Shown: positions 1-64,000 of the stretch, piece by piece
Layout of the letters: the number at the start of each line of letters is the position of its first letter
Position numbering within the stretch: position 1 is the stretch's first letter
Source of the DNA: Bacteroidota bacterium
Lineage (GTDB): Bacteria > Bacteroidota > Bacteroidia > Bacteroidales > FEN-979
Assembly (NCBI GenBank): GCA_037139855.1
Contig: JBAXFM010000001.1
Coordinates: 2,503 to 66,502, forward strand
Direction: 5' to 3'
Length of the DNA: 64,000 bases
The notes under the pieces: model-generated
The model's database searches: none
What the model was told of the DNA's origin: nothing
What the model saw: only the letters and a program-made list of their open reading frames with translations
Position numbers and translations under genes: made by a program

Positions 1-440
1 GAATCACTTCTTTTGAGATGACCTGGGATCTCGGTCATGGTGTTAAATCTGACCGTGGAAGCTTTGTCGACCGGACGGATGCTGAAAAGTACGTTCTGTC
101 ATCAAAACGCAGCTATATCCTGCTAATGTTCTCAAAATTCGTTGTGCATTCCCGGGTTCTGTTTGAAACCGGCCACCATGATTTCTATCGCAAAGAGTCG
201 AAGCTCGCTTCTTTAGACCGTTGCATAAAGTACAATTCATGGTTACAGGACAAGAAGCTCGAGGAGATTTGCAAGGTAATCCTTGCCCTGGAGGAAGACC
301 TGCACAAAATACTGCCATCCCCGGCTAATCCATCGCATTCCTCCAGCGAAAGCAAGATCATCGACATGATCCTTTTTTGCAAGAAAGAGCTGCAGAACTA
401 TCCCAAAAATCAAAATCATCAATTAACCCGCGAAAAATGA
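1..440 (+). CDS. hypothetical protein, 5' end cut by the window edge (full-length twin at 38702..39187)
   Basis: An open frame runs from the window edge to TGA 438..440. It is identical to the C-terminal ~145 aa of the 161-aa ORF at 38702..39187. Confidence 0.6.
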   Translation, partial: ITSFEMTWDLGHGVKSDRGSFVDRTDAEKYVLSSKRSYILLMFSKFVVHSRVLFETGHHDFYRKESKLASLDRCIKYNSWLQDKKLEEICKVILALEEDLHKILPSPANPSHSSSESKIIDMILFCKKELQNYPKNQNHQLTREK

Positions 441-841
441 AAGAAGAATTGAATTATACAACGCCAAAAACATCGAAGGAAATATCCGAATTAGGGATCA
501 GGTGGAAAGCCTCAAAGTACTGGGCCTTTGTTCCCGGTCAAAATCATTTTATCCTTAAAAACAAAGGAGAATATTTTCAAAAGGCTTTCCCGGCCTACAA
601 TATGACTGAACTCGGGCACATGATCCCGTTCGGTTTTTTCAATGAAATGAAGATCCATAAGTATCTCAACGGATACTTCAAGTTAAAAATGAGTGACGGG
701 AAATGGAGAACGTTTACCAGTGAAGCCGAAGCCAGGGCAAGGTACCTGATCGATCTGATCACCATCGGAAAAGTCACCATTGATGATCCTGCCAAAAAAG
801 CACAGGTTTCTGATAAACATCTTCCTCCAGTTAAAGATTAA
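437..841 (+). CDS. hypothetical protein (134 aa)
   Basis: ATG 437 overlaps the upstream stop (ATGA), suggesting translational coupling. The track ORF opens at 377. No recognisable motif. Confidence 0.6.
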   Translation: MKEELNYTTPKTSKEISELGIRWKASKYWAFVPGQNHFILKNKGEYFQKAFPAYNMTELGHMIPFGFFNEMKIHKYLNGYFKLKMSDGKWRTFTSEAEARARYLIDLITIGKVTIDDPAKKAQVSDKHLPPVKD

Positions 842-865
842 CCACTCATTTTTCTGCCATAATTT

Positions 866-3800
866 ATGAAGATCACCCAGGATTGCATTCAACGTATTTT
901 ATCAGTCGTAAAGGTAGAAGAGGTCATATCTGACTTCTGCAAGCTCGAAAGAAGCGGGGCGAGTCTTTATACCAAGTGCCCCAAGTGCGGCAAGTCAGGC
1001 AAAGGAAAAGGGCTGATCGTGACACCGGCGCAGGGTATCTACAAGTGCTTCTCCTGCGAGTACGGTGGAACGTCACCGATCAACTTCATCATGGATATGA
1101 AAAATACCTCATATCCTGATGCAATCAAGTACCTGGCCGAAAAATACAATGTGCTGCTGGAATATGAAGAAAAGCCAAAGGGACCGCAGGTAAAGAACGG
1201 CGTGAAGGAACTTACTTTTCGCGACCGGCAGCTCGCCTCCAGCGGACTTTCGGATGCTGATCAAAAGGCCACTGTTGTCATCGATGAGAATACCCAAAAG
1301 GTGGTTGATGTTTTTGAAACCGGCACCAGGGATCAGTATGGGAAGATCGCACCAGGTGATGACATGATCATCTGGTATTACGACCTCGAGGGCAAGCCGG
1401 TCATGTTTACCAGGCCAAAAGGGAACAAGCAGGAACACCTATTCAGGATCCGGTGGCAAAATCCGGATCTGCATCATGACAAGAGCGGCCGCCCGATGAA
1501 ATATTCATCGCCATCCGGATCCGGATCCCACCTGTTCTTCCCGGAAGAGATTCGGGAAGCTTACCGCAATCGGCGCGTGATCAAAAGGCTGTTCATCCAG
1601 GAAGGGGAGAAGAAAGCCGTGAAGGCCTGCAAGCATGGCCTTACATCTGTGGGAGTGATGGGTATCCAGAACATCGGGCACAACAATAAACTGCCCTACG
1701 AGCTGCAGCTGATCGTTCAGGCATGTAAAGTCGAAGAGGTGATATTTCTGATCGATGCCGATTGGGATGCCCTGAGCAACGACCTGAAGCCGGGATCCCG
1801 GGTTGATCAGCGCCCATATTCCTTTTATTGGGCTGTACGGAACTTCCGCGATTACTTCAAAACGTTCATCAACCTGGGAATTTACCTGGAAATTTACTTT
1901 GCCTACATCCGCAAGGATGATAAGATACCGGTGTATGAGAAAGGTGTTGATGATCTGCTGGCCGGCACGCTCCGGGATAGTGAAAACGACCTGTTCAACG
2001 ACATCAAAACAGCGATCAACGAAAAGGATGGCCAGGGGAAATATATCCAGCTGAATAAGATCACCACGGTGTCGGATCTGAAGCTGCTCGAGTTCTGGAG
2101 CCTTCAGGATTCGAATTCCTTTGCCATGAAGTACAAGGAAACCCTGCAGAACCTTCCTGAATTCTACATTGGCCGGCACAAATGGAAATTCGATGAAGCC
2201 GGTAAGCTCGTGCCGGCACAGCCCCTGCAGGACGATGAACAGTTCTGGGAAAAGATCACCAAAGAGGACCGAAAAGGCAATGATTATACGCAGTATCGCT
2301 TCAGGTACCTTTACGCTTACAACTTCCTTCACCGCCGGGGATTCGGCCGCATCGAGATGGCCGGAAGGAACTATGCGCTGTGCCAGATCACAGATAAAAT
2401 AGTTCAGACGGTTGAAGCTTATCAGATCCGCGATTACATCATGGATTTCAGCAAAGCGATACTGGCCACCAATAACCGGGAGGAACTCGTTGAAGTGATG
2501 GACATGCTTTATCGTGGCGGGAAAATGTATTTCGGTCCTGATTCCCTGGGGAACGTTGATTTTGTAAAACCGGTCTTTGAATCTGCCGACAAACGGCACC
2601 AGTACCTGTTCTTTAAAAACAATTACTGGAAGATCACTTCCGACGGGGTGGATGAAAAGCCGCTGAGTGATTTGCAGAATTATGTTTGGCGCGACCGGGT
2701 GAATGATTTCGACGGTGTGTTGATGGGAAAAGAAATGATCAAAGTGAACCGCATCGACATCGATTACATCCTGGCCAACAAACTTGACCCCATGGAATAT
2801 GAGCCTGTGATGGGCCAGTTCGATGTTGAATTCTCCCCTGAGGCAATGGAGTGTCATTTTGCCCGGTTCATTCACAACACCGGTGAGTTCTTCTGGAACA
2901 AAGTGCAGCACCAGAAAACCCGTAAGAAACTGGAGAAGGATCAGCGATCCATCGAGGAACGCTATGAAACAAACCTTCACATGGTGTCGAAAATGACGGC
3001 CATCGGTTATCTGCTTCACAAATACCGTGACAAATCATGTGAAAAGGCTGTCATTGCCATGGATGGCAAACTCAGCGAGGTTGGCGAAAGCAATGGGCGC
3101 ACCGGGAAATCGATCATGGGTTTTGCCATTGGCCAGGTGGTGCCGCAATGTTACATCGGGGCAAAGTCAAAGGACCTGGAGCATGATCCGTTCCTGTTTG
3201 AAGAAGTCACCGAGAAAACAGATAACATCTTCATGGACGACGTTCGCGCCAACATCGACTTCGAATTCTTCTTCCCGATCATCACCGGCAAGCTGATGGT
3301 GAACGTGAAGGGTGTCAAGCGCTGGACCATTTCCGAGCGTGAAACCCCGAAGATATTCATCACAACAAATCATGCCATCAACGGAAGCAGCGCATCATTC
3401 AAGGACCGGCAGGCGCTGATCGCCTTCAGCGATTACTACAATGAAGAGTTTAAGCCGGTCGATGATTTCGGAATCAATTTTTTCGATGAATGGGATGACA
3501 AGCAGTGGAACCTGTTTTACAACTTCATGGCCGACTGCCTGAGGTTGTATTTCCAGGCCGGCGATATGGGATGGGGTTACAATCACTCCGGACTGATCCA
3601 GCCGCCTACCGAACGCCTTGACCAGCGCCGGTTGCGCCAGTTCATTGGTGAAGACTTCTTAACCTGGGCCGGTGAATATTTCAACGTGGAAGATCCGGAG
3701 AGCATCGACACATCCACCGGACAGAATTTGAACATCGACATCCCCAGGGCTGAGCTGTACAATAACTTTTTGGAGAAAACACCTACACAGCGGAAATTCA

Positions 3801-3976
3801 TGAACCCTTTCCGCTTCAAGAAAAAAATGATAGCCTGGTGTGAATATCACCATGCTTCATTCAATCCTCAGATCTGCGACAAATTCGGGAAACCGGGTGG
3901 TGATGACAAGCGCGGCGGGGTTGAGTATTTCACAATTGCTAACGCTAAATTTTCTAACTCAACTATTTTCCCATGA
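866..3976 (+). CDS. DNA primase fused to a P-loop (D5/VirE-type helicase-like) domain
   Basis: 1036 aa. N-terminal CHC2 zinc finger (CPKCGKSGKGKG...YKCFSCEYGG) as in DnaG primases. Toprim-like IQEGEKKAVKA ... FLIDADWD. C-terminal P-loop SNGRTGKS followed by IFMDDV (Walker-B-like). Confidence 0.85.
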   Translation: MKITQDCIQRILSVVKVEEVISDFCKLERSGASLYTKCPKCGKSGKGKGLIVTPAQGIYKCFSCEYGGTSPINFIMDMKNTSYPDAIKYLAEKYNVLLEYEEKPKGPQVKNGVKELTFRDRQLASSGLSDADQKATVVIDENTQKVVDVFETGTRDQYGKIAPGDDMIIWYYDLEGKPVMFTRPKGNKQEHLFRIRWQNPDLHHDKSGRPMKYSSPSGSGSHLFFPEEIREAYRNRRVIKRLFIQEGEKKAVKACKHGLTSVGVMGIQNIGHNNKLPYELQLIVQACKVEEVIFLIDADWDALSNDLKPGSRVDQRPYSFYWAVRNFRDYFKTFINLGIYLEIYFAYIRKDDKIPVYEKGVDDLLAGTLRDSENDLFNDIKTAINEKDGQGKYIQLNKITTVSDLKLLEFWSLQDSNSFAMKYKETLQNLPEFYIGRHKWKFDEAGKLVPAQPLQDDEQFWEKITKEDRKGNDYTQYRFRYLYAYNFLHRRGFGRIEMAGRNYALCQITDKIVQTVEAYQIRDYIMDFSKAILATNNREELVEVMDMLYRGGKMYFGPDSLGNVDFVKPVFESADKRHQYLFFKNNYWKITSDGVDEKPLSDLQNYVWRDRVNDFDGVLMGKEMIKVNRIDIDYILANKLDPMEYEPVMGQFDVEFSPEAMECHFARFIHNTGEFFWNKVQHQKTRKKLEKDQRSIEERYETNLHMVSKMTAIGYLLHKYRDKSCEKAVIAMDGKLSEVGESNGRTGKSIMGFAIGQVVPQCYIGAKSKDLEHDPFLFEEVTEKTDNIFMDDVRANIDFEFFFPIITGKLMVNVKGVKRWTISERETPKIFITTNHAINGSSASFKDRQALIAFSDYYNEEFKPVDDFGINFFDEWDDKQWNLFYNFMADCLRLYFQAGDMGWGYNHSGLIQPPTERLDQRRLRQFIGEDFLTWAGEYFNVEDPESIDTSTGQNLNIDIPRAELYNNFLEKTPTQRKFMNPFRFKKKMIAWCEYHHASFNPQICDKFGKPGGDDKRGGVEYFTIANAKFSNSTIFP

Positions 3977-4188
3977 CAGAATCTGATAGGGCGGCTTTAA
4001 GTGGCCAGGGAATCATTATTATGCGGTCACAGTGTGTCCGTGAAGGTGAATGGACGATTTACCAGTACTTTTTGGGTAGTTGGATCAAATCACTTCCATG
4101 CGGGTGTGGTTGGGAAAGCAAAGAATTATGTGATGAAGCAATCGACAGAATAGTATTGAAGCATAAAACATTTGTCAAGGATGAGTAA
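3973..4188 (+). CDS. hypothetical protein (71 aa)
   Basis: ATGA overlap with the primase stop. Cys-rich (CGCGW...C). No recognisable family. Confidence 0.55.
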   Translation: MTESDRAALSGQGIIIMRSQCVREGEWTIYQYFLGSWIKSLPCGCGWESKELCDEAIDRIVLKHKTFVKDE

Positions 4189-4205
4189 CAAATACATTTT
4201 TGCCG

Positions 4206-4275
4206 AAAATGATACAAAAAATGTCAATAATGATACACAAAACGCCAATTAAGTTGCATAAAACGCCAATTAAAT
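4206..4275 (+). promoter_or_regulatory. Two pairs of direct repeats, each phased 21 bp apart, upstream of ORF 4284
   Basis: AATGATACA at 4208 and 4229. AAAACGCCAATTAA at 4239 and 4260. The 21-bp spacing is two helical turns. Lies in the 95-nt gap before ATG 4284. Confidence 0.4.
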
Positions 4276-4283
4276 AGCAAATC

Positions 4284-4793
4284 ATGAAAACAGAACTTGA
4301 GATTACCCAGGATTTATTGGAAATCATTGCTGAATGCGAATTTAGAATTCACAATGCAAGAAAGGCTATTTCAGTACTGACCGGAATAGTTTATGAAGAT
4401 GGCCCATGGAATTGGGATGAAAAAATTAAAGTTGCAAATACTGATTTGTTTCATGCGCCGGTACAAGATACGCAACTACCTGTACCCCCCCCTGTTACGA
4501 AACAGAAGGAAAAGCAGAAGAGAACGTTCGCCGAAAAGAACTGTGAAAATTGCGGTAAACCATTTATGCCAACGCATAATAAACAACGCTTCTGCAGAAA
4601 AGAGTGTAATCCGAACGTGGCAAAGAAACAACCAACAGGCAAAGAAATCATTGAAGAAATGCTCGAATTAAACCATCAACCGGTTGCTCCGGAAAAGCAT
4701 GTTGACCCGGTTGCATTTAAAGCGAAGATGGATCAGATCAGGCATGATATCCCCATCCAGCGGGAACGGCCAAATGTTACACGAGGATTTTAA
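4284..4793 (+). CDS. hypothetical protein with a zinc-ribbon-like motif (169 aa)
   Basis: CENCGKPF...x10...FCRKEC four-Cys motif flanked by Lys/Arg-rich segments. Possible nucleic-acid binding. Confidence 0.6.
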   Translation: MKTELEITQDLLEIIAECEFRIHNARKAISVLTGIVYEDGPWNWDEKIKVANTDLFHAPVQDTQLPVPPPVTKQKEKQKRTFAEKNCENCGKPFMPTHNKQRFCRKECNPNVAKKQPTGKEIIEEMLELNHQPVAPEKHVDPVAFKAKMDQIRHDIPIQRERPNVTRGF

Positions 4794-4803
4794 ACGAAAG
4801 CAA

Positions 4804-5202
4804 ATGGAAAAGGAACAGGTTAAATTAAGAATTCATGGTGTTGTGTCGGATGTGATGATTAAATTTCATTTAAGCAATAAGCATCTTCATGCTCAAGAGA
4901 TACCGCGAAATTTAGTTGTTGAGCACATGCAGTGGGTGCGTGATACGATCATCAGGGTCCTGGATAAAATCGAGGATCCGGATGATGTAAATTCAGAGCG
5001 GCCGCCGATCGGTATCATGCCCAGGAATGTGTTTGAATACATGATAAAAGATCAGCGATTTGCAGAACTTTCAAATACGATCAGCAGATTTCTTTCCTTC
5101 GGTCGGTTAATTCCCATTGCATGGCTTACAGAATACAACGAATTGATAGAATATTTGAGGTTACATAAACTCAGCGAACATGAAAATCCGGATCCCAAAT
5201 GA
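4804..5202 (+). CDS. hypothetical protein (132 aa from ATG 4804)
   Basis: The track ORF opens at 4684 but overlaps the previous gene by 110 nt. ATG 4804 (MEKEQVKLRIHG...) lies 11 nt after the upstream stop. Confidence 0.55.
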   Translation: MEKEQVKLRIHGVVSDVMIKFHLSNKHLHAQEIPRNLVVEHMQWVRDTIIRVLDKIEDPDDVNSERPPIGIMPRNVFEYMIKDQRFAELSNTISRFLSFGRLIPIAWLTEYNELIEYLRLHKLSEHENPDPK

Positions 5203-5372
5203 TAAGGAAATCCATTCTGTGGTTGACAACCTGGATGGTGAACAGGTAATGAATGTTATCTGGAAAGAAAAGGAGTCCCGTTAAAATTCACAGAGTTGCC
5301 TCCTGATACTCCATTTACGGATGATCGCACGCTCGTGGAACTTGTTTATCCTAATTCCTTATAATTTTTCAA

Positions 5373-5537
5373 ATGGAAGAGAAACCAATTATATTCAGTA
5401 CACCCATGGTCCGGGCAATCATGTTCGGACAGAAACACATGACCAGGCGATTAAGCGGATTAGAAAGAATAAACCGCCGGGCTGACGACTGGGTTGGTGA
5501 CAGCCATATTTCGCATATAATCCTATTCAATCAATAA
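5373..5537 (+). pseudogene. 54-aa ORF resembling only the N-terminus of ASCH-like phage proteins (possible gene remnant)
   Basis: MEEKPIIFSTPMVRAIMFGQKHMTRR matches from memory the N-terminal signature (P-I-L-F-S-x-P-M-V-x-A-I-x-x-G-x-K-x-x-T-R-R) of a common phage protein family that is normally over 100 aa. Here the frame stops after 54 codons. Below the track length cut-off. Confidence 0.3.
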
Positions 5538-5572
5538 CGGTTCATTTGCTATCTTTGAACAAAAATACACTC

Positions 5573-5788
5573 ATGAGTAAGACAGTTGAATTATCCAAGG
5601 CTCAAATAAGCACGATATTGTCGTGCATCAATGAGCGTGAGGCTTTATATCTCAAGGAAATTGAGGTTAACAAGGATAAAAAGGAACAGGTACTGATGGT
5701 CAAAGGCTGGAAAAAGAAGCTGATCGTTATTGAGGAGCTCCAGCGCCTGTTCGGTTATTCACGTTTATCTGTTCCCGGCAGGAAATAG
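5573..5788 (+). CDS. hypothetical protein (71 aa from ATG 5573)
   Basis: The track ORF opens at TTG 5546. The first ATG is at 5573 (MSKTVELSKAQ...). Last gene before the early-operon terminator. Confidence 0.5.
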   Translation: MSKTVELSKAQISTILSCINEREALYLKEIEVNKDKKEQVLMVKGWKKKLIVIEELQRLFGYSRLSVPGRK

Positions 5789-5858
5789 CACCGCACCATC
5801 TCCCCCAGGTTGATCGATCTCCCGCCGGTCGATGCTCAGGATCACTTCAGAAAGAACT

Positions 5859-5885
5859 AAGCCAGGCATTCGCCTGGCTTTTTAA
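5859..5885 (+). terminator. Rho-independent terminator closing the early operon
   Basis: AAGCCAGGC-attc-GCCTGGCTT perfect 9-bp stem followed by TTTAATT. Confidence 0.7.
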
Positions 5886-6116
5886 TTGGTGAAGTATGGA
5901 GCTGGGTGAGCGGCAGCGAATACAGCTCGGTACGAACTCCTTATTCATTTCTCTCCTCCGGGGTCTGTTTTCGCCCCGCCGCCCCCTTTCTTTCTGAAAA
6001 ATTATAGTGCAAAGGTACGGTATGAAAATCGCAAAGAGTTGAAGGCCTTATACATATATATATTATTTATTAATTTATCTTTTTGACAAGTATACTTATA
6101 AGAATAATAGAAAATA

Positions 6117-6306
6117 TTCGTGCTTTCGTGCGCACTAAAATTTTTAAAATGTAACGATCTGATTTTGAGATTTTATGAGGGTGTTTTTTACTGCACGAAA
6201 ATCGCACGAAAAGCACGAAAAGCACGAAAATCGGTACTACTTTTTTAAATGCATTGATACTCAAATGGTTGCAAAATGAAAGTACGAAAGCACGACTGCA
6301 CGAAAA
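6117..6306. repeat. Iteron array: nine copies of GCACGAAA(A)-type motif next to an A/T-rich tract
   Basis: Bottom strand: TTCGTGC and TTTCGTGC at 6117..6131. Top strand: GCACGAAAA at 6193, 6204, 6213 and 6222. GTACGAAA at 6282, GCACGA at 6290, GCACGAAAA at 6298. Preceded by a near-pure A/T stretch at ~6048..6116. Confidence 0.8.
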
Positions 6307-6465
6307 TATTTGGACTTTTTACCAAGTATGCCTGTCACTTCGCACAAACTTTTTTTGCTATTGGAATTCTGAGATTACTATTGGATTTTTGCTTAATAAT
6401 TCTTATATGAAGGTACCATAAACATTGACCTTTATAAAGACAACAGTCGAACTTAATTTTACTCC

Positions 6466-6984
6466 ATGGCATCAAACATCATCATCAGGGTCCGGTGTGA
6501 ACCGTACCTGATCCGGTTTCTTGAAACGCTGTACGGGGGAAGCCCGATTTCGTTTCCGAAAAATTCAAATTTCAATGCCATCCTGGATGTGTTCCTTGAC
6601 AAACCGCCACTGGGTCATCACGACCCGGATCATGGTGAAAATACCCTGGCGATCCAGTTGCCATATTTCGAGCTGAAGGATATCCGATCGTACAATTATC
6701 TCACCGAGACAAAGCAGCGGATCTTCATCAAGGAAATCTGGAAGTTTTTCAAAATAACCTACCGCCAGGATATCGCAAAATGTGTCGTGATGGGACTGGA
6801 TCGCAAGGATGCAATCGAGCTTTTTATCGAAAAATACGATTTGCCGCTCGATTGTTGGGATAGTCTGGAAAAAGATTTTCAGAGATACCTGAAACTCAGG
6901 TCAAAGAAACGCTTATTTAAAAACAATATTAGTTCCGCAGTTAAAGACCATGATTGTCCGGCCGTTTCCATGTGTGGAAATTAG
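6466..6984 (+). CDS. hypothetical protein (172 aa), first gene of the late block
   Basis: Clean ATG start after the iteron region. No recognisable motif. Confidence 0.65.
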   Translation: MASNIIIRVRCEPYLIRFLETLYGGSPISFPKNSNFNAILDVFLDKPPLGHHDPDHGENTLAIQLPYFELKDIRSYNYLTETKQRIFIKEIWKFFKITYRQDIAKCVVMGLDRKDAIELFIEKYDLPLDCWDSLEKDFQRYLKLRSKKRLFKNNISSAVKDHDCPAVSMCGN

Positions 6985-7020
6985 CGAACATGGCGAACGC
7001 GTAGCATAAAAATACAAATT

Positions 7021-7476
7021 ATGACCATCCAGAAAAATTCAAATCTGATCCCTTCGGTATGCAAAATATCGGTTGTCCCGGTTAGTGAAGTCAGTTACCT
7101 GGGAAATACCACGGATCGATTTCATAAGTCCATTGATTTTTCGGGTAGCATTGGTTGGACCGGGATATATTTCACCCCGGGAACCGCTGAATTCGTCGAG
7201 AAGCCAAAGGATACCGACGCGGGTGATCTGTTGGAACAATCCCTGAAATTCATCTTCCCTGGTGAAGATGATGCAAACGTTTCAGCGCTGGATGCGCTCG
7301 TTGGTCCTCCGGTTCTGGTGAAGATCGAATACACCACCGGGGCAGCAAAAATAATGGGCGACATGGTCAACGGCGCAAAGCTTTCACTGACTAACCAGGT
7401 TGCATCCAAGGGGGCAGGCTACCAGTTCGAATTCACCTGCTCGGCTACATACCGCGCCTGCTGGCTTGATGCGTAG
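7021..7476 (+). CDS. hypothetical protein (151 aa)
   Basis: Compact ORF directly upstream of the protease/capsid pair. Possibly structural by position only. Confidence 0.65.
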   Translation: MTIQKNSNLIPSVCKISVVPVSEVSYLGNTTDRFHKSIDFSGSIGWTGIYFTPGTAEFVEKPKDTDAGDLLEQSLKFIFPGEDDANVSALDALVGPPVLVKIEYTTGAAKIMGDMVNGAKLSLTNQVASKGAGYQFEFTCSATYRACWLDA

Positions 7477-7544
7477 CCGCCTTTTCAGTCCTTTATACCA
7501 CCACTCACACCTTATAATATTGTGAACTCATTTAAGAGTTTACA

Positions 7545-8429
7545 ATGTTAAACCGCATTTTCTCCATTTTGGGCGCGCAATGGCTGATCCACGAGGATAC
7601 AGCCGTTTCTTATTTGCCTGTGCTGATTGCCTTCATCAAGGGACAGGAAATTCTGCTCAAGCCTGGTGAAGAGAAAAAGCCTTATGTGGTTGCATGGTCC
7701 GCCACCGATGATCAGATCAACACGGTTGGAAGATGGCAACTCGATGATGAAATGCTTCCGGAAAATTCTGTGGCAGTGATCCCCATCGAAGACGTGATCT
7801 GCACCTGGGACAGCATGAGGCTGGTCCAACTGCTGCAGGAGGTAAAGGCAAACGACAAAATCAATTCCGTTTTGTTCATCGTCAACTCTCCCGGTGGGAT
7901 GGTGACGGGCATCGACCTGCTGACAAATGCCATCAAGGATCTTGGAAAACCATCCGTTGCCCTGGTGATCGGCATGGCTGCATCAGGAGCAATGTGGGCG
8001 ATATCCGGATGCAGCTACCGGATTGCAAGTTCTCCAATGGATATGATCGGGTCCATCGGGACCAAAACTTCCATCCAGGATTTTGCTGGCCTGTTGGAAA
8101 AGATTGGAATCAGCATTAAAGATATCTATGCCACACTGTCAACCCGCAAGGATGAACAGTACCGGGCATTCAAGGAATCCGGTGATCTCGCTCCCATCAT
8201 AGAAATGCTGGATTTCGTCAACGAGGTTTTTCATAAAACGATCCAGGATAACCTGGGCATCGATGCCGGATCTGAAGTATTCACCGGTGCCATTTATTTT
8301 TCCGCAAAATCCCAGGAGTTGGGGTTGATCAATGAGATCAATTCCATGGACTATGCGCTTGCCAAAGCCTATCAGTTAGGACTCAAAAATAAAATTCTCA
8401 ATCAATCAAAATCACTAAAACTCTATTAA
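7545..8429 (+). CDS. S49 (SppA/ClpP-fold) serine peptidase, putative prohead protease
   Basis: LFIVNSPGGMVTG and GMAASGAMWAISGC match the S49 peptidase signature segments. Lies immediately upstream of the capsid gene. Confidence 0.8.
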   Translation: MLNRIFSILGAQWLIHEDTAVSYLPVLIAFIKGQEILLKPGEEKKPYVVAWSATDDQINTVGRWQLDDEMLPENSVAVIPIEDVICTWDSMRLVQLLQEVKANDKINSVLFIVNSPGGMVTGIDLLTNAIKDLGKPSVALVIGMAASGAMWAISGCSYRIASSPMDMIGSIGTKTSIQDFAGLLEKIGISIKDIYATLSTRKDEQYRAFKESGDLAPIIEMLDFVNEVFHKTIQDNLGIDAGSEVFTGAIYFSAKSQELGLINEINSMDYALAKAYQLGLKNKILNQSKSLKLY

Positions 8430-8432
8430 ACA

Positions 8433-10595
8433 ATGAAACAATTTTTTGCGACCATCCTGGCATTCCTCAGTATCCAGGCATTTGCCAAGGATAAGGATGG
8501 TAAGAGCATTTTGACCGAGGAACAACAAACAAAGCTGAATGCTGAGTTTGGTGACGAGTTCACCAGCCAGTTTGTTCAGGCTCTCTCAAAGGATCCGGAG
8601 GGTAATTCCACGGACAACGCTACCATCGGCGCCATGGTCACTGCGATGACATCAAAGTTACAGGCCGCTGCCGCTGAAAATAACACATTGCTTGCAGCAA
8701 AGAAAAAGTCTGACAGCGACCTGCTCGCTGAAAAGGCTGAAAAGGACAGGCTCGCCGGCATTGTAACCGAAAAGGATGGCATCATTGCCACACTCAAAAA
8801 AACTCCGGAAGACGACCCGGAAGCAAACCGTAAGGATATGAAGACAGATCCCAAAAACTGGAAACCGACAGGTCAGGATACTCACCTTTTCGGTAAAACC
8901 GATTCATTCTTTGCCCTTGACGCAGGTCACGGATACAACAAACGTGCTTATGCAGCACTTTGTGCCATGCATGGTATCGAAATGGGCGCACCGCGCGCTG
9001 CTTCATCGCTTGATTATGCATCGCTGAAAAGTGACCTGGGCGAATATTACCGCGTGAGGATGCAGGATCGCATCCAGAGTTTCCTGCAGGAAATGCCCGA
9101 CCTGGAGAAAGTATTCCCGACGGAATCAGGGTACCAGGATCAGGCCGTGCTCGTGAATCTCTTCCTCACCGATGATTTCTCACAGGCCGACAGCACTGCC
9201 CTGGGCAGCAGCTTTGACAACATGGTTAAAGGCGGCTACAAGTTCGAGCCGGAAATCCTCACCATGTACGATGTGATGTTCGTTCATAAATTCTCTCAGC
9301 TGAAGGAACTGGAAAAGACCTGGATCGGTTTCCTGAACCGTGAAGGATCATCGACCATGAAATGGTCATTCATCCAGTACATTCTGGTGGAAACCGCCAA
9401 GAAACTGAAGAACGAAAAGACCAACCGGTCGATCCGCGGGGTTCGCAAAAACCCGACGCAAAATGTTGCCGGCACTTCACTGCAGGCCAGCAATGGTTTG
9501 TTGAAGTTCATCAAGAACCAGATTGCAGCTTTCAAGGTAAAACCCTTTGCCCTGGGCGAATGGACACCTTCCACCATTGCGGCATACGTGAAGAATGCCA
9601 CGAAGTTGATTCCTGAAGTGTTGCGTGACTCCGGCCGGATCGTACTCTACATGAGTACCGACGCTTTGAGCGATTACCACACCAACCTGGAGACCCTTTA
9701 CGGTTTGAACCAGGATTACAAGGCCGATATCATGTACGTGAAGGAATATCCTTCGGTAAAGATCATCCCGGTGATCGGGATGGCTCCGAGCAAACGCATG
9801 ATCTGGACCCTCGAGGGCAACATCAAGCAGTTCGAAGATCAGCCTGGTGAGATGCTCAACTTCAACATCGAGCAGCAGGACTGGACTTTGAAAGTCTGGA
9901 GCAACTGGCGCGAATCCGTATGGGCATACCTGGTTGGAAAGAAGTACGCTTCTGCCGCCGAGATGCCATCAGATTACAGCACTCAGCTGATCTTCTGCAA
10001 CGATGTGGATGAGGCTGCCGATTACTTCATCAGCGCAGATGCCAACGACACCACCCCATCGGTGTTGAATCACACCTCCCTGGTGACTGTTGCCAATTCA
10101 CAGGCTACTGCCATCACCACATTCGACGACTGTGCCGTTGGCCAGGAAGTCAGGATCAAGTGCGGCAACGCCACCAACGCTTCCACCATCGCAGCTTCCG
10201 GGAACTTCTCCCTGATCACTGCAGCCTGGACTCCTTCGGTAGGGGATATCCTTTATCTGAAGAAAAGAAGTGACGGCAAGTTCATTGAACTCAAGAGGGA
10301 TGTTGTCAGCAGCACTGCCACGGCAATTGCAGCGGATGATGTAACGCCTGATGTGACCGGCAATGACAAGTTCATCACGGTTGCCAATTCACAGGCCACG
10401 GCCATCACAACCTTCGACAATGCTGTTACGGATAAGGTATACACCATCTACGGCGGCAGTGCTACGAATGCTTCAACGATTGCAAACGCCGGGAACTTCG
10501 TTCTCACCGCTGCAATGACTCTCACCGCAGGTACCTGGATCAGACTCCAGAAAGCAGCGAACGCTAAGTTCTACGAAATCGACCGCAGCGCATAG
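8433..10595 (+). CDS. putative major capsid protein with scaffold-like N-terminus and two C-terminal repeat domains (720 aa)
   Basis: Starts 4 nt after the protease stop. The Ala/Lys/Glu-rich coiled-coil N-terminal ~150 aa is delta/scaffold-like. Large central domain. The call is positional (protease then capsid) plus compositional; no search was run. Confidence 0.65.
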   Translation: MKQFFATILAFLSIQAFAKDKDGKSILTEEQQTKLNAEFGDEFTSQFVQALSKDPEGNSTDNATIGAMVTAMTSKLQAAAAENNTLLAAKKKSDSDLLAEKAEKDRLAGIVTEKDGIIATLKKTPEDDPEANRKDMKTDPKNWKPTGQDTHLFGKTDSFFALDAGHGYNKRAYAALCAMHGIEMGAPRAASSLDYASLKSDLGEYYRVRMQDRIQSFLQEMPDLEKVFPTESGYQDQAVLVNLFLTDDFSQADSTALGSSFDNMVKGGYKFEPEILTMYDVMFVHKFSQLKELEKTWIGFLNREGSSTMKWSFIQYILVETAKKLKNEKTNRSIRGVRKNPTQNVAGTSLQASNGLLKFIKNQIAAFKVKPFALGEWTPSTIAAYVKNATKLIPEVLRDSGRIVLYMSTDALSDYHTNLETLYGLNQDYKADIMYVKEYPSVKIIPVIGMAPSKRMIWTLEGNIKQFEDQPGEMLNFNIEQQDWTLKVWSNWRESVWAYLVGKKYASAAEMPSDYSTQLIFCNDVDEAADYFISADANDTTPSVLNHTSLVTVANSQATAITTFDDCAVGQEVRIKCGNATNASTIAASGNFSLITAAWTPSVGDILYLKKRSDGKFIELKRDVVSSTATAIAADDVTPDVTGNDKFITVANSQATAITTFDNAVTDKVYTIYGGSATNASTIANAGNFVLTAAMTLTAGTWIRLQKAANAKFYEIDRSA
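10053..10592 (+). repeat. Tandem in-frame duplication of a ~97-aa module at the capsid-protein C-terminus
   Basis: GTTGCCAATTCACAGG occurs at 10089 and 10380 (period 291 nt). Peptides TVANSQATAITTFD...ATNASTIA..GNF are shared by residues 541-637 and 638-720. Confidence 0.85.
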
Positions 10596-10602
10596 TCCGA
10601 CC

Positions 10603-10625
10603 GGGAGGGGACATAATCCCCTCCC
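10603..10625 (+). other. GC-rich stem-loop without a U-tract between the capsid gene and the next gene
   Basis: GGGAGGGGA-cataa-TCCCCTCCC perfect 9-bp stem, 8 nt after the capsid stop, with no T-run after it. Possible partial terminator or RNA-stability element. Confidence 0.4.
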
Positions 10626-10666
10626 ATCGGCCTATAGCCAGTCTTAACCTATAATACTTTATCGAT

Positions 10667-11476
10667 ATGTACGTAAAAGTTGACGTCAGCAAGCCCGGTG
10701 ATAACAAGGGAGTTGGCGGGGATAAAAAAGCGACCGTCACAATCTTTGATTGGGATGATGTTGCCAGCATGCCGGCAAGGAATGCCAGCGGAATTGTCAT
10801 TACCGGAAACATCACGTTGAATGCGGGCGCATACATGAGCAAATTGTATGCAACCCAGAGTACCATCAAAGCCGGTGCCGACAGCGAAGGCGATCCTGAT
10901 GCAAAAGGCATCATGCAGAGTGTTGAATTCGAACACCCGGGAGATTCTCAGGCTATCAGGGAATTTCGCGCTAACTGGATGAACAAAAACATCGGGATCA
11001 TCATCGAGCGTTGTTCATCTGTGCAGAAAAACCAATACGGAACGCCGTGTTCACCGCTTCAGATGGTTTTCAAAGCTGAAGACGACAAGGACAAGAACAA
11101 AACAACGTTCACGTTCAAGTCGATCAACAAAGGTCCGGATGTTGCCGATTACCAGGGAACGATGACCTACAGCACAGTGCTTGCAACCATTGCCGCAGAC
11201 GCTGCTACCGTTAACCTGGTAACAGGTTCCGGCAGGTATGCGCTGACTTCGGGTGTTGCTGCAGCTGCAACCATCACGACCTGCAGCAATGCAGTTGACG
11301 GAATGAGTTTCACCCTGGTTGGATCCGGAGGAGCATTTCCTTCTGAAATCACCGGTGATGACTTTGTACTGTCATCCGGAACGGCATGGACCGCCATTGC
11401 AGGCGCTGAGATCACCTTCAAAGCGTTCAAAAGCGGTGCAAGTGCATGGAAGTTCTTCGAATTGAGCCGCAAATAG
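10667..11476 (+). CDS. hypothetical structural protein carrying a third copy of the capsid C-terminal domain (269 aa)
   Basis: The C-terminal ~95 aa (TIAADAATVNLVTGSGRY..AAATITTCSNAV..WKFFELSR) aligns with the capsid repeats (AIAADDVTPDVTGNDKF..ATAITTFDNAV..AKFYEIDR). Candidate decoration or major tail protein. Confidence 0.7.
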   Translation: MYVKVDVSKPGDNKGVGGDKKATVTIFDWDDVASMPARNASGIVITGNITLNAGAYMSKLYATQSTIKAGADSEGDPDAKGIMQSVEFEHPGDSQAIREFRANWMNKNIGIIIERCSSVQKNQYGTPCSPLQMVFKAEDDKDKNKTTFTFKSINKGPDVADYQGTMTYSTVLATIAADAATVNLVTGSGRYALTSGVAAAATITTCSNAVDGMSFTLVGSGGAFPSEITGDDFVLSSGTAWTAIAGAEITFKAFKSGASAWKFFELSRK

Positions 11477-11521
11477 CGGATAGTTTACGAGGTTAATTCC
11501 TCCCATAATCAAGTGTGTGTT

Positions 11522-11555
11522 ACCCGTCGCATGTCATGGTGCGGCGGGTTTTTTA
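11522..11555 (+). terminator. Rho-independent terminator
   Basis: ACCCGTCGCA-tgtcatgg-TGCGGCGGGT stem (one G:T pair) followed by TTTTTTAA. Confidence 0.75.
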
Positions 11556-11615
11556 ATGTCCTTTTCAGATTATATCAATGATTTTAAGTTTGTTTCGATT
11601 CAAAAACATTCAGTT

Positions 11616-11963
11616 ATGAAAACCGAAATTGAAAATTATTTTAAAAAGGACCGCAGTCACGCCGGCGGCGTTCAGCTGATCATGAAACATTCCAACCGCC
11701 TTGCTCTGAAGAAACAGTGCAACATGCAACCTGAAAGTGAGTATATGACCGGTGTGATCCATGAAGAGCTGCGCGAGCTCGCCGGGATGACCCAGGAGGC
11801 GCTCAGGGATCTGTTTTCGGCAAAAGTGGCCAAAGATATTCCCCAGGTGAAAGATGTTGTTATACCCCCTGTGAAGGCACAATCGGCAAACCCACCGGTG
11901 GCCACAAAAACCGCCAAAACCGTAAGTGGGCCCGCCTCAAAAAAAGCGAGCCGCAAAAAATAG
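11616..11963 (+). CDS. hypothetical protein with a basic Lys/Pro/Ala-rich tail (115 aa from ATG 11616)
   Basis: The track ORF opens at 11517, inside the terminator. The first plausible ATG is 11616 (MKTEIENYFKK...). C-terminus is PPVATKTAKTVSGPASKKASRKK. Confidence 0.55.
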   Translation: MKTEIENYFKKDRSHAGGVQLIMKHSNRLALKKQCNMQPESEYMTGVIHEELRELAGMTQEALRDLFSAKVAKDIPQVKDVVIPPVKAQSANPPVATKTAKTVSGPASKKASRKK

Positions 11964-12010
11964 CATTAAACTCAGTACCGGCCTTCCGTATCCGGGAAGA
12001 ATTCCCCTTT

Positions 12011-12445
12011 TTGCGGCAAAATGATTGCCCCCCTGAGTTGAAGATCCTCGTGGCAGACATGCTAACGGCTTATGACAATTATAAGCTCGGGCATGCCTGC
12101 CTGTTTACTGCGCGTACACACGAAGAGATTCACCGGGCGGCCAGTGACACGGTTGAAAATTACCTGGAGAACCGGCGCATCTGGAAGGAACTCAATCACT
12201 ATAAGGAAAAAGGTACCATCCTGGGTGAACATAGGATTTTCACCTGGTTAAAAAGAGTGGATGATATCCGGGGAATGAAGATCGGTGACCTGGTAAACCT
12301 GAAGATTCGCCTGGATAATAATCTGGTGCGTAACCGGGCCGCCTTGCGCCGGCAACCTGATCACCCGCAGACCCTGATCCGCAAGGAGCGCATCAGGGAG
12401 ATGGAAAAAGAACAGGCAGAAGTTAACCGTTTACTAAACTTATAA
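12011..12445 (+). CDS. hypothetical protein (144 aa from TTG 12011; ATG alternative at 12059)
   Basis: Open frame ends 1 nt before the next start. Start codon uncertain. Confidence 0.55.
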   Translation: MRQNDCPPELKILVADMLTAYDNYKLGHACLFTARTHEEIHRAASDTVENYLENRRIWKELNHYKEKGTILGEHRIFTWLKRVDDIRGMKIGDLVNLKIRLDNNLVRNRAALRRQPDHPQTLIRKERIREMEKEQAEVNRLLNL

Positions 12446-13051
12446 GTGAATTCAAAGTTTTTCAATATCGACGAGCTGGAGGATCCCGGTGATGATCAGC
12501 AAAGCGCTGACACATCAGGGATCCGCATTGAACGTTTCCTGCAGCTGCACGAACAGCGAATTGAGAGTATCAAGGATCTGACAGGCCGTTTGCCAGGTGA
12601 AGGTGAGATTTTCTTCTTGTGGACCGTAAATTCATTCAATGCGTTCACCTTCATTCCGTTCATCATCAAAGAATGTGGACCTATACAGCAACTGATCCTG
12701 GCCACTTATTCCATCAACATCCGGATCATTGATGCCCTGGTGCGGCTGATCGACAAAGGGCTGATCCTTTCTGTTGATATTTTCATCAGTGATTCAGTCC
12801 GCAGCCGGTTGCCCAAAGTGTATGATCACCTGATGGCGCTGGTCGAGACCAAACCGGTGAGGGTAAAATATTCCTGGAATCATGCCAAGATTGCCCTGAT
12901 CCGCTCCGGTGATCACTATTTCGACGTGGAAAGGTCCGGGAACTGGGGCGAAAACGCCCAGCATGAGCAATATGTTTTCCTGAATAACAGAAGTGTGTTT
13001 GAATTTCGTAAAAATGAAATCCTCAATGGAATTAACCCCTGCACAGTATAA
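12446..13051 (+). CDS. PLD-like (HKD-type) domain protein, possible nuclease (201 aa, GTG start)
   Basis: YSWNHAKIALIRSGDHYFDVERSGNWGENA resembles the HxK...GSxN signature of single-HKD PLD-superfamily proteins (Nuc/BfiI type). The upstream beta-alpha pattern (LILATYSIN...ALVRLIDKGL..VDIFISD) fits the fold. The Asp spacing is non-canonical. Confidence 0.5.
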   Translation: MNSKFFNIDELEDPGDDQQSADTSGIRIERFLQLHEQRIESIKDLTGRLPGEGEIFFLWTVNSFNAFTFIPFIIKECGPIQQLILATYSINIRIIDALVRLIDKGLILSVDIFISDSVRSRLPKVYDHLMALVETKPVRVKYSWNHAKIALIRSGDHYFDVERSGNWGENAQHEQYVFLNNRSVFEFRKNEILNGINPCTV

Positions 13052-13913
13052 AGAGATCGAAAAGCTCGCGGCGGTCAACTACAGCGTGAAACAAATCGCC
13101 ATGTACCTGGATGTGGATCCCAAAGCATTCCAGAAAGAGTTCAGCAACCTTGAATCGAAGGTCCGCTATCATTATGACCGGGGGTTGCTCGTTACCCAGG
13201 CGGAACTGGACATGGCCAACCTCAAAAGGGCAAAGGATGGCAACATGACTTCCATCCAGCAGTGGAAAAAGGATGCAAATTCTCAAAAGCTTGACAACCT
13301 GAAAAAACAGGTGTTTTTCGATGAAGAGCACAATGAATATGAACAGCTGCAGGGGCTGATCGAGCGGGGAGAGACGGGAAAACTGCCTGAAAAGGTTGTA
13401 AACTTTTATGAGCAGATTGATTTCATCCGTTGCCTGTACAACAAATACGAATCGAAGAGTTTTATCATCAACGCCGTGGTTGTTCAATACCCGCGGCTGT
13501 CCAAATACCAGGCAACGCAGCTTTATTATGAAACCCTGAATTTCTTCAACCTGGATAACCAGGTGAAAGTTGAAGCCTGGGCGAATATCTATGCCGACCG
13601 GTTGGATAACATGGCCAGGATCTGTTATGAGCTGAATGACTTCGAAACCGCCCGCCGGCTGACCATGGACAGCGCCGAGCTGCGCGGTGTAGGCAAGGAT
13701 AAGCCGAACCAGGTTCCTGATGAACTGCTTGACCGCCGGCCGGTATTTTACACCATCCGGATCGAGGATATCGGGGTGTCGAAAATCAATCGCAATGATC
13801 TGGCTGCCTTCATTGATAACCTGGATATCACCGAAAGGGAAAAATCAAAAGTGAAGCGTGAAGCCATGATTGAAGATGTTCCATTTGAAATGCTGCCAGA
13901 TGAGCAAAACTAA
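13026..13913 (+). CDS. putative terminase small subunit (295 aa from ATG 13026)
   Basis: N-terminal HTH-like segment (NYSVKQIAMYLDVDPKAF). The gene overlaps the start of the large terminase. The call is mostly positional. ATG 13014 is also possible. Confidence 0.4.
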   Translation: MELTPAQYKEIEKLAAVNYSVKQIAMYLDVDPKAFQKEFSNLESKVRYHYDRGLLVTQAELDMANLKRAKDGNMTSIQQWKKDANSQKLDNLKKQVFFDEEHNEYEQLQGLIERGETGKLPEKVVNFYEQIDFIRCLYNKYESKSFIINAVVVQYPRLSKYQATQLYYETLNFFNLDNQVKVEAWANIYADRLDNMARICYELNDFETARRLTMDSAELRGVGKDKPNQVPDELLDRRPVFYTIRIEDIGVSKINRNDLAAFIDNLDITEREKSKVKREAMIEDVPFEMLPDEQN

Positions 13914-15585
13914 GATAACGACTCAGGAGGCCGATATCCGTTACTCGAATTGGATATCCACGCTGATCGATCTGATCAAGCCGGCAAATCTTTATCTCTA
14001 TGGTGGCCGTGGAACGGCAAAATCAACTGAAATACTGGCAAAAAGGACCATTGATGTGGTATATGACATGCCCAGGGCAAGTTTTGCCTTTGTATCGGAT
14101 ACTTACGTGAACCTGATGACCAACATTATTCCGGCCATTTTGACAGGATGGGAGGGGAGAATGAAATTCCTGGAGAACTATCATTTCGTGGTCGATGTGC
14201 CGCCTCCGGATCACTGGCCCAAACCCCTGGTTAAAACCTTTTCATTCAAACATACTATTTCAACCTTCAACGGTTGTAAGTTCTTTCTTACTTCTCTTGA
14301 CAGGCCATCATCGAACGCCGGGATCTCCGTAGTGCACCATTTTGGCGATGAAGCAAAGTACCTCCAGTGGGATAAATTAAGTAAGCTTTTTCCGACGCTC
14401 AGGGGAGACTATGCCCTTTATGGCCATTCCCATTACTTTATGGGTCAAACGTTCTGCAGCGACATGGCTGATCCCAGTGTGGGAGAAAGTGACTGGATGC
14501 TGCGCATGGAAAAGAACATGGACAAAGAACAGATCACCCGGATCATCCAATCTGCCATTATCCTCAATGAAATTAACCTGGAGCTTTACCAGGCTGAGCA
14601 AAAAGGTGAGGATATCAAACGCATTGACAACATCAAAAAAAATCAGGCTCGCTGGATAGAGCGCATCCGCAAGATTCGCCAGGACAGCACATTCTTCTAC
14701 ATAGTCAGTTCCTTTGCCAATGCCGATATACTTACCCTGCGATACTTCCAGAACCTGTTGGCATCATTGACATTTGAAGAGTTTAAGACTGCAGTACTGT
14801 CTATCCGTAAGACCCTGGAGAAGGGCGCCCGTTTCTATGGTGCCCTGGCAGATAAGCATTTCTACATTGATGGCTACAACTATGACTACTATGACAAGTT
14901 TGGCATACGTGACAATGTGTCTCAGACATCAGCAGGGCTGAAGTATGTACAGCATGATAAGATACTCGAGGGTGGGTTTGATGCAGGCAACATGATGAGC
15001 CTGGTAATAGGGCAGGAGCAGGGCAATCAGTATAGGGTACTCAAAGGTATGTACACGCTTACACCAGAGTGGATAAGGGAGTTAGGCGATAAGTTCATTA
15101 CATTCTTTGAACCACATAAGCGTAAGGTATTGCATCTGTACCATGACAGATCAACCAATCAGTATCGTAAGACAGGACGTGACGTTGCTACTCAACTCAA
15201 ACATGATATCGAATACAATAAGGCAGGCACACGTACTGGATGGATCGTACAGCTTATGAGTGTGGGACAGGGCAACATATCGCACTCAGATGAGTTCAAC
15301 CTGATGAACATCATGATGGGTGAGAAGGATAAGAGATTACCCAAACTGTTAATAGATAAGTTTGAGTGCAAGGAACTCAAGAGCCAGCTCGAGATCACTC
15401 CCGTTACCAAGAGCAGCAAGGGTGAGATACAGAAGGTAAAGAAAGGCGATAAGTTATCGCCATCACGATTGGCAATGGAGTCAACAAACTTCTGTGATGC
15501 GTTCAAATATCTGCTATGCAGGCACAAATGGCTTGCCATAGCCAGGCAGAAGAGGGGCCTTACCTTTGGCTCCCTTAACATGTAA
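13900..15585 (+). CDS. terL: terminase large subunit
   Basis: Walker-A-like YLYGGRGTAKST and Walker-B-like VVHHFGDEAKY. ~560 aa, typical TerL size. ATG 13900 chosen; the track ORF opens at TTG 13870 and ATG 13876 is possible. Confidence 0.85.
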   Translation: MSKTKITTQEADIRYSNWISTLIDLIKPANLYLYGGRGTAKSTEILAKRTIDVVYDMPRASFAFVSDTYVNLMTNIIPAILTGWEGRMKFLENYHFVVDVPPPDHWPKPLVKTFSFKHTISTFNGCKFFLTSLDRPSSNAGISVVHHFGDEAKYLQWDKLSKLFPTLRGDYALYGHSHYFMGQTFCSDMADPSVGESDWMLRMEKNMDKEQITRIIQSAIILNEINLELYQAEQKGEDIKRIDNIKKNQARWIERIRKIRQDSTFFYIVSSFANADILTLRYFQNLLASLTFEEFKTAVLSIRKTLEKGARFYGALADKHFYIDGYNYDYYDKFGIRDNVSQTSAGLKYVQHDKILEGGFDAGNMMSLVIGQEQGNQYRVLKGMYTLTPEWIRELGDKFITFFEPHKRKVLHLYHDRSTNQYRKTGRDVATQLKHDIEYNKAGTRTGWIVQLMSVGQGNISHSDEFNLMNIMMGEKDKRLPKLLIDKFECKELKSQLEITPVTKSSKGEIQKVKKGDKLSPSRLAMESTNFCDAFKYLLCRHKWLAIARQKRGLTFGSLNM

Positions 15586-15728
15586 CACAATCCTTATAGG
15601 CAATGCCCATATATGTGTGATTTCGTAAAGTACGAAACCACTGCATGTGTGGGATCCTCCATGCCCTTTTGTCATATATCCGCCTACCAGCGCGGGTGAA
15701 CGTGCCCCCCGGCGGCTGGGCGGGTCGT

Positions 15729-15771
15729 CCGGTTTGGCATCTTGGCTTTTGTAAAAGCCAAACCAAACCGG
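15729..15771 (+). other. 43-nt near-perfect hairpin downstream of terL
   Basis: CCGGTTTGG-catc-TTGGCTTTT-gt-AAAAGCCAA-a-CCAAACCGG (9+9 bp). No clear T-run follows. Confidence 0.6.
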
Positions 15772-15783
15772 TTAAAAAATAGA

Positions 15784-15808
15784 AAATCAGCCATTCTGTC
15801 TGATTTTT
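15784..15808 (+). terminator. Weak rho-independent terminator
   Basis: AAATCAG-ccattctgt-CTGATTT followed by TTTTAC. Confidence 0.45.
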
Positions 15809-15840
15809 ACATAAAGTTTTACTTTAATGTTGATCTCATG

Positions 15841-16152
15841 GAAAGGGAAGTTCAAATTTTGGACTTCCTTTTTCTTTGAATAACCGGCAAAGAAAAAGGA
15901 AGCGAAAAAGAAACCGAGTTTGGCCAGCGCACTACTTAATACTCGAAATTCATCAAAGTTACCTATGGGGAAAGAAGGGTAAAACTGTCAAGGGCGGCCT
16001 CCTGGAGGAACTTGCCGCCTTTCAGGTTACTTCAGATTGCATGCAATCGTGACCCACACCCCTGACATTATTTATTCCCCGCGGTGAAGCCTTACGGCAA
16101 AATTTCATTATTAACCAGCGGCCTGATAACGGCTGCATAAAACAATTGCCGT
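15841..16152 (+). promoter_or_regulatory. Structured leader element L1 upstream of the radC-like gene (paralog of L2)
   Basis: 15-bp perfect hairpin CTTCCTTTTTCTTTG(15864..15878)/CAAAGAAAAAGGAAG(15888..15902). 23-nt core GGCCAGCGCACTACTTAATACTC (15922..15944). Hairpin GGCGGC..GCCGCC (15993..16019). Palindrome GATTGCATGCAATC (16035..16048). The same order and spacing occur in L2. Confidence 0.6.
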
Positions 16153-16614
16153 ATGAAAACCATGAACTTGTTCAACTCGAGCGTTGCTGAAGTAAGCATC
16201 GTCTATCACAACACCGTTCGCCCGTCTGAGCGACAGAAAATCACCAAATCAAATGATGCCTTTGACCTTCTCAAGAGCATCTGGAATGACCAGATTGATC
16301 TTTATGAGTCGTTCTACATCCTTTTAATGAACAGGGCAAACAAAGTCCTGGGCTATCGCTGCATTTCCCAGGGAGGAGTCTCTGGGACCGTGGTGGATCC
16401 CAAAGCGATCTTCCAGGCCGCCCTGCTGGCTAATGCGTCAAACATTATCCTGGCACACAATCACCCGAGCGGAACCCTGGTTCCCTCAGAGGCCGACGAA
16501 AGAATTACAAAGAAGTTAAAATTAGCTGGTGAGTACATGGAAATACAGGTACTTGACCATCTGATCCTGGGCGATGAAAGCTTTTATTCATTTGCTGACG
16601 ACGGGAGGTTATAA
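16153..16614 (+). CDS. radC: RadC-like JAB/JAMM domain protein (153 aa)
   Basis: Intact JAMM motif HNHPSGTLVPSEAD (HxH-x7-S-xx-D). ILAHNHPSG and the C-terminal LDHLILG are typical of the RadC/DUF2466 family. Confidence 0.85.
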   Translation: MKTMNLFNSSVAEVSIVYHNTVRPSERQKITKSNDAFDLLKSIWNDQIDLYESFYILLMNRANKVLGYRCISQGGVSGTVVDPKAIFQAALLANASNIILAHNHPSGTLVPSEADERITKKLKLAGEYMEIQVLDHLILGDESFYSFADDGRL

Positions 16615-16751
16615 TGGAAGCGCTATACGAAATGTTCAGCCAGCTGCAGGATGATGTTTACTATCCTGGGTACTGCCTTGCAATGGAAACATCAGATCCT
16701 GAAAAGGTAAAATTCGAATGGGAACAGTTTTTAAAAATGTTCTCTAAATGA
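16614..16751 (+). CDS. small hypothetical ORF (45 aa) translationally coupled to the radC-like gene
   Basis: TAATG stop/start overlap with radC. MEALYEMFSQLQDDVYYPGYCLAMETSDPEKVKFEWEQFLKMFSK. Ends 5 nt before a strong terminator. Below the track length cut-off. Confidence 0.45.
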   Translation: MEALYEMFSQLQDDVYYPGYCLAMETSDPEKVKFEWEQFLKMFSK

Positions 16752-16755
16752 CAGG

Positions 16756-16784
16756 AGCCCCGGGAAAACCCGGGGCTTTTTTTA
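16756..16784 (+). terminator. Rho-independent terminator
   Basis: AGCCCCGGG-aaaa-CCCGGGGCT followed by TTTTTTTAT. Confidence 0.8.
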
Positions 16785-17103
16785 TGCTCGCAGCGGCTCG
16801 CCTTGAGGGCGGCTTTCTTTTTTGAAATCACCGCAAAGAAAGAAAGCCGGCAAAGAAAAACACGGTGGCCAGCGCACTACTTATTACTCAAATTTAGTGC
16901 AAAGTTAACCTCACGAAAATATCATCTCTCTAAACGCGGTCTCCTGACGGATCCACCGCCCGTTGGGTTCATTCATATCCTGCGGATACTGACCTGAACA
17001 TTTGTTCCAGAATTTTCATTCCGGTTATGGCAGTGGCATAAATTTTTCATTCATCAGGCGGAGCCAGATGCCTAAATAAGTCCCCAGGGCAGGGGCACAC
17101 ACA
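16785..17103 (+). promoter_or_regulatory. Structured leader element L2 upstream of the 136-aa ORF (paralog of L1)
   Basis: Hairpin GGCTTTCTTTTTTG(16811..16824)/CAAAGAAAGAAAGCC(16834..16848). Core GGCCAGCGCACTACTTATTACTC (16867..16889), 22/23 identical to L1. Hairpin GCGGT..ACCGC (16936..16959). Hairpin TATCC-tgc-GGATA (16976..16988). Confidence 0.6.
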
Positions 17104-17514
17104 ATGACAAAAGTAAGTTCAGCAGTTCAGAAACCCACCAACGGCGGGGCAAGTGCATCAGAAAAGACCGGTCTAACAGTGATCAGGCCGGTTCAGTCTC
17201 CCAACTTCACGATTCCGGAAGAGAAAAACCCGGTACCGGAAGTCAAAAAGGAGTTAACCCTCACCGAAAAAATTCAAAAGGTCGAAAACCTGCAGCTCAT
17301 CGTCGAGAAAAGGACGAAACTGGTGCAAACACGAAGCGAAATTGAAAGGTTTCAAACCGCTTCCAATGATTTCAACTGCAGCCTGCGGCTGAATGATTCA
17401 GACGGAAATGTCTTCACCACCAGTTTCACCCCTGGAATCAAGAAGGTAATTGAGTTCCTTAAGTCAGCTTTCGATGCAAGCATCAGCGAAGTTGAACAGA
17501 AAATCAACTTCTAA
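17104..17514 (+). CDS. hypothetical protein (136 aa)
   Basis: Disordered-looking N-terminus followed by a coiled-coil-like segment. Bounded by leader L2 and its own terminator. Confidence 0.6.
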   Translation: MTKVSSAVQKPTNGGASASEKTGLTVIRPVQSPNFTIPEEKNPVPEVKKELTLTEKIQKVENLQLIVEKRTKLVQTRSEIERFQTASNDFNCSLRLNDSDGNVFTTSFTPGIKKVIEFLKSAFDASISEVEQKINF

Positions 17515-17525
17515 GCTTCTTAAAG

Positions 17526-17556
17526 GGAGTCCCGGGAAACCGGGACTCCTTTTTTT
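17526..17556 (+). terminator. Rho-independent terminator
   Basis: GGAGTCCCGG-gaaa-CCGGGACTCC perfect 10-bp stem followed by TTTTTTT. Confidence 0.8.
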
Positions 17557-17621
17557 CTGCTCGTATCCCCACCGGTGGGTGTGTCCTTTAAAAAAACCTG
17601 CTCAAAAGATATGTTTGCTCC

Positions 17622-17912
17622 ATGATCACCGAGGAGACCATAGATCTGTACGAAGCCATCCGGGAAATGAGGAAATTGTCACAGCAGGACAAGTCCTTTT
17701 CTTTCGTTCATGCCACGCTGAACCGGGATAAGGATACCAGCGAAGGAATCCGGTACGTGAAAAGTGCACACCTCAGGCCTGCGGCCAAAGGGGATGATCT
17801 GGTAAACGCGGATGACAAGATTTTCTATTTCGATGAAGAGATTGAGAAACCAAGGGTTTGCTGGCAATTGCTGATCATGTATTTCGATGATAAACGGGTA
17901 ATTCTTAATTGA
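17622..17912 (+). CDS. hypothetical protein (96 aa)
   Basis: Clean ATG. Ends 6 nt before the next gene. No recognisable motif. Confidence 0.55.
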   Translation: MITEETIDLYEAIREMRKLSQQDKSFSFVHATLNRDKDTSEGIRYVKSAHLRPAAKGDDLVNADDKIFYFDEEIEKPRVCWQLLIMYFDDKRVILN

Positions 17913-17918
17913 TGCTGC

Positions 17919-19334
17919 ATGACTGAGGTAAAAAAATCGGACGTACAACTCGTCCGGGAAGGAAATAAAGCTTTCGGGATTACCCCGGTAGGCGTTTATG
18001 CGTTCGACGTGGCCGGATCCTTCAAGATGGCAAGCCCTTCGGTACTGCCATTCTATACGAATGTCAGGCAATTGATCCCTGTCAAAATCGGTGAGTTCTC
18101 AATCGTGGCCAATGGACAGGAAAACAACTACCCCGACGAACTGCGAATCATCCTGGATGAGAACAACCTCACTCCGGAGATCCTGAACAAACAGGCTCAG
18201 TTGCTCTATGGCCAGGGACCGGCGCTGTATAAACTGAATTTCGAGAATGGGCGCCGGGTGAAGTACTGGCTCACCGATCCTGAAGTTCAGGCATGGCTCG
18301 ATTCGTGGGATTACGAAGATTACCTGCTGAAGTGTTGCATCGAGTTTCGGACCATGAACGGGCATTTTTCCAAGTTCTACCGCAACAAAGGCTTCCGGAT
18401 CGGTGAAAAACCACAAATCGCGAAGCTCGAGCATGTTTCTTCCATGTTTGCCCGCCTGGAATGGCCGGATGACAATAACCAGATCAATAACATCATCGTT
18501 GGCAATTTTCGCCAGCCATGGCAACTCGGATTGAGGAAATACCCGGTTCTGGACCCATCGCGGCCTTTTGCCAACCCGGTATCGATGCGCTATTCAAATC
18601 TGTACTCATTTGCCCTGGACAATGAGTACTCCCGTTCCCCGATACACGGATCATTGAACTGGATCAAACTTTCGTCATCCATTCCGAAGCTTCTGTCGAG
18701 TTTTAACGACAATTCTATGGCCATCAAGTACCATATTGAAGTGCCGGCGATATACTGGGAAAAGTTAAGGGAACAGATGATCCTGCAATCGGAGGAGTCG
18801 AATGGGATATTCACTGAAAAGTTGTTCAAAAAGGCCCAGGATGATGTGATGGAAAGCTTTTCCATTGCCCTGGCCGGTAATGACAAGGTGGGGAAGTTTG
18901 TCAGCACTACCACGGTTTTTGACGAATTGGGTAACCAATATGTCGGATGGAAGATCACCCCGCTGGATCAGAAGGTAAAAGATTTCATCGATGCTCAGAT
19001 TAACATTGCCAACGAGGCATTGTTCCAGACTACCTCAGGGCTTGGGGTACACCCGGCCCTGAGCAACCTGAGCAAGGATGGAAACCTGCCCAGCGGTTCC
19101 GAGCAGCTTTACGCGTTCAAACTTTACCTGGCCACCGGGGTGGATATCCCTGAAGGCATCGTGATGAAAGACATCAACATCGCGATCAATGCCAACTTCC
19201 CCGGGCGTGGTCTTCGCCTGGGCTTCTACCATGATGTTTTGCTTACCGAATCGCAAACCAGTCCTGCAGACCGGATCAAGAACCAGGATTCAGGAACCCA
19301 GACAGGAGACAAAAAAACAACTCAAAACCCGTAA
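17919..19334 (+). CDS. putative portal protein (471 aa)
   Basis: The size and its position as the first large morphogenesis gene after terminase suggest a portal. No motif-level support is visible. Confidence 0.4.
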   Translation: MTEVKKSDVQLVREGNKAFGITPVGVYAFDVAGSFKMASPSVLPFYTNVRQLIPVKIGEFSIVANGQENNYPDELRIILDENNLTPEILNKQAQLLYGQGPALYKLNFENGRRVKYWLTDPEVQAWLDSWDYEDYLLKCCIEFRTMNGHFSKFYRNKGFRIGEKPQIAKLEHVSSMFARLEWPDDNNQINNIIVGNFRQPWQLGLRKYPVLDPSRPFANPVSMRYSNLYSFALDNEYSRSPIHGSLNWIKLSSSIPKLLSSFNDNSMAIKYHIEVPAIYWEKLREQMILQSEESNGIFTEKLFKKAQDDVMESFSIALAGNDKVGKFVSTTTVFDELGNQYVGWKITPLDQKVKDFIDAQINIANEALFQTTSGLGVHPALSNLSKDGNLPSGSEQLYAFKLYLATGVDIPEGIVMKDINIAINANFPGRGLRLGFYHDVLLTESQTSPADRIKNQDSGTQTGDKKTTQNP

Positions 19335-19336
19335 CC

Positions 19337-20359
19337 ATGATCTTAAACAGAAGCGGTGCCGGTGCCACGGAACTGAAAGAACTGATCGGTTTCATTTACA
19401 AATCGATCACCTTCAGCAATCTAAAATCTTACGTAAGCTTCGCCGAGCGTGATATCAAAAAGGTAATAGGACCCGAGGTGTTCAAGGCTGCCGAAGATCA
19501 TTACATGTCGGCGTTTTATCACCTGGCCACGCCTGATGAAGATCATCCCGAGTATCTGCTCCTGGAAGAACTGATCGAAAAGATTCAACTGCCGGTGGCC
19601 ATTCACGCCTACCGGCGTTATGTGCCCAGTTCCGATCTTACACACAGCGATAAAGGGCGGCAAATATTCGTTTCGGAACAGGAGAAACCGGCTTTCGAGT
19701 GGCAGATTGAAAAGGACAATGAAAACCTGATCTCCCTGGAGCATGAGGCAATCGATGTTCTGCTTGAATTCCTGGATGAACATATCGACGAGAAGGATCT
19801 GGATTTGAATGTTATCATTCCCTGGGGAACTTCTGCCGCGTACAAAGCCACCAAAGAACTGCTGATCCCCACGGTGAAAGAGTTTGAAAACGTGTTTCTC
19901 ATCGGAGGCAGCCGGATGACATTCCTTTCACTGGTCCCGATGATCAAACGAATTCAGGAAAACGATATCAAGGCATGCCTGGGTGAAACCAAGTACACAC
20001 AGATCACAGAACAAGTCCTGGATAATGACCTTACGCCGGAGAACATTATTATTTTGGACAAAATCCGTCCACCCCTGGCGCTGATGGCGCTCAGTGTTGC
20101 CGTGAAAAGACTTTCATCGGAAGTTCTGCCGGCAGGCATTTTCACCAACATCACGGCCAATGTTGTCAAGGGCAAAACCCCGGCATCCAAGCAGGAACGC
20201 AACGAAATAGCATCGTCACTGGAAAAGGACGGCATGCGCGAGCTGGTCAAGCTGCAGGAGTATATCCGCAAACTTGACACAGCAGCTGCAGGGGAAATAT
20301 TTACGCCCAATGATCCGACAGACATCATTGATCCACTGTTAAAATTCGTCAGACTGTAA
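19337..20359 (+). CDS. hypothetical protein (340 aa), morphogenesis block
   Basis: Starts 2 nt after the upstream stop. No recognisable motif. Confidence 0.65.
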   Translation: MILNRSGAGATELKELIGFIYKSITFSNLKSYVSFAERDIKKVIGPEVFKAAEDHYMSAFYHLATPDEDHPEYLLLEELIEKIQLPVAIHAYRRYVPSSDLTHSDKGRQIFVSEQEKPAFEWQIEKDNENLISLEHEAIDVLLEFLDEHIDEKDLDLNVIIPWGTSAAYKATKELLIPTVKEFENVFLIGGSRMTFLSLVPMIKRIQENDIKACLGETKYTQITEQVLDNDLTPENIIILDKIRPPLALMALSVAVKRLSSEVLPAGIFTNITANVVKGKTPASKQERNEIASSLEKDGMRELVKLQEYIRKLDTAAAGEIFTPNDPTDIIDPLLKFVRL

Positions 20360-21282
20360 TGCACAAAATCGAGATACCCGAGCGTCACCTGGTTAAGGAA
20401 TTTCCTTCCAGCATCCATGAAATGAACCAGGATCAATTTGTTTATTTCATTGACCTGATCCTGCAATATCTCTCCGGGAAGTTCGATATCGCCGATTTCA
20501 AATCGAAATTGATCCTGAAATTACTGGATGTTAAGTTTGATATGGGATGGCAGCTGATGACAAAGGATGACAGGGAAAATGCCTACGGTGAAATATTCCG
20601 CATCAGCGAGCTTTGCGATTCTTTCTTTGAAGAAATTGACAGAGACGGACAGAAGGTAAAGACCTTTAAATTGAGTTTCCGCAAAAACTTCATTCCCCGG
20701 ATCTGCGGCAAGTACCACGGTCCGAAGGATGCGCTTCAGGATGCGACCTTTGCCGAATACCGCATCGCGCACAGCTATTATGCTGCCTACATTGATTCGC
20801 ACAGCGAAACCGACCTGAATCACCTGGTGGCGGTTCTGTACCGGCCTGCCAAAAGCTTTCTTTGGCTCAGACGCATGTTGCCATCGTACGACGGACAGCC
20901 CCGGATACCATTTACGGCAAAATCAAATCCGGCGTTCCTCGAGGCCCGCGTGAAGGAAATAGCGAAGCTCCCAATCGCGGTGCGTTATGGTATCTTTCTA
21001 TTCTTCTCCGGATGTGAAGAATACCTGGCTAAAGGGACCGTCAATGTTGATGGAAAGGATATTGATCTTTCGGTTATTTATGAAAAATCGGGTGAATCTG
21101 ATGACTCTCCGGATATCGGGCTGATCGGGATCCTTTATAGTCTGGCAGAAACAAAAGTGTTCGGGTCCATCGAGGAAACCGACGGGCAAAATCTTTACGA
21201 CATCATGATCCGCCTGTACCAGGTGGTGAAACAAGCAAAAGCAATGGAGGCTAAATACAAGGACAATGGTATCGGTGATTAA
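20359..21282 (+). CDS. hypothetical protein (307 aa), morphogenesis block
   Basis: TAATG overlap with the upstream gene. Confidence 0.65.
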   Translation: MHKIEIPERHLVKEFPSSIHEMNQDQFVYFIDLILQYLSGKFDIADFKSKLILKLLDVKFDMGWQLMTKDDRENAYGEIFRISELCDSFFEEIDRDGQKVKTFKLSFRKNFIPRICGKYHGPKDALQDATFAEYRIAHSYYAAYIDSHSETDLNHLVAVLYRPAKSFLWLRRMLPSYDGQPRIPFTAKSNPAFLEARVKEIAKLPIAVRYGIFLFFSGCEEYLAKGTVNVDGKDIDLSVIYEKSGESDDSPDIGLIGILYSLAETKVFGSIEETDGQNLYDIMIRLYQVVKQAKAMEAKYKDNGIGD

Positions 21283-21751
21283 ATACAAGTCATTCTGGGA
21301 ATACATCGCAAGAGCGTTTCCTGCCATCACAAAGACCCTGATCATTCATGAGGAGTCTGACCTTCCTGGCATTGTGCGTGACATGGATAATGGCGCGACA
21401 CTCCTGTTTGCGATCATCCCGTCAACGGATATGGAAGCGACCAGTGTGGACGATTTTGAAGAGATTGACTCATGCTTTGCCTGCCTGATCAAGAAAAGCG
21501 ATCCGGGAAATCTATCTGCTGATGAATTCCTCATTGAGATGGCGGGTACACAATACCTCATGTCGGCCATCAAAGACAAAATGATCGCACTGGCCGGGGA
21601 CAATGATCATGACATTGACGGCGGACAATACAGCCACCTGATGCACCGGCTCATCATCAACGGAATGCACACAGATCCGGAGTACAACCTGCTTGGATGC
21701 AACGGATGGTCACTTTCATTTAAACTCAAAACAACAGGAACAATCCAATAA
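21266..21751 (+). CDS. hypothetical protein (161 aa)
   Basis: 17-nt overlap with the upstream gene. Ends at the holin start. Confidence 0.6.
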   Translation: MVSVIKYKSFWEYIARAFPAITKTLIIHEESDLPGIVRDMDNGATLLFAIIPSTDMEATSVDDFEEIDSCFACLIKKSDPGNLSADEFLIEMAGTQYLMSAIKDKMIALAGDNDHDIDGGQYSHLMHRLIINGMHTDPEYNLLGCNGWSLSFKLKTTGTIQ

Positions 21752-22305
21752 TGGCCACTACACTTAAATATCCGTCACCCATGATCCCCGAAAACATCTG
21801 TGCGGTAACGTTCAATTCGCTGCTGACAAAGGTGGCCATTCTGTTCATATCCTATTTCGCTCCCATCTCCGAGATGATCCATGTCATGTTGATTTTCCTG
21901 CTTTTTGATACGGTTTCGGGAATATGGGCATCGATAAAGGAAGGCAACGCGATTGAGAGCCATAAGCTGCGCAAAACAGTGCTGAAATTTCTTTGGTACA
22001 CAGTGGCCGTGATGGCGGCCTGGATGATGGAACATACCTTCGATCTGACCTGGGTGAGACTGGCAAGTCTTACAGCAGGGTTTATCTGCTTTGTCGAGCT
22101 TAAAAGTATGTTTGAAAACATTACCAGGATCACCAACGAGCCGATTTTTAAACGCATCCTGAAGCTTCTGAAACGGAAAAGTACAGAAACCATCTCGGAG
22201 ATCACGGATGATCCGGAGGATGACTATACACGCAGATACGAGAAAAGTACCAAAACAGAGGTAGAATATACGGTAAAGCATCAGAAAAGCGAGAAAAATG
22301 GATAA
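21751..22305 (+). CDS. holin (phage_holin_4_1-like)
   Basis: 184 aa with three hydrophobic helices. LLFDTVSGIWASIKEG..SHKLRKT and FVELKSMFENITRI resemble the D..TG...A......S.K / E..S..EN holin signature. 8-nt overlap with the endolysin gene. Confidence 0.7.
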   Translation: MATTLKYPSPMIPENICAVTFNSLLTKVAILFISYFAPISEMIHVMLIFLLFDTVSGIWASIKEGNAIESHKLRKTVLKFLWYTVAVMAAWMMEHTFDLTWVRLASLTAGFICFVELKSMFENITRITNEPIFKRILKLLKRKSTETISEITDDPEDDYTRRYEKSTKTEVEYTVKHQKSEKNG

Positions 22306-22798
22306 AATCACACGCGTATCAAAGAACTGCCTGGCCATGATCGAAGAGTTCGAATGTGGCGGCAATTTCCGCAATTTCATGAAGGCGTATAAATGCCCGG
22401 CAGGGAAATGGACCATTGGCATGGGAACTACGCGGTATCCTGATGGCCGCAGGGTCATGCCCGGTGATGTGATCACTGAACAACAGGTTTACGAATACCT
22501 TACCTCCGATATCGCATTGGCCGAAAGCGCGGTTGCATCGGCTGTGACGGTGTATATCGGCCAGCAAAGATTTGATGCACTGGTCGATTTCGTGTACAAC
22601 CTGGGAATTCTGGCATTTAAAAATTCCAACTTGCTCAAAGTGATCAATAAAGATCCCGGCGATCCTGCCATCGAAAACCAGTTTTACCGCTGGATTCTGG
22701 CCGGTGGCAAACCACATGCCGGCCTGATCAGGCGCCGCCGGTCGGAAGCCTGGCTCTATTTTAATGGAAGTCTCAAATTCAAATTCGACAAATCATGA
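22298..22798 (+). CDS. GH24-type lysozyme (endolysin)
   Basis: MIEEFECGG (catalytic Glu), KCPAGKWTIGMGTT, RFDALVDFVYNLG and GLIRRRRSEAWLY form the canonical lambda/T4-type lysozyme motif series. Confidence 0.9.
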   Translation: MDKITRVSKNCLAMIEEFECGGNFRNFMKAYKCPAGKWTIGMGTTRYPDGRRVMPGDVITEQQVYEYLTSDIALAESAVASAVTVYIGQQRFDALVDFVYNLGILAFKNSNLLKVINKDPGDPAIENQFYRWILAGGKPHAGLIRRRRSEAWLYFNGSLKFKFDKS

Positions 22799-23307
22799 AA
22801 TCAAAACATCCCCAGGACTGGCAGATAATTCTGTTCGGAGCCATCATGTTTTTTCTGTGCCTGCAGTCATGCACCACGACAAAGAATGTTCAAAAGAGCG
22901 AGGTGAAAACTGAATCCGAGTCGAAATCAACGGAAGAAGCAAAATCCACAGCACAAATTGAGACGAATACTCAAACCAAGGCTGAAACGGTCACCAACGA
23001 GCAATGTGACACGAATATCTGGGTAATGGTTCCGGTGAGTGCTACCAAAAAGGACACGATCATCAAGGTTCAAATCCCGGTAAAATTTCAGCGTATCATC
23101 AAACGCATTGAGGCCAGTGACCAGAACAAGAAGGAACAAAACAGCGCACAGGTAAATAAAAATGATCAATTACACCAGAAATCGTATGAACAGCGCATGG
23201 ATAAGACCGTCGAACGAACGGGACTTCCCTGGTGGGCCATTGCCATACTAACGATCTTCATACTTATTGGCGTGGCTGTGCTCCTTTGGCGATTAAAAGT
23301 ATTCTAA
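22795..23307 (+). CDS. u-spanin-like protein (lipoprotein signal plus C-terminal TM anchor)
   Basis: 170 aa. Lipobox in MFFLCLQSC/TTTK. C-terminal TM helix WWAIAILTIFILIGVAVLLW. ATGA overlap with the endolysin stop. Same architecture as unimolecular spanins (T1 gp11 type). Confidence 0.55.
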   Translation: MKSKHPQDWQIILFGAIMFFLCLQSCTTTKNVQKSEVKTESESKSTEEAKSTAQIETNTQTKAETVTNEQCDTNIWVMVPVSATKKDTIIKVQIPVKFQRIIKRIEASDQNKKEQNSAQVNKNDQLHQKSYEQRMDKTVERTGLPWWAIAILTIFILIGVAVLLWRLKVF

Positions 23308-23356
23308 TTACGCCCGGGATGTCAACCGGGCTGAAATTCATAAAGGAGTTAAAAGG

Positions 23357-23395
23357 ATCCCCTGAACCACGAAAAAAAGTTCAGGGGATTTTTTA
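23357..23395 (+). terminator. Rho-independent terminator after the lysis cassette
   Basis: ATCCCCTGAAC-cacgaaaaaaa-GTTCAGGGGAT perfect 11-bp stem followed by TTTTTTATT. Confidence 0.8.
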
Positions 23396-23447
23396 TTGTC
23401 CTTTACCCTCGCAGCTGTCGGATGTATCATTGCTCAAACAATTTGTA

Positions 23448-23966
23448 ATGAGCTTTTGGAAGAAGGTGATTGACAGCCGTCAAAACGGCAGGATCGGCAA
23501 AGGTTCCTGGGAAGGTCCTTTTGACATCGGCATTGTAGAGACAGGACAGACACAGCGCCACCAGCGTTCTTTCAATACTGAAGAAATGGAGGCATTCAAT
23601 GAGAAATTAAAGGGATGGGGCGCAAAAGTAAACGCCGCCCTTCCGCCATCCATCAGATCCCTGGGCATCGGAGGCAAGCGCCTTGCTTCCAGTATCCGCA
23701 ACACCTACTATTATGAATACGGTGAAATTTACCGTCTCGGGTTTTCCTTCGCACGCGAGGGCATATTCGTGCACAAGGGCGTTGGCCGCGGATACGTGAT
23801 GGCCAATGGTACGGTTGTGAAAATATCAAAAACCCTGGGATTTAACCGCAAACCAAAACCATGGTTTAACCCCGTAATCGAGTCGTTCATCCCGGAACTC
23901 GAAGAAATCATTATGGAATACAGCAATACTGCAATCATCAATTCAACACGAATTTATATCCGATAA
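23448..23966 (+). CDS. hypothetical protein (172 aa from ATG 23448), possible tail-assembly function by position
   Basis: The track ORF opens at 23232 but that start spans the terminator. ATG 23448 (MSFWKKVIDSRQ...) is the first start downstream of it. Ends 2 nt before the tape-measure gene. Confidence 0.55.
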   Translation: MSFWKKVIDSRQNGRIGKGSWEGPFDIGIVETGQTQRHQRSFNTEEMEAFNEKLKGWGAKVNAALPPSIRSLGIGGKRLASSIRNTYYYEYGEIYRLGFSFAREGIFVHKGVGRGYVMANGTVVKISKTLGFNRKPKPWFNPVIESFIPELEEIIMEYSNTAIINSTRIYIR

Positions 23967-23968
23967 CC

Positions 23969-26900
23969 ATGGCTGGCAAAACAAACATTTCCGATTACCG
24001 GTTTTCAATTTTCATCAACAATGACCAGGCGAAAAAAAGCCTCATGGAGATGGAAAAAACCATGATGGGCTACGAAGCGGAACTTAAGAAGCTGGAAGTC
24101 GAAGGGAAAAAGAATTCGGCAGAATATAATTCCCGAAAGGATGCGATCGCAAAGCTCGATGTTGAAATGAAAAACATGCGCAAGGAGGCCGGACTCCAGG
24201 CGCTTTCGCTGAAAGAACTCAAGTCGCTGCAGTCGCAGCTGCGCAATGAAATGGCCAGGGCCGTACCAGGTACTGAACACTGGAAAAAACTGGATGCCGA
24301 ACTTGCAAAGGTTAACGGAAGATTTCGCGAGCTTTCGACCAATGCTAAATCAACAGGCCTGAGTATCGGTGGCATGGCTGAAGGGTTCAATAAGTATTTT
24401 GGGATGCTAACCGCTGGCGTTGCAGCCCTGACCGGATTGGTTTTTTCATTTCGCAAAGTGGTTGACGTTTTCAACGAATATGAAAAGAAACTCGATAATC
24501 TCTCAGCGCTGACCGGTCTCACCGGCGATAACCTTACCTGGCTTTCACAGCAGGCAAAGGAAATGAGTACCTCCATGGGCGAAGGTAACGTGCGGATCAC
24601 CCAGTCGGCAGATGCGATCGTTGACGCCTACACAAAGGTAGGCAGCGCCCGGCCTGAACTGCTGAAGAACAAGGAGGATCTCAACATGGTTACCAAGGAA
24701 GCCATTTTGTTGTCTGAAGCTGCAAATTCCGAACTGGAACCGGCAGTGAAAGCACTAACCGGGGTTCTTAATCAGTTTAACGCTCCGGCAAGCGATTCGC
24801 GCCGGATCATAAATGCCCTTGCTGCCGGATCCAAAGAAGGTGCAGGAGAGATTCCCTACCTGACCGAGGCAATTGAAAAATCAGGGACGGTTGCTGCTGA
24901 TGCTGGAATGTCTATTGAAGAACTCGTTGGTACACTTGAAACATTGGCGCCTAGAATGACTCAGCCGGAAATGGCTGGCAGGTCCCTCCGGGCAGTCATT
25001 TTGAAACTCCAGGAAGGGGCAAAAGACACCAATCCTGCCATCGTCGGGATGGCCACGGCAATGGAGAACCTAGGCAAAAAGAACCTTTCCGTGGCTGAAT
25101 TGGTCAATATGTTTGGCGTAGAGAATATCACAGCCGCAAAGATTCTGATCAACAATGTGGGTGAACTGAAAAATTACACCAAGGCAGTCACCGGCACCAG
25201 TGTTGCCCTGGAGCAAGCCGCAATCAATACCGATAACAATACATCCAGACTTGCCCAGGCACAGAACCGGGTGCAGTTGATGTCAATCGAATTGGGTGAA
25301 AAACTGGCGCCGGCGCTTACCTTCAGCACCAATGCCTTCAGCTACCTGATGAAGGCGATTCTCGGATCCATTAAATTCTTTAATGAACACCGGTCTATCA
25401 TCCTGATGACCTTGGCTGCAGTGGCTGCATATACGGTTACAGTACTTGCCGTTACCAGTGCCAAGAAACTCTACAGCCTTGCTACCGCAATGGCTGACAG
25501 GGTGACAAAACTATTCAATGCCACGCTGGCCACCAGTCCATGGGGAATGCTCGCCGGGTTGATCGCTGCAGCTGCAACCGCACTGCTGTTGTTTAAAAGC
25601 AATACGGAAGATGCCATCGAATCGCAATCAAAGTTGAATAAGATCAAAGATGACAGCCTGAAAAAAACAGAAGAGGAGACGGCATCTGCCCAGGCCATGT
25701 ATGATCAACTTCGTAAATCCAATGCCGGCAGTGAAGAGCGCAAAAGGTTGATTGAAGAGATCAACAGCAAGTATGGCACTACATTGAAAAATCTCTCAGA
25801 CGAAAAATTGTTTTTGAAGCAAATTGATGATTCATATCAAAGCATCATTGAGTCGATCAAGGCTAAAATAGCCATGGAAACGCGCCAGGATTCGCTCACT
25901 GCTTTGGTAAAACAGCAGAATGAAGTCGGAAAGATTCTGCAGGGGACCATTAAAATGTACGAGGCGCAACTCAATATGCCCGGGGCCAACCAGGCGAAAT
26001 TGAACGCCAACATCCAGGCGGCAAAGAAAACTTATGATGATTTCATCAAAACCAATGAAGCCGATATGCAGAAGGTGTATGATGAAGGAAAAGGCGCGCT
26101 TGGGAACCTTGATACTGGAGATAAGGGTAGTAAACCGAAATCGGATGGTGGCGGTCCGGCTGATCCGGTGGATAAAGAAATTAACAGGATCAAGGCGATG
26201 CAGAAACAGCTCGCCGAACTGAACATCTCGATGATCAAGGATGAGCAGGAACGCGAATTGAAGATGGCTGAGTTGAATCATAAGCAAAAACTTGCTGAGA
26301 TCACCGGCAATTCTAAACTTGAAAACAATCTGCGAAAAGCACTGGATGCTTCTTATGAAAATGAAAAGGAGAAAATAAACAAGAAGTATTCAGATAAGGA
26401 ACTGGCTGAATCCTGGAAACTGGAAAAGGATAAATGGGAAGCTAAAATTAATGCCGAAGATAAGGGAAGTGTTGAATGGTACATGTCTTCGGTAGAGTTT
26501 CTCGACAAAATGAGTGCTTATGAGTTGAGCAACACTGAACTCACTGAGCAGCAAAAACTAGATATCAAGGAAAAATACAAAAGCCTTGGAGAAAAACTTG
26601 ATGCGGAGTTTACTGGTCCTGCCTTTGTATCATCCACCGAACCCAAAAAAGGGACAAAAACTAAAGCAGGGAAGGGGGATGGCCTCGATCCCGTTTTTCA
26701 GATAGGACAACGCAAAGCCTTGCTGGCTGCTGCCAGGGATGAAGAACTGGCAGCTGTAGGTGACAACGCCGAAAAGCAGAAAGAGATTTGGGACGAATAT
26801 TATAAAGGACTTTCTGAGGTCACAATGGAGGCCGTCAATACCATCATTTCAACCTTGTCAACGGTGGTGAATTCGTTGGGTGGCCTATTTTCGGCCATGA

Positions 26901-27700
26901 ATGATTATGAAAATGCCAACCTGCAGAAGGATGAAAATGCCAACAATAAGAAGAAGGCCAACCTGAAGAAACAGCTGGATGCAAAACTGATTACCCAGAA
27001 GCAATATGATGCCGCGGTGGGTAAGATGGATCTCGAGATGGATGCCAAGAAAAAAGAACTGTCCATCAAACAGGCTAAACGGCAGAGAGCAATTTCATTG
27101 GCACAGGCCATCATTGGGGTTGCCCAGGGTGTAATCTCCGCATTGAGCGCCGGTCCAATTATCGGGATCATTCTCGCGGCGCTCGTAGGGTTACTCGGAG
27201 CAATACAGATCGGGTACATTGCTTCAACCCCAATTCCAGAAGCTGCAAAAGGAAGGTACGGCGCTTTCCTGAGGTCACGCCAGGCAGCCAATGGCCGCTA
27301 CGACGTTCTCGGCAAAGATGATAACAAGGAATATCGTGGTGTTCCATACATGGATCAGCCGCCATCAGGCTTGTACAGCACGCCAACATTATTTGCAGAA
27401 ACCGGCCGGGAGATCATCATAAATCCAAAGCATACGGAAAACCTGATGCGCTTCAGGCCGGATCTGGTTCAGGCCATCATGCAAGTGCCACAACGTGCCG
27501 GCGGGCTTTACCCGGATGCTTCAGCGCAGCGATCGGCGGCCAGTGGACCGGTGATAGTTCAGTTCCATCCGGACACACTCAAAGCCATGAATGATTTTCA
27601 GGAGCAACTCAAGAAGCCTGTGGCCGCGCAAATCGGATTTGATAACATGCGCGATACCATGGCAACTGTTGCCGAGATCGAAAGCCGGGTGACCAGGTAA
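23969..27700 (+). CDS. tail tape measure protein
   Basis: At 1243 aa it is the longest ORF. Long Ala/Lys/Glu-rich coiled coils. Hydrophobic helices (MLTAGVAALTGLVFSF, IILMTLAAVAAYTVTVLAV, GPIIGIILAALVGLLGAIQIGYI). Lies upstream of baseplate-like genes. Confidence 0.85.
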   Translation: MAGKTNISDYRFSIFINNDQAKKSLMEMEKTMMGYEAELKKLEVEGKKNSAEYNSRKDAIAKLDVEMKNMRKEAGLQALSLKELKSLQSQLRNEMARAVPGTEHWKKLDAELAKVNGRFRELSTNAKSTGLSIGGMAEGFNKYFGMLTAGVAALTGLVFSFRKVVDVFNEYEKKLDNLSALTGLTGDNLTWLSQQAKEMSTSMGEGNVRITQSADAIVDAYTKVGSARPELLKNKEDLNMVTKEAILLSEAANSELEPAVKALTGVLNQFNAPASDSRRIINALAAGSKEGAGEIPYLTEAIEKSGTVAADAGMSIEELVGTLETLAPRMTQPEMAGRSLRAVILKLQEGAKDTNPAIVGMATAMENLGKKNLSVAELVNMFGVENITAAKILINNVGELKNYTKAVTGTSVALEQAAINTDNNTSRLAQAQNRVQLMSIELGEKLAPALTFSTNAFSYLMKAILGSIKFFNEHRSIILMTLAAVAAYTVTVLAVTSAKKLYSLATAMADRVTKLFNATLATSPWGMLAGLIAAAATALLLFKSNTEDAIESQSKLNKIKDDSLKKTEEETASAQAMYDQLRKSNAGSEERKRLIEEINSKYGTTLKNLSDEKLFLKQIDDSYQSIIESIKAKIAMETRQDSLTALVKQQNEVGKILQGTIKMYEAQLNMPGANQAKLNANIQAAKKTYDDFIKTNEADMQKVYDEGKGALGNLDTGDKGSKPKSDGGGPADPVDKEINRIKAMQKQLAELNISMIKDEQERELKMAELNHKQKLAEITGNSKLENNLRKALDASYENEKEKINKKYSDKELAESWKLEKDKWEAKINAEDKGSVEWYMSSVEFLDKMSAYELSNTELTEQQKLDIKEKYKSLGEKLDAEFTGPAFVSSTEPKKGTKTKAGKGDGLDPVFQIGQRKALLAAARDEELAAVGDNAEKQKEIWDEYYKGLSEVTMEAVNTIISTLSTVVNSLGGLFSAMNDYENANLQKDENANNKKKANLKKQLDAKLITQKQYDAAVGKMDLEMDAKKKELSIKQAKRQRAISLAQAIIGVAQGVISALSAGPIIGIILAALVGLLGAIQIGYIASTPIPEAAKGRYGAFLRSRQAANGRYDVLGKDDNKEYRGVPYMDQPPSGLYSTPTLFAETGREIIINPKHTENLMRFRPDLVQAIMQVPQRAGGLYPDASAQRSAASGPVIVQFHPDTLKAMNDFQEQLKKPVAAQIGFDNMRDTMATVAEIESRVTR

Positions 27701-27745
27701 CCGGTTGTCCTTTAAAAAAAATCCATACTCCGCTAAGTTTGTCCC

Positions 27746-29311
27746 ATGAACATCACGAAGAAAACTTTTCTCATGTCATTTGCCGGTAACCCGATGCGTT
27801 ACCAGCTCACTCCCGGAACATCAGGCGGCGGCGGTGGTGGCGGCGTTCCCATCGACGGGGTTCTTTCCCTTATTGAAATCGCTTTCACCGATATCGATTC
27901 AACCCCCGATCATGCCATGACTGTTACGTTCATGGGCGAAACCAGAACATTTACGCTCAAGAATGAACCGACCACCAAGGATCACCTGCCGATTGCGGAT
28001 GATTCGTGGACTCCGACCCGCTGGAGCGAAGAATGTTTAAACTACCTGATGAATGATGTTCAGATTTCACGCGCTTACGACATGCTGAATGACGGTTCAA
28101 ACATCTACCTCACTGCAAGAACCGCCTCTCCCGATTATGACTGGAGCGCCGGCAGCAATACAATTGTTGGAGTTACCGTAACCACTTACCAGGCAGGGCA
28201 GGTTGGAACAGCCGGAACCGTGGAAGGCGTTCTGATGCAGGTTTGGAAGAATGGAACGGAAAAGCTCGGGGAAGATTACAAGCCGGTTACTGCAGATGGA
28301 AGCGTGAAATTTGAGGCGCAGGAGTACATCTACGCCAGTTTGCTGCAGGTTCCGCCGCCCAGGTTCCGCTTATCGTCAGATACTTTTTTTCATCACATCT
28401 ACACCGATTACTTTCTGAAGTACCGCACTGTATTTTGCGATCGCGTTGCCGGGGTATTTCTTCCCAGAACTTACACCGATCCGGATCATATCTTTTGCTA
28501 TGCCATTGCCGGAGGATTGAACAGGGAAGACCTGGTTGCCAATAATGCTGCCCTGGTTGATTACTTCAGCCTGACAGCCACGCGCAAAAAGTTCATGACC
28601 TGGTCGCCGCCGTCGAAGCTTACCGACAAAGTGGAAACGCACAGCCTTTTCTATGCGGTGCAAACCCCGGGCATCACATCCATTCAGATGAAGGCGCACA
28701 TTTACAATGGCGACACCGGTTCCACCATCAACATCACCCCGGCGCTTTCGGTCCAGTACTGGTCGGTGTATGAATTCATGGCCGGTTACACACAGCTCAA
28801 CCTGGCTGCTCAATTGAGCGGGAATGTTGATCGCTGGGAACTTTACCTGGTCGATAATGCTGGGAATGTGATATCCGATATCAGGGAGTTTGTCCTGGAT
28901 AAAAGGTATCATGAAAACACACGGTACTTCCGCTTCCGGAACTCGTGGGGCACGTATGATTCTTTGAGGTGTACAGGAGTTTTTGAGAATCTTGTTGAAA
29001 ATGATCGTGAAAAGGTTAATTACACTAGCGAAGACATTGAAACAACCTTTAATGCACCAGGTGCTCACACATCGATCAGCGAATCTCTGAACTACAAGGC
29101 AAATACCGGCTGGCTCACGAAAGATTTCCTGCAGTATCTGAGGGATTTCATGCTGTCCTCTGAAATATTTGAGTTGGAGGATGGCCGGTTGCTCAAATGT
29201 TTGTTGACGTCCAAAAAAACAACATTGACAAAGGATGCAAAGTACAATTATGACCTTGCATTTGAATATGAAAGGGCGTACAACAGTTTTTTTTTTCAAA
29301 CATTAGAATGA
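27746..29311 (+). CDS. hypothetical protein (521 aa), putative distal tail/baseplate component by position
   Basis: First gene after the tape measure. Contains a Gly7 tract (27824..27844) and a T10 run near its 3' end (29287..29296). Confidence 0.65.
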   Translation: MNITKKTFLMSFAGNPMRYQLTPGTSGGGGGGGVPIDGVLSLIEIAFTDIDSTPDHAMTVTFMGETRTFTLKNEPTTKDHLPIADDSWTPTRWSEECLNYLMNDVQISRAYDMLNDGSNIYLTARTASPDYDWSAGSNTIVGVTVTTYQAGQVGTAGTVEGVLMQVWKNGTEKLGEDYKPVTADGSVKFEAQEYIYASLLQVPPPRFRLSSDTFFHHIYTDYFLKYRTVFCDRVAGVFLPRTYTDPDHIFCYAIAGGLNREDLVANNAALVDYFSLTATRKKFMTWSPPSKLTDKVETHSLFYAVQTPGITSIQMKAHIYNGDTGSTINITPALSVQYWSVYEFMAGYTQLNLAAQLSGNVDRWELYLVDNAGNVISDIREFVLDKRYHENTRYFRFRNSWGTYDSLRCTGVFENLVENDREKVNYTSEDIETTFNAPGAHTSISESLNYKANTGWLTKDFLQYLRDFMLSSEIFELEDGRLLKCLLTSKKTTLTKDAKYNYDLAFEYERAYNSFFFQTLE

Positions 29312-29353
29312 TAAGCACAGTAACACCTGTGCCGGTTGCGGTTCGGGTTTACG

Positions 29354-29764
29354 ATGCATCAGAATATTCAACACAATACAGTTAATATGACCTACACCGA
29401 TGTATTTAATACCATTAAATCTGCGCTGACCGGTCGTGCTACAGGCACAAAGGTGCAGGTTGAAGATCATGAAGCTGCTGAGATCGCCCTGCTCAATTAC
29501 ATTGAGCAATTGAAGTCACAAACATCTGGATCAATCGTTAGGGAGGCACACGCTTACGCAACAAAAGGAGTAAGCTGCAATCTTACCTGGAGCCTCGTGT
29601 TCCCCGACAGCAACTACACCTACAATGTAAATGGTGTTGATGCGAAGGGCAACCCGGTTCAGATTTACCTGGTAAGCAAATCAACGACAAAACTGGTTGT
29701 TAAAACCCTGGTGAATGCCACTTTAAATGCAATTGCAATGCCTTATTCAGGAATAACCGCTTAA
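29354..29764 (+). CDS. hypothetical protein (136 aa from ATG 29354)
   Basis: The track ORF opens at TTG 29336. The first ATG is 29354 and ATG 29387 is also possible. Confidence 0.5.
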   Translation: MHQNIQHNTVNMTYTDVFNTIKSALTGRATGTKVQVEDHEAAEIALLNYIEQLKSQTSGSIVREAHAYATKGVSCNLTWSLVFPDSNYTYNVNGVDAKGNPVQIYLVSKSTTKLVVKTLVNATLNAIAMPYSGITA

Positions 29765-29773
29765 AATTCAAAC

Positions 29774-31474
29774 ATGAAAAAGCTACTGACAATTTTATTT
29801 CTTTTCCTGGCCACGCTCACCAGCGGGCAGAATTACGTGTTGGATACCCTTACGTTCTTCCGGGGAGGGATGATCTACAAAATTTATTTGTATCCTGATC
29901 GGATCACGATCAACGATACCACCATTTACAGTTTTCCCGGATTAGGAACAAGCCATTCAACCGCGGCATTCGGGGATCATGGGCATAATGGATACGCTGA
30001 TAAGGATAGTGTGTTATGGCAGTTAAAGAATGGTAATATTGTGCAGAAAGACACGACTAAAAATGTAGGGATAGGTTGTTCTCCAAGTGCGTATCAAAAA
30101 CTTAAAGTGTATGGTGGTATTAGCATACAGGATGGACCCAGGTGGGACAGTGGATATCAGGCAATACTGAGTATCGAAAAAGCCAGTGGAGTTCAAATGT
30201 ACTCATCGGCAATATTTCCATATGATACTACTCAAGGAGGATTCTTTTCTTTGCCAAATACTGGAACAGGAATTAGGCATAATAATGCCATGTTGGGGTT
30301 TTTCCCACCTATATTTGGATCTCAATATTCAAAAAACTTTATGCCATTCCGAGATCTTGTATCAAACACAGGTTATTCAAATATTTCATTAGGAGCAAGA
30401 GATCACCCATTTGATAGTGCTTATCTTCGGAATCTGACTACTGGTGATATTCGTACAAGAATTATAAGAGATTCGAATGAAATAAGTTTGATTTGCGGTA
30501 ACGTTGAAGAGGGTGATTACTCGCAGCTATTTTTGTCAAAAGGGATGACCATAGCTGCTCTTATATCGACGGATACGTTAAATCATAGTGTATCGAAAAT
30601 AATTTCATGGCCAGATGGAATTGTGAATATTGACCTAAAAGCAAGATTAGATACGGCAGAAACGAGGTATGCGTTTAATAGTTCTGGTTTTTTTTATGGA
30701 ACCAATGGTGGCCATCACTCACTTGCTTTAGGCGATGTCAATAATAGATGGAACGGATTCTTTACTAATGGAGATTTTAACGGGGCAATCACCTGGTCAG
30801 GTGGTTCAAGTGCCAACGCCAATACGGCTTACAGTTGGGGCAACCACTTAGGGTTATACCCAAAGAGGGCAGACAGCAACGCAAACACCCAGTACGGATA
30901 TATAACACCAAAATTCTTTAATTCCGAAACGGCAACAATTTACGACGAGATAGCGGCTAAAGAACCCGCCAACGCAAACATACAAACGCATATTTCAACC
31001 GCTCACCAGGCAATAATTTCGGGAACGGGTTTTGTAAAAATATCGGGAACGACATTGAGTTACGACAATTCAACCTATGCACCCCTTACGTCTGCATCGC
31101 TTGTAACTCCCAATATTGGAAAAGCAGCAGGAACAAAGCTTGCCTGTGATAGTGCGATTGTTTCAGGGTTAAAAGCCAACGGCAACAGCGGAACGACAAT
31201 AAACATTTACGCCTCTCAGGGAAACACGCAGACCGTGACAAGAAACGGGAATTGTACATACACCCTGAAAGGGATGGTTGCAGGGCAAACCCTTACTTTG
31301 GTAATGGTACATGAGGCATCCACGACCGCATATACCGTAGCATTTTCTCCTGCTTTAATTTATGCCGGGGGAACGGCTCCAACATGGACAAACACATCGG
31401 GAGCGGTGGATGTCATGGTAATCAAATACGACGGAACAAGATATTTGGGTATGCAATCAGCGGATTTTAAATAA
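29774..31474 (+). CDS. putative tail fibre / receptor-binding protein with an N-terminal signal peptide (566 aa)
   Basis: N-terminus MKKLLTILFLFLATLTSG/QNY. C-terminus VAGQTLTLVMVHEASTTAYTVAF..YAGGTAPTWTNTSGAVDVMVIKYDGTRYLG matches a motif I recall from C-termini of many phage tail-fibre/minor-tail proteins (GQ..L...T..W.GGTAPT...D...DG). Confidence 0.6.
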   Translation: MKKLLTILFLFLATLTSGQNYVLDTLTFFRGGMIYKIYLYPDRITINDTTIYSFPGLGTSHSTAAFGDHGHNGYADKDSVLWQLKNGNIVQKDTTKNVGIGCSPSAYQKLKVYGGISIQDGPRWDSGYQAILSIEKASGVQMYSSAIFPYDTTQGGFFSLPNTGTGIRHNNAMLGFFPPIFGSQYSKNFMPFRDLVSNTGYSNISLGARDHPFDSAYLRNLTTGDIRTRIIRDSNEISLICGNVEEGDYSQLFLSKGMTIAALISTDTLNHSVSKIISWPDGIVNIDLKARLDTAETRYAFNSSGFFYGTNGGHHSLALGDVNNRWNGFFTNGDFNGAITWSGGSSANANTAYSWGNHLGLYPKRADSNANTQYGYITPKFFNSETATIYDEIAAKEPANANIQTHISTAHQAIISGTGFVKISGTTLSYDNSTYAPLTSASLVTPNIGKAAGTKLACDSAIVSGLKANGNSGTTINIYASQGNTQTVTRNGNCTYTLKGMVAGQTLTLVMVHEASTTAYTVAFSPALIYAGGTAPTWTNTSGAVDVMVIKYDGTRYLGMQSADFK

Positions 31475-31482
31475 ACAGAAAC

Positions 31483-32061
31483 ATGAAAAAGATATTGGTA
31501 TTGATTTTATTGGGGTGGTCATTGATTGGAAATGGGCAGACATTAATTGATAGTTACCCTGAATCGAATTATAATTTTTATTCAAGTATGTACTACTATT
31601 TTTCACAAAATTTTACTACTACAAAAGCATCGAAAATAACTTCCGCTGTAATTTATGCACGTATGTTTTATGGTGCGTCAGGAAATTTTTATGCACATAT
31701 ATATGCACATTCAGGAACTTACGGAGTTAATTCGCAACCAACAGGGACTGCGTTAGCAACTTCTGACGCAATCGACTTAAGTACATTGGGTTTTAATTTT
31801 GCATTACGAACCCTTACTTTTTCCGGAGCGAATCAAATAACATTGACTGCAGCAACAAATTACTGCTTAGTTATTTATTGTACAGATAATATGAATTTAG
31901 CGCTCGGACGGGATAACATCTCTCCAACTCACCCAATACTTAGGGTATCTAATGATAACACAACTTACTATACCGAGGGCAATCATGCTATGATTTTTTA
32001 TTTATATGGCAATGAAGTTTTGTCAACGGGTAACACTTTAATTTTCGGAACAGACTTTTAA
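31483..32061 (+). CDS. hypothetical secreted-type protein (192 aa)
   Basis: N-terminus MKKILVLILLGWSLIGNG/QTL is a Sec-type signal with Gln at +1. A/T-rich gene. Tyr/Asn/Thr-rich, beta-rich composition. Confidence 0.6.
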   Translation: MKKILVLILLGWSLIGNGQTLIDSYPESNYNFYSSMYYYFSQNFTTTKASKITSAVIYARMFYGASGNFYAHIYAHSGTYGVNSQPTGTALATSDAIDLSTLGFNFALRTLTFSGANQITLTAATNYCLVIYCTDNMNLALGRDNISPTHPILRVSNDNTTYYTEGNHAMIFYLYGNEVLSTGNTLIFGTDF

Positions 32062-32093
32062 AACCAATACTCATATTACAAAGGATTTTTCTA

Positions 32094-32240
32094 ATGACAC
32101 CCTCCGAAATCACCGCCACAACCGAAAAGGTCGCTGAAACTTTTCAGTCATACGAGAATGAACCTTTTTACAAGGATATAGTAACCCTTGCCGTTGACCT
32201 TATTACAAGTAATTACGAATTTCCAAAACCACAGCAATGA
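32094..32240 (+). CDS. small hypothetical ORF (48 aa)
   Basis: MTPSEITATTEKVAETFQSYENEPFYKDIVTLAVDLITSNYEFPKPQQ. Its TGA overlaps ATG 32237 (ATGA coupling). Below the track cut-off. Confidence 0.35.
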   Translation: MTPSEITATTEKVAETFQSYENEPFYKDIVTLAVDLITSNYEFPKPQQ

Positions 32241-32503
32241 AATCAAAAGACGCATTCCAGTATGGCCTTGCGGCATTAGTTATCGGCGGATGGCTGCTGA
32301 TGTTCTATCGGCTTTTCCTGTCACCCATCCCGCCCGAAAATCTTCGCCTGGCAGATATGATGTTCGGATCACTCTGCACTGCCGCGATCATGGTGCTCGG
32401 TTTCTTTTTTGGAACGAACAAAGAATCGGCTGCCAAAACAGAAATGATTTTTAAAAGCACGCCACCAAAACCTGAGGAAGTTAACCCAGGGGTTAATTCT
32501 TAA
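32237..32503 (+). CDS. small membrane protein (88 aa, two TM helices)
   Basis: YGLAALVIGGWLLMFYRLFL and MMFGSLCTAAIMVLGFFFG hydrophobic helices. Preferred over the overlapping frame 32188..32454. Confidence 0.55.
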   Translation: MKSKDAFQYGLAALVIGGWLLMFYRLFLSPIPPENLRLADMMFGSLCTAAIMVLGFFFGTNKESAAKTEMIFKSTPPKPEEVNPGVNS

Positions 32504-32514
32504 CACCATAACCC

Positions 32515-34143
32515 ATGCTCTCCCTCAAGCTCGCCGATCAGTTCGTTGACCTGCCCGATGATTTCTCGTTCACCATGAACCTGAAATCGCCGATATTCGG
32601 AGATGTCGGGTCCTATTCGTACCCCTTCCGGATCCCGGTCACTCCCCGCAATGCGAGGATACTTGAATTCGTACACCGGGTGGAGAGCACGGCGGATGTG
32701 TACCGATCAGATCCGGGGATGTTTTTGTGGAATGGATTGAGCCTGTTCCAGGGAACGCTTAAGCTGAAGGCATTGAATTCGAAATCTTATGAAGGTGCGA
32801 TGCTGGAGGGTGAAGGTGATTTCTTTTATTCCCGCAAATACGCCTTCCTGCAGGAGGTAGATTTTGGCGAGATGACTTTTGCAACGGAAGCAGCCAGGCT
32901 AACTTATATGAACGAATGCGCCAATACGATATATCCGGCGCGTAATATCGCTTTCCCTCAGATTCTGAATAAGACTTATTTTGATGAATTGCCAGTGAAT
33001 ACAGGCCTTCATTATTTTAATATCTACATCAATTCATTGCTGAAGTCAGAATTCATTGGTGGTGTTACAGAGAGAACGATTCTTGTACCAATGCTATACC
33101 TTCGATTTGTGCTTAAAAAAATCCTGGAGCACCAGGCATATACTTTTGATGATTCATTTTTTGCGTCTGATTCAGACTATAATGCACTTGCGCTGTTTAA
33201 CCTGGTTGATTGCAATACCGGACCATACGGATTTTTTCAATATGATGTCAATAAGCTTCTGCTGAATTACCATCTACCCAGGATCAGTATCAATGATTTC
33301 TTCCTGGGATTGGAGACCTTTTTCAATATTCGTTTTTTTGTCAATAACAGTAATAAAACGGTGAGGCTTATGTCGGTTGATAAAATCGTGAAAGCAACCG
33401 ATTATACTGAATTTTCAAAACAAATAATTTCTGTCAGTACCGATCTTGAAGAGAAGATCACCGGATTCCATTTGACCATGGCCATGGATACAGATGATGA
33501 ACTGTATCAGCCGCGCAAAGATCTTGATGCTGACAGACTGAGCCACCTGAAGGCAAGTGTAAAAACAGTTGCAGATTTGAACCCATGGCCTGCCGATGAC
33601 ATCATGGACCTGCGATATGTTGAAGATAAAAGTAATTATTACATTCTCTGGACGGATAAACTTTGGATGCCATGGTACCCAACGGTTGATCTTTACCTGG
33701 AATATCTTTACAGAACCGCCGACCAGGCGATTGAAACAAAGGTTTCATCGCTGCTGAATGCCAATGTTGGAGAACCTGCAGTGATCGGTAATGCCAGGAC
33801 AGGCTGGAGAGAAGTAACCCAGAAACTATTTTTCGTTCATTACGATCAAACTGATCCGGCACAAAAGAAGGTCATCGCCAGGCCGGCCACAGCAACAAAC
33901 AACCTGTTTTTCGGTGGTGAATATGGCTTGTTTAACAAGCACTACAAAGCCTATTTTGATTTTCGGATGAGCACGAAAATGGTGAAGATCATGAAGCTCA
34001 TGACCATGCAGGAAATAAAGGACTTTGATTTTTCCCGCAAATACATGATTGATGGAATGAAGTATCTGGTAAAAAACATCCAGGTAACTATCAAAAAGGA
34101 CCGGATCATGCCGGCGCTCCTGGAGTGCTACACTTGCCCGTAA
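32515..34143 (+). CDS. hypothetical protein (542 aa), putative baseplate/tail component by position
   Basis: Large ORF at the end of the tail block, followed by a terminator. Confidence 0.65.
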   Translation: MLSLKLADQFVDLPDDFSFTMNLKSPIFGDVGSYSYPFRIPVTPRNARILEFVHRVESTADVYRSDPGMFLWNGLSLFQGTLKLKALNSKSYEGAMLEGEGDFFYSRKYAFLQEVDFGEMTFATEAARLTYMNECANTIYPARNIAFPQILNKTYFDELPVNTGLHYFNIYINSLLKSEFIGGVTERTILVPMLYLRFVLKKILEHQAYTFDDSFFASDSDYNALALFNLVDCNTGPYGFFQYDVNKLLLNYHLPRISINDFFLGLETFFNIRFFVNNSNKTVRLMSVDKIVKATDYTEFSKQIISVSTDLEEKITGFHLTMAMDTDDELYQPRKDLDADRLSHLKASVKTVADLNPWPADDIMDLRYVEDKSNYYILWTDKLWMPWYPTVDLYLEYLYRTADQAIETKVSSLLNANVGEPAVIGNARTGWREVTQKLFFVHYDQTDPAQKKVIARPATATNNLFFGGEYGLFNKHYKAYFDFRMSTKMVKIMKLMTMQEIKDFDFSRKYMIDGMKYLVKNIQVTIKKDRIMPALLECYTCP

Positions 34144-34167
34144 CTATTTATAGGTATATTTTGATGA

Positions 34168-34197
34168 AACCGGTGCCCAGGTGCCGGTTTTTTTATA
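34168..34197 (+). terminator. Rho-independent terminator closing the late block
   Basis: AACCGGTGC-ccag-GTGCCGGTT stem (with G:T pairs) followed by TTTTTTTAT. Confidence 0.7.
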
Positions 34198-34228
34198 ATT
34201 TGCAGGGGCTAACCTAAACCTAACAGTT

Positions 34229-34585
34229 ATGAAAAAACTTTTTATCACAAAATTGCTGATTTTATTGATTTTCGCTATGACATCATGTGTTGGTTCAGAT
34301 TCTTCCACATCTGACAATGATCCAGATGTTAAAAAATTAAGTGTCTATGGAGTTGCTGAGCAATACGTAAAGCAACATTTAAAAAGCCCATCTTCGGCTC
34401 AATTTCCTGAAACTTCCGAAAAGTTAAGGCATGTTGTTAACACTGGTAATGAGGTTTACCTTGTTGATTCATGGGTGGATAGTCAAAATAGTTTTGGTGC
34501 CATGCTGAGAACGAAATTCCATTTAAAAGTTACAGTTGTAGGTGATAATGCTAATTTTTCTGACTTCCAATTAGGCGAGAATTAG
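34229..34585 (+). CDS. small lipoprotein (118 aa), moron-like
   Basis: MKKLFITKLLILLIFAMTSC/VGSDSS is a signal peptide with a lipobox Cys. A/T-rich. Flanked by terminators on both sides. Confidence 0.65.
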   Translation: MKKLFITKLLILLIFAMTSCVGSDSSTSDNDPDVKKLSVYGVAEQYVKQHLKSPSSAQFPETSEKLRHVVNTGNEVYLVDSWVDSQNSFGAMLRTKFHLKVTVVGDNANFSDFQLGEN

Positions 34586-34626
34586 TCAATAGATTGACTT
34601 CTTCATTTTTTATTCCTGTCGAATGA

Positions 34627-34652
34627 ACCCGCCCCATCCCGGCGGGTTTTTT
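34627..34652 (+). terminator. Rho-independent terminator
   Basis: ACCCGCC-ccatccc-GGCGGGT followed by TTTTTTATT. A second small hairpin, AGTCAAT-ag-ATTGACT, lies at ~34584..34599. Confidence 0.7.
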
Positions 34653-34795
34653 ATTATCTTTGACCCGTCGCATACTATATTAATTTCTTGCAGTTAAGGC
34701 ATTCCCCGGTACAGTAAAGGGGAAGCCTTTACACATTTTGTACTGCAAGGTATATGGTGTGCGACAGGTACCGGGGATTTTTAAACCTTCCATAT

Positions 34796-35053
34796 ATGTC
34801 GCGCATCAATTTTGAAGAGATCTTCGCATCTTTTCGCACCAAGTTCCCTCCAGTTCAATCTTTAAAGGACGCATCGCTGAAGTTCACCACTTCGGAGATC
34901 AATGAAATGATGGCCGAATTCATTCCCGACCTGGAGTGGCCCCGTGAGGGGATCACCCGGTTTATGATTGACCAGGGTTATAAATATGAGCCGGTAGAGG
35001 TAAATGAACGGGTCCGTTATTTCTGGCTAATCGGGCAAGGTCCGGAAAATTAG
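34796..35053 (+). CDS. hypothetical protein (85 aa from ATG 34796; 99 aa from ATG 34754)
   Basis: Protein-like sequence (MSRINFEEIFASFRTKF...). Converges on and overlaps the integrase 3' end by 92 nt, so its reality is uncertain. Confidence 0.4.
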   Translation: MSRINFEEIFASFRTKFPPVQSLKDASLKFTTSEINEMMAEFIPDLEWPREGITRFMIDQGYKYEPVEVNERVRYFWLIGQGPEN

Positions 35054-36152
35054 TAGTCAGTACCGCCGATGGCCGTACATTAAACTTGTCCAGGTAAACC
35101 TGAGTTTCCTCCAGGCTCGAGTGGCGCAGCTGCAGCTGCAGATCCCTTACGTTGATTCCGGCCTCGATGGCCATGCCTACACCAGTGTGCTTCAACGAAT
35201 AAATGTTTTTCTCAATTCCGTAGTGATCCGCAAACTCCCGCCATGCTTCCGCGATCCTGGTTGGAGCATATTCCTTTGGGCCCCGCTTCTGGTTTTTTGC
35301 AAAGACAAAGAAATTTCCCGGGAACTTCAGATCCAGCTTTGCCAGGATCGGCACCAGGGCATCCGGTATCTGCACGACCTGTTGCTTTTTATTCTTTGAA
35401 GTTGCGCCCAGGGTAATGATTGTTCGTTGCCTCAGGTTGATATGAGAAACCCTCATGCGCACGATCTCCTGCGGCCGGATAAAGCAATAGAAGATCAGGC
35501 AGGCGCAAACGTACAAATCGTAATTCCATTCCGGTAGGTACTGCTGCATGATCATAAGCTCGTCAACATTAAATGCAATAATCGAGGCATCCTGTTTCGG
35601 GAACCGTTCAATATTTTCGAAGGGATTCACCAGGATATATTCGCGCTTTACAAGGACTTTGAAGATGGTCTTCATGGCGGTCACCCGGTTGTTATAGGTC
35701 CTGTTCCCGTTTCCGAGCACTGATTTGGTATAATCCATGAACTCCTGGGCGTGGGTGTAATTGAAATCATCCACCGGCAGGTTGATTAATTTTTTGAATT
35801 CAAGCCACTCCTTGAATTTCTTCACCATGCTGTCGTAGGTATGGGTTGTTCTTTTACGGCACGAGGTGTTCTTCAGGGAGAGCACAAAATCGATGGCCAC
35901 GGAAATACTGGTGTATTTTCTCTCCAGGAAGGCAAATGGATTGTATCCCTGGCGTAATTTCTTATTGAGGACCTTGATCATCTCATGGCCTTTGTCCCGG
36001 CGTCCGGAACAAGTAAGAATTTTTGCAGGAACCCAATGCTGAAACCGGCGATATTTGCCGGTCTCCGGGGATCTGAATGAGTAGTAAACAAACCAGCGTT
36101 TTGTGATATCGCCGCCGGCGTCGAATAGTTTTGCGGTTTTAAAATTTTCCAT
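34962..36152 (-). CDS. int: tyrosine-type site-specific integrase
   Basis: 396 aa from ATG 36152 (MENFKTAKLFDAGGDITKRWFVYYSF...); the track ORF opens 60 nt upstream. Recombinase boxes are readable: CFIRPQE (Arg I), TSKNKKQQVV (Lys), YSLKHTG (box II variant) and LRHSSLEETQVYL (His/Tyr). Confidence 0.9.
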   Translation of the reverse strand: MENFKTAKLFDAGGDITKRWFVYYSFRSPETGKYRRFQHWVPAKILTCSGRRDKGHEMIKVLNKKLRQGYNPFAFLERKYTSISVAIDFVLSLKNTSCRKRTTHTYDSMVKKFKEWLEFKKLINLPVDDFNYTHAQEFMDYTKSVLGNGNRTYNNRVTAMKTIFKVLVKREYILVNPFENIERFPKQDASIIAFNVDELMIMQQYLPEWNYDLYVCACLIFYCFIRPQEIVRMRVSHINLRQRTIITLGATSKNKKQQVVQIPDALVPILAKLDLKFPGNFFVFAKNQKRGPKEYAPTRIAEAWREFADHYGIEKNIYSLKHTGVGMAIEAGINVRDLQLQLRHSSLEETQVYLDKFNVRPSAVLTTNFPDLARLARNNGPVHLPLPAHIYNPGQS

Positions 36153-36208
36153 TTCTTTTTTTGTTTTCCGACCTCGCCAGGTTAAAAAACATCGGTGAAA
36201 TGACCGCA

Positions 36209-36432
36209 GCATTTTGTTTCAAAATGTTTCAATTTTAATCACTGAAACTCTGAAACCCTTGATATTGTTGAGAACTGTAATCTTTGTAGCGGGGACAGGA
36301 CTAAATCCCAAATAACCCCCAATTAAATATCAAGTTGTTAGCTGCTTTTTCACTGTGTTTTTAAGTGCATTTTGAGGCATTTTGTTTCAGTTTGTGTTTC
36401 GGTTTTAATGGCCGTGTCCTTTGATATTATTG
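36209..36432. promoter_or_regulatory. Repeat-rich int upstream region: candidate attP arm sites and/or int promoter-operator
   Basis: ~60-bp imperfect direct repeat, with both copies reading GCATTTTGTTTCA...TTTTAAT...TTGATATTnTTG (36209..36270 and 36377..36432). GTTTCA at 36216 and 36226 faces TGAAAC at 36243 and 36251. GTTTCA/GTTTCG at 36384 and 36396. Confidence 0.4.
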
Positions 36433-36463
36433 CTGTTCATCGTTCCTTCGCCGAAACATTCCA

Positions 36464-36745
36464 TCATGGATTCAGATCGTCCAGTTCACTACGTAGTAAA
36501 TCTGAAAGATATACATCGACCATCTTTAGATCGTCGAGCCCTTTCTGAATTTCTTGCTCTTGTCGAATCCGAAGAGTCTTCTCAAAGGTGTTTAATCTGT
36601 CGGGCGTCTGTAAAGCTACGTAAGCTAAAAAGGCTGTTTCAAGGGCTGCTACACGCGCCTTGGTCGAAATCATGTTGTCGATTAGGAATTTAATGATATC
36701 GTCCCGATCAAACTTCATTGTGTCGCCTTCTTTGTTTCCCATCAA
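36464..36745 (-). CDS. hypothetical protein (93 aa; 84 aa from ATG 36718)
   Basis: Charged, helical-looking sequence on the lysogeny strand between repressor and integrase. Preferred over the opposite-strand ORF 36421..36693. Confidence 0.5.
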   Translation of the reverse strand: MMGNKEGDTMKFDRDDIIKFLIDNMISTKARVAALETAFLAYVALQTPDRLNTFEKTLRIRQEQEIQKGLDDLKMVDVYLSDLLRSELDDLNP

Positions 36746-36845
36746 ACCAAACTATTTACGAAACCTAAATCTACTATACACGTAGTAATGCACTCAAACA
36801 CGTTAAGGACCAGTAATGGGGGCAGGGGGTTGCTGTGTACAAGCC

Positions 36846-37211
36846 TTAAGAACCGACTTTACCGAGACCGAGTTTTTCTCGCAAATCATCAATTTGCCTA
36901 TGTAGCTCAATCTCGTTTTTTACATATCCGTCTATTTGGGTATTTAACCGCTTTATGATTGTAGCGGAATTTTCCCCATAGGTCATTTCAATTTCATTCT
37001 TTATCTCTTGATCTTCCTCCTGGAACCAATAAGCCATTGGTATTTTCAATGCCTTACTGACCTTAAGGAGTGTATCAACCTTTAATGTATCACCCTCACA
37101 AGCAAGTTTAAAACCCTTTTCTCCCATTTTAGCAAATTTCGGTATGAAATATTTAAGCCGATAATTCCGCTTTTCAATTTCTTCCTTAATCTTTTGGTAA
37201 TTAATTGTCAT
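36846..37211 (-). CDS. XRE/cI-like HTH transcriptional repressor (121 aa)
   Basis: GEKGFKLACEGDTLKVDTLLKVSKALKIPMAYWF resembles an XRE-family helix-turn-helix. Same strand as the integrase and divergent from the + strand early genes. Confidence 0.6.
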   Translation of the reverse strand: MTINYQKIKEEIEKRNYRLKYFIPKFAKMGEKGFKLACEGDTLKVDTLLKVSKALKIPMAYWFQEEDQEIKNEIEMTYGENSATIIKRLNTQIDGYVKNEIELHRQIDDLREKLGLGKVGS

Positions 37212-37353
37212 TTAATAAATTATATTTAGAATAGAAATAAATTACTCGTAAACGGAAATATATTTACCTAAAAACAGAATTCTACTGTACATTTGCGAAC
37301 TGATAACGAACAAATATAGAACATTAGACGAACAAAGTAAATACCTAATTAGC
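37212..37353. promoter_or_regulatory. Divergent-promoter / operator region of the lysis-lysogeny switch
   Basis: 142-bp A/T-rich gap between divergent genes. ACGAACAAA at 37306 and 37328 (22-bp phasing). A third CGAAC at 37296. Confidence 0.4.
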
Positions 37354-37596
37354 ATGATTAATAAGAAAACATTGAAAAAGCTGTATGATAAACTTCCTCT
37401 GGGAAGCGCACAGGTGATCCTTGAACGGATCATCAAGAAAAACCCTGATCTCCATTTCACATTGCGGTATGTACAGGCTGTGTTGAACCCCGAAGATAAG
37501 CGATACAATACCATCATCATTGAAGAAGCGATTCAATACCTGGAAGATTACAATGATCGCAATGATGATTTAGAAAAGCGAATAATTCAATCCTGA
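37354..37596 (+). CDS. hypothetical protein in the cro position (80 aa)
   Basis: First + strand gene, divergent from the repressor. No clear HTH is readable. Confidence 0.5.
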   Translation: MINKKTLKKLYDKLPLGSAQVILERIIKKNPDLHFTLRYVQAVLNPEDKRYNTIIIEEAIQYLEDYNDRNDDLEKRIIQS

Positions 37597-37624
37597 ATTA
37601 TATCATCCCAAACACACACAAACC

Positions 37625-38185
37625 ATGAACACACAAATCAACACAATGCCGGCAGGATTCCAACCTGCAAAATCTGAGTTCTTTGTCATGAATGGCGAAG
37701 TTCAATTTATTGAGGATAGATTGATCCACCCATTTGATGAGATAACCATTGACCAGGCTACGACCTTGCGCCAAGAACTGGATGCAGATCACAAAGCATT
37801 GGCCGGTCTCGATCTGCTCGGTGTCACCGATCCGATTGAGCAGCTGAAGCAATTTGTTTTCTGTCGGTTCGGTGAATTTGACAAAATAGCCGATCTCGAT
37901 GAAAATGGAATTACCCATTCTGAATACTGGGATTGCGGCCGCCGGCCTTGTGCAGCCGATGGGCTGTTGTGCAAATTCCCTGAGGTTAAATCCGGGCATC
38001 TCACTCATCACGACCTGGTCATCATTCGCATGGTGGCAAAGGATCTTACCAACCAACAGATTGCTGCCTACCTGGGCACCTCTGTTCATACCGTAAACAA
38101 GGAGTGTCAGCAGATCGCTCATAAAATCGGTGGGTTCTCAAAGTCGATAATCGCATTTTTTGCAGGAAAAAACAACATTCACTAA
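37625..38185 (+). CDS. LuxR/GerE-type HTH regulator with a Cys-containing N-terminal domain (186 aa)
   Basis: C-terminal LTHHDLVIIRMVAKDLTNQQIAAYLGTSVHTVNKECQQIAHKIG matches the LuxR-C HTH pattern (LT.RE..VL.L.A.G.SNKEIA..L.IS..TVK.H...I..KLG). The N-terminal ~125 aa are unassigned and include DCGRRPCAADGLLC. Confidence 0.75.
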   Translation: MNTQINTMPAGFQPAKSEFFVMNGEVQFIEDRLIHPFDEITIDQATTLRQELDADHKALAGLDLLGVTDPIEQLKQFVFCRFGEFDKIADLDENGITHSEYWDCGRRPCAADGLLCKFPEVKSGHLTHHDLVIIRMVAKDLTNQQIAAYLGTSVHTVNKECQQIAHKIGGFSKSIIAFFAGKNNIH

Positions 38186-38464
38186 ATGGATATCATTTCA
38201 AAGGGTCCGGAACTTCCGGATCCATCCCAACTCGACCTGTTTGCAATTGGTGCCCAGGAAGCCGATCCGGTTAAAAACTCCACGGTTTCGGCAGAAAGCA
38301 GCCAGGCAAACGAACCACTGATCAGATCGCCAACTTTTAACGCTCAGGTTACGCCTGAAAATGGGAAAAATTTTGATCATGCAAGTTCCCTGCACCGCAA
38401 GAGCAGGGAACTTGTTAAAAAATCTTACGAAATGAAACTTGCGGATAACGACCTCGCCAGGTAA
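38186..38464 (+). CDS. hypothetical protein (92 aa)
   Basis: Starts immediately after the LuxR-type gene stop. Confidence 0.5.
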   Translation: MDIISKGPELPDPSQLDLFAIGAQEADPVKNSTVSAESSQANEPLIRSPTFNAQVTPENGKNFDHASSLHRKSRELVKKSYEMKLADNDLAR

Positions 38465-38478
38465 CATAAAAAAAAACA

Positions 38479-38697
38479 ATGAGCGCCACAACCTTTTCAA
38501 ATATGAGTGATCCTGACATCCTATTATCGGTTCAGGCATATACAATAATGAAATTAGATTTGGAGAATAAGTTGCTTCTCTATGGTGATCGGCCTAAATA
38601 TCTTGATGAATCAGAATCCGCAAAAAACAAGATTGCCCGTCTCAATCAGCTGGTTGATGCTTTACAGAATGAATGGACTAAACGTGATAATTCATAA
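38479..38697 (+). CDS. hypothetical protein (72 aa)
   Basis: Compact early-operon ORF. Confidence 0.5.
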   Translation: MSATTFSNMSDPDILLSVQAYTIMKLDLENKLLLYGDRPKYLDESESAKNKIARLNQLVDALQNEWTKRDNS

Positions 38698-38701
38698 TCC
38701 T

Positions 38702-39187
38702 ATGCAGATGTTTGACCTTAAATCGTTCGAAGTGTGCCCGCAAACCGGAATCACTTCTTTTGAGATGACCTGGGATCTCGGTCATGGTGTTAAATCTGAC
38801 CGTGGAAGCTTTGTCGACCGGACGGATGCTGAAAAGTACGTTCTGTCATCAAAACGCAGCTATATCCTGCTAATGTTCTCAAAATTCGTTGTGCATTCCC
38901 GGGTTCTGTTTGAAACCGGCCACCATGATTTCTATCGCAAAGAGTCGAAGCTCGCTTCTTTAGACCGTTGCATAAAGTACAATTCATGGTTACAGGACAA
39001 GAAGCTCGAGGAGATTTGCAAGGTAATCCTTGCCCTGGAGGAAGACCTGCACAAAATACTGCCATCCCCGGCTAATCCATCGCATTCCTCCAGCGAAAGC
39101 AAGATCATCGACATGATCCTTTTTTGCAAGAAAGAGCTGCAGAACTATCCCAAAAATCAAAATCATCAATTAACCCGCGAAAAATGA
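38702..39187 (+). CDS. hypothetical protein (161 aa from ATG 38702)
   Basis: Full-length version of the truncated ORF at 1..440. The track ORF opens at 38582 but overlaps the upstream gene. ATG 38702 lies 5 nt after its stop. Confidence 0.6.
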   Translation: MQMFDLKSFEVCPQTGITSFEMTWDLGHGVKSDRGSFVDRTDAEKYVLSSKRSYILLMFSKFVVHSRVLFETGHHDFYRKESKLASLDRCIKYNSWLQDKKLEEICKVILALEEDLHKILPSPANPSHSSSESKIIDMILFCKKELQNYPKNQNHQLTREK

Positions 39188-39588
39188 AAGAAGAATTGAA
39201 TTATACAACGCCAAAAACATCGAAGGAAATATCCGAATTAGGGATCAGGTGGAAAGCCTCAAAGTACTGGGCCTTTGTTCCCGGTCAAAATCATTTTATC
39301 CTTAAAAACAAAGGAGAATATTTTCAAAAGGCTTTCCCGGCCTACAATATGACTGAACTCGGGCACATGATCCCGTTCGGTTTTTTCAATGAAATGAAGA
39401 TCCATAAGTATCTCAACGGATACTTCAAGTTAAAAATGAGTGACGGGAAATGGAGAACGTTTACCAGTGAAGCCGAAGCCAGGGCAAGGTACCTGATCGA
39501 TCTGATCACCATCGGAAAAGTCACCATTGATGATCCTGCCAAAAAAGCACAGGTTTCTGATAAACATCTTCCTCCAGTTAAAGATTAA
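39184..39588 (+). CDS. hypothetical protein (134 aa)
   Basis: Exact second copy of 437..841 (offset +38747). Confidence 0.6.
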   Translation: MKEELNYTTPKTSKEISELGIRWKASKYWAFVPGQNHFILKNKGEYFQKAFPAYNMTELGHMIPFGFFNEMKIHKYLNGYFKLKMSDGKWRTFTSEAEARARYLIDLITIGKVTIDDPAKKAQVSDKHLPPVKD

Positions 39589-39612
39589 CCACTCATTTTT
39601 CTGCCATAATTT

Positions 39613-42600
39613 ATGAAGATCACCCAGGATTGCATTCAACGTATTTTATCAGTCGTAAAGGTAGAAGAGGTCATATCTGACTTCTGCAAGCTCGAAAGAA
39701 GCGGGGCGAGTCTTTATACCAAGTGCCCCAAGTGCGGCAAGTCAGGCAAAGGAAAAGGGCTGATCGTGACACCGGCGCAGGGTATCTACAAGTGCTTCTC
39801 CTGCGAGTACGGTGGAACGTCACCGATCAACTTCATCATGGATATGAAAAATACCTCATATCCTGATGCAATCAAGTACCTGGCCGAAAAATACAATGTG
39901 CTGCTGGAATATGAAGAAAAGCCAAAGGGACCGCAGGTAAAGAACGGCGTGAAGGAACTTACTTTTCGCGACCGGCAGCTCGCCTCCAGCGGACTTTCGG
40001 ATGCTGATCAAAAGGCCACTGTTGTCATCGATGAGAATACCCAAAAGGTGGTTGATGTTTTTGAAACCGGCACCAGGGATCAGTATGGGAAGATCGCACC
40101 AGGTGATGACATGATCATCTGGTATTACGACCTCGAGGGCAAGCCGGTCATGTTTACCAGGCCAAAAGGGAACAAGCAGGAACACCTATTCAGGATCCGG
40201 TGGCAAAATCCGGATCTGCATCATGACAAGAGCGGCCGCCCGATGAAATATTCATCGCCATCCGGATCCGGATCCCACCTGTTCTTCCCGGAAGAGATTC
40301 GGGAAGCTTACCGCAATCGGCGCGTGATCAAAAGGCTGTTCATCCAGGAAGGGGAGAAGAAAGCCGTGAAGGCCTGCAAGCATGGCCTTACATCTGTGGG
40401 AGTGATGGGTATCCAGAACATCGGGCACAACAATAAACTGCCCTACGAGCTGCAGCTGATCGTTCAGGCATGTAAAGTCGAAGAGGTGATATTTCTGATC
40501 GATGCCGATTGGGATGCCCTGAGCAACGACCTGAAGCCGGGATCCCGGGTTGATCAGCGCCCATATTCCTTTTATTGGGCTGTACGGAACTTCCGCGATT
40601 ACTTCAAAACGTTCATCAACCTGGGAATTTACCTGGAAATTTACTTTGCCTACATCCGCAAGGATGATAAGATACCGGTGTATGAGAAAGGTGTTGATGA
40701 TCTGCTGGCCGGCACGCTCCGGGATAGTGAAAACGACCTGTTCAACGACATCAAAACAGCGATCAACGAAAAGGATGGCCAGGGGAAATATATCCAGCTG
40801 AATAAGATCACCACGGTGTCGGATCTGAAGCTGCTCGAGTTCTGGAGCCTTCAGGATTCGAATTCCTTTGCCATGAAGTACAAGGAAACCCTGCAGAACC
40901 TTCCTGAATTCTACATTGGCCGGCACAAATGGAAATTCGATGAAGCCGGTAAGCTCGTGCCGGCACAGCCCCTGCAGGACGATGAACAGTTCTGGGAAAA
41001 GATCACCAAAGAGGACCGAAAAGGCAATGATTATACGCAGTATCGCTTCAGGTACCTTTACGCTTACAACTTCCTTCACCGCCGGGGATTCGGCCGCATC
41101 GAGATGGCCGGAAGGAACTATGCGCTGTGCCAGATCACAGATAAAATAGTTCAGACGGTTGAAGCTTATCAGATCCGCGATTACATCATGGATTTCAGCA
41201 AAGCGATACTGGCCACCAATAACCGGGAGGAACTCGTTGAAGTGATGGACATGCTTTATCGTGGCGGGAAAATGTATTTCGGTCCTGATTCCCTGGGGAA
41301 CGTTGATTTTGTAAAACCGGTCTTTGAATCTGCCGACAAACGGCACCAGTACCTGTTCTTTAAAAACAATTACTGGAAGATCACTTCCGACGGGGTGGAT
41401 GAAAAGCCGCTGAGTGATTTGCAGAATTATGTTTGGCGCGACCGGGTGAATGATTTCGACGGTGTGTTGATGGGAAAAGAAATGATCAAAGTGAACCGCA
41501 TCGACATCGATTACATCCTGGCCAACAAACTTGACCCCATGGAATATGAGCCTGTGATGGGCCAGTTCGATGTTGAATTCTCCCCTGAGGCAATGGAGTG
41601 TCATTTTGCCCGGTTCATTCACAACACCGGTGAGTTCTTCTGGAACAAAGTGCAGCACCAGAAAACCCGTAAGAAACTGGAGAAGGATCAGCGATCCATC
41701 GAGGAACGCTATGAAACAAACCTTCACATGGTGTCGAAAATGACGGCCATCGGTTATCTGCTTCACAAATACCGTGACAAATCATGTGAAAAGGCTGTCA
41801 TTGCCATGGATGGCAAACTCAGCGAGGTTGGCGAAAGCAATGGGCGCACCGGGAAATCGATCATGGGTTTTGCCATTGGCCAGGTGGTGCCGCAATGTTA
41901 CATCGGGGCAAAGTCAAAGGACCTGGAGCATGATCCGTTCCTGTTTGAAGAAGTCACCGAGAAAACAGATAACATCTTCATGGACGACGTTCGCGCCAAC
42001 ATCGACTTCGAATTCTTCTTCCCGATCATCACCGGCAAGCTGATGGTGAACGTGAAGGGTGTCAAGCGCTGGACCATTTCCGAGCGTGAAACCCCGAAGA
42101 TATTCATCACAACAAATCATGCCATCAACGGAAGCAGCGCATCATTCAAGGACCGGCAGGCGCTGATCGCCTTCAGCGATTACTACAATGAAGAGTTTAA
42201 GCCGGTCGATGATTTCGGAATCAATTTTTTCGATGAATGGGATGACAAGCAGTGGAACCTGTTTTACAACTTCATGGCCGACTGCCTGAGGTTGTATTTC
42301 CAGGCCGGCGATATGGGATGGGGTTACAATCACTCCGGACTGATCCAGCCGCCTACCGAACGCCTTGACCAGCGCCGGTTGCGCCAGTTCATTGGTGAAG
42401 ACTTCTTAACCTGGGCCGGTGAATATTTCAACGTGGAAGATCCGGAGAGCATCGACACATCCACCGGACAGAATTTGAACATCGACATCCCCAGGGCTGA
42501 GCTGTACAATAACTTTTTGGAGAAAACACCTACACAGCGGAAATTCATGAACCCTTTCCGCTTCAAGAAAAAAATGATAGCCTGGTGTGAATATCACCAT

Positions 42601-42723
42601 GCTTCATTCAATCCTCAGATCTGCGACAAATTCGGGAAACCGGGTGGTGATGACAAGCGCGGCGGGGTTGAGTATTTCACAATTGCTAACGCTAAATTTT
42701 CTAACTCAACTATTTTCCCATGA
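39613..42723 (+). CDS. DNA primase fused to a P-loop (D5/VirE-type helicase-like) domain
   Basis: Exact second copy of 866..3976 (offset +38747). Confidence 0.85.
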   Translation: MKITQDCIQRILSVVKVEEVISDFCKLERSGASLYTKCPKCGKSGKGKGLIVTPAQGIYKCFSCEYGGTSPINFIMDMKNTSYPDAIKYLAEKYNVLLEYEEKPKGPQVKNGVKELTFRDRQLASSGLSDADQKATVVIDENTQKVVDVFETGTRDQYGKIAPGDDMIIWYYDLEGKPVMFTRPKGNKQEHLFRIRWQNPDLHHDKSGRPMKYSSPSGSGSHLFFPEEIREAYRNRRVIKRLFIQEGEKKAVKACKHGLTSVGVMGIQNIGHNNKLPYELQLIVQACKVEEVIFLIDADWDALSNDLKPGSRVDQRPYSFYWAVRNFRDYFKTFINLGIYLEIYFAYIRKDDKIPVYEKGVDDLLAGTLRDSENDLFNDIKTAINEKDGQGKYIQLNKITTVSDLKLLEFWSLQDSNSFAMKYKETLQNLPEFYIGRHKWKFDEAGKLVPAQPLQDDEQFWEKITKEDRKGNDYTQYRFRYLYAYNFLHRRGFGRIEMAGRNYALCQITDKIVQTVEAYQIRDYIMDFSKAILATNNREELVEVMDMLYRGGKMYFGPDSLGNVDFVKPVFESADKRHQYLFFKNNYWKITSDGVDEKPLSDLQNYVWRDRVNDFDGVLMGKEMIKVNRIDIDYILANKLDPMEYEPVMGQFDVEFSPEAMECHFARFIHNTGEFFWNKVQHQKTRKKLEKDQRSIEERYETNLHMVSKMTAIGYLLHKYRDKSCEKAVIAMDGKLSEVGESNGRTGKSIMGFAIGQVVPQCYIGAKSKDLEHDPFLFEEVTEKTDNIFMDDVRANIDFEFFFPIITGKLMVNVKGVKRWTISERETPKIFITTNHAINGSSASFKDRQALIAFSDYYNEEFKPVDDFGINFFDEWDDKQWNLFYNFMADCLRLYFQAGDMGWGYNHSGLIQPPTERLDQRRLRQFIGEDFLTWAGEYFNVEDPESIDTSTGQNLNIDIPRAELYNNFLEKTPTQRKFMNPFRFKKKMIAWCEYHHASFNPQICDKFGKPGGDDKRGGVEYFTIANAKFSNSTIFP

Positions 42724-42935
42724 CAGAATCTGATAGGGCGGCTTTAAGTGGCCAGGGAATCATTATTATGCGGTCACAGTGTGTCCGTGAAGGTGAATGG
42801 ACGATTTACCAGTACTTTTTGGGTAGTTGGATCAAATCACTTCCATGCGGGTGTGGTTGGGAAAGCAAAGAATTATGTGATGAAGCAATCGACAGAATAG
42901 TATTGAAGCATAAAACATTTGTCAAGGATGAGTAA
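42720..42935 (+). CDS. hypothetical protein (71 aa)
   Basis: Exact second copy of 3973..4188. Confidence 0.55.
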   Translation: MTESDRAALSGQGIIIMRSQCVREGEWTIYQYFLGSWIKSLPCGCGWESKELCDEAIDRIVLKHKTFVKDE

Positions 42936-43030
42936 CAAATACATTTTTGCCGAAAATGATACAAAAAATGTCAATAATGATACACAAAACGCCAATTAAG
43001 TTGCATAAAACGCCAATTAAATAGCAAATC

Positions 43031-43540
43031 ATGAAAACAGAACTTGAGATTACCCAGGATTTATTGGAAATCATTGCTGAATGCGAATTTAGAATTCACA
43101 ATGCAAGAAAGGCTATTTCAGTACTGACCGGAATAGTTTATGAAGATGGCCCATGGAATTGGGATGAAAAAATTAAAGTTGCAAATACTGATTTGTTTCA
43201 TGCGCCGGTACAAGATACGCAACTACCTGTACCCCCCCCTGTTACGAAACAGAAGGAAAAGCAGAAGAGAACGTTCGCCGAAAAGAACTGTGAAAATTGC
43301 GGTAAACCATTTATGCCAACGCATAATAAACAACGCTTCTGCAGAAAAGAGTGTAATCCGAACGTGGCAAAGAAACAACCAACAGGCAAAGAAATCATTG
43401 AAGAAATGCTCGAATTAAACCATCAACCGGTTGCTCCGGAAAAGCATGTTGACCCGGTTGCATTTAAAGCGAAGATGGATCAGATCAGGCATGATATCCC
43501 CATCCAGCGGGAACGGCCAAATGTTACACGAGGATTTTAA
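43031..43540 (+). CDS. hypothetical protein with a zinc-ribbon-like motif
   Basis: Exact second copy of 4284..4793. Confidence 0.6.
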   Translation: MKTELEITQDLLEIIAECEFRIHNARKAISVLTGIVYEDGPWNWDEKIKVANTDLFHAPVQDTQLPVPPPVTKQKEKQKRTFAEKNCENCGKPFMPTHNKQRFCRKECNPNVAKKQPTGKEIIEEMLELNHQPVAPEKHVDPVAFKAKMDQIRHDIPIQRERPNVTRGF

Positions 43541-43550
43541 ACGAAAGCAA

Positions 43551-43949
43551 ATGGAAAAGGAACAGGTTAAATTAAGAATTCATGGTGTTGTGTCGGATGT
43601 GATGATTAAATTTCATTTAAGCAATAAGCATCTTCATGCTCAAGAGATACCGCGAAATTTAGTTGTTGAGCACATGCAGTGGGTGCGTGATACGATCATC
43701 AGGGTCCTGGATAAAATCGAGGATCCGGATGATGTAAATTCAGAGCGGCCGCCGATCGGTATCATGCCCAGGAATGTGTTTGAATACATGATAAAAGATC
43801 AGCGATTTGCAGAACTTTCAAATACGATCAGCAGATTTCTTTCCTTCGGTCGGTTAATTCCCATTGCATGGCTTACAGAATACAACGAATTGATAGAATA
43901 TTTGAGGTTACATAAACTCAGCGAACATGAAAATCCGGATCCCAAATGA
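43551..43949 (+). CDS. hypothetical protein (132 aa)
   Basis: Exact second copy of 4804..5202. Confidence 0.55.
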   Translation: MEKEQVKLRIHGVVSDVMIKFHLSNKHLHAQEIPRNLVVEHMQWVRDTIIRVLDKIEDPDDVNSERPPIGIMPRNVFEYMIKDQRFAELSNTISRFLSFGRLIPIAWLTEYNELIEYLRLHKLSEHENPDPK

Positions 43950-44119
43950 TAAGGAAATCCATTCTGTGGTTGACAACCTGGATGGTGAACAGGTAATGAA
44001 TGTTATCTGGAAAGAAAAGGAGTCCCGTTAAAATTCACAGAGTTGCCTCCTGATACTCCATTTACGGATGATCGCACGCTCGTGGAACTTGTTTATCCTA
44101 ATTCCTTATAATTTTTCAA

Positions 44120-44284
44120 ATGGAAGAGAAACCAATTATATTCAGTACACCCATGGTCCGGGCAATCATGTTCGGACAGAAACACATGACCAGGCGATTA
44201 AGCGGATTAGAAAGAATAAACCGCCGGGCTGACGACTGGGTTGGTGACAGCCATATTTCGCATATAATCCTATTCAATCAATAA
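44120..44284 (+). pseudogene. 54-aa ASCH-like N-terminal remnant ORF
   Basis: Exact second copy of 5373..5537. Confidence 0.3.
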
Positions 44285-44319
44285 CGGTTCATTTGCTATC
44301 TTTGAACAAAAATACACTC

Positions 44320-44535
44320 ATGAGTAAGACAGTTGAATTATCCAAGGCTCAAATAAGCACGATATTGTCGTGCATCAATGAGCGTGAGGCTTTATATCTC
44401 AAGGAAATTGAGGTTAACAAGGATAAAAAGGAACAGGTACTGATGGTCAAAGGCTGGAAAAAGAAGCTGATCGTTATTGAGGAGCTCCAGCGCCTGTTCG
44501 GTTATTCACGTTTATCTGTTCCCGGCAGGAAATAG
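44320..44535 (+). CDS. hypothetical protein (71 aa)
   Basis: Exact second copy of 5573..5788. Confidence 0.5.
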   Translation: MSKTVELSKAQISTILSCINEREALYLKEIEVNKDKKEQVLMVKGWKKKLIVIEELQRLFGYSRLSVPGRK

Positions 44536-44605
44536 CACCGCACCATCTCCCCCAGGTTGATCGATCTCCCGCCGGTCGATGCTCAGGATCACTTCAGAAA
44601 GAACT

Positions 44606-44632
44606 AAGCCAGGCATTCGCCTGGCTTTTTAA
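44606..44632 (+). terminator. Rho-independent terminator closing the early operon
   Basis: Exact second copy of 5859..5885. Confidence 0.7.
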
Positions 44633-44863
44633 TTGGTGAAGTATGGAGCTGGGTGAGCGGCAGCGAATACAGCTCGGTACGAACTCCTTATTCATTTCTC
44701 TCCTCCGGGGTCTGTTTTCGCCCCGCCGCCCCCTTTCTTTCTGAAAAATTATAGTGCAAAGGTACGGTATGAAAATCGCAAAGAGTTGAAGGCCTTATAC
44801 ATATATATATTATTTATTAATTTATCTTTTTGACAAGTATACTTATAAGAATAATAGAAAATA

Positions 44864-45053
44864 TTCGTGCTTTCGTGCGCACTAAAATTTTTAAAATGTA
44901 ACGATCTGATTTTGAGATTTTATGAGGGTGTTTTTTACTGCACGAAAATCGCACGAAAAGCACGAAAAGCACGAAAATCGGTACTACTTTTTTAAATGCA
45001 TTGATACTCAAATGGTTGCAAAATGAAAGTACGAAAGCACGACTGCACGAAAA
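44864..45053. repeat. Iteron array (GCACGAAA-type, nine copies)
   Basis: Exact second copy of 6117..6306. Confidence 0.8.
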
Positions 45054-45212
45054 TATTTGGACTTTTTACCAAGTATGCCTGTCACTTCGCACAAACTTTT
45101 TTTGCTATTGGAATTCTGAGATTACTATTGGATTTTTGCTTAATAATTCTTATATGAAGGTACCATAAACATTGACCTTTATAAAGACAACAGTCGAACT
45201 TAATTTTACTCC

Positions 45213-45731
45213 ATGGCATCAAACATCATCATCAGGGTCCGGTGTGAACCGTACCTGATCCGGTTTCTTGAAACGCTGTACGGGGGAAGCCCGATTTCGT
45301 TTCCGAAAAATTCAAATTTCAATGCCATCCTGGATGTGTTCCTTGACAAACCGCCACTGGGTCATCACGACCCGGATCATGGTGAAAATACCCTGGCGAT
45401 CCAGTTGCCATATTTCGAGCTGAAGGATATCCGATCGTACAATTATCTCACCGAGACAAAGCAGCGGATCTTCATCAAGGAAATCTGGAAGTTTTTCAAA
45501 ATAACCTACCGCCAGGATATCGCAAAATGTGTCGTGATGGGACTGGATCGCAAGGATGCAATCGAGCTTTTTATCGAAAAATACGATTTGCCGCTCGATT
45601 GTTGGGATAGTCTGGAAAAAGATTTTCAGAGATACCTGAAACTCAGGTCAAAGAAACGCTTATTTAAAAACAATATTAGTTCCGCAGTTAAAGACCATGA
45701 TTGTCCGGCCGTTTCCATGTGTGGAAATTAG
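45213..45731 (+). CDS. hypothetical protein (172 aa)
   Basis: Exact second copy of 6466..6984. Confidence 0.65.
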   Translation: MASNIIIRVRCEPYLIRFLETLYGGSPISFPKNSNFNAILDVFLDKPPLGHHDPDHGENTLAIQLPYFELKDIRSYNYLTETKQRIFIKEIWKFFKITYRQDIAKCVVMGLDRKDAIELFIEKYDLPLDCWDSLEKDFQRYLKLRSKKRLFKNNISSAVKDHDCPAVSMCGN

Positions 45732-45767
45732 CGAACATGGCGAACGCGTAGCATAAAAATACAAATT

Positions 45768-46223
45768 ATGACCATCCAGAAAAATTCAAATCTGATCCCT
45801 TCGGTATGCAAAATATCGGTTGTCCCGGTTAGTGAAGTCAGTTACCTGGGAAATACCACGGATCGATTTCATAAGTCCATTGATTTTTCGGGTAGCATTG
45901 GTTGGACCGGGATATATTTCACCCCGGGAACCGCTGAATTCGTCGAGAAGCCAAAGGATACCGACGCGGGTGATCTGTTGGAACAATCCCTGAAATTCAT
46001 CTTCCCTGGTGAAGATGATGCAAACGTTTCAGCGCTGGATGCGCTCGTTGGTCCTCCGGTTCTGGTGAAGATCGAATACACCACCGGGGCAGCAAAAATA
46101 ATGGGCGACATGGTCAACGGCGCAAAGCTTTCACTGACTAACCAGGTTGCATCCAAGGGGGCAGGCTACCAGTTCGAATTCACCTGCTCGGCTACATACC
46201 GCGCCTGCTGGCTTGATGCGTAG
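45768..46223 (+). CDS. hypothetical protein (151 aa)
   Basis: Exact second copy of 7021..7476. Confidence 0.65.
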   Translation: MTIQKNSNLIPSVCKISVVPVSEVSYLGNTTDRFHKSIDFSGSIGWTGIYFTPGTAEFVEKPKDTDAGDLLEQSLKFIFPGEDDANVSALDALVGPPVLVKIEYTTGAAKIMGDMVNGAKLSLTNQVASKGAGYQFEFTCSATYRACWLDA

Positions 46224-46291
46224 CCGCCTTTTCAGTCCTTTATACCACCACTCACACCTTATAATATTGTGAACTCATTTAAGAGTTTACA

Positions 46292-47176
46292 ATGTTAAAC
46301 CGCATTTTCTCCATTTTGGGCGCGCAATGGCTGATCCACGAGGATACAGCCGTTTCTTATTTGCCTGTGCTGATTGCCTTCATCAAGGGACAGGAAATTC
46401 TGCTCAAGCCTGGTGAAGAGAAAAAGCCTTATGTGGTTGCATGGTCCGCCACCGATGATCAGATCAACACGGTTGGAAGATGGCAACTCGATGATGAAAT
46501 GCTTCCGGAAAATTCTGTGGCAGTGATCCCCATCGAAGACGTGATCTGCACCTGGGACAGCATGAGGCTGGTCCAACTGCTGCAGGAGGTAAAGGCAAAC
46601 GACAAAATCAATTCCGTTTTGTTCATCGTCAACTCTCCCGGTGGGATGGTGACGGGCATCGACCTGCTGACAAATGCCATCAAGGATCTTGGAAAACCAT
46701 CCGTTGCCCTGGTGATCGGCATGGCTGCATCAGGAGCAATGTGGGCGATATCCGGATGCAGCTACCGGATTGCAAGTTCTCCAATGGATATGATCGGGTC
46801 CATCGGGACCAAAACTTCCATCCAGGATTTTGCTGGCCTGTTGGAAAAGATTGGAATCAGCATTAAAGATATCTATGCCACACTGTCAACCCGCAAGGAT
46901 GAACAGTACCGGGCATTCAAGGAATCCGGTGATCTCGCTCCCATCATAGAAATGCTGGATTTCGTCAACGAGGTTTTTCATAAAACGATCCAGGATAACC
47001 TGGGCATCGATGCCGGATCTGAAGTATTCACCGGTGCCATTTATTTTTCCGCAAAATCCCAGGAGTTGGGGTTGATCAATGAGATCAATTCCATGGACTA
47101 TGCGCTTGCCAAAGCCTATCAGTTAGGACTCAAAAATAAAATTCTCAATCAATCAAAATCACTAAAACTCTATTAA
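46292..47176 (+). CDS. S49 serine peptidase, putative prohead protease
   Basis: Exact second copy of 7545..8429. Confidence 0.8.
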   Translation: MLNRIFSILGAQWLIHEDTAVSYLPVLIAFIKGQEILLKPGEEKKPYVVAWSATDDQINTVGRWQLDDEMLPENSVAVIPIEDVICTWDSMRLVQLLQEVKANDKINSVLFIVNSPGGMVTGIDLLTNAIKDLGKPSVALVIGMAASGAMWAISGCSYRIASSPMDMIGSIGTKTSIQDFAGLLEKIGISIKDIYATLSTRKDEQYRAFKESGDLAPIIEMLDFVNEVFHKTIQDNLGIDAGSEVFTGAIYFSAKSQELGLINEINSMDYALAKAYQLGLKNKILNQSKSLKLY

Positions 47177-47179
47177 ACA

Positions 47180-49342
47180 ATGAAACAATTTTTTGCGACC
47201 ATCCTGGCATTCCTCAGTATCCAGGCATTTGCCAAGGATAAGGATGGTAAGAGCATTTTGACCGAGGAACAACAAACAAAGCTGAATGCTGAGTTTGGTG
47301 ACGAGTTCACCAGCCAGTTTGTTCAGGCTCTCTCAAAGGATCCGGAGGGTAATTCCACGGACAACGCTACCATCGGCGCCATGGTCACTGCGATGACATC
47401 AAAGTTACAGGCCGCTGCCGCTGAAAATAACACATTGCTTGCAGCAAAGAAAAAGTCTGACAGCGACCTGCTCGCTGAAAAGGCTGAAAAGGACAGGCTC
47501 GCCGGCATTGTAACCGAAAAGGATGGCATCATTGCCACACTCAAAAAAACTCCGGAAGACGACCCGGAAGCAAACCGTAAGGATATGAAGACAGATCCCA
47601 AAAACTGGAAACCGACAGGTCAGGATACTCACCTTTTCGGTAAAACCGATTCATTCTTTGCCCTTGACGCAGGTCACGGATACAACAAACGTGCTTATGC
47701 AGCACTTTGTGCCATGCATGGTATCGAAATGGGCGCACCGCGCGCTGCTTCATCGCTTGATTATGCATCGCTGAAAAGTGACCTGGGCGAATATTACCGC
47801 GTGAGGATGCAGGATCGCATCCAGAGTTTCCTGCAGGAAATGCCCGACCTGGAGAAAGTATTCCCGACGGAATCAGGGTACCAGGATCAGGCCGTGCTCG
47901 TGAATCTCTTCCTCACCGATGATTTCTCACAGGCCGACAGCACTGCCCTGGGCAGCAGCTTTGACAACATGGTTAAAGGCGGCTACAAGTTCGAGCCGGA
48001 AATCCTCACCATGTACGATGTGATGTTCGTTCATAAATTCTCTCAGCTGAAGGAACTGGAAAAGACCTGGATCGGTTTCCTGAACCGTGAAGGATCATCG
48101 ACCATGAAATGGTCATTCATCCAGTACATTCTGGTGGAAACCGCCAAGAAACTGAAGAACGAAAAGACCAACCGGTCGATCCGCGGGGTTCGCAAAAACC
48201 CGACGCAAAATGTTGCCGGCACTTCACTGCAGGCCAGCAATGGTTTGTTGAAGTTCATCAAGAACCAGATTGCAGCTTTCAAGGTAAAACCCTTTGCCCT
48301 GGGCGAATGGACACCTTCCACCATTGCGGCATACGTGAAGAATGCCACGAAGTTGATTCCTGAAGTGTTGCGTGACTCCGGCCGGATCGTACTCTACATG
48401 AGTACCGACGCTTTGAGCGATTACCACACCAACCTGGAGACCCTTTACGGTTTGAACCAGGATTACAAGGCCGATATCATGTACGTGAAGGAATATCCTT
48501 CGGTAAAGATCATCCCGGTGATCGGGATGGCTCCGAGCAAACGCATGATCTGGACCCTCGAGGGCAACATCAAGCAGTTCGAAGATCAGCCTGGTGAGAT
48601 GCTCAACTTCAACATCGAGCAGCAGGACTGGACTTTGAAAGTCTGGAGCAACTGGCGCGAATCCGTATGGGCATACCTGGTTGGAAAGAAGTACGCTTCT
48701 GCCGCCGAGATGCCATCAGATTACAGCACTCAGCTGATCTTCTGCAACGATGTGGATGAGGCTGCCGATTACTTCATCAGCGCAGATGCCAACGACACCA
48801 CCCCATCGGTGTTGAATCACACCTCCCTGGTGACTGTTGCCAATTCACAGGCTACTGCCATCACCACATTCGACGACTGTGCCGTTGGCCAGGAAGTCAG
48901 GATCAAGTGCGGCAACGCCACCAACGCTTCCACCATCGCAGCTTCCGGGAACTTCTCCCTGATCACTGCAGCCTGGACTCCTTCGGTAGGGGATATCCTT
49001 TATCTGAAGAAAAGAAGTGACGGCAAGTTCATTGAACTCAAGAGGGATGTTGTCAGCAGCACTGCCACGGCAATTGCAGCGGATGATGTAACGCCTGATG
49101 TGACCGGCAATGACAAGTTCATCACGGTTGCCAATTCACAGGCCACGGCCATCACAACCTTCGACAATGCTGTTACGGATAAGGTATACACCATCTACGG
49201 CGGCAGTGCTACGAATGCTTCAACGATTGCAAACGCCGGGAACTTCGTTCTCACCGCTGCAATGACTCTCACCGCAGGTACCTGGATCAGACTCCAGAAA
49301 GCAGCGAACGCTAAGTTCTACGAAATCGACCGCAGCGCATAG
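47180..49342 (+). CDS. putative major capsid protein with C-terminal tandem repeat domains
   Basis: Exact second copy of 8433..10595. Confidence 0.65.
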   Translation: MKQFFATILAFLSIQAFAKDKDGKSILTEEQQTKLNAEFGDEFTSQFVQALSKDPEGNSTDNATIGAMVTAMTSKLQAAAAENNTLLAAKKKSDSDLLAEKAEKDRLAGIVTEKDGIIATLKKTPEDDPEANRKDMKTDPKNWKPTGQDTHLFGKTDSFFALDAGHGYNKRAYAALCAMHGIEMGAPRAASSLDYASLKSDLGEYYRVRMQDRIQSFLQEMPDLEKVFPTESGYQDQAVLVNLFLTDDFSQADSTALGSSFDNMVKGGYKFEPEILTMYDVMFVHKFSQLKELEKTWIGFLNREGSSTMKWSFIQYILVETAKKLKNEKTNRSIRGVRKNPTQNVAGTSLQASNGLLKFIKNQIAAFKVKPFALGEWTPSTIAAYVKNATKLIPEVLRDSGRIVLYMSTDALSDYHTNLETLYGLNQDYKADIMYVKEYPSVKIIPVIGMAPSKRMIWTLEGNIKQFEDQPGEMLNFNIEQQDWTLKVWSNWRESVWAYLVGKKYASAAEMPSDYSTQLIFCNDVDEAADYFISADANDTTPSVLNHTSLVTVANSQATAITTFDDCAVGQEVRIKCGNATNASTIAASGNFSLITAAWTPSVGDILYLKKRSDGKFIELKRDVVSSTATAIAADDVTPDVTGNDKFITVANSQATAITTFDNAVTDKVYTIYGGSATNASTIANAGNFVLTAAMTLTAGTWIRLQKAANAKFYEIDRSA

Positions 49343-49413
49343 TCCGACCGGGAGGGGACATAATCCCCTCCCATCGGCCTATAGCCAGTCTTAACCTATA
49401 ATACTTTATCGAT

Positions 49414-50223
49414 ATGTACGTAAAAGTTGACGTCAGCAAGCCCGGTGATAACAAGGGAGTTGGCGGGGATAAAAAAGCGACCGTCACAATCTTTGATTGG
49501 GATGATGTTGCCAGCATGCCGGCAAGGAATGCCAGCGGAATTGTCATTACCGGAAACATCACGTTGAATGCGGGCGCATACATGAGCAAATTGTATGCAA
49601 CCCAGAGTACCATCAAAGCCGGTGCCGACAGCGAAGGCGATCCTGATGCAAAAGGCATCATGCAGAGTGTTGAATTCGAACACCCGGGAGATTCTCAGGC
49701 TATCAGGGAATTTCGCGCTAACTGGATGAACAAAAACATCGGGATCATCATCGAGCGTTGTTCATCTGTGCAGAAAAACCAATACGGAACGCCGTGTTCA
49801 CCGCTTCAGATGGTTTTCAAAGCTGAAGACGACAAGGACAAGAACAAAACAACGTTCACGTTCAAGTCGATCAACAAAGGTCCGGATGTTGCCGATTACC
49901 AGGGAACGATGACCTACAGCACAGTGCTTGCAACCATTGCCGCAGACGCTGCTACCGTTAACCTGGTAACAGGTTCCGGCAGGTATGCGCTGACTTCGGG
50001 TGTTGCTGCAGCTGCAACCATCACGACCTGCAGCAATGCAGTTGACGGAATGAGTTTCACCCTGGTTGGATCCGGAGGAGCATTTCCTTCTGAAATCACC
50101 GGTGATGACTTTGTACTGTCATCCGGAACGGCATGGACCGCCATTGCAGGCGCTGAGATCACCTTCAAAGCGTTCAAAAGCGGTGCAAGTGCATGGAAGT
50201 TCTTCGAATTGAGCCGCAAATAG
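49414..50223 (+). CDS. hypothetical structural protein with the capsid-type C-terminal domain
   Basis: Exact second copy of 10667..11476. Confidence 0.7.
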   Translation: MYVKVDVSKPGDNKGVGGDKKATVTIFDWDDVASMPARNASGIVITGNITLNAGAYMSKLYATQSTIKAGADSEGDPDAKGIMQSVEFEHPGDSQAIREFRANWMNKNIGIIIERCSSVQKNQYGTPCSPLQMVFKAEDDKDKNKTTFTFKSINKGPDVADYQGTMTYSTVLATIAADAATVNLVTGSGRYALTSGVAAAATITTCSNAVDGMSFTLVGSGGAFPSEITGDDFVLSSGTAWTAIAGAEITFKAFKSGASAWKFFELSRK

Positions 50224-50268
50224 CGGATAGTTTACGAGGTTAATTCCTCCCATAATCAAGTGTGTGTT

Positions 50269-50302
50269 ACCCGTCGCATGTCATGGTGCGGCGGGTTTTT
50301 TA
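50269..50302 (+). terminator. Rho-independent terminator
   Basis: Exact second copy of 11522..11555. Confidence 0.75.
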
Positions 50303-50362
50303 ATGTCCTTTTCAGATTATATCAATGATTTTAAGTTTGTTTCGATTCAAAAACATTCAGTT

Positions 50363-50710
50363 ATGAAAACCGAAATTGAAAATTATTTTAAAAAGGACCG
50401 CAGTCACGCCGGCGGCGTTCAGCTGATCATGAAACATTCCAACCGCCTTGCTCTGAAGAAACAGTGCAACATGCAACCTGAAAGTGAGTATATGACCGGT
50501 GTGATCCATGAAGAGCTGCGCGAGCTCGCCGGGATGACCCAGGAGGCGCTCAGGGATCTGTTTTCGGCAAAAGTGGCCAAAGATATTCCCCAGGTGAAAG
50601 ATGTTGTTATACCCCCTGTGAAGGCACAATCGGCAAACCCACCGGTGGCCACAAAAACCGCCAAAACCGTAAGTGGGCCCGCCTCAAAAAAAGCGAGCCG
50701 CAAAAAATAG
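50363..50710 (+). CDS. hypothetical protein with a basic tail (115 aa)
   Basis: Exact second copy of 11616..11963. Confidence 0.55.
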   Translation: MKTEIENYFKKDRSHAGGVQLIMKHSNRLALKKQCNMQPESEYMTGVIHEELRELAGMTQEALRDLFSAKVAKDIPQVKDVVIPPVKAQSANPPVATKTAKTVSGPASKKASRKK

Positions 50711-50757
50711 CATTAAACTCAGTACCGGCCTTCCGTATCCGGGAAGAATTCCCCTTT

Positions 50758-51192
50758 TTGCGGCAAAATGATTGCCCCCCTGAGTTGAAGATCCTCGTGG
50801 CAGACATGCTAACGGCTTATGACAATTATAAGCTCGGGCATGCCTGCCTGTTTACTGCGCGTACACACGAAGAGATTCACCGGGCGGCCAGTGACACGGT
50901 TGAAAATTACCTGGAGAACCGGCGCATCTGGAAGGAACTCAATCACTATAAGGAAAAAGGTACCATCCTGGGTGAACATAGGATTTTCACCTGGTTAAAA
51001 AGAGTGGATGATATCCGGGGAATGAAGATCGGTGACCTGGTAAACCTGAAGATTCGCCTGGATAATAATCTGGTGCGTAACCGGGCCGCCTTGCGCCGGC
51101 AACCTGATCACCCGCAGACCCTGATCCGCAAGGAGCGCATCAGGGAGATGGAAAAAGAACAGGCAGAAGTTAACCGTTTACTAAACTTATAA
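50758..51192 (+). CDS. hypothetical protein (144 aa)
   Basis: Exact second copy of 12011..12445. Confidence 0.55.
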   Translation: MRQNDCPPELKILVADMLTAYDNYKLGHACLFTARTHEEIHRAASDTVENYLENRRIWKELNHYKEKGTILGEHRIFTWLKRVDDIRGMKIGDLVNLKIRLDNNLVRNRAALRRQPDHPQTLIRKERIREMEKEQAEVNRLLNL

Positions 51193-51798
51193 GTGAATTC
51201 AAAGTTTTTCAATATCGACGAGCTGGAGGATCCCGGTGATGATCAGCAAAGCGCTGACACATCAGGGATCCGCATTGAACGTTTCCTGCAGCTGCACGAA
51301 CAGCGAATTGAGAGTATCAAGGATCTGACAGGCCGTTTGCCAGGTGAAGGTGAGATTTTCTTCTTGTGGACCGTAAATTCATTCAATGCGTTCACCTTCA
51401 TTCCGTTCATCATCAAAGAATGTGGACCTATACAGCAACTGATCCTGGCCACTTATTCCATCAACATCCGGATCATTGATGCCCTGGTGCGGCTGATCGA
51501 CAAAGGGCTGATCCTTTCTGTTGATATTTTCATCAGTGATTCAGTCCGCAGCCGGTTGCCCAAAGTGTATGATCACCTGATGGCGCTGGTCGAGACCAAA
51601 CCGGTGAGGGTAAAATATTCCTGGAATCATGCCAAGATTGCCCTGATCCGCTCCGGTGATCACTATTTCGACGTGGAAAGGTCCGGGAACTGGGGCGAAA
51701 ACGCCCAGCATGAGCAATATGTTTTCCTGAATAACAGAAGTGTGTTTGAATTTCGTAAAAATGAAATCCTCAATGGAATTAACCCCTGCACAGTATAA
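51193..51798 (+). CDS. PLD-like (HKD-type) domain protein
   Basis: Exact second copy of 12446..13051. Confidence 0.5.
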   Translation: MNSKFFNIDELEDPGDDQQSADTSGIRIERFLQLHEQRIESIKDLTGRLPGEGEIFFLWTVNSFNAFTFIPFIIKECGPIQQLILATYSINIRIIDALVRLIDKGLILSVDIFISDSVRSRLPKVYDHLMALVETKPVRVKYSWNHAKIALIRSGDHYFDVERSGNWGENAQHEQYVFLNNRSVFEFRKNEILNGINPCTV

Positions 51799-52660
51799 AG
51801 AGATCGAAAAGCTCGCGGCGGTCAACTACAGCGTGAAACAAATCGCCATGTACCTGGATGTGGATCCCAAAGCATTCCAGAAAGAGTTCAGCAACCTTGA
51901 ATCGAAGGTCCGCTATCATTATGACCGGGGGTTGCTCGTTACCCAGGCGGAACTGGACATGGCCAACCTCAAAAGGGCAAAGGATGGCAACATGACTTCC
52001 ATCCAGCAGTGGAAAAAGGATGCAAATTCTCAAAAGCTTGACAACCTGAAAAAACAGGTGTTTTTCGATGAAGAGCACAATGAATATGAACAGCTGCAGG
52101 GGCTGATCGAGCGGGGAGAGACGGGAAAACTGCCTGAAAAGGTTGTAAACTTTTATGAGCAGATTGATTTCATCCGTTGCCTGTACAACAAATACGAATC
52201 GAAGAGTTTTATCATCAACGCCGTGGTTGTTCAATACCCGCGGCTGTCCAAATACCAGGCAACGCAGCTTTATTATGAAACCCTGAATTTCTTCAACCTG
52301 GATAACCAGGTGAAAGTTGAAGCCTGGGCGAATATCTATGCCGACCGGTTGGATAACATGGCCAGGATCTGTTATGAGCTGAATGACTTCGAAACCGCCC
52401 GCCGGCTGACCATGGACAGCGCCGAGCTGCGCGGTGTAGGCAAGGATAAGCCGAACCAGGTTCCTGATGAACTGCTTGACCGCCGGCCGGTATTTTACAC
52501 CATCCGGATCGAGGATATCGGGGTGTCGAAAATCAATCGCAATGATCTGGCTGCCTTCATTGATAACCTGGATATCACCGAAAGGGAAAAATCAAAAGTG
52601 AAGCGTGAAGCCATGATTGAAGATGTTCCATTTGAAATGCTGCCAGATGAGCAAAACTAA
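51773..52660 (+). CDS. putative terminase small subunit
   Basis: Exact second copy of 13026..13913. Confidence 0.4.
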   Translation: MELTPAQYKEIEKLAAVNYSVKQIAMYLDVDPKAFQKEFSNLESKVRYHYDRGLLVTQAELDMANLKRAKDGNMTSIQQWKKDANSQKLDNLKKQVFFDEEHNEYEQLQGLIERGETGKLPEKVVNFYEQIDFIRCLYNKYESKSFIINAVVVQYPRLSKYQATQLYYETLNFFNLDNQVKVEAWANIYADRLDNMARICYELNDFETARRLTMDSAELRGVGKDKPNQVPDELLDRRPVFYTIRIEDIGVSKINRNDLAAFIDNLDITEREKSKVKREAMIEDVPFEMLPDEQN

Positions 52661-54332
52661 GATAACGACTCAGGAGGCCGATATCCGTTACTCGAATTGG
52701 ATATCCACGCTGATCGATCTGATCAAGCCGGCAAATCTTTATCTCTATGGTGGCCGTGGAACGGCAAAATCAACTGAAATACTGGCAAAAAGGACCATTG
52801 ATGTGGTATATGACATGCCCAGGGCAAGTTTTGCCTTTGTATCGGATACTTACGTGAACCTGATGACCAACATTATTCCGGCCATTTTGACAGGATGGGA
52901 GGGGAGAATGAAATTCCTGGAGAACTATCATTTCGTGGTCGATGTGCCGCCTCCGGATCACTGGCCCAAACCCCTGGTTAAAACCTTTTCATTCAAACAT
53001 ACTATTTCAACCTTCAACGGTTGTAAGTTCTTTCTTACTTCTCTTGACAGGCCATCATCGAACGCCGGGATCTCCGTAGTGCACCATTTTGGCGATGAAG
53101 CAAAGTACCTCCAGTGGGATAAATTAAGTAAGCTTTTTCCGACGCTCAGGGGAGACTATGCCCTTTATGGCCATTCCCATTACTTTATGGGTCAAACGTT
53201 CTGCAGCGACATGGCTGATCCCAGTGTGGGAGAAAGTGACTGGATGCTGCGCATGGAAAAGAACATGGACAAAGAACAGATCACCCGGATCATCCAATCT
53301 GCCATTATCCTCAATGAAATTAACCTGGAGCTTTACCAGGCTGAGCAAAAAGGTGAGGATATCAAACGCATTGACAACATCAAAAAAAATCAGGCTCGCT
53401 GGATAGAGCGCATCCGCAAGATTCGCCAGGACAGCACATTCTTCTACATAGTCAGTTCCTTTGCCAATGCCGATATACTTACCCTGCGATACTTCCAGAA
53501 CCTGTTGGCATCATTGACATTTGAAGAGTTTAAGACTGCAGTACTGTCTATCCGTAAGACCCTGGAGAAGGGCGCCCGTTTCTATGGTGCCCTGGCAGAT
53601 AAGCATTTCTACATTGATGGCTACAACTATGACTACTATGACAAGTTTGGCATACGTGACAATGTGTCTCAGACATCAGCAGGGCTGAAGTATGTACAGC
53701 ATGATAAGATACTCGAGGGTGGGTTTGATGCAGGCAACATGATGAGCCTGGTAATAGGGCAGGAGCAGGGCAATCAGTATAGGGTACTCAAAGGTATGTA
53801 CACGCTTACACCAGAGTGGATAAGGGAGTTAGGCGATAAGTTCATTACATTCTTTGAACCACATAAGCGTAAGGTATTGCATCTGTACCATGACAGATCA
53901 ACCAATCAGTATCGTAAGACAGGACGTGACGTTGCTACTCAACTCAAACATGATATCGAATACAATAAGGCAGGCACACGTACTGGATGGATCGTACAGC
54001 TTATGAGTGTGGGACAGGGCAACATATCGCACTCAGATGAGTTCAACCTGATGAACATCATGATGGGTGAGAAGGATAAGAGATTACCCAAACTGTTAAT
54101 AGATAAGTTTGAGTGCAAGGAACTCAAGAGCCAGCTCGAGATCACTCCCGTTACCAAGAGCAGCAAGGGTGAGATACAGAAGGTAAAGAAAGGCGATAAG
54201 TTATCGCCATCACGATTGGCAATGGAGTCAACAAACTTCTGTGATGCGTTCAAATATCTGCTATGCAGGCACAAATGGCTTGCCATAGCCAGGCAGAAGA
54301 GGGGCCTTACCTTTGGCTCCCTTAACATGTAA
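52647..54332 (+). CDS. terL: terminase large subunit
   Basis: Exact second copy of 13900..15585. Confidence 0.85.
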   Translation: MSKTKITTQEADIRYSNWISTLIDLIKPANLYLYGGRGTAKSTEILAKRTIDVVYDMPRASFAFVSDTYVNLMTNIIPAILTGWEGRMKFLENYHFVVDVPPPDHWPKPLVKTFSFKHTISTFNGCKFFLTSLDRPSSNAGISVVHHFGDEAKYLQWDKLSKLFPTLRGDYALYGHSHYFMGQTFCSDMADPSVGESDWMLRMEKNMDKEQITRIIQSAIILNEINLELYQAEQKGEDIKRIDNIKKNQARWIERIRKIRQDSTFFYIVSSFANADILTLRYFQNLLASLTFEEFKTAVLSIRKTLEKGARFYGALADKHFYIDGYNYDYYDKFGIRDNVSQTSAGLKYVQHDKILEGGFDAGNMMSLVIGQEQGNQYRVLKGMYTLTPEWIRELGDKFITFFEPHKRKVLHLYHDRSTNQYRKTGRDVATQLKHDIEYNKAGTRTGWIVQLMSVGQGNISHSDEFNLMNIMMGEKDKRLPKLLIDKFECKELKSQLEITPVTKSSKGEIQKVKKGDKLSPSRLAMESTNFCDAFKYLLCRHKWLAIARQKRGLTFGSLNM

Positions 54333-54587
54333 CACAATCCTTATAGGCAATGCCCATATATGTGTGATTTCGTAAAGTACGAAACCACTGCATGTGTGGG
54401 ATCCTCCATGCCCTTTTGTCATATATCCGCCTACCAGCGCGGGTGAACGTGCCCCCCGGCGGCTGGGCGGGTCGTCCGGTTTGGCATCTTGGCTTTTGTA
54501 AAAGCCAAACCAAACCGGTTAAAAAATAGAAAATCAGCCATTCTGTCTGATTTTTACATAAAGTTTTACTTTAATGTTGATCTCATG

Positions 54588-54899
54588 GAAAGGGAAGTTC
54601 AAATTTTGGACTTCCTTTTTCTTTGAATAACCGGCAAAGAAAAAGGAAGCGAAAAAGAAACCGAGTTTGGCCAGCGCACTACTTAATACTCGAAATTCAT
54701 CAAAGTTACCTATGGGGAAAGAAGGGTAAAACTGTCAAGGGCGGCCTCCTGGAGGAACTTGCCGCCTTTCAGGTTACTTCAGATTGCATGCAATCGTGAC
54801 CCACACCCCTGACATTATTTATTCCCCGCGGTGAAGCCTTACGGCAAAATTTCATTATTAACCAGCGGCCTGATAACGGCTGCATAAAACAATTGCCGT
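54588..54899 (+). promoter_or_regulatory. Structured leader element L1 (second copy)
   Basis: Exact second copy of 15841..16152. Confidence 0.6.
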
Positions 54900-55361
54900 A
54901 TGAAAACCATGAACTTGTTCAACTCGAGCGTTGCTGAAGTAAGCATCGTCTATCACAACACCGTTCGCCCGTCTGAGCGACAGAAAATCACCAAATCAAA
55001 TGATGCCTTTGACCTTCTCAAGAGCATCTGGAATGACCAGATTGATCTTTATGAGTCGTTCTACATCCTTTTAATGAACAGGGCAAACAAAGTCCTGGGC
55101 TATCGCTGCATTTCCCAGGGAGGAGTCTCTGGGACCGTGGTGGATCCCAAAGCGATCTTCCAGGCCGCCCTGCTGGCTAATGCGTCAAACATTATCCTGG
55201 CACACAATCACCCGAGCGGAACCCTGGTTCCCTCAGAGGCCGACGAAAGAATTACAAAGAAGTTAAAATTAGCTGGTGAGTACATGGAAATACAGGTACT
55301 TGACCATCTGATCCTGGGCGATGAAAGCTTTTATTCATTTGCTGACGACGGGAGGTTATAA
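54900..55361 (+). CDS. radC: RadC-like JAB/JAMM domain protein
   Basis: Exact second copy of 16153..16614. Confidence 0.85.
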   Translation: MKTMNLFNSSVAEVSIVYHNTVRPSERQKITKSNDAFDLLKSIWNDQIDLYESFYILLMNRANKVLGYRCISQGGVSGTVVDPKAIFQAALLANASNIILAHNHPSGTLVPSEADERITKKLKLAGEYMEIQVLDHLILGDESFYSFADDGRL

Positions 55362-55498
55362 TGGAAGCGCTATACGAAATGTTCAGCCAGCTGCAGGATG
55401 ATGTTTACTATCCTGGGTACTGCCTTGCAATGGAAACATCAGATCCTGAAAAGGTAAAATTCGAATGGGAACAGTTTTTAAAAATGTTCTCTAAATGA
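55361..55498 (+). CDS. small hypothetical ORF (45 aa) coupled to the radC-like gene
   Basis: Exact second copy of 16614..16751. Confidence 0.45.
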   Translation: MEALYEMFSQLQDDVYYPGYCLAMETSDPEKVKFEWEQFLKMFSK

Positions 55499-55502
55499 CA
55501 GG

Positions 55503-55531
55503 AGCCCCGGGAAAACCCGGGGCTTTTTTTA
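55503..55531 (+). terminator. Rho-independent terminator
   Basis: Exact second copy of 16756..16784. Confidence 0.8.
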
Positions 55532-55850
55532 TGCTCGCAGCGGCTCGCCTTGAGGGCGGCTTTCTTTTTTGAAATCACCGCAAAGAAAGAAAGCCGGCAA
55601 AGAAAAACACGGTGGCCAGCGCACTACTTATTACTCAAATTTAGTGCAAAGTTAACCTCACGAAAATATCATCTCTCTAAACGCGGTCTCCTGACGGATC
55701 CACCGCCCGTTGGGTTCATTCATATCCTGCGGATACTGACCTGAACATTTGTTCCAGAATTTTCATTCCGGTTATGGCAGTGGCATAAATTTTTCATTCA
55801 TCAGGCGGAGCCAGATGCCTAAATAAGTCCCCAGGGCAGGGGCACACACA
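55532..55850 (+). promoter_or_regulatory. Structured leader element L2 (second copy)
   Basis: Exact second copy of 16785..17103. Confidence 0.6.
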
Positions 55851-56261
55851 ATGACAAAAGTAAGTTCAGCAGTTCAGAAACCCACCAACGGCGGGGCAAG
55901 TGCATCAGAAAAGACCGGTCTAACAGTGATCAGGCCGGTTCAGTCTCCCAACTTCACGATTCCGGAAGAGAAAAACCCGGTACCGGAAGTCAAAAAGGAG
56001 TTAACCCTCACCGAAAAAATTCAAAAGGTCGAAAACCTGCAGCTCATCGTCGAGAAAAGGACGAAACTGGTGCAAACACGAAGCGAAATTGAAAGGTTTC
56101 AAACCGCTTCCAATGATTTCAACTGCAGCCTGCGGCTGAATGATTCAGACGGAAATGTCTTCACCACCAGTTTCACCCCTGGAATCAAGAAGGTAATTGA
56201 GTTCCTTAAGTCAGCTTTCGATGCAAGCATCAGCGAAGTTGAACAGAAAATCAACTTCTAA
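55851..56261 (+). CDS. hypothetical protein (136 aa)
   Basis: Exact second copy of 17104..17514. Confidence 0.6.
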   Translation: MTKVSSAVQKPTNGGASASEKTGLTVIRPVQSPNFTIPEEKNPVPEVKKELTLTEKIQKVENLQLIVEKRTKLVQTRSEIERFQTASNDFNCSLRLNDSDGNVFTTSFTPGIKKVIEFLKSAFDASISEVEQKINF

Positions 56262-56272
56262 GCTTCTTAAAG

Positions 56273-56303
56273 GGAGTCCCGGGAAACCGGGACTCCTTTT
56301 TTT
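56273..56303 (+). terminator. Rho-independent terminator
   Basis: Exact second copy of 17526..17556. Confidence 0.8.
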
Positions 56304-56368
56304 CTGCTCGTATCCCCACCGGTGGGTGTGTCCTTTAAAAAAACCTGCTCAAAAGATATGTTTGCTCC

Positions 56369-56659
56369 ATGATCACCGAGGAGACCATAGATCTGTACGA
56401 AGCCATCCGGGAAATGAGGAAATTGTCACAGCAGGACAAGTCCTTTTCTTTCGTTCATGCCACGCTGAACCGGGATAAGGATACCAGCGAAGGAATCCGG
56501 TACGTGAAAAGTGCACACCTCAGGCCTGCGGCCAAAGGGGATGATCTGGTAAACGCGGATGACAAGATTTTCTATTTCGATGAAGAGATTGAGAAACCAA
56601 GGGTTTGCTGGCAATTGCTGATCATGTATTTCGATGATAAACGGGTAATTCTTAATTGA
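56369..56659 (+). CDS. hypothetical protein (96 aa)
   Basis: Exact second copy of 17622..17912. Confidence 0.55.
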   Translation: MITEETIDLYEAIREMRKLSQQDKSFSFVHATLNRDKDTSEGIRYVKSAHLRPAAKGDDLVNADDKIFYFDEEIEKPRVCWQLLIMYFDDKRVILN

Positions 56660-56665
56660 TGCTGC

Positions 56666-58081
56666 ATGACTGAGGTAAAAAAATCGGACGTACAACTCGT
56701 CCGGGAAGGAAATAAAGCTTTCGGGATTACCCCGGTAGGCGTTTATGCGTTCGACGTGGCCGGATCCTTCAAGATGGCAAGCCCTTCGGTACTGCCATTC
56801 TATACGAATGTCAGGCAATTGATCCCTGTCAAAATCGGTGAGTTCTCAATCGTGGCCAATGGACAGGAAAACAACTACCCCGACGAACTGCGAATCATCC
56901 TGGATGAGAACAACCTCACTCCGGAGATCCTGAACAAACAGGCTCAGTTGCTCTATGGCCAGGGACCGGCGCTGTATAAACTGAATTTCGAGAATGGGCG
57001 CCGGGTGAAGTACTGGCTCACCGATCCTGAAGTTCAGGCATGGCTCGATTCGTGGGATTACGAAGATTACCTGCTGAAGTGTTGCATCGAGTTTCGGACC
57101 ATGAACGGGCATTTTTCCAAGTTCTACCGCAACAAAGGCTTCCGGATCGGTGAAAAACCACAAATCGCGAAGCTCGAGCATGTTTCTTCCATGTTTGCCC
57201 GCCTGGAATGGCCGGATGACAATAACCAGATCAATAACATCATCGTTGGCAATTTTCGCCAGCCATGGCAACTCGGATTGAGGAAATACCCGGTTCTGGA
57301 CCCATCGCGGCCTTTTGCCAACCCGGTATCGATGCGCTATTCAAATCTGTACTCATTTGCCCTGGACAATGAGTACTCCCGTTCCCCGATACACGGATCA
57401 TTGAACTGGATCAAACTTTCGTCATCCATTCCGAAGCTTCTGTCGAGTTTTAACGACAATTCTATGGCCATCAAGTACCATATTGAAGTGCCGGCGATAT
57501 ACTGGGAAAAGTTAAGGGAACAGATGATCCTGCAATCGGAGGAGTCGAATGGGATATTCACTGAAAAGTTGTTCAAAAAGGCCCAGGATGATGTGATGGA
57601 AAGCTTTTCCATTGCCCTGGCCGGTAATGACAAGGTGGGGAAGTTTGTCAGCACTACCACGGTTTTTGACGAATTGGGTAACCAATATGTCGGATGGAAG
57701 ATCACCCCGCTGGATCAGAAGGTAAAAGATTTCATCGATGCTCAGATTAACATTGCCAACGAGGCATTGTTCCAGACTACCTCAGGGCTTGGGGTACACC
57801 CGGCCCTGAGCAACCTGAGCAAGGATGGAAACCTGCCCAGCGGTTCCGAGCAGCTTTACGCGTTCAAACTTTACCTGGCCACCGGGGTGGATATCCCTGA
57901 AGGCATCGTGATGAAAGACATCAACATCGCGATCAATGCCAACTTCCCCGGGCGTGGTCTTCGCCTGGGCTTCTACCATGATGTTTTGCTTACCGAATCG
58001 CAAACCAGTCCTGCAGACCGGATCAAGAACCAGGATTCAGGAACCCAGACAGGAGACAAAAAAACAACTCAAAACCCGTAA
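56666..58081 (+). CDS. putative portal protein
   Basis: Exact second copy of 17919..19334. Confidence 0.4.
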   Translation: MTEVKKSDVQLVREGNKAFGITPVGVYAFDVAGSFKMASPSVLPFYTNVRQLIPVKIGEFSIVANGQENNYPDELRIILDENNLTPEILNKQAQLLYGQGPALYKLNFENGRRVKYWLTDPEVQAWLDSWDYEDYLLKCCIEFRTMNGHFSKFYRNKGFRIGEKPQIAKLEHVSSMFARLEWPDDNNQINNIIVGNFRQPWQLGLRKYPVLDPSRPFANPVSMRYSNLYSFALDNEYSRSPIHGSLNWIKLSSSIPKLLSSFNDNSMAIKYHIEVPAIYWEKLREQMILQSEESNGIFTEKLFKKAQDDVMESFSIALAGNDKVGKFVSTTTVFDELGNQYVGWKITPLDQKVKDFIDAQINIANEALFQTTSGLGVHPALSNLSKDGNLPSGSEQLYAFKLYLATGVDIPEGIVMKDINIAINANFPGRGLRLGFYHDVLLTESQTSPADRIKNQDSGTQTGDKKTTQNP

Positions 58082-58083
58082 CC

Positions 58084-59106
58084 ATGATCTTAAACAGAAG
58101 CGGTGCCGGTGCCACGGAACTGAAAGAACTGATCGGTTTCATTTACAAATCGATCACCTTCAGCAATCTAAAATCTTACGTAAGCTTCGCCGAGCGTGAT
58201 ATCAAAAAGGTAATAGGACCCGAGGTGTTCAAGGCTGCCGAAGATCATTACATGTCGGCGTTTTATCACCTGGCCACGCCTGATGAAGATCATCCCGAGT
58301 ATCTGCTCCTGGAAGAACTGATCGAAAAGATTCAACTGCCGGTGGCCATTCACGCCTACCGGCGTTATGTGCCCAGTTCCGATCTTACACACAGCGATAA
58401 AGGGCGGCAAATATTCGTTTCGGAACAGGAGAAACCGGCTTTCGAGTGGCAGATTGAAAAGGACAATGAAAACCTGATCTCCCTGGAGCATGAGGCAATC
58501 GATGTTCTGCTTGAATTCCTGGATGAACATATCGACGAGAAGGATCTGGATTTGAATGTTATCATTCCCTGGGGAACTTCTGCCGCGTACAAAGCCACCA
58601 AAGAACTGCTGATCCCCACGGTGAAAGAGTTTGAAAACGTGTTTCTCATCGGAGGCAGCCGGATGACATTCCTTTCACTGGTCCCGATGATCAAACGAAT
58701 TCAGGAAAACGATATCAAGGCATGCCTGGGTGAAACCAAGTACACACAGATCACAGAACAAGTCCTGGATAATGACCTTACGCCGGAGAACATTATTATT
58801 TTGGACAAAATCCGTCCACCCCTGGCGCTGATGGCGCTCAGTGTTGCCGTGAAAAGACTTTCATCGGAAGTTCTGCCGGCAGGCATTTTCACCAACATCA
58901 CGGCCAATGTTGTCAAGGGCAAAACCCCGGCATCCAAGCAGGAACGCAACGAAATAGCATCGTCACTGGAAAAGGACGGCATGCGCGAGCTGGTCAAGCT
59001 GCAGGAGTATATCCGCAAACTTGACACAGCAGCTGCAGGGGAAATATTTACGCCCAATGATCCGACAGACATCATTGATCCACTGTTAAAATTCGTCAGA
59101 CTGTAA
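58084..59106 (+). CDS. hypothetical protein (340 aa)
   Basis: Exact second copy of 19337..20359. Confidence 0.65.
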   Translation: MILNRSGAGATELKELIGFIYKSITFSNLKSYVSFAERDIKKVIGPEVFKAAEDHYMSAFYHLATPDEDHPEYLLLEELIEKIQLPVAIHAYRRYVPSSDLTHSDKGRQIFVSEQEKPAFEWQIEKDNENLISLEHEAIDVLLEFLDEHIDEKDLDLNVIIPWGTSAAYKATKELLIPTVKEFENVFLIGGSRMTFLSLVPMIKRIQENDIKACLGETKYTQITEQVLDNDLTPENIIILDKIRPPLALMALSVAVKRLSSEVLPAGIFTNITANVVKGKTPASKQERNEIASSLEKDGMRELVKLQEYIRKLDTAAAGEIFTPNDPTDIIDPLLKFVRL

Positions 59107-60029
59107 TGCACAAAATCGAGATACCCGAGCGTCACCTGGTTAAGGAATTTCCTTCCAGCATCCATGAAATGAACCAGGATCAATTTGTTTATTTCATTGA
59201 CCTGATCCTGCAATATCTCTCCGGGAAGTTCGATATCGCCGATTTCAAATCGAAATTGATCCTGAAATTACTGGATGTTAAGTTTGATATGGGATGGCAG
59301 CTGATGACAAAGGATGACAGGGAAAATGCCTACGGTGAAATATTCCGCATCAGCGAGCTTTGCGATTCTTTCTTTGAAGAAATTGACAGAGACGGACAGA
59401 AGGTAAAGACCTTTAAATTGAGTTTCCGCAAAAACTTCATTCCCCGGATCTGCGGCAAGTACCACGGTCCGAAGGATGCGCTTCAGGATGCGACCTTTGC
59501 CGAATACCGCATCGCGCACAGCTATTATGCTGCCTACATTGATTCGCACAGCGAAACCGACCTGAATCACCTGGTGGCGGTTCTGTACCGGCCTGCCAAA
59601 AGCTTTCTTTGGCTCAGACGCATGTTGCCATCGTACGACGGACAGCCCCGGATACCATTTACGGCAAAATCAAATCCGGCGTTCCTCGAGGCCCGCGTGA
59701 AGGAAATAGCGAAGCTCCCAATCGCGGTGCGTTATGGTATCTTTCTATTCTTCTCCGGATGTGAAGAATACCTGGCTAAAGGGACCGTCAATGTTGATGG
59801 AAAGGATATTGATCTTTCGGTTATTTATGAAAAATCGGGTGAATCTGATGACTCTCCGGATATCGGGCTGATCGGGATCCTTTATAGTCTGGCAGAAACA
59901 AAAGTGTTCGGGTCCATCGAGGAAACCGACGGGCAAAATCTTTACGACATCATGATCCGCCTGTACCAGGTGGTGAAACAAGCAAAAGCAATGGAGGCTA
60001 AATACAAGGACAATGGTATCGGTGATTAA
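59106..60029 (+). CDS. hypothetical protein (307 aa)
   Basis: Exact second copy of 20359..21282. Confidence 0.65.
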   Translation: MHKIEIPERHLVKEFPSSIHEMNQDQFVYFIDLILQYLSGKFDIADFKSKLILKLLDVKFDMGWQLMTKDDRENAYGEIFRISELCDSFFEEIDRDGQKVKTFKLSFRKNFIPRICGKYHGPKDALQDATFAEYRIAHSYYAAYIDSHSETDLNHLVAVLYRPAKSFLWLRRMLPSYDGQPRIPFTAKSNPAFLEARVKEIAKLPIAVRYGIFLFFSGCEEYLAKGTVNVDGKDIDLSVIYEKSGESDDSPDIGLIGILYSLAETKVFGSIEETDGQNLYDIMIRLYQVVKQAKAMEAKYKDNGIGD

Positions 60030-60498
60030 ATACAAGTCATTCTGGGAATACATCGCAAGAGCGTTTCCTGCCATCACAAAGACCCTGATCATTCATGAGG
60101 AGTCTGACCTTCCTGGCATTGTGCGTGACATGGATAATGGCGCGACACTCCTGTTTGCGATCATCCCGTCAACGGATATGGAAGCGACCAGTGTGGACGA
60201 TTTTGAAGAGATTGACTCATGCTTTGCCTGCCTGATCAAGAAAAGCGATCCGGGAAATCTATCTGCTGATGAATTCCTCATTGAGATGGCGGGTACACAA
60301 TACCTCATGTCGGCCATCAAAGACAAAATGATCGCACTGGCCGGGGACAATGATCATGACATTGACGGCGGACAATACAGCCACCTGATGCACCGGCTCA
60401 TCATCAACGGAATGCACACAGATCCGGAGTACAACCTGCTTGGATGCAACGGATGGTCACTTTCATTTAAACTCAAAACAACAGGAACAATCCAATAA
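60013..60498 (+). CDS. hypothetical protein (161 aa)
   Basis: Exact second copy of 21266..21751. Confidence 0.6.
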   Translation: MVSVIKYKSFWEYIARAFPAITKTLIIHEESDLPGIVRDMDNGATLLFAIIPSTDMEATSVDDFEEIDSCFACLIKKSDPGNLSADEFLIEMAGTQYLMSAIKDKMIALAGDNDHDIDGGQYSHLMHRLIINGMHTDPEYNLLGCNGWSLSFKLKTTGTIQ

Positions 60499-61052
60499 TG
60501 GCCACTACACTTAAATATCCGTCACCCATGATCCCCGAAAACATCTGTGCGGTAACGTTCAATTCGCTGCTGACAAAGGTGGCCATTCTGTTCATATCCT
60601 ATTTCGCTCCCATCTCCGAGATGATCCATGTCATGTTGATTTTCCTGCTTTTTGATACGGTTTCGGGAATATGGGCATCGATAAAGGAAGGCAACGCGAT
60701 TGAGAGCCATAAGCTGCGCAAAACAGTGCTGAAATTTCTTTGGTACACAGTGGCCGTGATGGCGGCCTGGATGATGGAACATACCTTCGATCTGACCTGG
60801 GTGAGACTGGCAAGTCTTACAGCAGGGTTTATCTGCTTTGTCGAGCTTAAAAGTATGTTTGAAAACATTACCAGGATCACCAACGAGCCGATTTTTAAAC
60901 GCATCCTGAAGCTTCTGAAACGGAAAAGTACAGAAACCATCTCGGAGATCACGGATGATCCGGAGGATGACTATACACGCAGATACGAGAAAAGTACCAA
61001 AACAGAGGTAGAATATACGGTAAAGCATCAGAAAAGCGAGAAAAATGGATAA
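60498..61052 (+). CDS. holin (phage_holin_4_1-like)
   Basis: Exact second copy of 21751..22305. Confidence 0.7.
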   Translation: MATTLKYPSPMIPENICAVTFNSLLTKVAILFISYFAPISEMIHVMLIFLLFDTVSGIWASIKEGNAIESHKLRKTVLKFLWYTVAVMAAWMMEHTFDLTWVRLASLTAGFICFVELKSMFENITRITNEPIFKRILKLLKRKSTETISEITDDPEDDYTRRYEKSTKTEVEYTVKHQKSEKNG

Positions 61053-61545
61053 AATCACACGCGTATCAAAGAACTGCCTGGCCATGATCGAAGAGTTCGA
61101 ATGTGGCGGCAATTTCCGCAATTTCATGAAGGCGTATAAATGCCCGGCAGGGAAATGGACCATTGGCATGGGAACTACGCGGTATCCTGATGGCCGCAGG
61201 GTCATGCCCGGTGATGTGATCACTGAACAACAGGTTTACGAATACCTTACCTCCGATATCGCATTGGCCGAAAGCGCGGTTGCATCGGCTGTGACGGTGT
61301 ATATCGGCCAGCAAAGATTTGATGCACTGGTCGATTTCGTGTACAACCTGGGAATTCTGGCATTTAAAAATTCCAACTTGCTCAAAGTGATCAATAAAGA
61401 TCCCGGCGATCCTGCCATCGAAAACCAGTTTTACCGCTGGATTCTGGCCGGTGGCAAACCACATGCCGGCCTGATCAGGCGCCGCCGGTCGGAAGCCTGG
61501 CTCTATTTTAATGGAAGTCTCAAATTCAAATTCGACAAATCATGA
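61045..61545 (+). CDS. GH24-type lysozyme (endolysin)
   Basis: Exact second copy of 22298..22798. Confidence 0.9.
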   Translation: MDKITRVSKNCLAMIEEFECGGNFRNFMKAYKCPAGKWTIGMGTTRYPDGRRVMPGDVITEQQVYEYLTSDIALAESAVASAVTVYIGQQRFDALVDFVYNLGILAFKNSNLLKVINKDPGDPAIENQFYRWILAGGKPHAGLIRRRRSEAWLYFNGSLKFKFDKS

Positions 61546-62054
61546 AATCAAAACATCCCCAGGACTGGCAGATAATTCTGTTCGGAGCCATCATGTTTTT
61601 TCTGTGCCTGCAGTCATGCACCACGACAAAGAATGTTCAAAAGAGCGAGGTGAAAACTGAATCCGAGTCGAAATCAACGGAAGAAGCAAAATCCACAGCA
61701 CAAATTGAGACGAATACTCAAACCAAGGCTGAAACGGTCACCAACGAGCAATGTGACACGAATATCTGGGTAATGGTTCCGGTGAGTGCTACCAAAAAGG
61801 ACACGATCATCAAGGTTCAAATCCCGGTAAAATTTCAGCGTATCATCAAACGCATTGAGGCCAGTGACCAGAACAAGAAGGAACAAAACAGCGCACAGGT
61901 AAATAAAAATGATCAATTACACCAGAAATCGTATGAACAGCGCATGGATAAGACCGTCGAACGAACGGGACTTCCCTGGTGGGCCATTGCCATACTAACG
62001 ATCTTCATACTTATTGGCGTGGCTGTGCTCCTTTGGCGATTAAAAGTATTCTAA
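61542..62054 (+). CDS. u-spanin-like protein
   Basis: Exact second copy of 22795..23307. Confidence 0.55.
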   Translation: MKSKHPQDWQIILFGAIMFFLCLQSCTTTKNVQKSEVKTESESKSTEEAKSTAQIETNTQTKAETVTNEQCDTNIWVMVPVSATKKDTIIKVQIPVKFQRIIKRIEASDQNKKEQNSAQVNKNDQLHQKSYEQRMDKTVERTGLPWWAIAILTIFILIGVAVLLWRLKVF

Positions 62055-62103
62055 TTACGCCCGGGATGTCAACCGGGCTGAAATTCATAAAGGAGTTAAA
62101 AGG

Positions 62104-62142
62104 ATCCCCTGAACCACGAAAAAAAGTTCAGGGGATTTTTTA
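62104..62142 (+). terminator. Rho-independent terminator after the lysis cassette
   Basis: Exact second copy of 23357..23395. Confidence 0.8.
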
Positions 62143-62194
62143 TTGTCCTTTACCCTCGCAGCTGTCGGATGTATCATTGCTCAAACAATTTGTA

Positions 62195-62713
62195 ATGAGC
62201 TTTTGGAAGAAGGTGATTGACAGCCGTCAAAACGGCAGGATCGGCAAAGGTTCCTGGGAAGGTCCTTTTGACATCGGCATTGTAGAGACAGGACAGACAC
62301 AGCGCCACCAGCGTTCTTTCAATACTGAAGAAATGGAGGCATTCAATGAGAAATTAAAGGGATGGGGCGCAAAAGTAAACGCCGCCCTTCCGCCATCCAT
62401 CAGATCCCTGGGCATCGGAGGCAAGCGCCTTGCTTCCAGTATCCGCAACACCTACTATTATGAATACGGTGAAATTTACCGTCTCGGGTTTTCCTTCGCA
62501 CGCGAGGGCATATTCGTGCACAAGGGCGTTGGCCGCGGATACGTGATGGCCAATGGTACGGTTGTGAAAATATCAAAAACCCTGGGATTTAACCGCAAAC
62601 CAAAACCATGGTTTAACCCCGTAATCGAGTCGTTCATCCCGGAACTCGAAGAAATCATTATGGAATACAGCAATACTGCAATCATCAATTCAACACGAAT
62701 TTATATCCGATAA
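62195..62713 (+). CDS. hypothetical protein (172 aa)
   Basis: Exact second copy of 23448..23966. Confidence 0.55.
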   Translation: MSFWKKVIDSRQNGRIGKGSWEGPFDIGIVETGQTQRHQRSFNTEEMEAFNEKLKGWGAKVNAALPPSIRSLGIGGKRLASSIRNTYYYEYGEIYRLGFSFAREGIFVHKGVGRGYVMANGTVVKISKTLGFNRKPKPWFNPVIESFIPELEEIIMEYSNTAIINSTRIYIR

Positions 62714-62715
62714 CC

Positions 62716-64000
62716 ATGGCTGGCAAAACAAACATTTCCGATTACCGGTTTTCAATTTTCATCAACAATGACCAGGCGAAAAAAAGCCTCATGGAGATGG
62801 AAAAAACCATGATGGGCTACGAAGCGGAACTTAAGAAGCTGGAAGTCGAAGGGAAAAAGAATTCGGCAGAATATAATTCCCGAAAGGATGCGATCGCAAA
62901 GCTCGATGTTGAAATGAAAAACATGCGCAAGGAGGCCGGACTCCAGGCGCTTTCGCTGAAAGAACTCAAGTCGCTGCAGTCGCAGCTGCGCAATGAAATG
63001 GCCAGGGCCGTACCAGGTACTGAACACTGGAAAAAACTGGATGCCGAACTTGCAAAGGTTAACGGAAGATTTCGCGAGCTTTCGACCAATGCTAAATCAA
63101 CAGGCCTGAGTATCGGTGGCATGGCTGAAGGGTTCAATAAGTATTTTGGGATGCTAACCGCTGGCGTTGCAGCCCTGACCGGATTGGTTTTTTCATTTCG
63201 CAAAGTGGTTGACGTTTTCAACGAATATGAAAAGAAACTCGATAATCTCTCAGCGCTGACCGGTCTCACCGGCGATAACCTTACCTGGCTTTCACAGCAG
63301 GCAAAGGAAATGAGTACCTCCATGGGCGAAGGTAACGTGCGGATCACCCAGTCGGCAGATGCGATCGTTGACGCCTACACAAAGGTAGGCAGCGCCCGGC
63401 CTGAACTGCTGAAGAACAAGGAGGATCTCAACATGGTTACCAAGGAAGCCATTTTGTTGTCTGAAGCTGCAAATTCCGAACTGGAACCGGCAGTGAAAGC
63501 ACTAACCGGGGTTCTTAATCAGTTTAACGCTCCGGCAAGCGATTCGCGCCGGATCATAAATGCCCTTGCTGCCGGATCCAAAGAAGGTGCAGGAGAGATT
63601 CCCTACCTGACCGAGGCAATTGAAAAATCAGGGACGGTTGCTGCTGATGCTGGAATGTCTATTGAAGAACTCGTTGGTACACTTGAAACATTGGCGCCTA
63701 GAATGACTCAGCCGGAAATGGCTGGCAGGTCCCTCCGGGCAGTCATTTTGAAACTCCAGGAAGGGGCAAAAGACACCAATCCTGCCATCGTCGGGATGGC
63801 CACGGCAATGGAGAACCTAGGCAAAAAGAACCTTTCCGTGGCTGAATTGGTCAATATGTTTGGCGTAGAGAATATCACAGCCGCAAAGATTCTGATCAAC
63901 AATGTGGGTGAACTGAAAAATTACACCAAGGCAGTCACCGGCACCAGTGTTGCCCTGGAGCAAGCCGCAATCAATACCGATAACAATACATCCAGACTTG
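62716..64000 (+). CDS. tail tape measure protein, 3' end cut by the window edge
   Basis: Second copy of the first 1285 nt of 23969..27700. It has no stop inside the window, so it is absent from the ORF track. Confidence 0.85.
   Translation, partial: MAGKTNISDYRFSIFINNDQAKKSLMEMEKTMMGYEAELKKLEVEGKKNSAEYNSRKDAIAKLDVEMKNMRKEAGLQALSLKELKSLQSQLRNEMARAVPGTEHWKKLDAELAKVNGRFRELSTNAKSTGLSIGGMAEGFNKYFGMLTAGVAALTGLVFSFRKVVDVFNEYEKKLDNLSALTGLTGDNLTWLSQQAKEMSTSMGEGNVRITQSADAIVDAYTKVGSARPELLKNKEDLNMVTKEAILLSEAANSELEPAVKALTGVLNQFNAPASDSRRIINALAAGSKEGAGEIPYLTEAIEKSGTVAADAGMSIEELVGTLETLAPRMTQPEMAGRSLRAVILKLQEGAKDTNPAIVGMATAMENLGKKNLSVAELVNMFGVENITAAKILINNVGELKNYTKAVTGTSVALEQAAINTDNNTSRL

Follow-up and report, generated by a model that had tools for sequence, protein, structure and literature searches.

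Genomic context of the gap

A genome of 38,747 bp is present 1.65 times in the window, which is the whole stretch of 64,000 nucleotides analysed here: the sequence at 1-25253 recurs at 38748-64000 with 0 mismatches over 25,253 bases. The genome is that of a temperate Bacteroidales phage. Its major elements include: a tyrosine integrase gene (34962-36212, minus strand); a divergent control region with a LuxR/GerE-type HTH gene (37625-38185), which is encoded early; an early operon that includes a primase-helicase; and a long rightward (late) block from 6466 that includes an S49 head-maturation protease. The first-pass annotation had placed a terminator at the end of the early operon, and the hairpin and T-run found there are clear. 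A gap of 580 bp (5886-6465) follows this terminator and contains an array of short repeats (Table 1). There is one array per genome, not two, and the second occurrence in the window is the same array in the second genome copy (offset 38,747).

The first gene after the array, ORF172, belongs to no Pfam, PHROG or NCBIfam family. A structure search with its AF2 model (pLDDT 82.8) found no PDB match and no recognisable DNA-binding or small-terminase fold, the sole structural match being gp39 of phage Leef_1. Homologues of this gene are found in Bacteroidales/Bacteroidota MAG contigs from lakes, and some of these are integrated, as their position within contigs of 100-320 kb shows. Gene order is the same in the cultured Polaribacter phage Leef_1 (Helgolandviridae), and a megablast search with positions 5000-9000 gave no match among GenBank phages. 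The gene at 13870-15585, labelled terL in the first-pass annotation, has no Pfam, PHROG or PDB sequence match, so its identity as a terminase rests on position and size; its homologues in Bacteroidota phages are all unannotated.

Table 1. Features of the array and its surroundings, with positions in the window
Feature	Position	Strand	Remarks
Primase-helicase, 1036 aa	866..3976	+	DnaG-type CHC2 zinc ribbon, Toprim-like region, D5-like SF3 helicase, C-terminal helical domain
Intrinsic terminator ending the early (replication) operon	5859..5880	+	9-bp stem with 6 GC pairs, then T-run; equivalent hairpins in relatives
C-rich block CGCCCCGCCGCCCCC then T-run, left edge of the module	5972..5986		Same place in the window phage, L015, L035, L016, L038, L040, L041, L042 and L044
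Outlying opposed pair TAGTGC-aaag-GTACGG, left of the A/T tract	6005..6020		TAGTGC is GCACTA on the bottom strand
A/T-rich tract, (TA)n then T-rich run	6048..6116		88% A/T; candidate DNA-unwinding element
Left repeat set	6117..6137	-	TTCGTGC 6117-6123 and TTTCGTGC 6124-6131 (both bottom-strand), GCACTA 6132-6137 (top strand)
Spacer between opposed sets	6138..6192		About 75% A/T; alternative or additional melting region
Direct set	6193..6239	+	Four GCACGAAAA, starts 6193, 6204, 6213 and 6222 (spacing 11, 9, 9), plus GTACTA 6234-6239
Near-palindrome TTGATAnTCAA between second and third sets	6254..6264		ATTGATA.TCA conserved in alignment A2
Third set	6282..6306	+	GTACGAAA, GCACGACT and GCACGAAAA (written out, GTACGAAA-GCACGA-ct-GCACGAAAA); 8-bp spacing
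Candidate Bacteroidetes-type late-operon promoter	6361..6391	+	-33 TTG 6361-6363, 20-nt spacer, -7 GATTTTTG 6384-6391
ORF172, first gene after the array	6466..6984	+	172 aa; no known family
Array in second genome copy	44864..45053		Same element, not independent

Organization of the repeat array

The array consists of 12-13 G[C/T]AC[G/T]A sites that form four sets between 6005 and 6306. The repeats are 6-9 bp long and are spaced 8-11 bp. All the array coordinates quoted in the first-pass annotation proved correct on re-checking, and the nine iterons that it counted are all present, but the count was too low: GCACTA at 6132-6137, GTACTA at 6234-6239 and the pair at 6005-6020 belong to the array as well and are conserved in relatives. 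The cluster itself is real. The sequence GCACGAAA was counted 13 times in the window, where 2.8 occurrences are expected, and none of 100 shuffles reached 13; nine G[CT]ACGA[AC] sites fall within 190 bp of unique genome, where 300 dinucleotide shuffles gave at most 3 per 200 bp; and shuffling the gap alone gave a mean of 0.18 and a maximum of 3 sites, compared with 10 observed. A chance origin of the cluster is excluded. The scattered half-sites to which the first-pass annotation had also drawn attention (a hairpin at 15621-15637 near the presumed terminase gene, 16912 in leader L2 and 23368 in a terminator loop) stay at chance level, as do other single matches at 12547, 23766 and 33971.

The C-rich block at the left edge of the module has a counterpart, CCCCACACCCCC, in Leef_1. 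The TAGTGC of the outlying pair is identical in five of the six aligned relatives, and a GTGC-N4-GTAC pair is found in more distant ones. The tract at 6048-6116, which had been proposed as an unwinding element, is indeed the genome's top-ranked 70-bp window for A/T content and contains its least stable 50-mer (dG -47.6 against a genome mean of -68.6, sd 4.8), but the spacer at 6138-6192 could melt instead or as well. The ATATATATATTATTT core of the tract is retained even at 40% helicase identity. In the left repeat set that follows, the TTTCGTGC and GCACTA copies form the palindrome TCGTGC|GCAC(G/T)A, which reads TCGTGC|GCACGA in most relatives. This '< < >' arrangement is found in the window phage, L015, L035, L016, L033, L041, L042, L038, L040 and L044, and is kept only in part in L026 and L039.

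Between the opposed sets, seven relatives have a spacer of exactly 55 bp and four others one of 32-33 bp; since this difference of about 22 bp corresponds to about two helical turns, the helical face is preserved. The first two GCACGAAAA copies of the direct set are invariant in all seven relatives. The near-palindrome TTGATAnTCAA, which also occurs in L041, L042 and L050, is a candidate site for another, possibly host, factor. The third set is a triple ('>>>') in all GCACGA-type relatives and in L038, and a doublet in L040. Further downstream, TTG-N20-GGA(A/T)TTTTGC is invariant in alignment A2, and TTG-N20-GA(A/T)TTTTG lies 55-85 bp past the array in all clade A (primase-helicase-type) relatives examined. 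The candidate promoter at 6361-6391 fits TTG / TAnnTTTG, which we take to be the consensus of Bacteroidetes promoters.

Conservation of the array and divergence of its motif

The intergenic region is kept over its full 450 bp in seven relatives with 55-88% identity in the neighbouring proteins. Mean identity is 94% in the site cores (74% invariant columns), 89% in the A/T tract (62% invariant) and 77% in the remaining intergenic columns (33% invariant), and these alignments indicate that the sites are under purifying selection. Within sites GCACGA and GTACTA interchange, and the variation between sites comes in blocks of 2-3 bases. The first-pass annotation had named loss of the cluster in related genomes as a reason to abandon its proposal; the array is kept across relatives.

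A search with the C-terminal 586 residues of the primase-helicase gave 461 homologues. The DNA downstream of the helicase gene was read in eight additional, more distant loci, L038 to L044 (61-45% identity) and the human-gut phage MT835542 (40%). All 14 loci with a readable primase-helicase homologue and downstream DNA share one ordered architecture, at helicase identities from 86% to 40%. From left to right, the shared elements are: the C-rich block; the GTGC-N4-GTAC pair; the (TA)n/T-rich tract; the '< < >' block; a spacer of 55 or 32-33 bp; 3-5 direct copies, roughly one to each helical turn; a spacer of some 55 bp with TTGATAnTCAA; 2-3 direct copies at 8-9 bp; and a T-run. The motif within this architecture drifts among the helicase relatives from GCACGA (L039, L041, L042) to GYACTA (G[CT]ACTA in L038, L040, L044) and GTACAC (L043), and at least five motif types occur overall. 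The distance from the helicase gene to the array varies from 0.05 to 6 kb across the family. Exact GCACGAAAAGCACGAAAA matches in viral contigs were found at seven loci, all of which code for ARKARK-type repeats of unrelated phages and are irrelevant here.

A sister clade with related late genes was found via an ORF172 homologue (42% identity). Its helicase is a 701-aa protein that matches PHROG primase/helicase families and has no homology to the window primase-helicase detectable by BLASTP or hhalign. The sister-clade array consists of two inverted CCTAC(A), a 38-bp spacer of about 90% A/T and six direct TGTAGGA; it begins 50 bp after the helicase stop codon and hardly differs among eleven loci, even at places with variable coding sequence alongside. 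Leef_1, which has a distant primase, carries twelve [GA]ATTACA sites in both orientations (a GATTACA motif) in the equivalent 520-bp gap. Since the sister clade and Leef_1 keep the layout with motifs of their own, the layout is constant while the repeat sequence tracks the lineage of the replication protein. No ORF172 homologue is detectable beside two of the arrays.

The primase-helicase as candidate initiator

The primase-helicase matches Pfam PF01807, weakly PF12965, and the PHROG DNA primase family, and its homologues carry PF19263. In Foldseek searches with its AF2 model (pLDDT 89.8), the N-terminus matches the DnaG primase 2au3, and the C-terminal half matches ASFV PrimPol, SaPI5 PriRep5 (7ola/7om0, TM 0.54-0.57 per target) and MPXV E5. 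On the basis of the predicted fold, the protein belongs to the structural class of D5-like SF3 self-loading helicases. Residues 958-1025 are predicted to form a strand, three helices and a strand, which is compatible with a winged helix; this secondary structure and the overall match to PriRep5 are the two observations behind a putative C-terminal winged helix. When a profile of the helicase and C-terminal region was searched against PDB chains, the DnaG zinc ribbon was the sole match.

Of the proteins encoded in the window, the primase-helicase alone is conserved throughout the nine array-bearing loci tested, a constancy that is partly by construction because the helicase served as the query with which the loci were retrieved. 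No other small DNA-binding protein is common to these nine loci. In a sliding-window comparison of six primase-helicases, no segment clearly co-varies in identity with the motif variant. A weak and inconsistent hint was seen in the N-terminal zinc-ribbon region.

A candidate origin of the self-loading helicase type

We consider it reasonably likely, from sequence comparison, structure prediction and analogy, that the region at about 5970-6310 is an origin of vegetative replication of the self-loading SF3 (D5-like) primase-helicase type, as in SaPI islands and phage P4. Three observations favour an origin: the array type tracks the replicative-helicase type across relatives; opposed short repeats around A/T-rich DNA match the origins of SF3 self-loading helicases; and the primase-helicase falls structurally in that class. 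The first-pass annotation had left an origin and a control array for the late operon side by side; the comparative evidence favours the former, but a role at the late promoter is also conceivable and could coexist with it.

We infer that the primase-helicase binds, melts and initiates at this site. The early operon would make the 1036-aa protein after induction, and its subunits would bind the 6-8-bp G[C/T]AC[G/T]A repeats, probably via the C-terminal helical domain. With repeats at about one per helical turn and sets in opposite orientation, hexamers could form on both sides of the A/T-rich DNA (6048-6116 and/or 6138-6192) and then open it. The helicase would be self-loading, needing neither DnaA nor a loader, and would prime synthesis through the DnaG-type primase domain that it carries. 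No TTATCCACA DnaA box (allowing up to 1 mismatch) occurs in 5886-6465, and genome-wide counts are below expectation, which is what would be expected of the self-loading initiator proposed. Cumulative GC skew, which the first-pass annotation had suggested examining, rises monotonically with no origin signature and is uninformative here because the skew follows gene orientation.

The SaPI islands are among the closest parallels. The SaPI Rep and PriRep proteins are self-loading helicase-initiators that need no loader, and the C-terminal winged helix of Rep binds iterons (PMC9371898). The SaPI origin has 6-12 penta- or hexanucleotide iterons just 3' of rep and an A/T-rich centre with at least two iterons per side in opposite directions (PMC9371898). 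The window array likewise has short (5-8 bp) repeats in numbers of 6-12 or more (here 12-13 sites), and its opposed sets flank A/T-rich DNA, with two bottom-strand copies (6117-6131) facing four or five top-strand copies (6193-6239). In both systems a D5-like SF3 helicase is fused or adjacent to a primase (here according to AF2, Foldseek and Pfam), DnaA boxes are lacking, and the array follows the helicase gene at the point where the replication module gives way to the packaging/morphogenesis module. The repeat is also specific to the helicase lineage (GCACGA/GYACTA/GTACAC; TGTAGGA; GATTACA). Immediate proximity to the helicase gene is not found in the window, where the array starts 2.0-2.1 kb past the helicase stop (3976), beyond five small ORFs and the terminator; it is found in the sister clade and in L040, where the module begins directly after the primase-helicase terminator. 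Unlike SaPI, the primase here is DnaG-type (zinc ribbon/Toprim) rather than an archaeo-eukaryotic PrimPol, there are four sets over about 300 bp including a palindromic junction, and the element belongs to a complete temperate phage of a Bacteroidota host, not to a satellite.

Other known origins share parts of this design. At ori and crr of phage P4, the C-terminal domain of the alpha protein binds the octamer TGTTCACC, the 'type I iterons', in direct and inverted copies. The predicted domain order of the window protein (zinc-ribbon primase, Toprim, SF3 helicase, C-terminal DNA-binding region) is what we take to be that of alpha, and both phages have octamer-sized repeats in both orientations and in separate clusters. 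However, no sequence similarity to P4 was detected, and P4 ori and crr lie about 4.5 kb apart, whereas here all sets fall within 300 bp. The core origin of SV40 and polyomavirus also combines an SF3 helicase-initiator with opposed pentamer or hexamer repeats beside an A/T tract at an early/late boundary, as would be the case here if the primase-helicase binds the repeats; it is eukaryotic, its origin-binding domain has another fold, and its dual role, which includes the switch from early to late, is documented whereas here such a role is only possible.

Theta plasmids and lambdoid phages (RepA/pi/TrfA; lambda O) have iteron origins in which direct repeats likewise sit beside an A/T-rich unwinding element, and the repeat co-evolves with the initiator. 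Their iterons are 17-22 bp at a spacing of about 22 bp, unlike the repeats found here; a winged-helix Rep or O protein recruits host DnaB; DnaA boxes are usual; and lambda ori lies inside the O gene. The window array shares none of these traits. A DnaA-dependent or plasmid RepA-type iteron origin was rejected for the window array on the lack of DnaA boxes and on the size and spacing of its repeats.

Alternative explanations

The array could instead control the late operon, a reading that we regard as unlikely and that could coexist with origin function. A phage regulator would oligomerise on the repeats and activate or repress the promoter at 6361-6391, in the manner of NarL/BvgA-type heptad arrays or of enhancer-like upstream sites, or the helicase-initiator itself would regulate, as SV40 T antigen does. 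Control of late transcription has to be considered because a conserved promoter follows the array in all clade A relatives examined. The array ends 55 bp before this promoter and is usually the last element ahead of the morphogenesis genes. In addition, the clade A arrays examined all stay attached to a conserved promoter and usually to the late operon, a linkage that a transcriptional control region would show as well. Insertions of cargo genes are far more frequent in the interval from the helicase gene to the array than in that from the array to the promoter. Against this, the module reaches 400 bp upstream of the promoter, and its conserved unwinding-prone tract and opposed sets are unneeded by a simple activator. 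Moreover, the sister-clade array abuts the helicase gene and is separated by two other genes from the ORF172 homologue.

The choice of regulator bears on this reading too. The LuxR/GerE-type protein is encoded early and belongs to a family that binds short repeats, and both it and the ORF172 product had been put forward as binders in the first-pass annotation. However, the window phage and L012/L013 have different recognition helices in this protein although their array motif is the same, and three loci (L039, L041 and L043) keep the array with no detectable GerE HTH protein. The LuxR-type protein is thus unlikely to be the array binder. ORF172 is without a recognisable DNA-binding fold, and the array-bearing loci have no other small DNA-binding protein in common that could take the regulator's part.

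Replication and late transcription may also be joined in one element. If the module were an SV40-type switch from early to late as well as an origin, the primase-helicase would also occupy the promoter-proximal triple at 6282-6306, and late transcription from 6361-6391 would be coupled to the concentration of the initiator or to replication itself. Such a switch would explain why, across the whole family, the array never parts from the late promoter yet is found at such variable distances from the helicase gene. We regard it as quite unlikely.

It is very unlikely, in our view, that the array is a packaging site (pac or cosB-like) bound by a small terminase. The R sites of lambda cosB lie upstream of the first head gene, and P1 pac has 4 + 3 hexamers that flank the cut site. 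The array also precedes head-morphogenesis genes, and its four and three direct repeats, with a conserved possible bending or host-factor site between them, resemble what we take to be the P1 arrangement of four and three short direct repeats around a central region; in addition, two assemblies (L027 and L029) break inside the A/T tract or the repeats. Unlike the array, the P1 site lies inside the small-terminase gene and its hexamers contain Dam sites, whereas in this genome about 7 kb separate the array from the terminase region: the terminase-like gene at 13870-15585 and the HTH-bearing gene that precedes it (region 12993-15585) are at a distance of 6.7-7.6 kb. Independent contigs of the window phage start at 5893, 6180, 6439 and 4857 rather than at one terminus, ORF172 is without a small-terminase fold, and the motif changes with the helicase type. 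For the relative Leef_1, PhageTerm predicted 3' cos ends (PMC8776804), which would lie elsewhere: its deposited record begins 83 bp past the homologue of 13870-15585, some 8 kb away from the GATTACA array.

That the conservation reflects a gene product, namely a minus-strand ORF (6070-6264, 64 aa), a plus-strand ORF (6254-6421) or a small RNA, is extremely improbable. In six of seven relatives the minus-strand frame is uninterrupted over 69-88 codons, although the sequence is A/T-rich. Variation, however, falls in 2-3-base blocks between invariant hexamers instead of at the third positions of codons, and it implies non-conservative substitutions (FVLFVL vs FVQFVQ). The only start is TTG, Rfam gave nothing above threshold (one match, E 0.9), the gap contains no tRNA, and the single-strand fold z-score of just -2.2 is explained by the inverted repeats themselves. 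The block-wise variation and the interruption of the frame in L035 rule out this minus-strand ORF as the cause of the conservation, and it was rejected as coding.

Implications for Bacteroidota phages

To our knowledge, the replication origins of Bacteroidota phages are essentially uncharacterised. The phages concerned form a group that includes Helgolandviridae-like temperate phages and is common in freshwater, marine and gut metagenomes. The array belongs to a known kind of element and occurs here in a little-studied group of phages, the origins of which had not been described before. If it is an origin, its mechanism would be the Bacteroidota counterpart of that of the SaPI and P4 origins; it would extend a known principle and reveal no new one. 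The combined switch, if true, would provide a bacterial-virus case of replication-coupled late transcription run by a helicase-initiator.

As an origin, this conserved and readily recognised module would offer a testable cis element for replicons and genetic tools in Bacteroidales and Flavobacteriia. It may also serve as a reference point for coverage-based replication signals of these phages in metagenomes. In addition, with 461 helicase homologues and at least five motif types, it would be a marker for matching each initiator helicase to its DNA specificity in hundreds of natural variants.

Conserved architecture of the repeat module

The candidate replication origin, a cluster of G[C/T]AC[G/T]A repeats, contains several conserved elements besides the repeats themselves (see the table below). 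The spacer separating the opposed repeat sets falls into two length classes: it measures 54-55 bp in eight of the relatives and 32-33 bp in another four. The two classes lie approximately 22 bp apart, equal to two helical turns, which suggests that spacer length is constrained by helical face. The near-palindrome TTGATAnTCAA may be a binding site for a dimeric factor of host or phage origin. The C-rich block on the module's left edge and the T-run that follows it do not form a convincing terminator hairpin; in the Polaribacter phage Leef_1 the counterpart of this block reads CCCCACACCCCC.

Features in and around the module (window coordinates)
Feature	Position	Location or content	Conservation
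Cargo region	3973-5788	small ORFs after the primase-helicase gene, as far as the terminator	varies even among close relatives
Zinc-ribbon/HNH-like ORF	4284-4793	within the cargo region	29-47% identity
C-rich block CGCCCCGCCGCCCCC, then T-run	5972-5990	left edge of module	family-wide
Spacer	6138-6192	between opposed repeat sets	two length classes
Near-palindrome TTGATAnTCAA	6254-6264	between second and third repeat sets	kept in relatives whose helicase is as little as 40% identical
Box (C/A)TTGACCTTTA	6425-6434	exactly 40 nt before the start codon of ORF172	
571-aa gene	13870-15585		
Small hairpin	15621-15637	within the 15.6-15.7 kb region	
LuxR/GerE-type gene	37625-38185		Cys-rich middle region of the product (C80, C104, C116)

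Positions 1-25253 of the window are identical to 38748-64000, with no mismatches, so that the window represents a 38,747-bp genome 1.65 times over; features below 25,253 are therefore present twice, and motif counts taken genome-wide on the window are too high. Several metagenome contigs break within repeat sets or within the A/T tract (the start of L027, the end of L029 and the start of L048). Since the break points are not the same, these breaks are likely caused by assembly or coverage trouble in A/T-rich repeats.

Genes and signals flanking the module

L015, L035 and the sister clade (L019, L022 and L031) have the box upstream of ORF172, the first late gene, at an identical 40-nt distance, as does L017, in which the upstream context differs. 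The leader is not the same in L026, L027 and L033. The box goes with the ORF172 gene rather than with the array; its role could be that of a promoter element or of a leader/operator. In L040 the first late gene downstream of the array is an LRR gene.

The region following the primase-helicase gene is a cargo-gene hot spot, in which only the zinc-ribbon/HNH-like ORF recurs; the equivalent position in relatives is occupied by methyltransferase, ASCH and HNH genes. The early-position gene equivalent to that of the LuxR/GerE-type protein in three relatives that keep the array (L039, L041 and L043) encodes approximately 118 residues, in which no GerE HTH was detected, and the L039 product shows a weak match to the middle part of the GerE protein.

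A possible cos site

The 571-aa product of the gene named terL in the first-pass annotation (13870-15585) has no match in Pfam, PHROG or PDB by sequence searches; in phages of Cellulophaga, Flavobacterium, Porphyromonas and Polaribacter, the homologues are recorded as hypothetical proteins. The Leef_1 record begins 83 bp past its homologue of this gene, and cos 3' ends were predicted for Leef_1 by PhageTerm. By this correspondence, the cos site of the window may lie near 15.6-15.7 kb, the location of the small hairpin.

Analogous modules in other phages

The sister clade carries, directly 3' of its unrelated 701-aa helicase gene, an array that is unrelated in motif to that of the window and analogous in layout: CCTACgtCCTAC, 38 bp of A/T and six copies of TGTAGGA (L019 6170-6260 and ten other loci). 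This array is almost invariant across these loci, and the adjoining coding DNA displays synonymous-type variation. In Leef_1, the gap before gp39 contains [GA]ATTACA twelve times, with copies in both orientations (L051 13900-14236, corresponding to NC_062750.1 ~29070-29406). The same kind of module is thus present in a cultured phage, and Leef_1 could serve as a test system for it.

Follow-up and report, generated by a model that had tools for sequence, protein, structure and literature searches.

Why does a phage genome in which neighbouring genes lie a median of ~30 nt apart (greedy ORF set) keep three non-coding gaps of 567, 352 and 107 nt (~1 kb in total) between its large terminase gene (terL) and its portal gene? 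The window, i.e., the whole stretch of 64,000 nt that was analysed, covers 1.65 turns of a circular genome of 38,747 bp, and every feature described below therefore repeats at +38,747; features are on the plus strand unless stated otherwise. An earlier note on this DNA had described the terL-portal interval as an exceptionally non-coding island of small genes punctuated by terminators. Its layout was confirmed with respect to the ORFs, two strong terminators and the non-coding share, and comparable emptiness occurs elsewhere in the genome only at 5203-6465 and in the flanks of the integrase gene.

The terL-portal junction

The carrier is a temperate tailed phage, as marked by its integrase, primase and S49 protease genes, and it also possesses terminase, portal and tape-measure genes. 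The left anchor of the junction (13870-15585) encodes a terL-like protein of 571 aa with the Walker-A-like motif GGRGTAKST; it is 41% identical to a BT-TP2 "terminase", 30% identical to a Porphyromonas phage "terminase LSU" and 45% identical to the neighbouring protein in laban6-1, while searches of Pfam, PHROG and PDB sequences returned no match for it. The right anchor (17919-19334) encodes a portal protein homologue of 471 aa, which was assigned to phrog_22277 (E 2.9e-77) and matched 43 phage records by tblastn, many of them carrying a portal annotation. The naming of both anchors rests on annotated homologues in BT-TP2, Porphyromonas phages and Cellulophaga Ingeline phages.

The same junction spans ~4.3 kb with 10 small genes in BT-TP2, ~3.6 kb with a methyltransferase gene, an ArdC-N-like gene and SymE in laban6-1, and ~0.55 kb in Porphyromonas phages. 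In this lineage of phages, the interval between terL and portal is thus a hot spot of variable accessory content.

Where does the accessory part end? The earlier note counted three mini-cassettes, the last being a 96-aa ORF (17622-17912; phrog_26140). Homologues of this ORF lie directly 5' of the portal gene in BT-TP2 (E 8e-17) and laban6-1 (E 2e-7), which rules it out as an accessory cassette, and it adjoins the portal gene in 13 loci bearing the leader described below. As a conserved core gene linked to the portal gene, it lies outside the accessory module, which leaves two cassettes rather than three. Pattern matching revealed a canonical Bacteroidota -7 box, TATGTTTG, at 17610-17617, 5 nt 5' of the ATG of the 96-aa gene; its sequence is kept in L006 and L007, the former being the close relative compared below, and the same geometry recurs at 27734-27741 (ATG at 27746). 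The consensus used, TAnnTTTG, is that of Bacteroidetes sigma-A promoters. Judged by sequence and spacing, the box is likely to mark the restart of the structural operon, with the geometry of a leaderless mRNA.

Two cassettes and a shared leader

The first cassette opens with leader L1 (15838-16152), which is separated from terL by a structured spacer (15586-15837). RNA folding predicts a series of hairpins in this spacer, with a minimum free energy of -96.2 kcal/mol (z = -5.66 versus shuffles); it holds an AT-rich, bidirectional terminator-like hairpin at ~15783-15812 and falls inside a ~78%-identical stretch common to the window and L006. Behind L1 lies a gene for a RadC-like protein of 153 aa (16153-16614) consisting of the JAB domain only, with strong matches to PF04002 (134.2 bits against a cut-off of 22.1, E 2.9e-39) and phrog_10276 (E 2.7e-35). 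The NCBIfam match stays below its cut-off because the N-terminal HhH domain is missing. The JAMM metal-binding motif (HxHx7SxxD) is present as HNHPSGTLVPSEAD, and it is intact in 31 of the 34 leader-headed RadC genes. The start of the next gene (16614-16751) overlaps the RadC stop. Its product, a small acidic protein of 45 aa with a net charge of -5, has no match in Pfam, PHROG or NCBIfam; it belongs to a family of ~56-aa "YYPG[YF]" proteins (30 members, median net charge -7) whose genes have a leader of their own in other phages, and the BLASTP match to one such 56-aa member has an E value of 1e-12. The cassette is closed by an intrinsic terminator (16753-16787; stem 16753-16780 of 12 bp with 8 GC pairs, and a T run), followed by the conserved TTTTTTTATGCTCGC, which is also found 3' of the terminators preceding certain leaders in relatives, namely those of the p136 and ArdC-N types.

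The second cassette comprises leader L2 (16782-17103), the gene of a 136-aa protein (p136; 17104-17514) and an intrinsic terminator (17522-17560; stem 17522-17553 of 14 bp with 8 GC pairs, and a T run), which forms the right edge of the accessory module. More than 600 homologues of p136 were found, none of them named except for a few stray labels. In the AlphaFold2 model (mean pLDDT 68.6; mostly 78-92 for residues 50-136), 47 disordered N-terminal residues are followed by a helix, a beta-hairpin and a helix, and no fold match was obtained in PDB or BFVD at E <= 0.001. Both terminators lie directly 3' of the genes that they follow.

In the earlier note, L1 and L2 were merely labelled as leaders, yet their family is the most unusual feature of the island. 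They are in fact two homologous copies of a single ~300-nt conserved element (nhmmer, E 1.2e-76 for L1, a type-A copy, and 8.8e-87 for L2, a type-B copy), whose invariant core occurs twice per genome copy, with zero occurrences expected by chance. Limited nhmmer scans recovered 187 copies (152 distinct) at 91 loci, with up to five copies per locus, all co-oriented. Within these scans, every copy came from Bacteroidota MAGs, IMG/VR contigs or metagenomes, and the true matches with a taxon name were MAGs of Bacteroidales, Bacteroidota or Prolixibacteraceae. The element recurs even across phages with distant terminase and portal proteins (only ~22-25% identity to the window's). It ends within a few nucleotides of the downstream ORF start, and the 134 ORFs inspected 3' of leaders fall largely into five families: RadC (34), ArdC (30), the ~56-aa small acidic proteins (p56; 30), p136 (15) and ArdC-N (9). 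The ArdC proteins behind leaders of relatives combine ArdcN and MPTase-PolyVal domains. No Rfam match was obtained at gathering thresholds with cmscan across the whole window; at E <= 10, the region 15500-18000 produced terminator-like look-alikes only, with no match to the radC motif (RF01754) or STAXI. A blastn search of 72,556 plasmid records likewise returned no match. The leader appears to be a previously undescribed family of structured elements.

The gene content bears on the proposal that the island serves anti-defence. In the window it consists of RadC plus two proteins without a named family, and relatives add ArdC and ArdC-N, behind the same leader, and a methyltransferase-like gene. 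The content is of the anti-restriction type, with a JAMM-bearing RadC and a small acidic protein, which agrees with the proposal; anti-defence activity is a prediction from these families, that of RadC being putative (PMC5512222). Among phages and conjugative elements, ArdC-N, MPTase and RadC recur as domains of early invasion (PMC5512222).

How are cassettes gained and lost? The close relative L006 (IMGVR_UViG_3300009502_002955) has one extra cassette, a leader with ArdC-N, positioned precisely between two leaders. L2 of the window combines, as a chimera, sequence of the L006 leaders L2 and L3, which flank this extra cassette. Since the leaders are long repeats, recombination between them can add or remove cassettes. 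One may ask whether the leaders are primarily DNA recombination sites, either attC-like or plain homologous repeats, that shuffle cassettes. The exact placement of the extra cassette and the chimeric L2 would fit, as would the arrays of alternating elements and ORFs in consecutive intergenic regions, which recall the DUF1874 motif and attC (PMC5737381). However, the leaders have a high sequence conservation and a fixed junction with the start codon, unlike attC, and cassette order is conserved across leader-bearing phages. No integron-type integrase is adjacent: the only integrase, a tyrosine recombinase of the typical phage type, is encoded at 34962-36212 on the other strand, 17 kb from the island. 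Moreover, ordinary homologous recombination accounts for the chimera, and we consider a primary role in recombination very improbable.

Another question is when the module would be expressed. Its genes lie between terL and portal, co-oriented with the structural genes, and the p136 cassette is always the final leader-headed cassette, adjoining the portal block. For phage proteins that carry ArdC-N, MPTase or RadC domains and are encoded close to virion genes, Iyer et al. 2017 predicted packaging and injection (PMC5512222). The island proteins could accordingly be late effectors that are packaged in the virion and injected with the DNA, as solo-domain counterparts of the "polyvalent proteins" encoded beside portal and MuF genes; the leaders would then serve late-phase rather than early, moron-like expression. 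That no canonical early promoter was found agrees with this possibility. On the other hand, strong terminators bracket the cassettes and a separate promoter-like box precedes the structural operon at 17610, which together suggest that the cassettes are not regulated with the late operon. No fusion to MuF or portal occurs, and the module is missing from related phages of the same portal family. Packaging thus appears possible but doubtful.

Fold, strand and promoter signals

The leader is predicted to fold into a single long branched stem with a multi-helix junction at its apex. The left arm (CRAAATT, CAAAG, TTACC and a G/A-rich run) pairs with the right arm, which consists of a T-rich run ending in CCCC, then GGTGA and AAATTTY. 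In L1, hairpin H1 (15857-15909) is followed by the invariant TGGCCAGCGCAC (15921-15932) and by CAAAGTTA (15954-15961); long-range helices join 15945-15950 to 16101-16106, 15960-15963 to 16084-16087 and 15967-15973 to 16073-16079. Junction helix Px (15990-15994/16059-16063) encloses Pa (15995-16017), Pb (16018-16026) and Pc (16032-16052), and hairpin Pe occupies 16089-16098. L2 repeats this plan, with H1 at 16810-16849, TGGCCAGCGCAC at 16866-16877, CAAAGTTA at 16900-16907, long-range helices 16906-16909/17024-17027 and 16913-16919/17013-17019, Px at 16932-16936/16999-17003, Pa at 16937-16958, Pb at 16959-16967 and Pc at 16973-16992. Its hairpin Pg (CCCC-AGGGCA-GGGG, 17082-17095) ends 8 nt 5' of the ATG. 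Across the family, the last leader hairpin lies 8-12 nt from the start codon, and the folding reaches the start codon.

Pair counts agree with this fold. For 42 tested pairs, 86.2% of the cells can pair versus 76.2% in shuffles, and the covariation score is 0.292 versus 0.130 in shuffled alignments; none of 500 shuffles reached the observed score, and slid controls were all <= 0.103. In Px, Pa, Pb and Pg, 92-100% of the cells are paired and 3-4 pairs per helix have changed on both sides. Covariation extends to the long-range pairs 51-218 (CG 30, AU 7, GC 5) and 57-212 (four pair types). With compensatory changes and a fixed position 5' of a defined set of genes, the element has the structural and positional properties expected of a cis-regulatory 5' leader.

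On which strand does the fold act? Leaders were folded with G-U pairs forbidden, and 1x1 mismatches were counted. On the sense strand, GU mismatches outnumber AC (28 vs 10), while shuffled sequences gave 50 vs 91; the antisense strand gave the mirror result. H1 mismatches also favour sense-strand wobble (15 vs 8). The best-aligned core helices contain GU 18 vs AC 37 in 2,806 cells, a count that is unusual for RNA and ambiguous as to strand.

Promoter signals complicate the picture. No TAnnTTTG was found on the plus strand within 90 nt 5' of H1 in 42 representative leaders, non-canonical promoters being outside this pattern, and p136- and ArdC-N-type leaders start ~25 nt past a strong terminator. 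Read on the antisense strand, the nearly invariant CAAAGTTA matches the host -7 box exactly, and its main variable site falls on one "n" of the two in TAnnTTTG. An RNA leader leaves this box unexplained. From a reading of the alignments, no -33 element accompanies it at a conserved spacing.

This box could belong to an antisense small-RNA gene in the left third of the leader, which would make the leader a divergent promoter region: a transcript starting from the minus-strand box TAACTTTG would cover the complement of TGGCCAGCGCAC and hairpin H1 before stopping at the bidirectional terminator upstream. The pattern of variation just described fits such a promoter, and terminator-like hairpins readable on the minus strand are located 120-170 nt to the left, at 16777-16756 and ~15812-15783. 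Their minus-strand T tails, however, are weak, no -33 element is conserved, and the H1 mismatches lean towards the sense strand. Moreover, the TTA of the box pairs with downstream sequence in a covarying long-range helix, and this links the box to the sense-strand fold. An antisense RNA is thus quite unlikely.

Alternatively, the leaders could be Frpo/ssi-like single-stranded DNA promoters or priming signals, in which the folded template strand presents the host -7 box and transcription of the anti-restriction genes by RNA polymerase is confined to the time when the DNA is single-stranded, in the manner of plasmid leading regions. The downstream genes (ArdC, RadC, methyltransferase-like) match the leading-region set (PMC11541004). 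The ~300-nt size, the copy number and the co-orientation 5' of establishment and anti-restriction genes agree with Frpo1/2, as does the capacity of the copies to serve as recombination substrates (PMC9849209). The architecture is also that of one long branched stem-loop, with TAACTTTG on the template strand at the base of the covarying long stem; its TTA is paired and its CAAAG is unpaired opposite Pe, resembling a pre-melted -7 region. Core helices covary almost purely by Watson-Crick pairs, as the counts above show. Tailed phages, in contrast, deliver double-stranded DNA, and the carrier is such a phage. The unbiased wobble count favours the sense rather than the template strand, the template strand offers a -7 box without a -33 element, the folding runs on to the start codon, and the plasmid records searched gave no match. 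We therefore disfavour this reading and regard it as unlikely.

In the explanation that we prefer, and to which as a whole we give about an even chance, the carrier is a temperate Bacteroidota siphophage and 15586-17560 is an anti-restriction-type accessory module at the terL-portal hot spot, expressed through a structured 5' leader. Bacteroidota have unusual promoters and do not use Shine-Dalgarno sequences; without such recognition, an open A/U-rich region is needed 5' of the start codon. The leader would act on the sense strand, as the 5' leader of the mRNA of each of two self-contained cassettes (L1, RadC, the 45-aa acidic protein and a terminator; L2, p136 and a terminator), where it may control translation initiation and/or mRNA stability by locking the A/U-rich stretch 5' of the start codon inside a long-range helix. 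The terminators would insulate the cassettes from the structural operon, which would restart at the 17610 box. The leader family, its fold, its link to particular genes and the polymorphism of cassettes are shown by the data; we infer an anti-restriction function, RNA-level action and this regulatory logic. It is also conceivable, though improbable in our judgement, that the leader is a signal-responsive counter-defence switch, i.e., an RNA that works like a riboswitch or senses a protein and so unlocks the translation of RadC, ArdC, p56 and p136 at DNA entry, or a Frpo-type promoter active on single-stranded DNA only.

Comparison with known systems

Counter-defence genes need to be expressed at the right moment, and little is known about such timing in Bacteroidota phages. 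That one large, strongly conserved leader heads the genes of a RadC/ArdC/small-acidic-protein module across divergent phages points to a dedicated device for anti-restriction control. As a sequence handle, TGGCCAGCGCAC followed by a gap and CAAAGTTA can serve to find candidate anti-defence genes behind leaders, such as the 136-aa and ~56-aa families.

Like the leader, the radC RNA motif (RF01754) and STAXI are structured non-coding motifs beside radC, anti-restriction, SSB and integrase genes of mobile DNA, and for STAXI the ambiguity between RNA and single-stranded DNA was raised by its authors (Weinberg et al. 2010, PMC2864571). The radC motif comes from Proteobacteria (PMC2864571), whereas the leader was found only in Bacteroidota phages; at ~300 nt the leader is also far larger, its stem is long and branched, it occurs in arrays of 2-5 copies and it has no Rfam match. 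With it, the RNA-versus-ssDNA question of radC, STAXI and Frpo elements can be put to a concrete test.

Frpo/ssi elements were reportedly described by Masai and Arai in 1997 as single-stranded-DNA promoters of plasmid leading regions. The likeness lies in several similar, co-oriented stem-loop copies that are immediately 5' of anti-restriction or establishment genes and can recombine (PMC9849209; PMC11541004). The leader differs in its host, a tailed dsDNA phage rather than a conjugative element, in its sense-strand wobble, in a -7 box without a -33 element and in the lack of a plasmid match. If the Frpo-type option were true, it would extend such elements beyond conjugative plasmids for the first time, and a single-stranded stage would have to matter in the siphophage life cycle.

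With polyvalent proteins the module shares its domains (ArdC-N, zincin MPTase, RadC JAB, methyltransferase) and its location beside portal and virion genes (Iyer et al. 2017, PMC5512222), although here the domains are separate small genes with their own leader and terminator and not one giant fusion. DUF1874-motif and attC arrays similarly place a structured element in consecutive intergenic regions with single ORFs between them (Weinberg et al. 2017, PMC5737381); the leader, in contrast, shows strong sequence conservation and runs up to the start codon, and no integron integrase is encoded nearby.

Finally, the island had been read as a moron or anti-defence island. The terminator-ended autonomous units between conserved late genes, their presence or absence among close relatives at a conserved junction and their counter-defence-type content agree with that reading, and the module illustrates how cassettes are gained and lost at a structural-gene junction through long regulatory repeats. 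The cassettes differ from typical morons in sharing one long leader and a conserved order as a recurrent module, with no canonical promoter found, and the module looks more like a regulon-type unit than a set of independent insertions.

Organization of the terL-portal interval

The window represents a circular genome of 38,747 bp covered 1.65 times, with the leader core and all ORFs repeating at +38,747. The genome is that of a temperate tailed phage, in which, besides the terL and portal homologues, a tyrosine integrase (34962-36212, minus strand), a DnaG-type primase (866-3976), an S49 protease and a tape-measure-sized ORF of 1,243 aa are encoded; no tRNA or tmRNA was found. The exact 136-aa protein of the island is also recorded in a Bacteroidota MAG sequence of 77,585 bp, approximately twice the genome length, and this record is therefore probably a concatemeric assembly.

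Gene calls and profile searches placed the ORFs between terL and the portal where the earlier note had put them: the RadC gene (16153-16614; PF04002, E 2.9e-39), the 45-aa ORF (16614-16751), the 136-aa ORF (17104-17514), the 96-aa ORF (17622-17912) and the portal homologue (17919-19334), with two strong intrinsic terminators at 16753-16780 and 17522-17553. The terL assignment was kept on the basis of homologues annotated as terminase (41% identity in BT-TP2, 30% in a Porphyromonas phage) and a Walker-A-like motif; terL had no match in Pfam, PHROG or PDB sequences, and the portal had none in PDB sequences. The island is, as proposed, unusually non-coding: its gaps measure 567, 352 and 107 nt versus a genome median of ~30 nt, and comparable emptiness is otherwise confined to 5203-6465 and the integrase flanks. 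In a sigma-70 consensus scan, sites were no commoner than chance.

Two other non-coding stretches showed features of their own. The second large stretch without long ORFs (5203-6465, ~1.26 kb), upstream of the capsid/protease block, contains TAnnTTTG boxes (the Bacteroidota -7 box) on the plus and minus strands (5550, 5560, 6010), a terminator-like inverted repeat at 5844-5895 and short direct repeats, and has no Rfam matches. The spacer from terL to the first leader (15586-15837) forms four hairpins, one of them a GC-rich pair at 15678-15770, has an unusually stable fold (z = -5.66) and lies inside a ~78%-identical stretch common to the window and the close relative L006 (IMGVR_UViG_3300009502_002955); it may serve as a signal for packaging or regulation.

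Among phages with the same portal family, the content of the terL-portal interval differs: ~4.3 kb with ten small genes in BT-TP2, ~3.6 kb in laban6-1, where a methyltransferase, an ArdC-N-like product and SymE are encoded on the opposite strand, and ~0.55 kb in Porphyromonas phages. The short gene that immediately precedes the portal in BT-TP2 (E 8e-17) and laban6-1 (E 2e-7) is a homologue of the 96-aa ORF, and a canonical -7 box, TATGTTTG (17610-17617), kept in close relatives, is located 5 nt before the ATG (17622) of the latter. Judged by homology, the 96-aa gene belongs to the core rather than to the accessory module. The portal-linked homologues and the -7 box thus set the end of the module at the terminator near 17560, leaving two cassettes. 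A canonical -7 box also occurs at 27734-27741, exactly 5 nt before the ATG (27746) of a 521-aa gene, which suggests leaderless mRNAs for this gene and for the portal-block gene at 17622. Of the anti-defence or moron island with three mini-cassettes put forward earlier, the island itself, the variable hot spot and the RadC and 136-aa cassettes stand, while the third cassette was dropped, the 96-aa gene being assigned to the core with its own -7 box. The island is a module at a lineage-wide hot spot, of a putative anti-restriction type according to its gene content.

A family of structured leaders

The leaders heading the RadC and 136-aa cassettes, L1 (15838-16152) and L2 (16782-17103), align across ~300 nt and contain an identical 24-mer core, for which 0 matches are expected by chance. 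Two close relatives (portals 83-85% identical) share the arrangement of the window, and the suspected presence/absence polymorphism of cassettes was borne out in L006, which has three leader-headed cassettes, the extra one encoding a 176-aa ArdC-N protein. The window L2 matches the L2 of L006 over the first ~190 nt and the L3 of L006 at the 3' end; it is a chimera of the two, so the gain or loss of the ArdC-N cassette took place by recombination between leader copies.

Public collections were scanned with the pattern TGGCCASCGCAC-N16-34-CAAAGKTA and then with an nhmmer profile built from 11 copies, which confirmed at least 187 leaders, at least 152 of them distinct, in at least 91 loci; the family is larger than this count. 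Among the matches listed, taxon-named confirmed leaders came from Bacteroidales, Bacteroidota or Prolixibacteraceae MAGs, and the rest came from metagenome or IMG/VR contigs; pattern matches in other taxa, which nhmmer did not confirm, were discarded as false positives. With the island and an ArdC-type leader as blastn queries, no copies were found in 50,697 INPHARED phage genomes or 72,556 PLSDB plasmids, and the repeat check and nhmmer detected no leader-like repeats in the terL-portal hot spots of BT-TP2, laban6-1 and a further locus, L009. No Rfam family was matched at the gathering threshold, and only terminator look-alikes appeared at E <= 10. Homologues of terL or the portal are present in 36 of the 91 loci, some merely 22-25% identical to the proteins of the window; the leader is therefore conserved far better than the surrounding structural proteins. 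This ~300-nt structured leader family is the distinctive, apparently undescribed component of the module. A coding role for the leaders (58-aa ORF 15876-16052, 64-aa ORF 16803-16997) was ruled out by alignment indels that are not multiples of three and by compensatory changes at the nucleotide level.

The manually derived structure was tested on A4, a 43-sequence alignment of leader copies. Its 34 pairs formed in 83.0% of cells versus 74.0% in shuffled alignments, with a covariation score of 0.270 versus 0.137 (0/500). A covariation scan added three long-range helices, and the resulting 42-pair structure reached 86.2% versus 76.2%, with a score of 0.292 versus 0.130 (0/500) and slid controls <= 0.103. 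Overall, the leader is a single long branched stem-loop. The upstream hairpin H1, with T-rich and A-rich arms and covarying outer pairs, precedes an A-rich tract and the invariant TGGCCAGCGCAC. Helix Px closes the junction containing Pa, Pb and Pc; pairing in these helices reaches 92-98% of cells, with several changes on both sides (for Px, for example, GGG/CCC, GAG/CUC, GUG/CAC, ACA/UGU and GUA/UAC). The long-range helices are CRAAATT/AAATTTY (L1 15945-15950/16101-16106), where pair 31-245 switches between GC (17) and AU (12); TTAMC/GKTRA (15960-15963/16084-16087), where pair 51-218 is CG (30), AU (7) or GC (5); and a purine-rich run with a T-rich run (15967-15973/16073-16079), where pair 57-212 shows four pair types. 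Pairing is seen in 100% of cells for hairpin Pg (NNNN-AGGGCA-NNNN), which lies 8-12 nt ahead of the ATG and contains three covarying pairs.

Two other readings were rejected: a hammerhead-like one of 'CUGAUGA', which is a variable hairpin loop, and a sigma-54-like or ECF-like one of TGGCCAGCGCAC...TCGAAA, whose spacing is not fixed (13 to 16 nt). In some relatives, an H1-like hairpin and CAAAAAAGAAAC are tandemly duplicated; in the distant relative L017 (800-960 and 6020-6135), this duplication, with T-rich/A-rich arms, lies upstream of the TGGCCAGCGCAC core.

RNA or single-stranded DNA

A key question is which strand folds. In the best-aligned core helices of 143 copies, 2,680 Watson-Crick, 18 GU and 37 AC combinations were counted; wobble is thus rare and not favoured, and such a low G-U share is atypical for RNA. 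In an alignment-free strand test, folding was performed with G-U forbidden and 1x1 mismatches were then counted: the sense strand gave 28 GU versus 10 AC, the antisense strand 8 versus 28 and shuffled sequences 50 versus 91, so that sense-strand G-U is enriched roughly five-fold over the base-composition expectation. The mismatches of H1 also lean toward the sense strand (15 versus 8), and the leader structure reaches the start codon. Thermodynamic folding of either strand alone gave no discrimination (z-scores -1.8 to -2.9), and telling RNA from ssDNA motifs is difficult by bioinformatic means (Weinberg et al., PMC5737381). Because of the alignment-free wobble bias, the H1 lean and the extension of structure up to the start codon, the evidence, although mixed, favours a sense-strand RNA, and RNA-level cis-regulation would be the most likely mechanism.

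The leaders may also be read in parallel with Frpo, the ssDNA promoters of plasmid leading regions. Read on the antisense (template) strand, the invariant CAAAGTTA matches the -7 box exactly, and what variation it shows falls mainly on one of the box's two 'n' positions. Its TTA takes part in a long-range helix, and its CAAAG lies opposite hairpin Pe. The ArdC/RadC/methyltransferase gene set is common to plasmid leading regions (PMC11541004), and the ~300-nt size and multi-copy co-oriented layout are alike (PMC9849209). However, the carrier is a dsDNA tailed phage, the wobble bias is on the sense strand, there is no -33 element and the element is absent from plasmids (72,556 PLSDB records, blastn). 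The pairing of CAAAGTTA with TAAAACTG as an Frpo stem was rejected, being missing from type-B leaders such as L2. Alternatively, the CAAAGTTA box may be the start point of an antisense small RNA. A second TAnnTTTG (TAAATTTG) is present on the minus strand of L2 (16889-16896), 11 nt from the conserved one.

Regarding sense-strand signals, the 90 nt preceding H1 contain no canonical TAnnTTTG in any of 42 representative leaders. Leaders of the 136-aa and ArdC-N types start ~25 nt past a terminator that is followed by a conserved TTTTTTTATGCTCG. In the form TTTTTTTATGCTCG(C), it occurs at 16781-16795 in the window, at 5967-5981 and 6860-6874 in L006 and in many loci, distant relatives included; a related TTTTTTTCTGCTCG comes after the terminator at 17553.

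Genes behind the leaders and relation to known systems

The census of downstream genes covered 134 ORFs, dominated by five families: RadC (34, with the metal-binding JAMM motif intact in 31), full-length ArdC with ArdcN and zincin MPTase domains (30), an acidic protein of ~56 aa with a median net charge of -7 (30, the 45-aa ORF of the window being a member, E 1e-12), the 136-aa family (15) and ArdC-N alone (9). Only a few nucleotides separate the leader 3' end from the ORF start. Arrays consist of 2-5 leaders, all co-oriented, in two recurrent orders: the ~56-aa family, RadC, ~4.7 kb including a methyltransferase-like gene, ArdC and the 136-aa family; or RadC, the ~56-aa family, ArdC-N and the 136-aa family. 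The 136-aa cassette is last in every array, immediately ahead of the portal block. L017 carries, between its RadC and ArdC cassettes, a 589-aa ORF (4200-5969) that weakly resembles MmeI-type methyltransferases (E 1.5e-5, below the cut-off), in keeping with the anti-restriction theme.

Over 600 homologues of the 136-aa protein are known, none of them informatively named. The sequence of the protein matched nothing informative in Pfam, PHROGs, NCBIfam or a PDB profile search, and its AlphaFold2 model (a disordered N-terminus, then helix, beta-hairpin and helix) had no significant Foldseek match in PDB or BFVD. The 3' arm of helix Pf holds an ATG (window 17053-17064; 1350-1388 in the relative L007). 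In the window this ATG starts a 3-codon uORF (ATGCCTAAATAA). Many homologues have it in the reading frame of the main ORF, giving annotated 148-aa versions with an N-terminus that would span the covarying Pg hairpin, and the start was probably mis-called in these.

Iyer et al. describe polyvalent-protein loci next to portal and MuF genes and predict that their products are packaged and injected (PMC5512222); the module looks like a version of these loci split into solo domains. Because of this resemblance, it is a serious alternative to early, moron-type expression that the island proteins may be expressed late and directed to the virion. As for the leader, it belongs to none of the tested Rfam families, and its functional analogues are the radC and STAXI motifs (PMC2864571) and Frpo; the recombination liability of its copies is the same as that pointed out for Frpo1/Frpo2 (PMC9849209).

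Follow-up and report, generated by a model that had tools for sequence, protein, structure and literature searches.

Folded non-coding elements of a large and previously undescribed family head small gene cassettes in prophages and integrative islands of uncultured Bacteroidota

Introduction

Bacteroidota dominate many gut and anaerobic communities, and anti-restriction and entry genes need immediate expression when foreign DNA arrives. What, in this context, are two long and similar stretches of DNA, L1 (15841-16152) and L2 (16785-17103), which end directly before the ATGs at 16153 and 17104 in a window of 64,000 nucleotides of Bacteroidota DNA? The original prediction, made from this DNA alone, described them as paralogous leaders with a common core and three covarying hairpins, and compared them with attenuators and with the structured motifs found upstream of radC and anti-restriction genes.

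The Leader Family and Its Carriers

Both leaders are carried by a temperate tailed phage (38.7 kb) whose host is a member of the Bacteroidota. The window holds about 1.65 copies of this 38,747-bp genome, and L1 and L2 are seen again from 54588 and from 55532; the real leader copies are therefore two and not four. A look-up of the contig for transcript ends returned only the ENA assemblies ERZ4201038 and ERZ4223250.

L1 and L2 are confirmed as paralogues. Their family, which is large and had not been described before, consists of folded non-coding elements with a multi-helix architecture of 220-330 nt; prophages and integrative islands of uncultured Bacteroidota contain 80 or more distinct copies, one to five per carrier. 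HMM searches gave 43 and later 96 non-identical matches, while the model search proposed at the outset, carried out with a covariance model (R1), extended the similarity beyond this genome to 101 matches (82 distinct) from 58 sources, the junction of L1 scoring 87.9 bits (E 2.8e-24) and that of L2 84.8 bits (E 2.8e-23). All the copies lie on the coding strand immediately 5' of an ORF, in a layout in which an intrinsic terminator is followed by the leader and by the ATG of a single small gene.

No match to the leader was obtained by blastn in cultured phages or, in distant mode, in 72,556 PLSDB plasmids. The cmscan of the window against Rfam gave 0 matches at the gathering score, and that of 15500-17300 at E<=10 nothing relevant; membership in the radC or STAXI motif families, raised in the original prediction, is not borne out, both motifs being absent at either threshold. 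The leader is non-coding: the reading frames of the small ORFs that cross L1 and L2 (15876-16052 and 16803-16997) are not conserved, and the idea that the core is translated as part of a leader peptide or small ORF (WPAHYL..) was rejected because this frame is interrupted at variable places across the family. A tRNA-like cloverleaf was ruled out by ARAGORN, which reported 0 genes over 1-38800.

Fold and Covariation

Every feature listed in the original prediction is found at its place and the spacings agree within 1-2 nt, except that the gap from P2 to P4 in L2 is 17 nt and not 15-16. The fold is larger than three hairpins: the helices P1-P4 form a four-way junction, closed by the long-range P1, and P5, P6 and P7 come after it; P1 with the junction, P3, P5, P6 and P7 are newly recognised. 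In L1 the junction matched by R1 covers 15986-16075 of the + strand and comprises P1 (15986-15994/16059-16067), P2, the hairpin with the CTCCTG loop (15995-16017), P3 (16018-16026), P4, the third hairpin of the earlier description (16035-16048), and the junction segment GTGACC (16049-16054); the 3' part (16089-16136) contains P5 (GCC-TTAC-GGC, 16089-16098), an AAAATTT block and P6 (GCGGCC/GGCTGC with one G.U pair, 16118-16136), both helices being read from the alignment. The junction of L2, also an R1 match, covers 16928-17015 of the same strand, with a weak P1 containing one C.A mismatch (16931-16936/16999-17004), the CTCCTG-loop hairpin P2 (16937-16958), P3 (16959-16967) and P4 (16976-16988); its 3' part (17056-17095) consists of P6 (AGGC/GCCT, 17056-17073) and of P7 (CCCC-AGGGCA-GGGG, 17082-17095), 8 nt 5' of the ATG. 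P7 covaries, and its position is fixed at 6-8 nt before the start codon.

The full fold was read by eye and then tested by pair counting against shuffles and by the covariance model. In the seed alignment of the junction 93.1% of the cells are paired, in comparison to 77.1% in shuffles and 31-45% in slid controls, and 17 of the 21 pairs change on both sides, a value that none of 500 shuffles equals; over the 82 distinct sequences 92.9% of the cells are paired with 234 double-change cells (0/500 shuffles). The covariation of the three hairpins, first claimed from L1 against L2, holds family-wide. RNAalifold recovers P2 unaided but, on the raw MAFFT alignment, P2 only, since the variable hairpins are misaligned there.

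These changes bear on a reading in which the similarity of the leaders merely reflects cassette shuffling or mainly serves as portable homology for the recombination of accessory genes, in the style of the T4-type promoter-stem-loop elements and without a structure-dependent function. Cassette order and content do vary between related elements that have the leaders in common; however, compensatory changes in at least five helices and invariant junction bases would be left unexplained, and this reading is highly improbable.

The strand that folds is less plain. In P1-P3 the pairs are Watson-Crick in 1045 cases, A.C in 21 and G.U in 6, the last two counts corresponding to about 12-14 independent events, and a near absence of G.U pairs is unusual in a selected RNA fold. 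The non-Watson-Crick pairs of hairpin 1, described below, are instead T.G in 10 cases and C.A in 0, a pattern that speaks for a folded + strand, so that the wobble-pair statistics of hairpin 1 and of the junction point to different strands. By minimum free energy the - strand looked more stable, a difference explained by base composition because shuffles differ equally; after correction for base composition no strand preference is left in the folding energies. The single-sequence folds are not unusually stable (z = +0.39 for L2 and z = -1.96 for L1).

The Upstream Part: Hairpin 1, Core and Box

In the 5' part of L1 a small hairpin (GGAAGT/ACTTCC) leads into a T-run (15846-15878 in all, + strand), and this T-run doubles as the 5' arm of hairpin 1. 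Hairpin 1 (15864-15902, + strand) is formed by the polypyrimidine arm CTTCCTTTTTCTTTG (15864-15878), a 9-nt loop and the polypurine arm CAAAGAAAAAGGAAG (15888-15902), with Watson-Crick pairing at 15/15 positions, and its 5' arm is overlapped by 5 nt by the small hairpin (15846-15868). The corresponding segment of L2 (16799-16848, + strand) has a small hairpin (16799-16811) with a 1-nt overlap and a T-run that is again the 5' arm of hairpin 1 (16811-16824/16834-16848), where the stem contains a T.G pair and a single bulge. Hairpin 1 is present in 27 of the 43 copies with differing stem bases, and its stem base shows compensatory changes family-wide.

The overlap of the two folds is real, as originally noticed; their reading as mutually exclusive in the manner of attenuators, in contrast, is not supported. 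The competing polypurine arm (15888-15902 in L1 and 16834-16848 in L2) sits 3' of the T-run and would be transcribed only after the termination decision, which makes a classical anti-terminator role impossible; furthermore, hairpin 1 is missing from many copies, with the junction and the box described below present in many family members that lack it.

Downstream of hairpin 1 lies the core, a 23-mer of the + strand that is GGCCAGCGCACTACTTAATACTC in L1 (15922-15944) and, as had been reported, identical at 22 of 23 positions in L2 (16867-16889); no other stretch is as conserved between the two leaders. Its family consensus is GCCnnCnCAC..TTACTC; when up to 3 mismatches are allowed, only L1, L2 and their copies at +38747 match, and 100 shuffles gave zero matches. 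A sigma-54 promoter was considered and rejected, the core failing the consensus by eye.

The core is followed by an unpaired box at 15954-15961 of L1, which reads CAAAGTTA on the + strand and TAACTTTG on the - strand, and by its counterpart TAACTTTG at 16900-16907 (- strand) in L2. On the - strand the box is a perfect TAnnTTTG, the Bacteroidota -7 consensus, occupies one aligned position in 31 of the 43 copies and, on this template strand, lies directly 3' of the P0 hairpin; several copies keep it without hairpin 1 and core. A search for a complementary partner within the element gave no conserved one, and a TTTG -33 element 19-21 nt from the box was absent from the - strand, read by eye. On the + strand no TAnnTTTG at any aligned position is common to 6 or more of the 43 copies; by comparison, a textbook + strand promoter box, TATGTTTG at 17610, precedes the neighbouring gene at 17622. 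Several hairpin-promoter geometries, and a -33 element on either strand, were considered, and none fits the 19-21 nt spacing (by eye). A phage-specific promoter is unlikely as well, since the motifs are seen nowhere else in the genome.

A box of this kind could belong to a control region that works as duplex DNA and contains a divergent host promoter, in which TAACTTTG would fire leftwards and produce an RNA of 130-160 nt carrying core and hairpin 1; this RNA, antisense to the upstream terminator region, would serve as a cassette-shared antisense regulator or as a read-through insulator, and is compatible with an RNA leader on the right-hand side. The recurrence of the perfect - strand motif, also found in a partial copy at 6010-6017, and the conservation of the core, which fits recognition in trans, speak for it, together with a bidirectional-looking terminator to the left of L1 (about 15785-15812, read by eye). 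However, the -33 element is missing, the wobble pairs of hairpin 1 favour the + strand, the box persists where hairpin 1 and core are lost, and only a weak terminator candidate lies to the left of L2, and a divergent promoter is accordingly an unlikely account of the leaders.

The lack of a + strand promoter within any leader would also fit a transcript that starts at a distant upstream promoter, for example at the + strand TAnnTTTG TACCTTTG at 15561-15568, just before the terminase-like gene reaches its stop codon; the leader would either confer put-like terminator resistance on RNA polymerase or mark the polycistronic transcript for cleavage, for instance by RNase III at the 15-bp hairpin 1. 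A terminator precedes every leader, and hairpin 1, long and perfectly paired, draws on the terminator U-run. These points are nevertheless purely circumstantial, hairpin 1 is optional and put/nut sites are far smaller and differently shaped than the leader, which render processing or anti-termination improbable.

Cassettes and Downstream Genes

L1 heads cassette 1 (16153-16751, + strand), formed by a RadC/JAB gene (16153-16614; Pfam RadC, 2.9e-39), in line with the expected association of the leaders with radC, and by the gene of a 45-aa IYYPGY protein (16614-16751) that has its own leader in relatives; the cassette is closed by an intrinsic terminator (16755-16783, + strand). L2 heads cassette 2 (17104-17514, + strand), which encodes p136 (136 aa), the commonest leader partner (30 of 80 copies). 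This protein has more than 600 homologues and falls in no known family; in its AlphaFold model a helix, a beta-hairpin and a second helix come after a disordered N-terminus, without significant match in the PDB, and a role of p136 as trans factor was considered, the structure giving no functional clue.

Across the family the leader heads genes of the p136 family, ArdC, RadC, the small IYYPGY protein and SSB, and is absent before the MmeI-type R-M, Fic, SLFN and tRNA_anti genes of the same islands. The cassettes are parted by + strand intrinsic terminators and are adjoined by orphan methyltransferases. Tailed prophages, recognised by genes for tape measure and head protease and by portal-like and terminase-like genes, make up most of the sampled contexts; a single context is an integrase/VapE/primase island. 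Genes for a relaxase or for type IV secretion were not encountered in this limited sample.

Proposed Function

The most likely function of the leader, advanced here tentatively, is that of a cis-acting structured 5' leader of the cassette mRNAs. Temperate phages of Bacteroidota, and integrative elements related to them, would carry an accessory island of independent cassettes, each made up of a terminator, a modular regulatory leader and a single small gene whose product handles incoming DNA; L1 and L2 would be two copies of this leader. Initiation and control would fall to its upstream part, with hairpin 1, the A-rich tract, the core and the box, where transcription would start, and the ~200 nt from the box to the ATG would be transcribed together with the gene as a + strand RNA folding into the four-way junction P1-P4 and then P5-P7. 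Such a leader may act in cis by controlling access to the translation start site, given P7 at 6-8 nt from the ATG, by affecting mRNA stability or processing, or by binding a shared trans factor, and RadC, ArdC, SSB, p136 and the IYYPGY protein would constitute one co-regulated set. Two traits of the generic class of structured 5' leader RNAs, covariation and a consistent position and orientation 5' of genes, are found in the family. Awkward for an RNA leader are the missing + strand promoter, the TAnnTTTG on the opposite strand and the almost complete lack of G·U pairs in the junction.

Comparison with Known Systems

The likeness to the motifs upstream of radC and anti-restriction genes suggested in the original prediction fits in theme, as the family precedes RadC, ArdC and SSB genes. 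The radC RNA motif also precedes other DNA-handling genes. It is listed for Proteobacteria (RF01754; Weinberg et al. 2010, PMC2864571) and shares with the leader the nature of a conserved structured non-coding element, presumed to be a 5' UTR, and the link with radC on mobile DNA; it differs in fold and length, the leader being a ~200-nt four-way junction with further hairpins. STAXI (RF01728), listed for Enterobacteriales, consists of tandem pseudoknot units and shares the nearness to Ssb, anti-restriction and integrase genes, whereas the leader is a four-way junction present as a single unit before each gene, its distance from the ATG being fixed; whether STAXI acts as RNA or as ssDNA was asked by its authors.

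The same question applies to the leader, and its other side is represented by the single-strand promoters of the Frpo/ssi type, reportedly described by Masai and Arai in 1997. In plasmid leading regions ssb, ardA and psiB are preceded by Frpo/ssi repeats. Frpo is described as folding so that the -35 and -10 elements and their complements form a duplex on the transferred ssDNA (Samuel et al. 2024, PMC11541004). By analogy the junction could form in DNA, plausibly in the template (minus) strand, as a structure-dependent promoter and/or a priming signal similar to Frpo/ssi or to the G4-type ssi/sso. The leader shares with these repeats a length of ~300 nt, a dispersed distribution in one orientation, one repeat before each of several anti-defence and SSB genes (ArdC, SSB, RadC and p136) and a structure that counts for more than the sequence; the gene set (ArdC, SSB and RadC, with adjoining orphan methyltransferases) matches that of leading regions (PMC11541004). 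A folded single strand is also suggested by the nearly pure Watson-Crick covariation, in which the mild + strand excess of A.C corresponds to G.T on the template, by the absence of a + strand promoter and by the position of the sole canonical -7 box, unpaired on the template strand 3' of the P0 hairpin. In contrast to Frpo, however, the leader is a branched junction rather than a single long imperfect hairpin, and its box has neither a partner nor a -33 element, so that no duplex -33/-7 promoter is rebuilt. Moreover, similarity to PLSDB plasmids is lacking and the carriers, in the limited sample, are tailed prophages and an integrase/VapE/primase island devoid of relaxase and type IV secretion genes, for which a stage of ssDNA entry is not expected; the strand preference of hairpin 1 and the fixed hairpin before the ATG argue for a role at the mRNA level. 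On balance folded ssDNA is rather unlikely. Its specific form, in which the junction is folded template-strand DNA and host RNA polymerase or a primase starts on single-stranded or extruded DNA with the unpaired TAACTTTG as a pre-melted -7 beside the P0 duplex, is quite improbable; if true, the anti-restriction genes of tailed phages and satellites would be expressed from non-duplex DNA at entry.

As regards the cassettes, the PeSL cassettes of T4-type phages and the lambdoid morons also combine a gene with its own regulatory element and a terminator and are shuffled in hyperplastic regions. They have in common with the leader cassettes the organization in self-contained accessory-gene units exchanged between genomes, but their elements are short promoters plus simple stem-loops, while the leader is a multi-helix element with strong covariation.

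Significance and a Partial Copy

In many uncultured phages and islands the ArdC, RadC, SSB, p136 and IYYPGY genes are thus marked by a single complex covarying element. This delimits a candidate regulon, and new anti-defence genes can be sought among the genes that lie directly behind a leader. The element is also a concrete test case for the question raised by radC and STAXI, RNA or folded DNA. If the leader senses a signal or works as DNA, it would represent a new regulatory mechanism; if it is a merely stabilising leader, it would still be a new and widespread structured element.

A minor observation concerns the segment at 5986-6019, originally noted as a degenerate fragment resembling L2, which escapes both the HMM and the covariance model. 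It is a genuine partial third copy in which the box module alone is represented: within 5986-6033 (+ strand) it contains a T-rich tract, AAATT, GCAAAGGTA and ATGAAAAT, its box on the - strand reads TACCTTTG, and iteron-like repeats adjoin it.

The phage genome in the window

All the repeats of the window recur at an offset of +38,747, the paralogous leaders L1 (15841-16152) and L2 (16785-17103) appearing again from 54588 and from 55532; the 64-kb window therefore represents about 1.65 turns of a 38.7-kb (38,747-bp) genome, which is circular or terminally redundant, and copies counted in the window must be halved. This is the genome of a temperate tailed phage: nearly all its genes are on the + strand, and their products include a tape-measure protein and a head-maturation protease as well as an integrase and a protein with a primase domain. 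An identical sequence of the 136-aa protein encoded downstream of L2 (p136, 17104-17514) is found on a record from a 'Bacteroidota bacterium' MAG.

Architecture of the leader

The features of L1 and L2 listed in the original prediction were all found at the predicted positions. In particular, the 23-mer core is 22/23 identical between the two leaders and does not occur elsewhere in the genome even allowing 3 mismatches, with a chance expectation of 0 matches. L1 lies directly upstream of a RadC/JAB gene (Pfam RadC, 2.9e-39), after which come a 45-aa ORF and a strong terminator (16755-16783), and the 136-aa ORF downstream of L2 matched no known family.

In alignments A2, A3, and A4, the first part listed in 5'-to-3' order is hairpin 1, an optional polypyrimidine/polypurine hairpin of 11–21 bp whose 5' arm also serves a small hairpin upstream of it as T-run, and the element continues with an A-rich tract, to which some copies add a GCTTTT/AAAAGC hairpin, the core (consensus GCCnnCnCAC..TTACTC), AAATTT and, after 3–5 nt, the box GCAAAGTTA, and the variable hairpin P0. 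A four-way junction follows, composed of the long-range helix P1 (AAGGG/CCCTT, AAGTG/CACTT, AAGAG/CTCTT, AAACG/CGTTT, and others), P2 with an internal loop, P3 with 3 bp closing a triloop, and P4 of variable length; its single-stranded joiners, GGTTCATTCAGAT and (G)TGACC, are almost invariant. Downstream of the junction are the variable hairpin P5, the block A(A/T)AAATTT, and P6, with stem AGGC/GCCT alternating with AGGT/ACCT, or GCGGC/GCTGC, while most non-RadC copies have P7, with loop AGGGCA, 6–8 nt upstream of the ATG. The hairpins originally proposed are hairpin 1, P2, and P4, while P1, P3, and P5-P7 are added here; the attenuator proposed with them fails on topology, since the T-run is 5' of the competing arm and not all copies have hairpin 1.

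Covariation of the paired positions

In the seed alignment of 34 sequences, obtained with plain MAFFT, 93.1% of the cells are paired versus 77.1% after shuffling and 31–45% in slid controls; both sides have changed in 17 of the 21 pairs, with 111 double-change cells against 26 expected, a value reached by 0 of 500 shuffles. Similar values (92.9% versus 77.6%, slid controls 30–47%, 17/21 pairs, 234 double-change cells, 0/500 shuffles) come from 82 distinct sequences aligned to the model, a fit that itself favours structure. P2, with double changes at 6/6 pairs, was also found independently by RNAalifold, P7 covaries as well, and the pairing of hairpin 1 is kept while the base of its stem varies (CTTCC/GGAAG, GGC/GCC, CGC/GCG, GTAC/GTAC, CAGC/GCTG). 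Single-sequence folding was uninformative (z = +0.39 for L2 and −1.96 for L1), and the leaders, considered as possible coding sequence, were found to be non-coding.

Distribution and associated genes

Scans of IMG/VR and GTDB genomes, anchored on proteins and on patterns and followed by nhmmer, recovered 96 non-identical leader copies, and R1, the covariance model of the junction, gave 101 matches (82 distinct, 58 sources), those in the window being L1 and L2 only. Leaders are carried by uncultured Bacteroidales/Bacteroidota prophages that match the window phage in type, where they are located between terminase-like and portal-like genes or at a prophage end, and by at least one integrase/HTH_17/VapE/DnaG-primase island; searches of 50,697 records of cultured phages and of 72,556 plasmids found no similar DNA. 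Each locus has 1–5 copies, arranged as tandem cassettes of terminator, leader, and gene, in that order; that leaders so repeated, with the paired changes described, are mere recombination homology is highly improbable.

Of 80 distinct copies, 30 precede a gene of the p136 family, 19 a gene for ArdC (ArdcN + MPTase-PolyVal), 14 one for RadC, 11 one for a small IYYPGY protein, 2 one for ArdcN only, and 1 one for SSB, the other 3 being single cases. The p136 family has more than 600 homologues, and its gene almost always occupies the final cassette ahead of the portal-like gene; a structure model predicts a variable, disordered N-terminus ahead of an invariant module of helix, beta-hairpin, and helix with prefoldin-like topology, for which the PDB has no significant match. 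No full leader precedes the defence- or moron-like genes of the same islands (MmeI-type R-M, Fic, SLFN-like ATPase, tRNA_anti), the SLFN-type gene having only a short leader fragment upstream; neighbours at other loci include orphan methyltransferases, NgoFVII-type R-M, Vsr, and UDG.

The island flanked by the terminase-like and portal-like genes is a hypervariable hotspot of accessory genes. In relatives (L217 4349-7590; L218 2485-7903; L137 411-4501; L149 4360-7998) its cargo is of defence type and lacks a full leader; examples are a caspase-like peptidase, SLFN/AlbA ATPase, MmeI-type R-M, Fic, C5 and Eco57I-type methylases, NgoFVII R-M, and Vsr. The integrase/HTH_17/VapE/DnaG-primase island of L216 (1-13800), in which no tail genes are visible, is possibly a satellite; five or more leaders are present, preceding a 117-aa gene, RadC, ArdC, and p141, and the copy at 9330-9554 is not followed by a called gene.

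Folded strand and possible role

Orientation and fixed distance to the start codons, P7 at the start site, the + strand terminators between cassettes, and the 10 T.G versus 0 C.A pairs of hairpin 1 were counted in favour of a + strand RNA. The tentatively preferred reading is that the element would act as a cis-acting structured 5' leader of the cassette mRNAs, co-regulating a set of entry and anti-restriction genes. The same terminators bear on a module for read-through, processing, or anti-termination, which is considered improbable.

Against a + strand RNA counts the finding that + strand TAnnTTTG is at no aligned position common to at least 6 of 43 copies. Bacteroides promoters have the consensus TTTG/TAnnTTTG, and a perfect TAnnTTTG is present on the − strand at one aligned position in 31/43 copies (in the window, 15954-61 in L1 and 16900-07 in L2), and again in a partial copy at 6010-17. 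A divergent host promoter giving a core-containing antisense RNA, a role compatible with the cis-acting mRNA leader, is nevertheless unlikely.

The cells of P1-P3 are also odd for a + strand RNA, with 1045 Watson-Crick, 21 A.C (in many lineages), and 6 G.U; in RNA helices G.U is usually the tolerated intermediate, and from these counts it is therefore not so here, whereas terminator stems of the same sequences have more G.U (11) than A.C (6). A − strand preference in minimum free energy proved to be a composition effect. A folded-DNA promoter or priming signal is rather unlikely: the box lacks the complementary partner with which a Frpo-like duplex promoter would be rebuilt, and conjugation genes are absent among the sampled carriers.

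The element is a conserved structured non-coding element upstream of DNA-handling/anti-restriction genes on mobile DNA, similar in theme to the radC and STAXI motifs (PMC2864571) and to Frpo repeats in the leading regions of plasmids (PMC11541004); it is distinct in fold, its phylum is Bacteroidota, and it is carried by tailed phages. In the tests applied it falls in none of these groups: no Rfam family, the radC and STAXI models included, was matched, the box has no partner of the Frpo kind, and nothing similar was found among the plasmids searched.

Other signals in the phage genome

The start of p136-family genes (ATG ACA AAA GTA / ATG xCA AAG ..) reads as TACTTTTG on the − strand, so that 17108-17115 (−) and the homologous positions are further TAnnTTTG sites aimed back into the leader, which may have arisen by codon coincidence or may serve as an antisense promoter. 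The region 15586-15840, between the terminase-like gene and L1, is conserved with relative L001 too, in stretches such as GTGTGGGAT..CTTTTGTCATAT..GGGCGGGTCGTC and ATTTTTAC.TAAAGTTTTACTTTAATGTTG, and contains hairpins, one of them bidirectional and terminator-like (~15785-15812); TACCTTTG is located at 15561-15568 (+ strand), inside the end of the terminase-like ORF.

A canonical ("textbook") Bacteroidota promoter (TTTA, 20 nt, TATGTTTG at 17610-17617, + strand) is present in the region 17522-17622, preceded by a strong terminator; its TATGTTTG box ends 4 nt upstream of the ATG at 17622 of a 96-aa gene, whose mRNA would be leaderless or near-leaderless. The 1.26-kb non-coding region at 5203-6465 has the appearance of an origin of replication or a control region; it contains an AT-rich stretch, a partial copy of the leader box module (5986-6033), and about eight iteron-like repeats (GCACGAAAA / GTACGAAA) at ~6120-6310. 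Three to four tandem 21-bp repeats (..AAAACGCCAATTAAGTTGCA..) at 4201-4280, similar to operator or iteron repeats, immediately precede the ORF at 4284.
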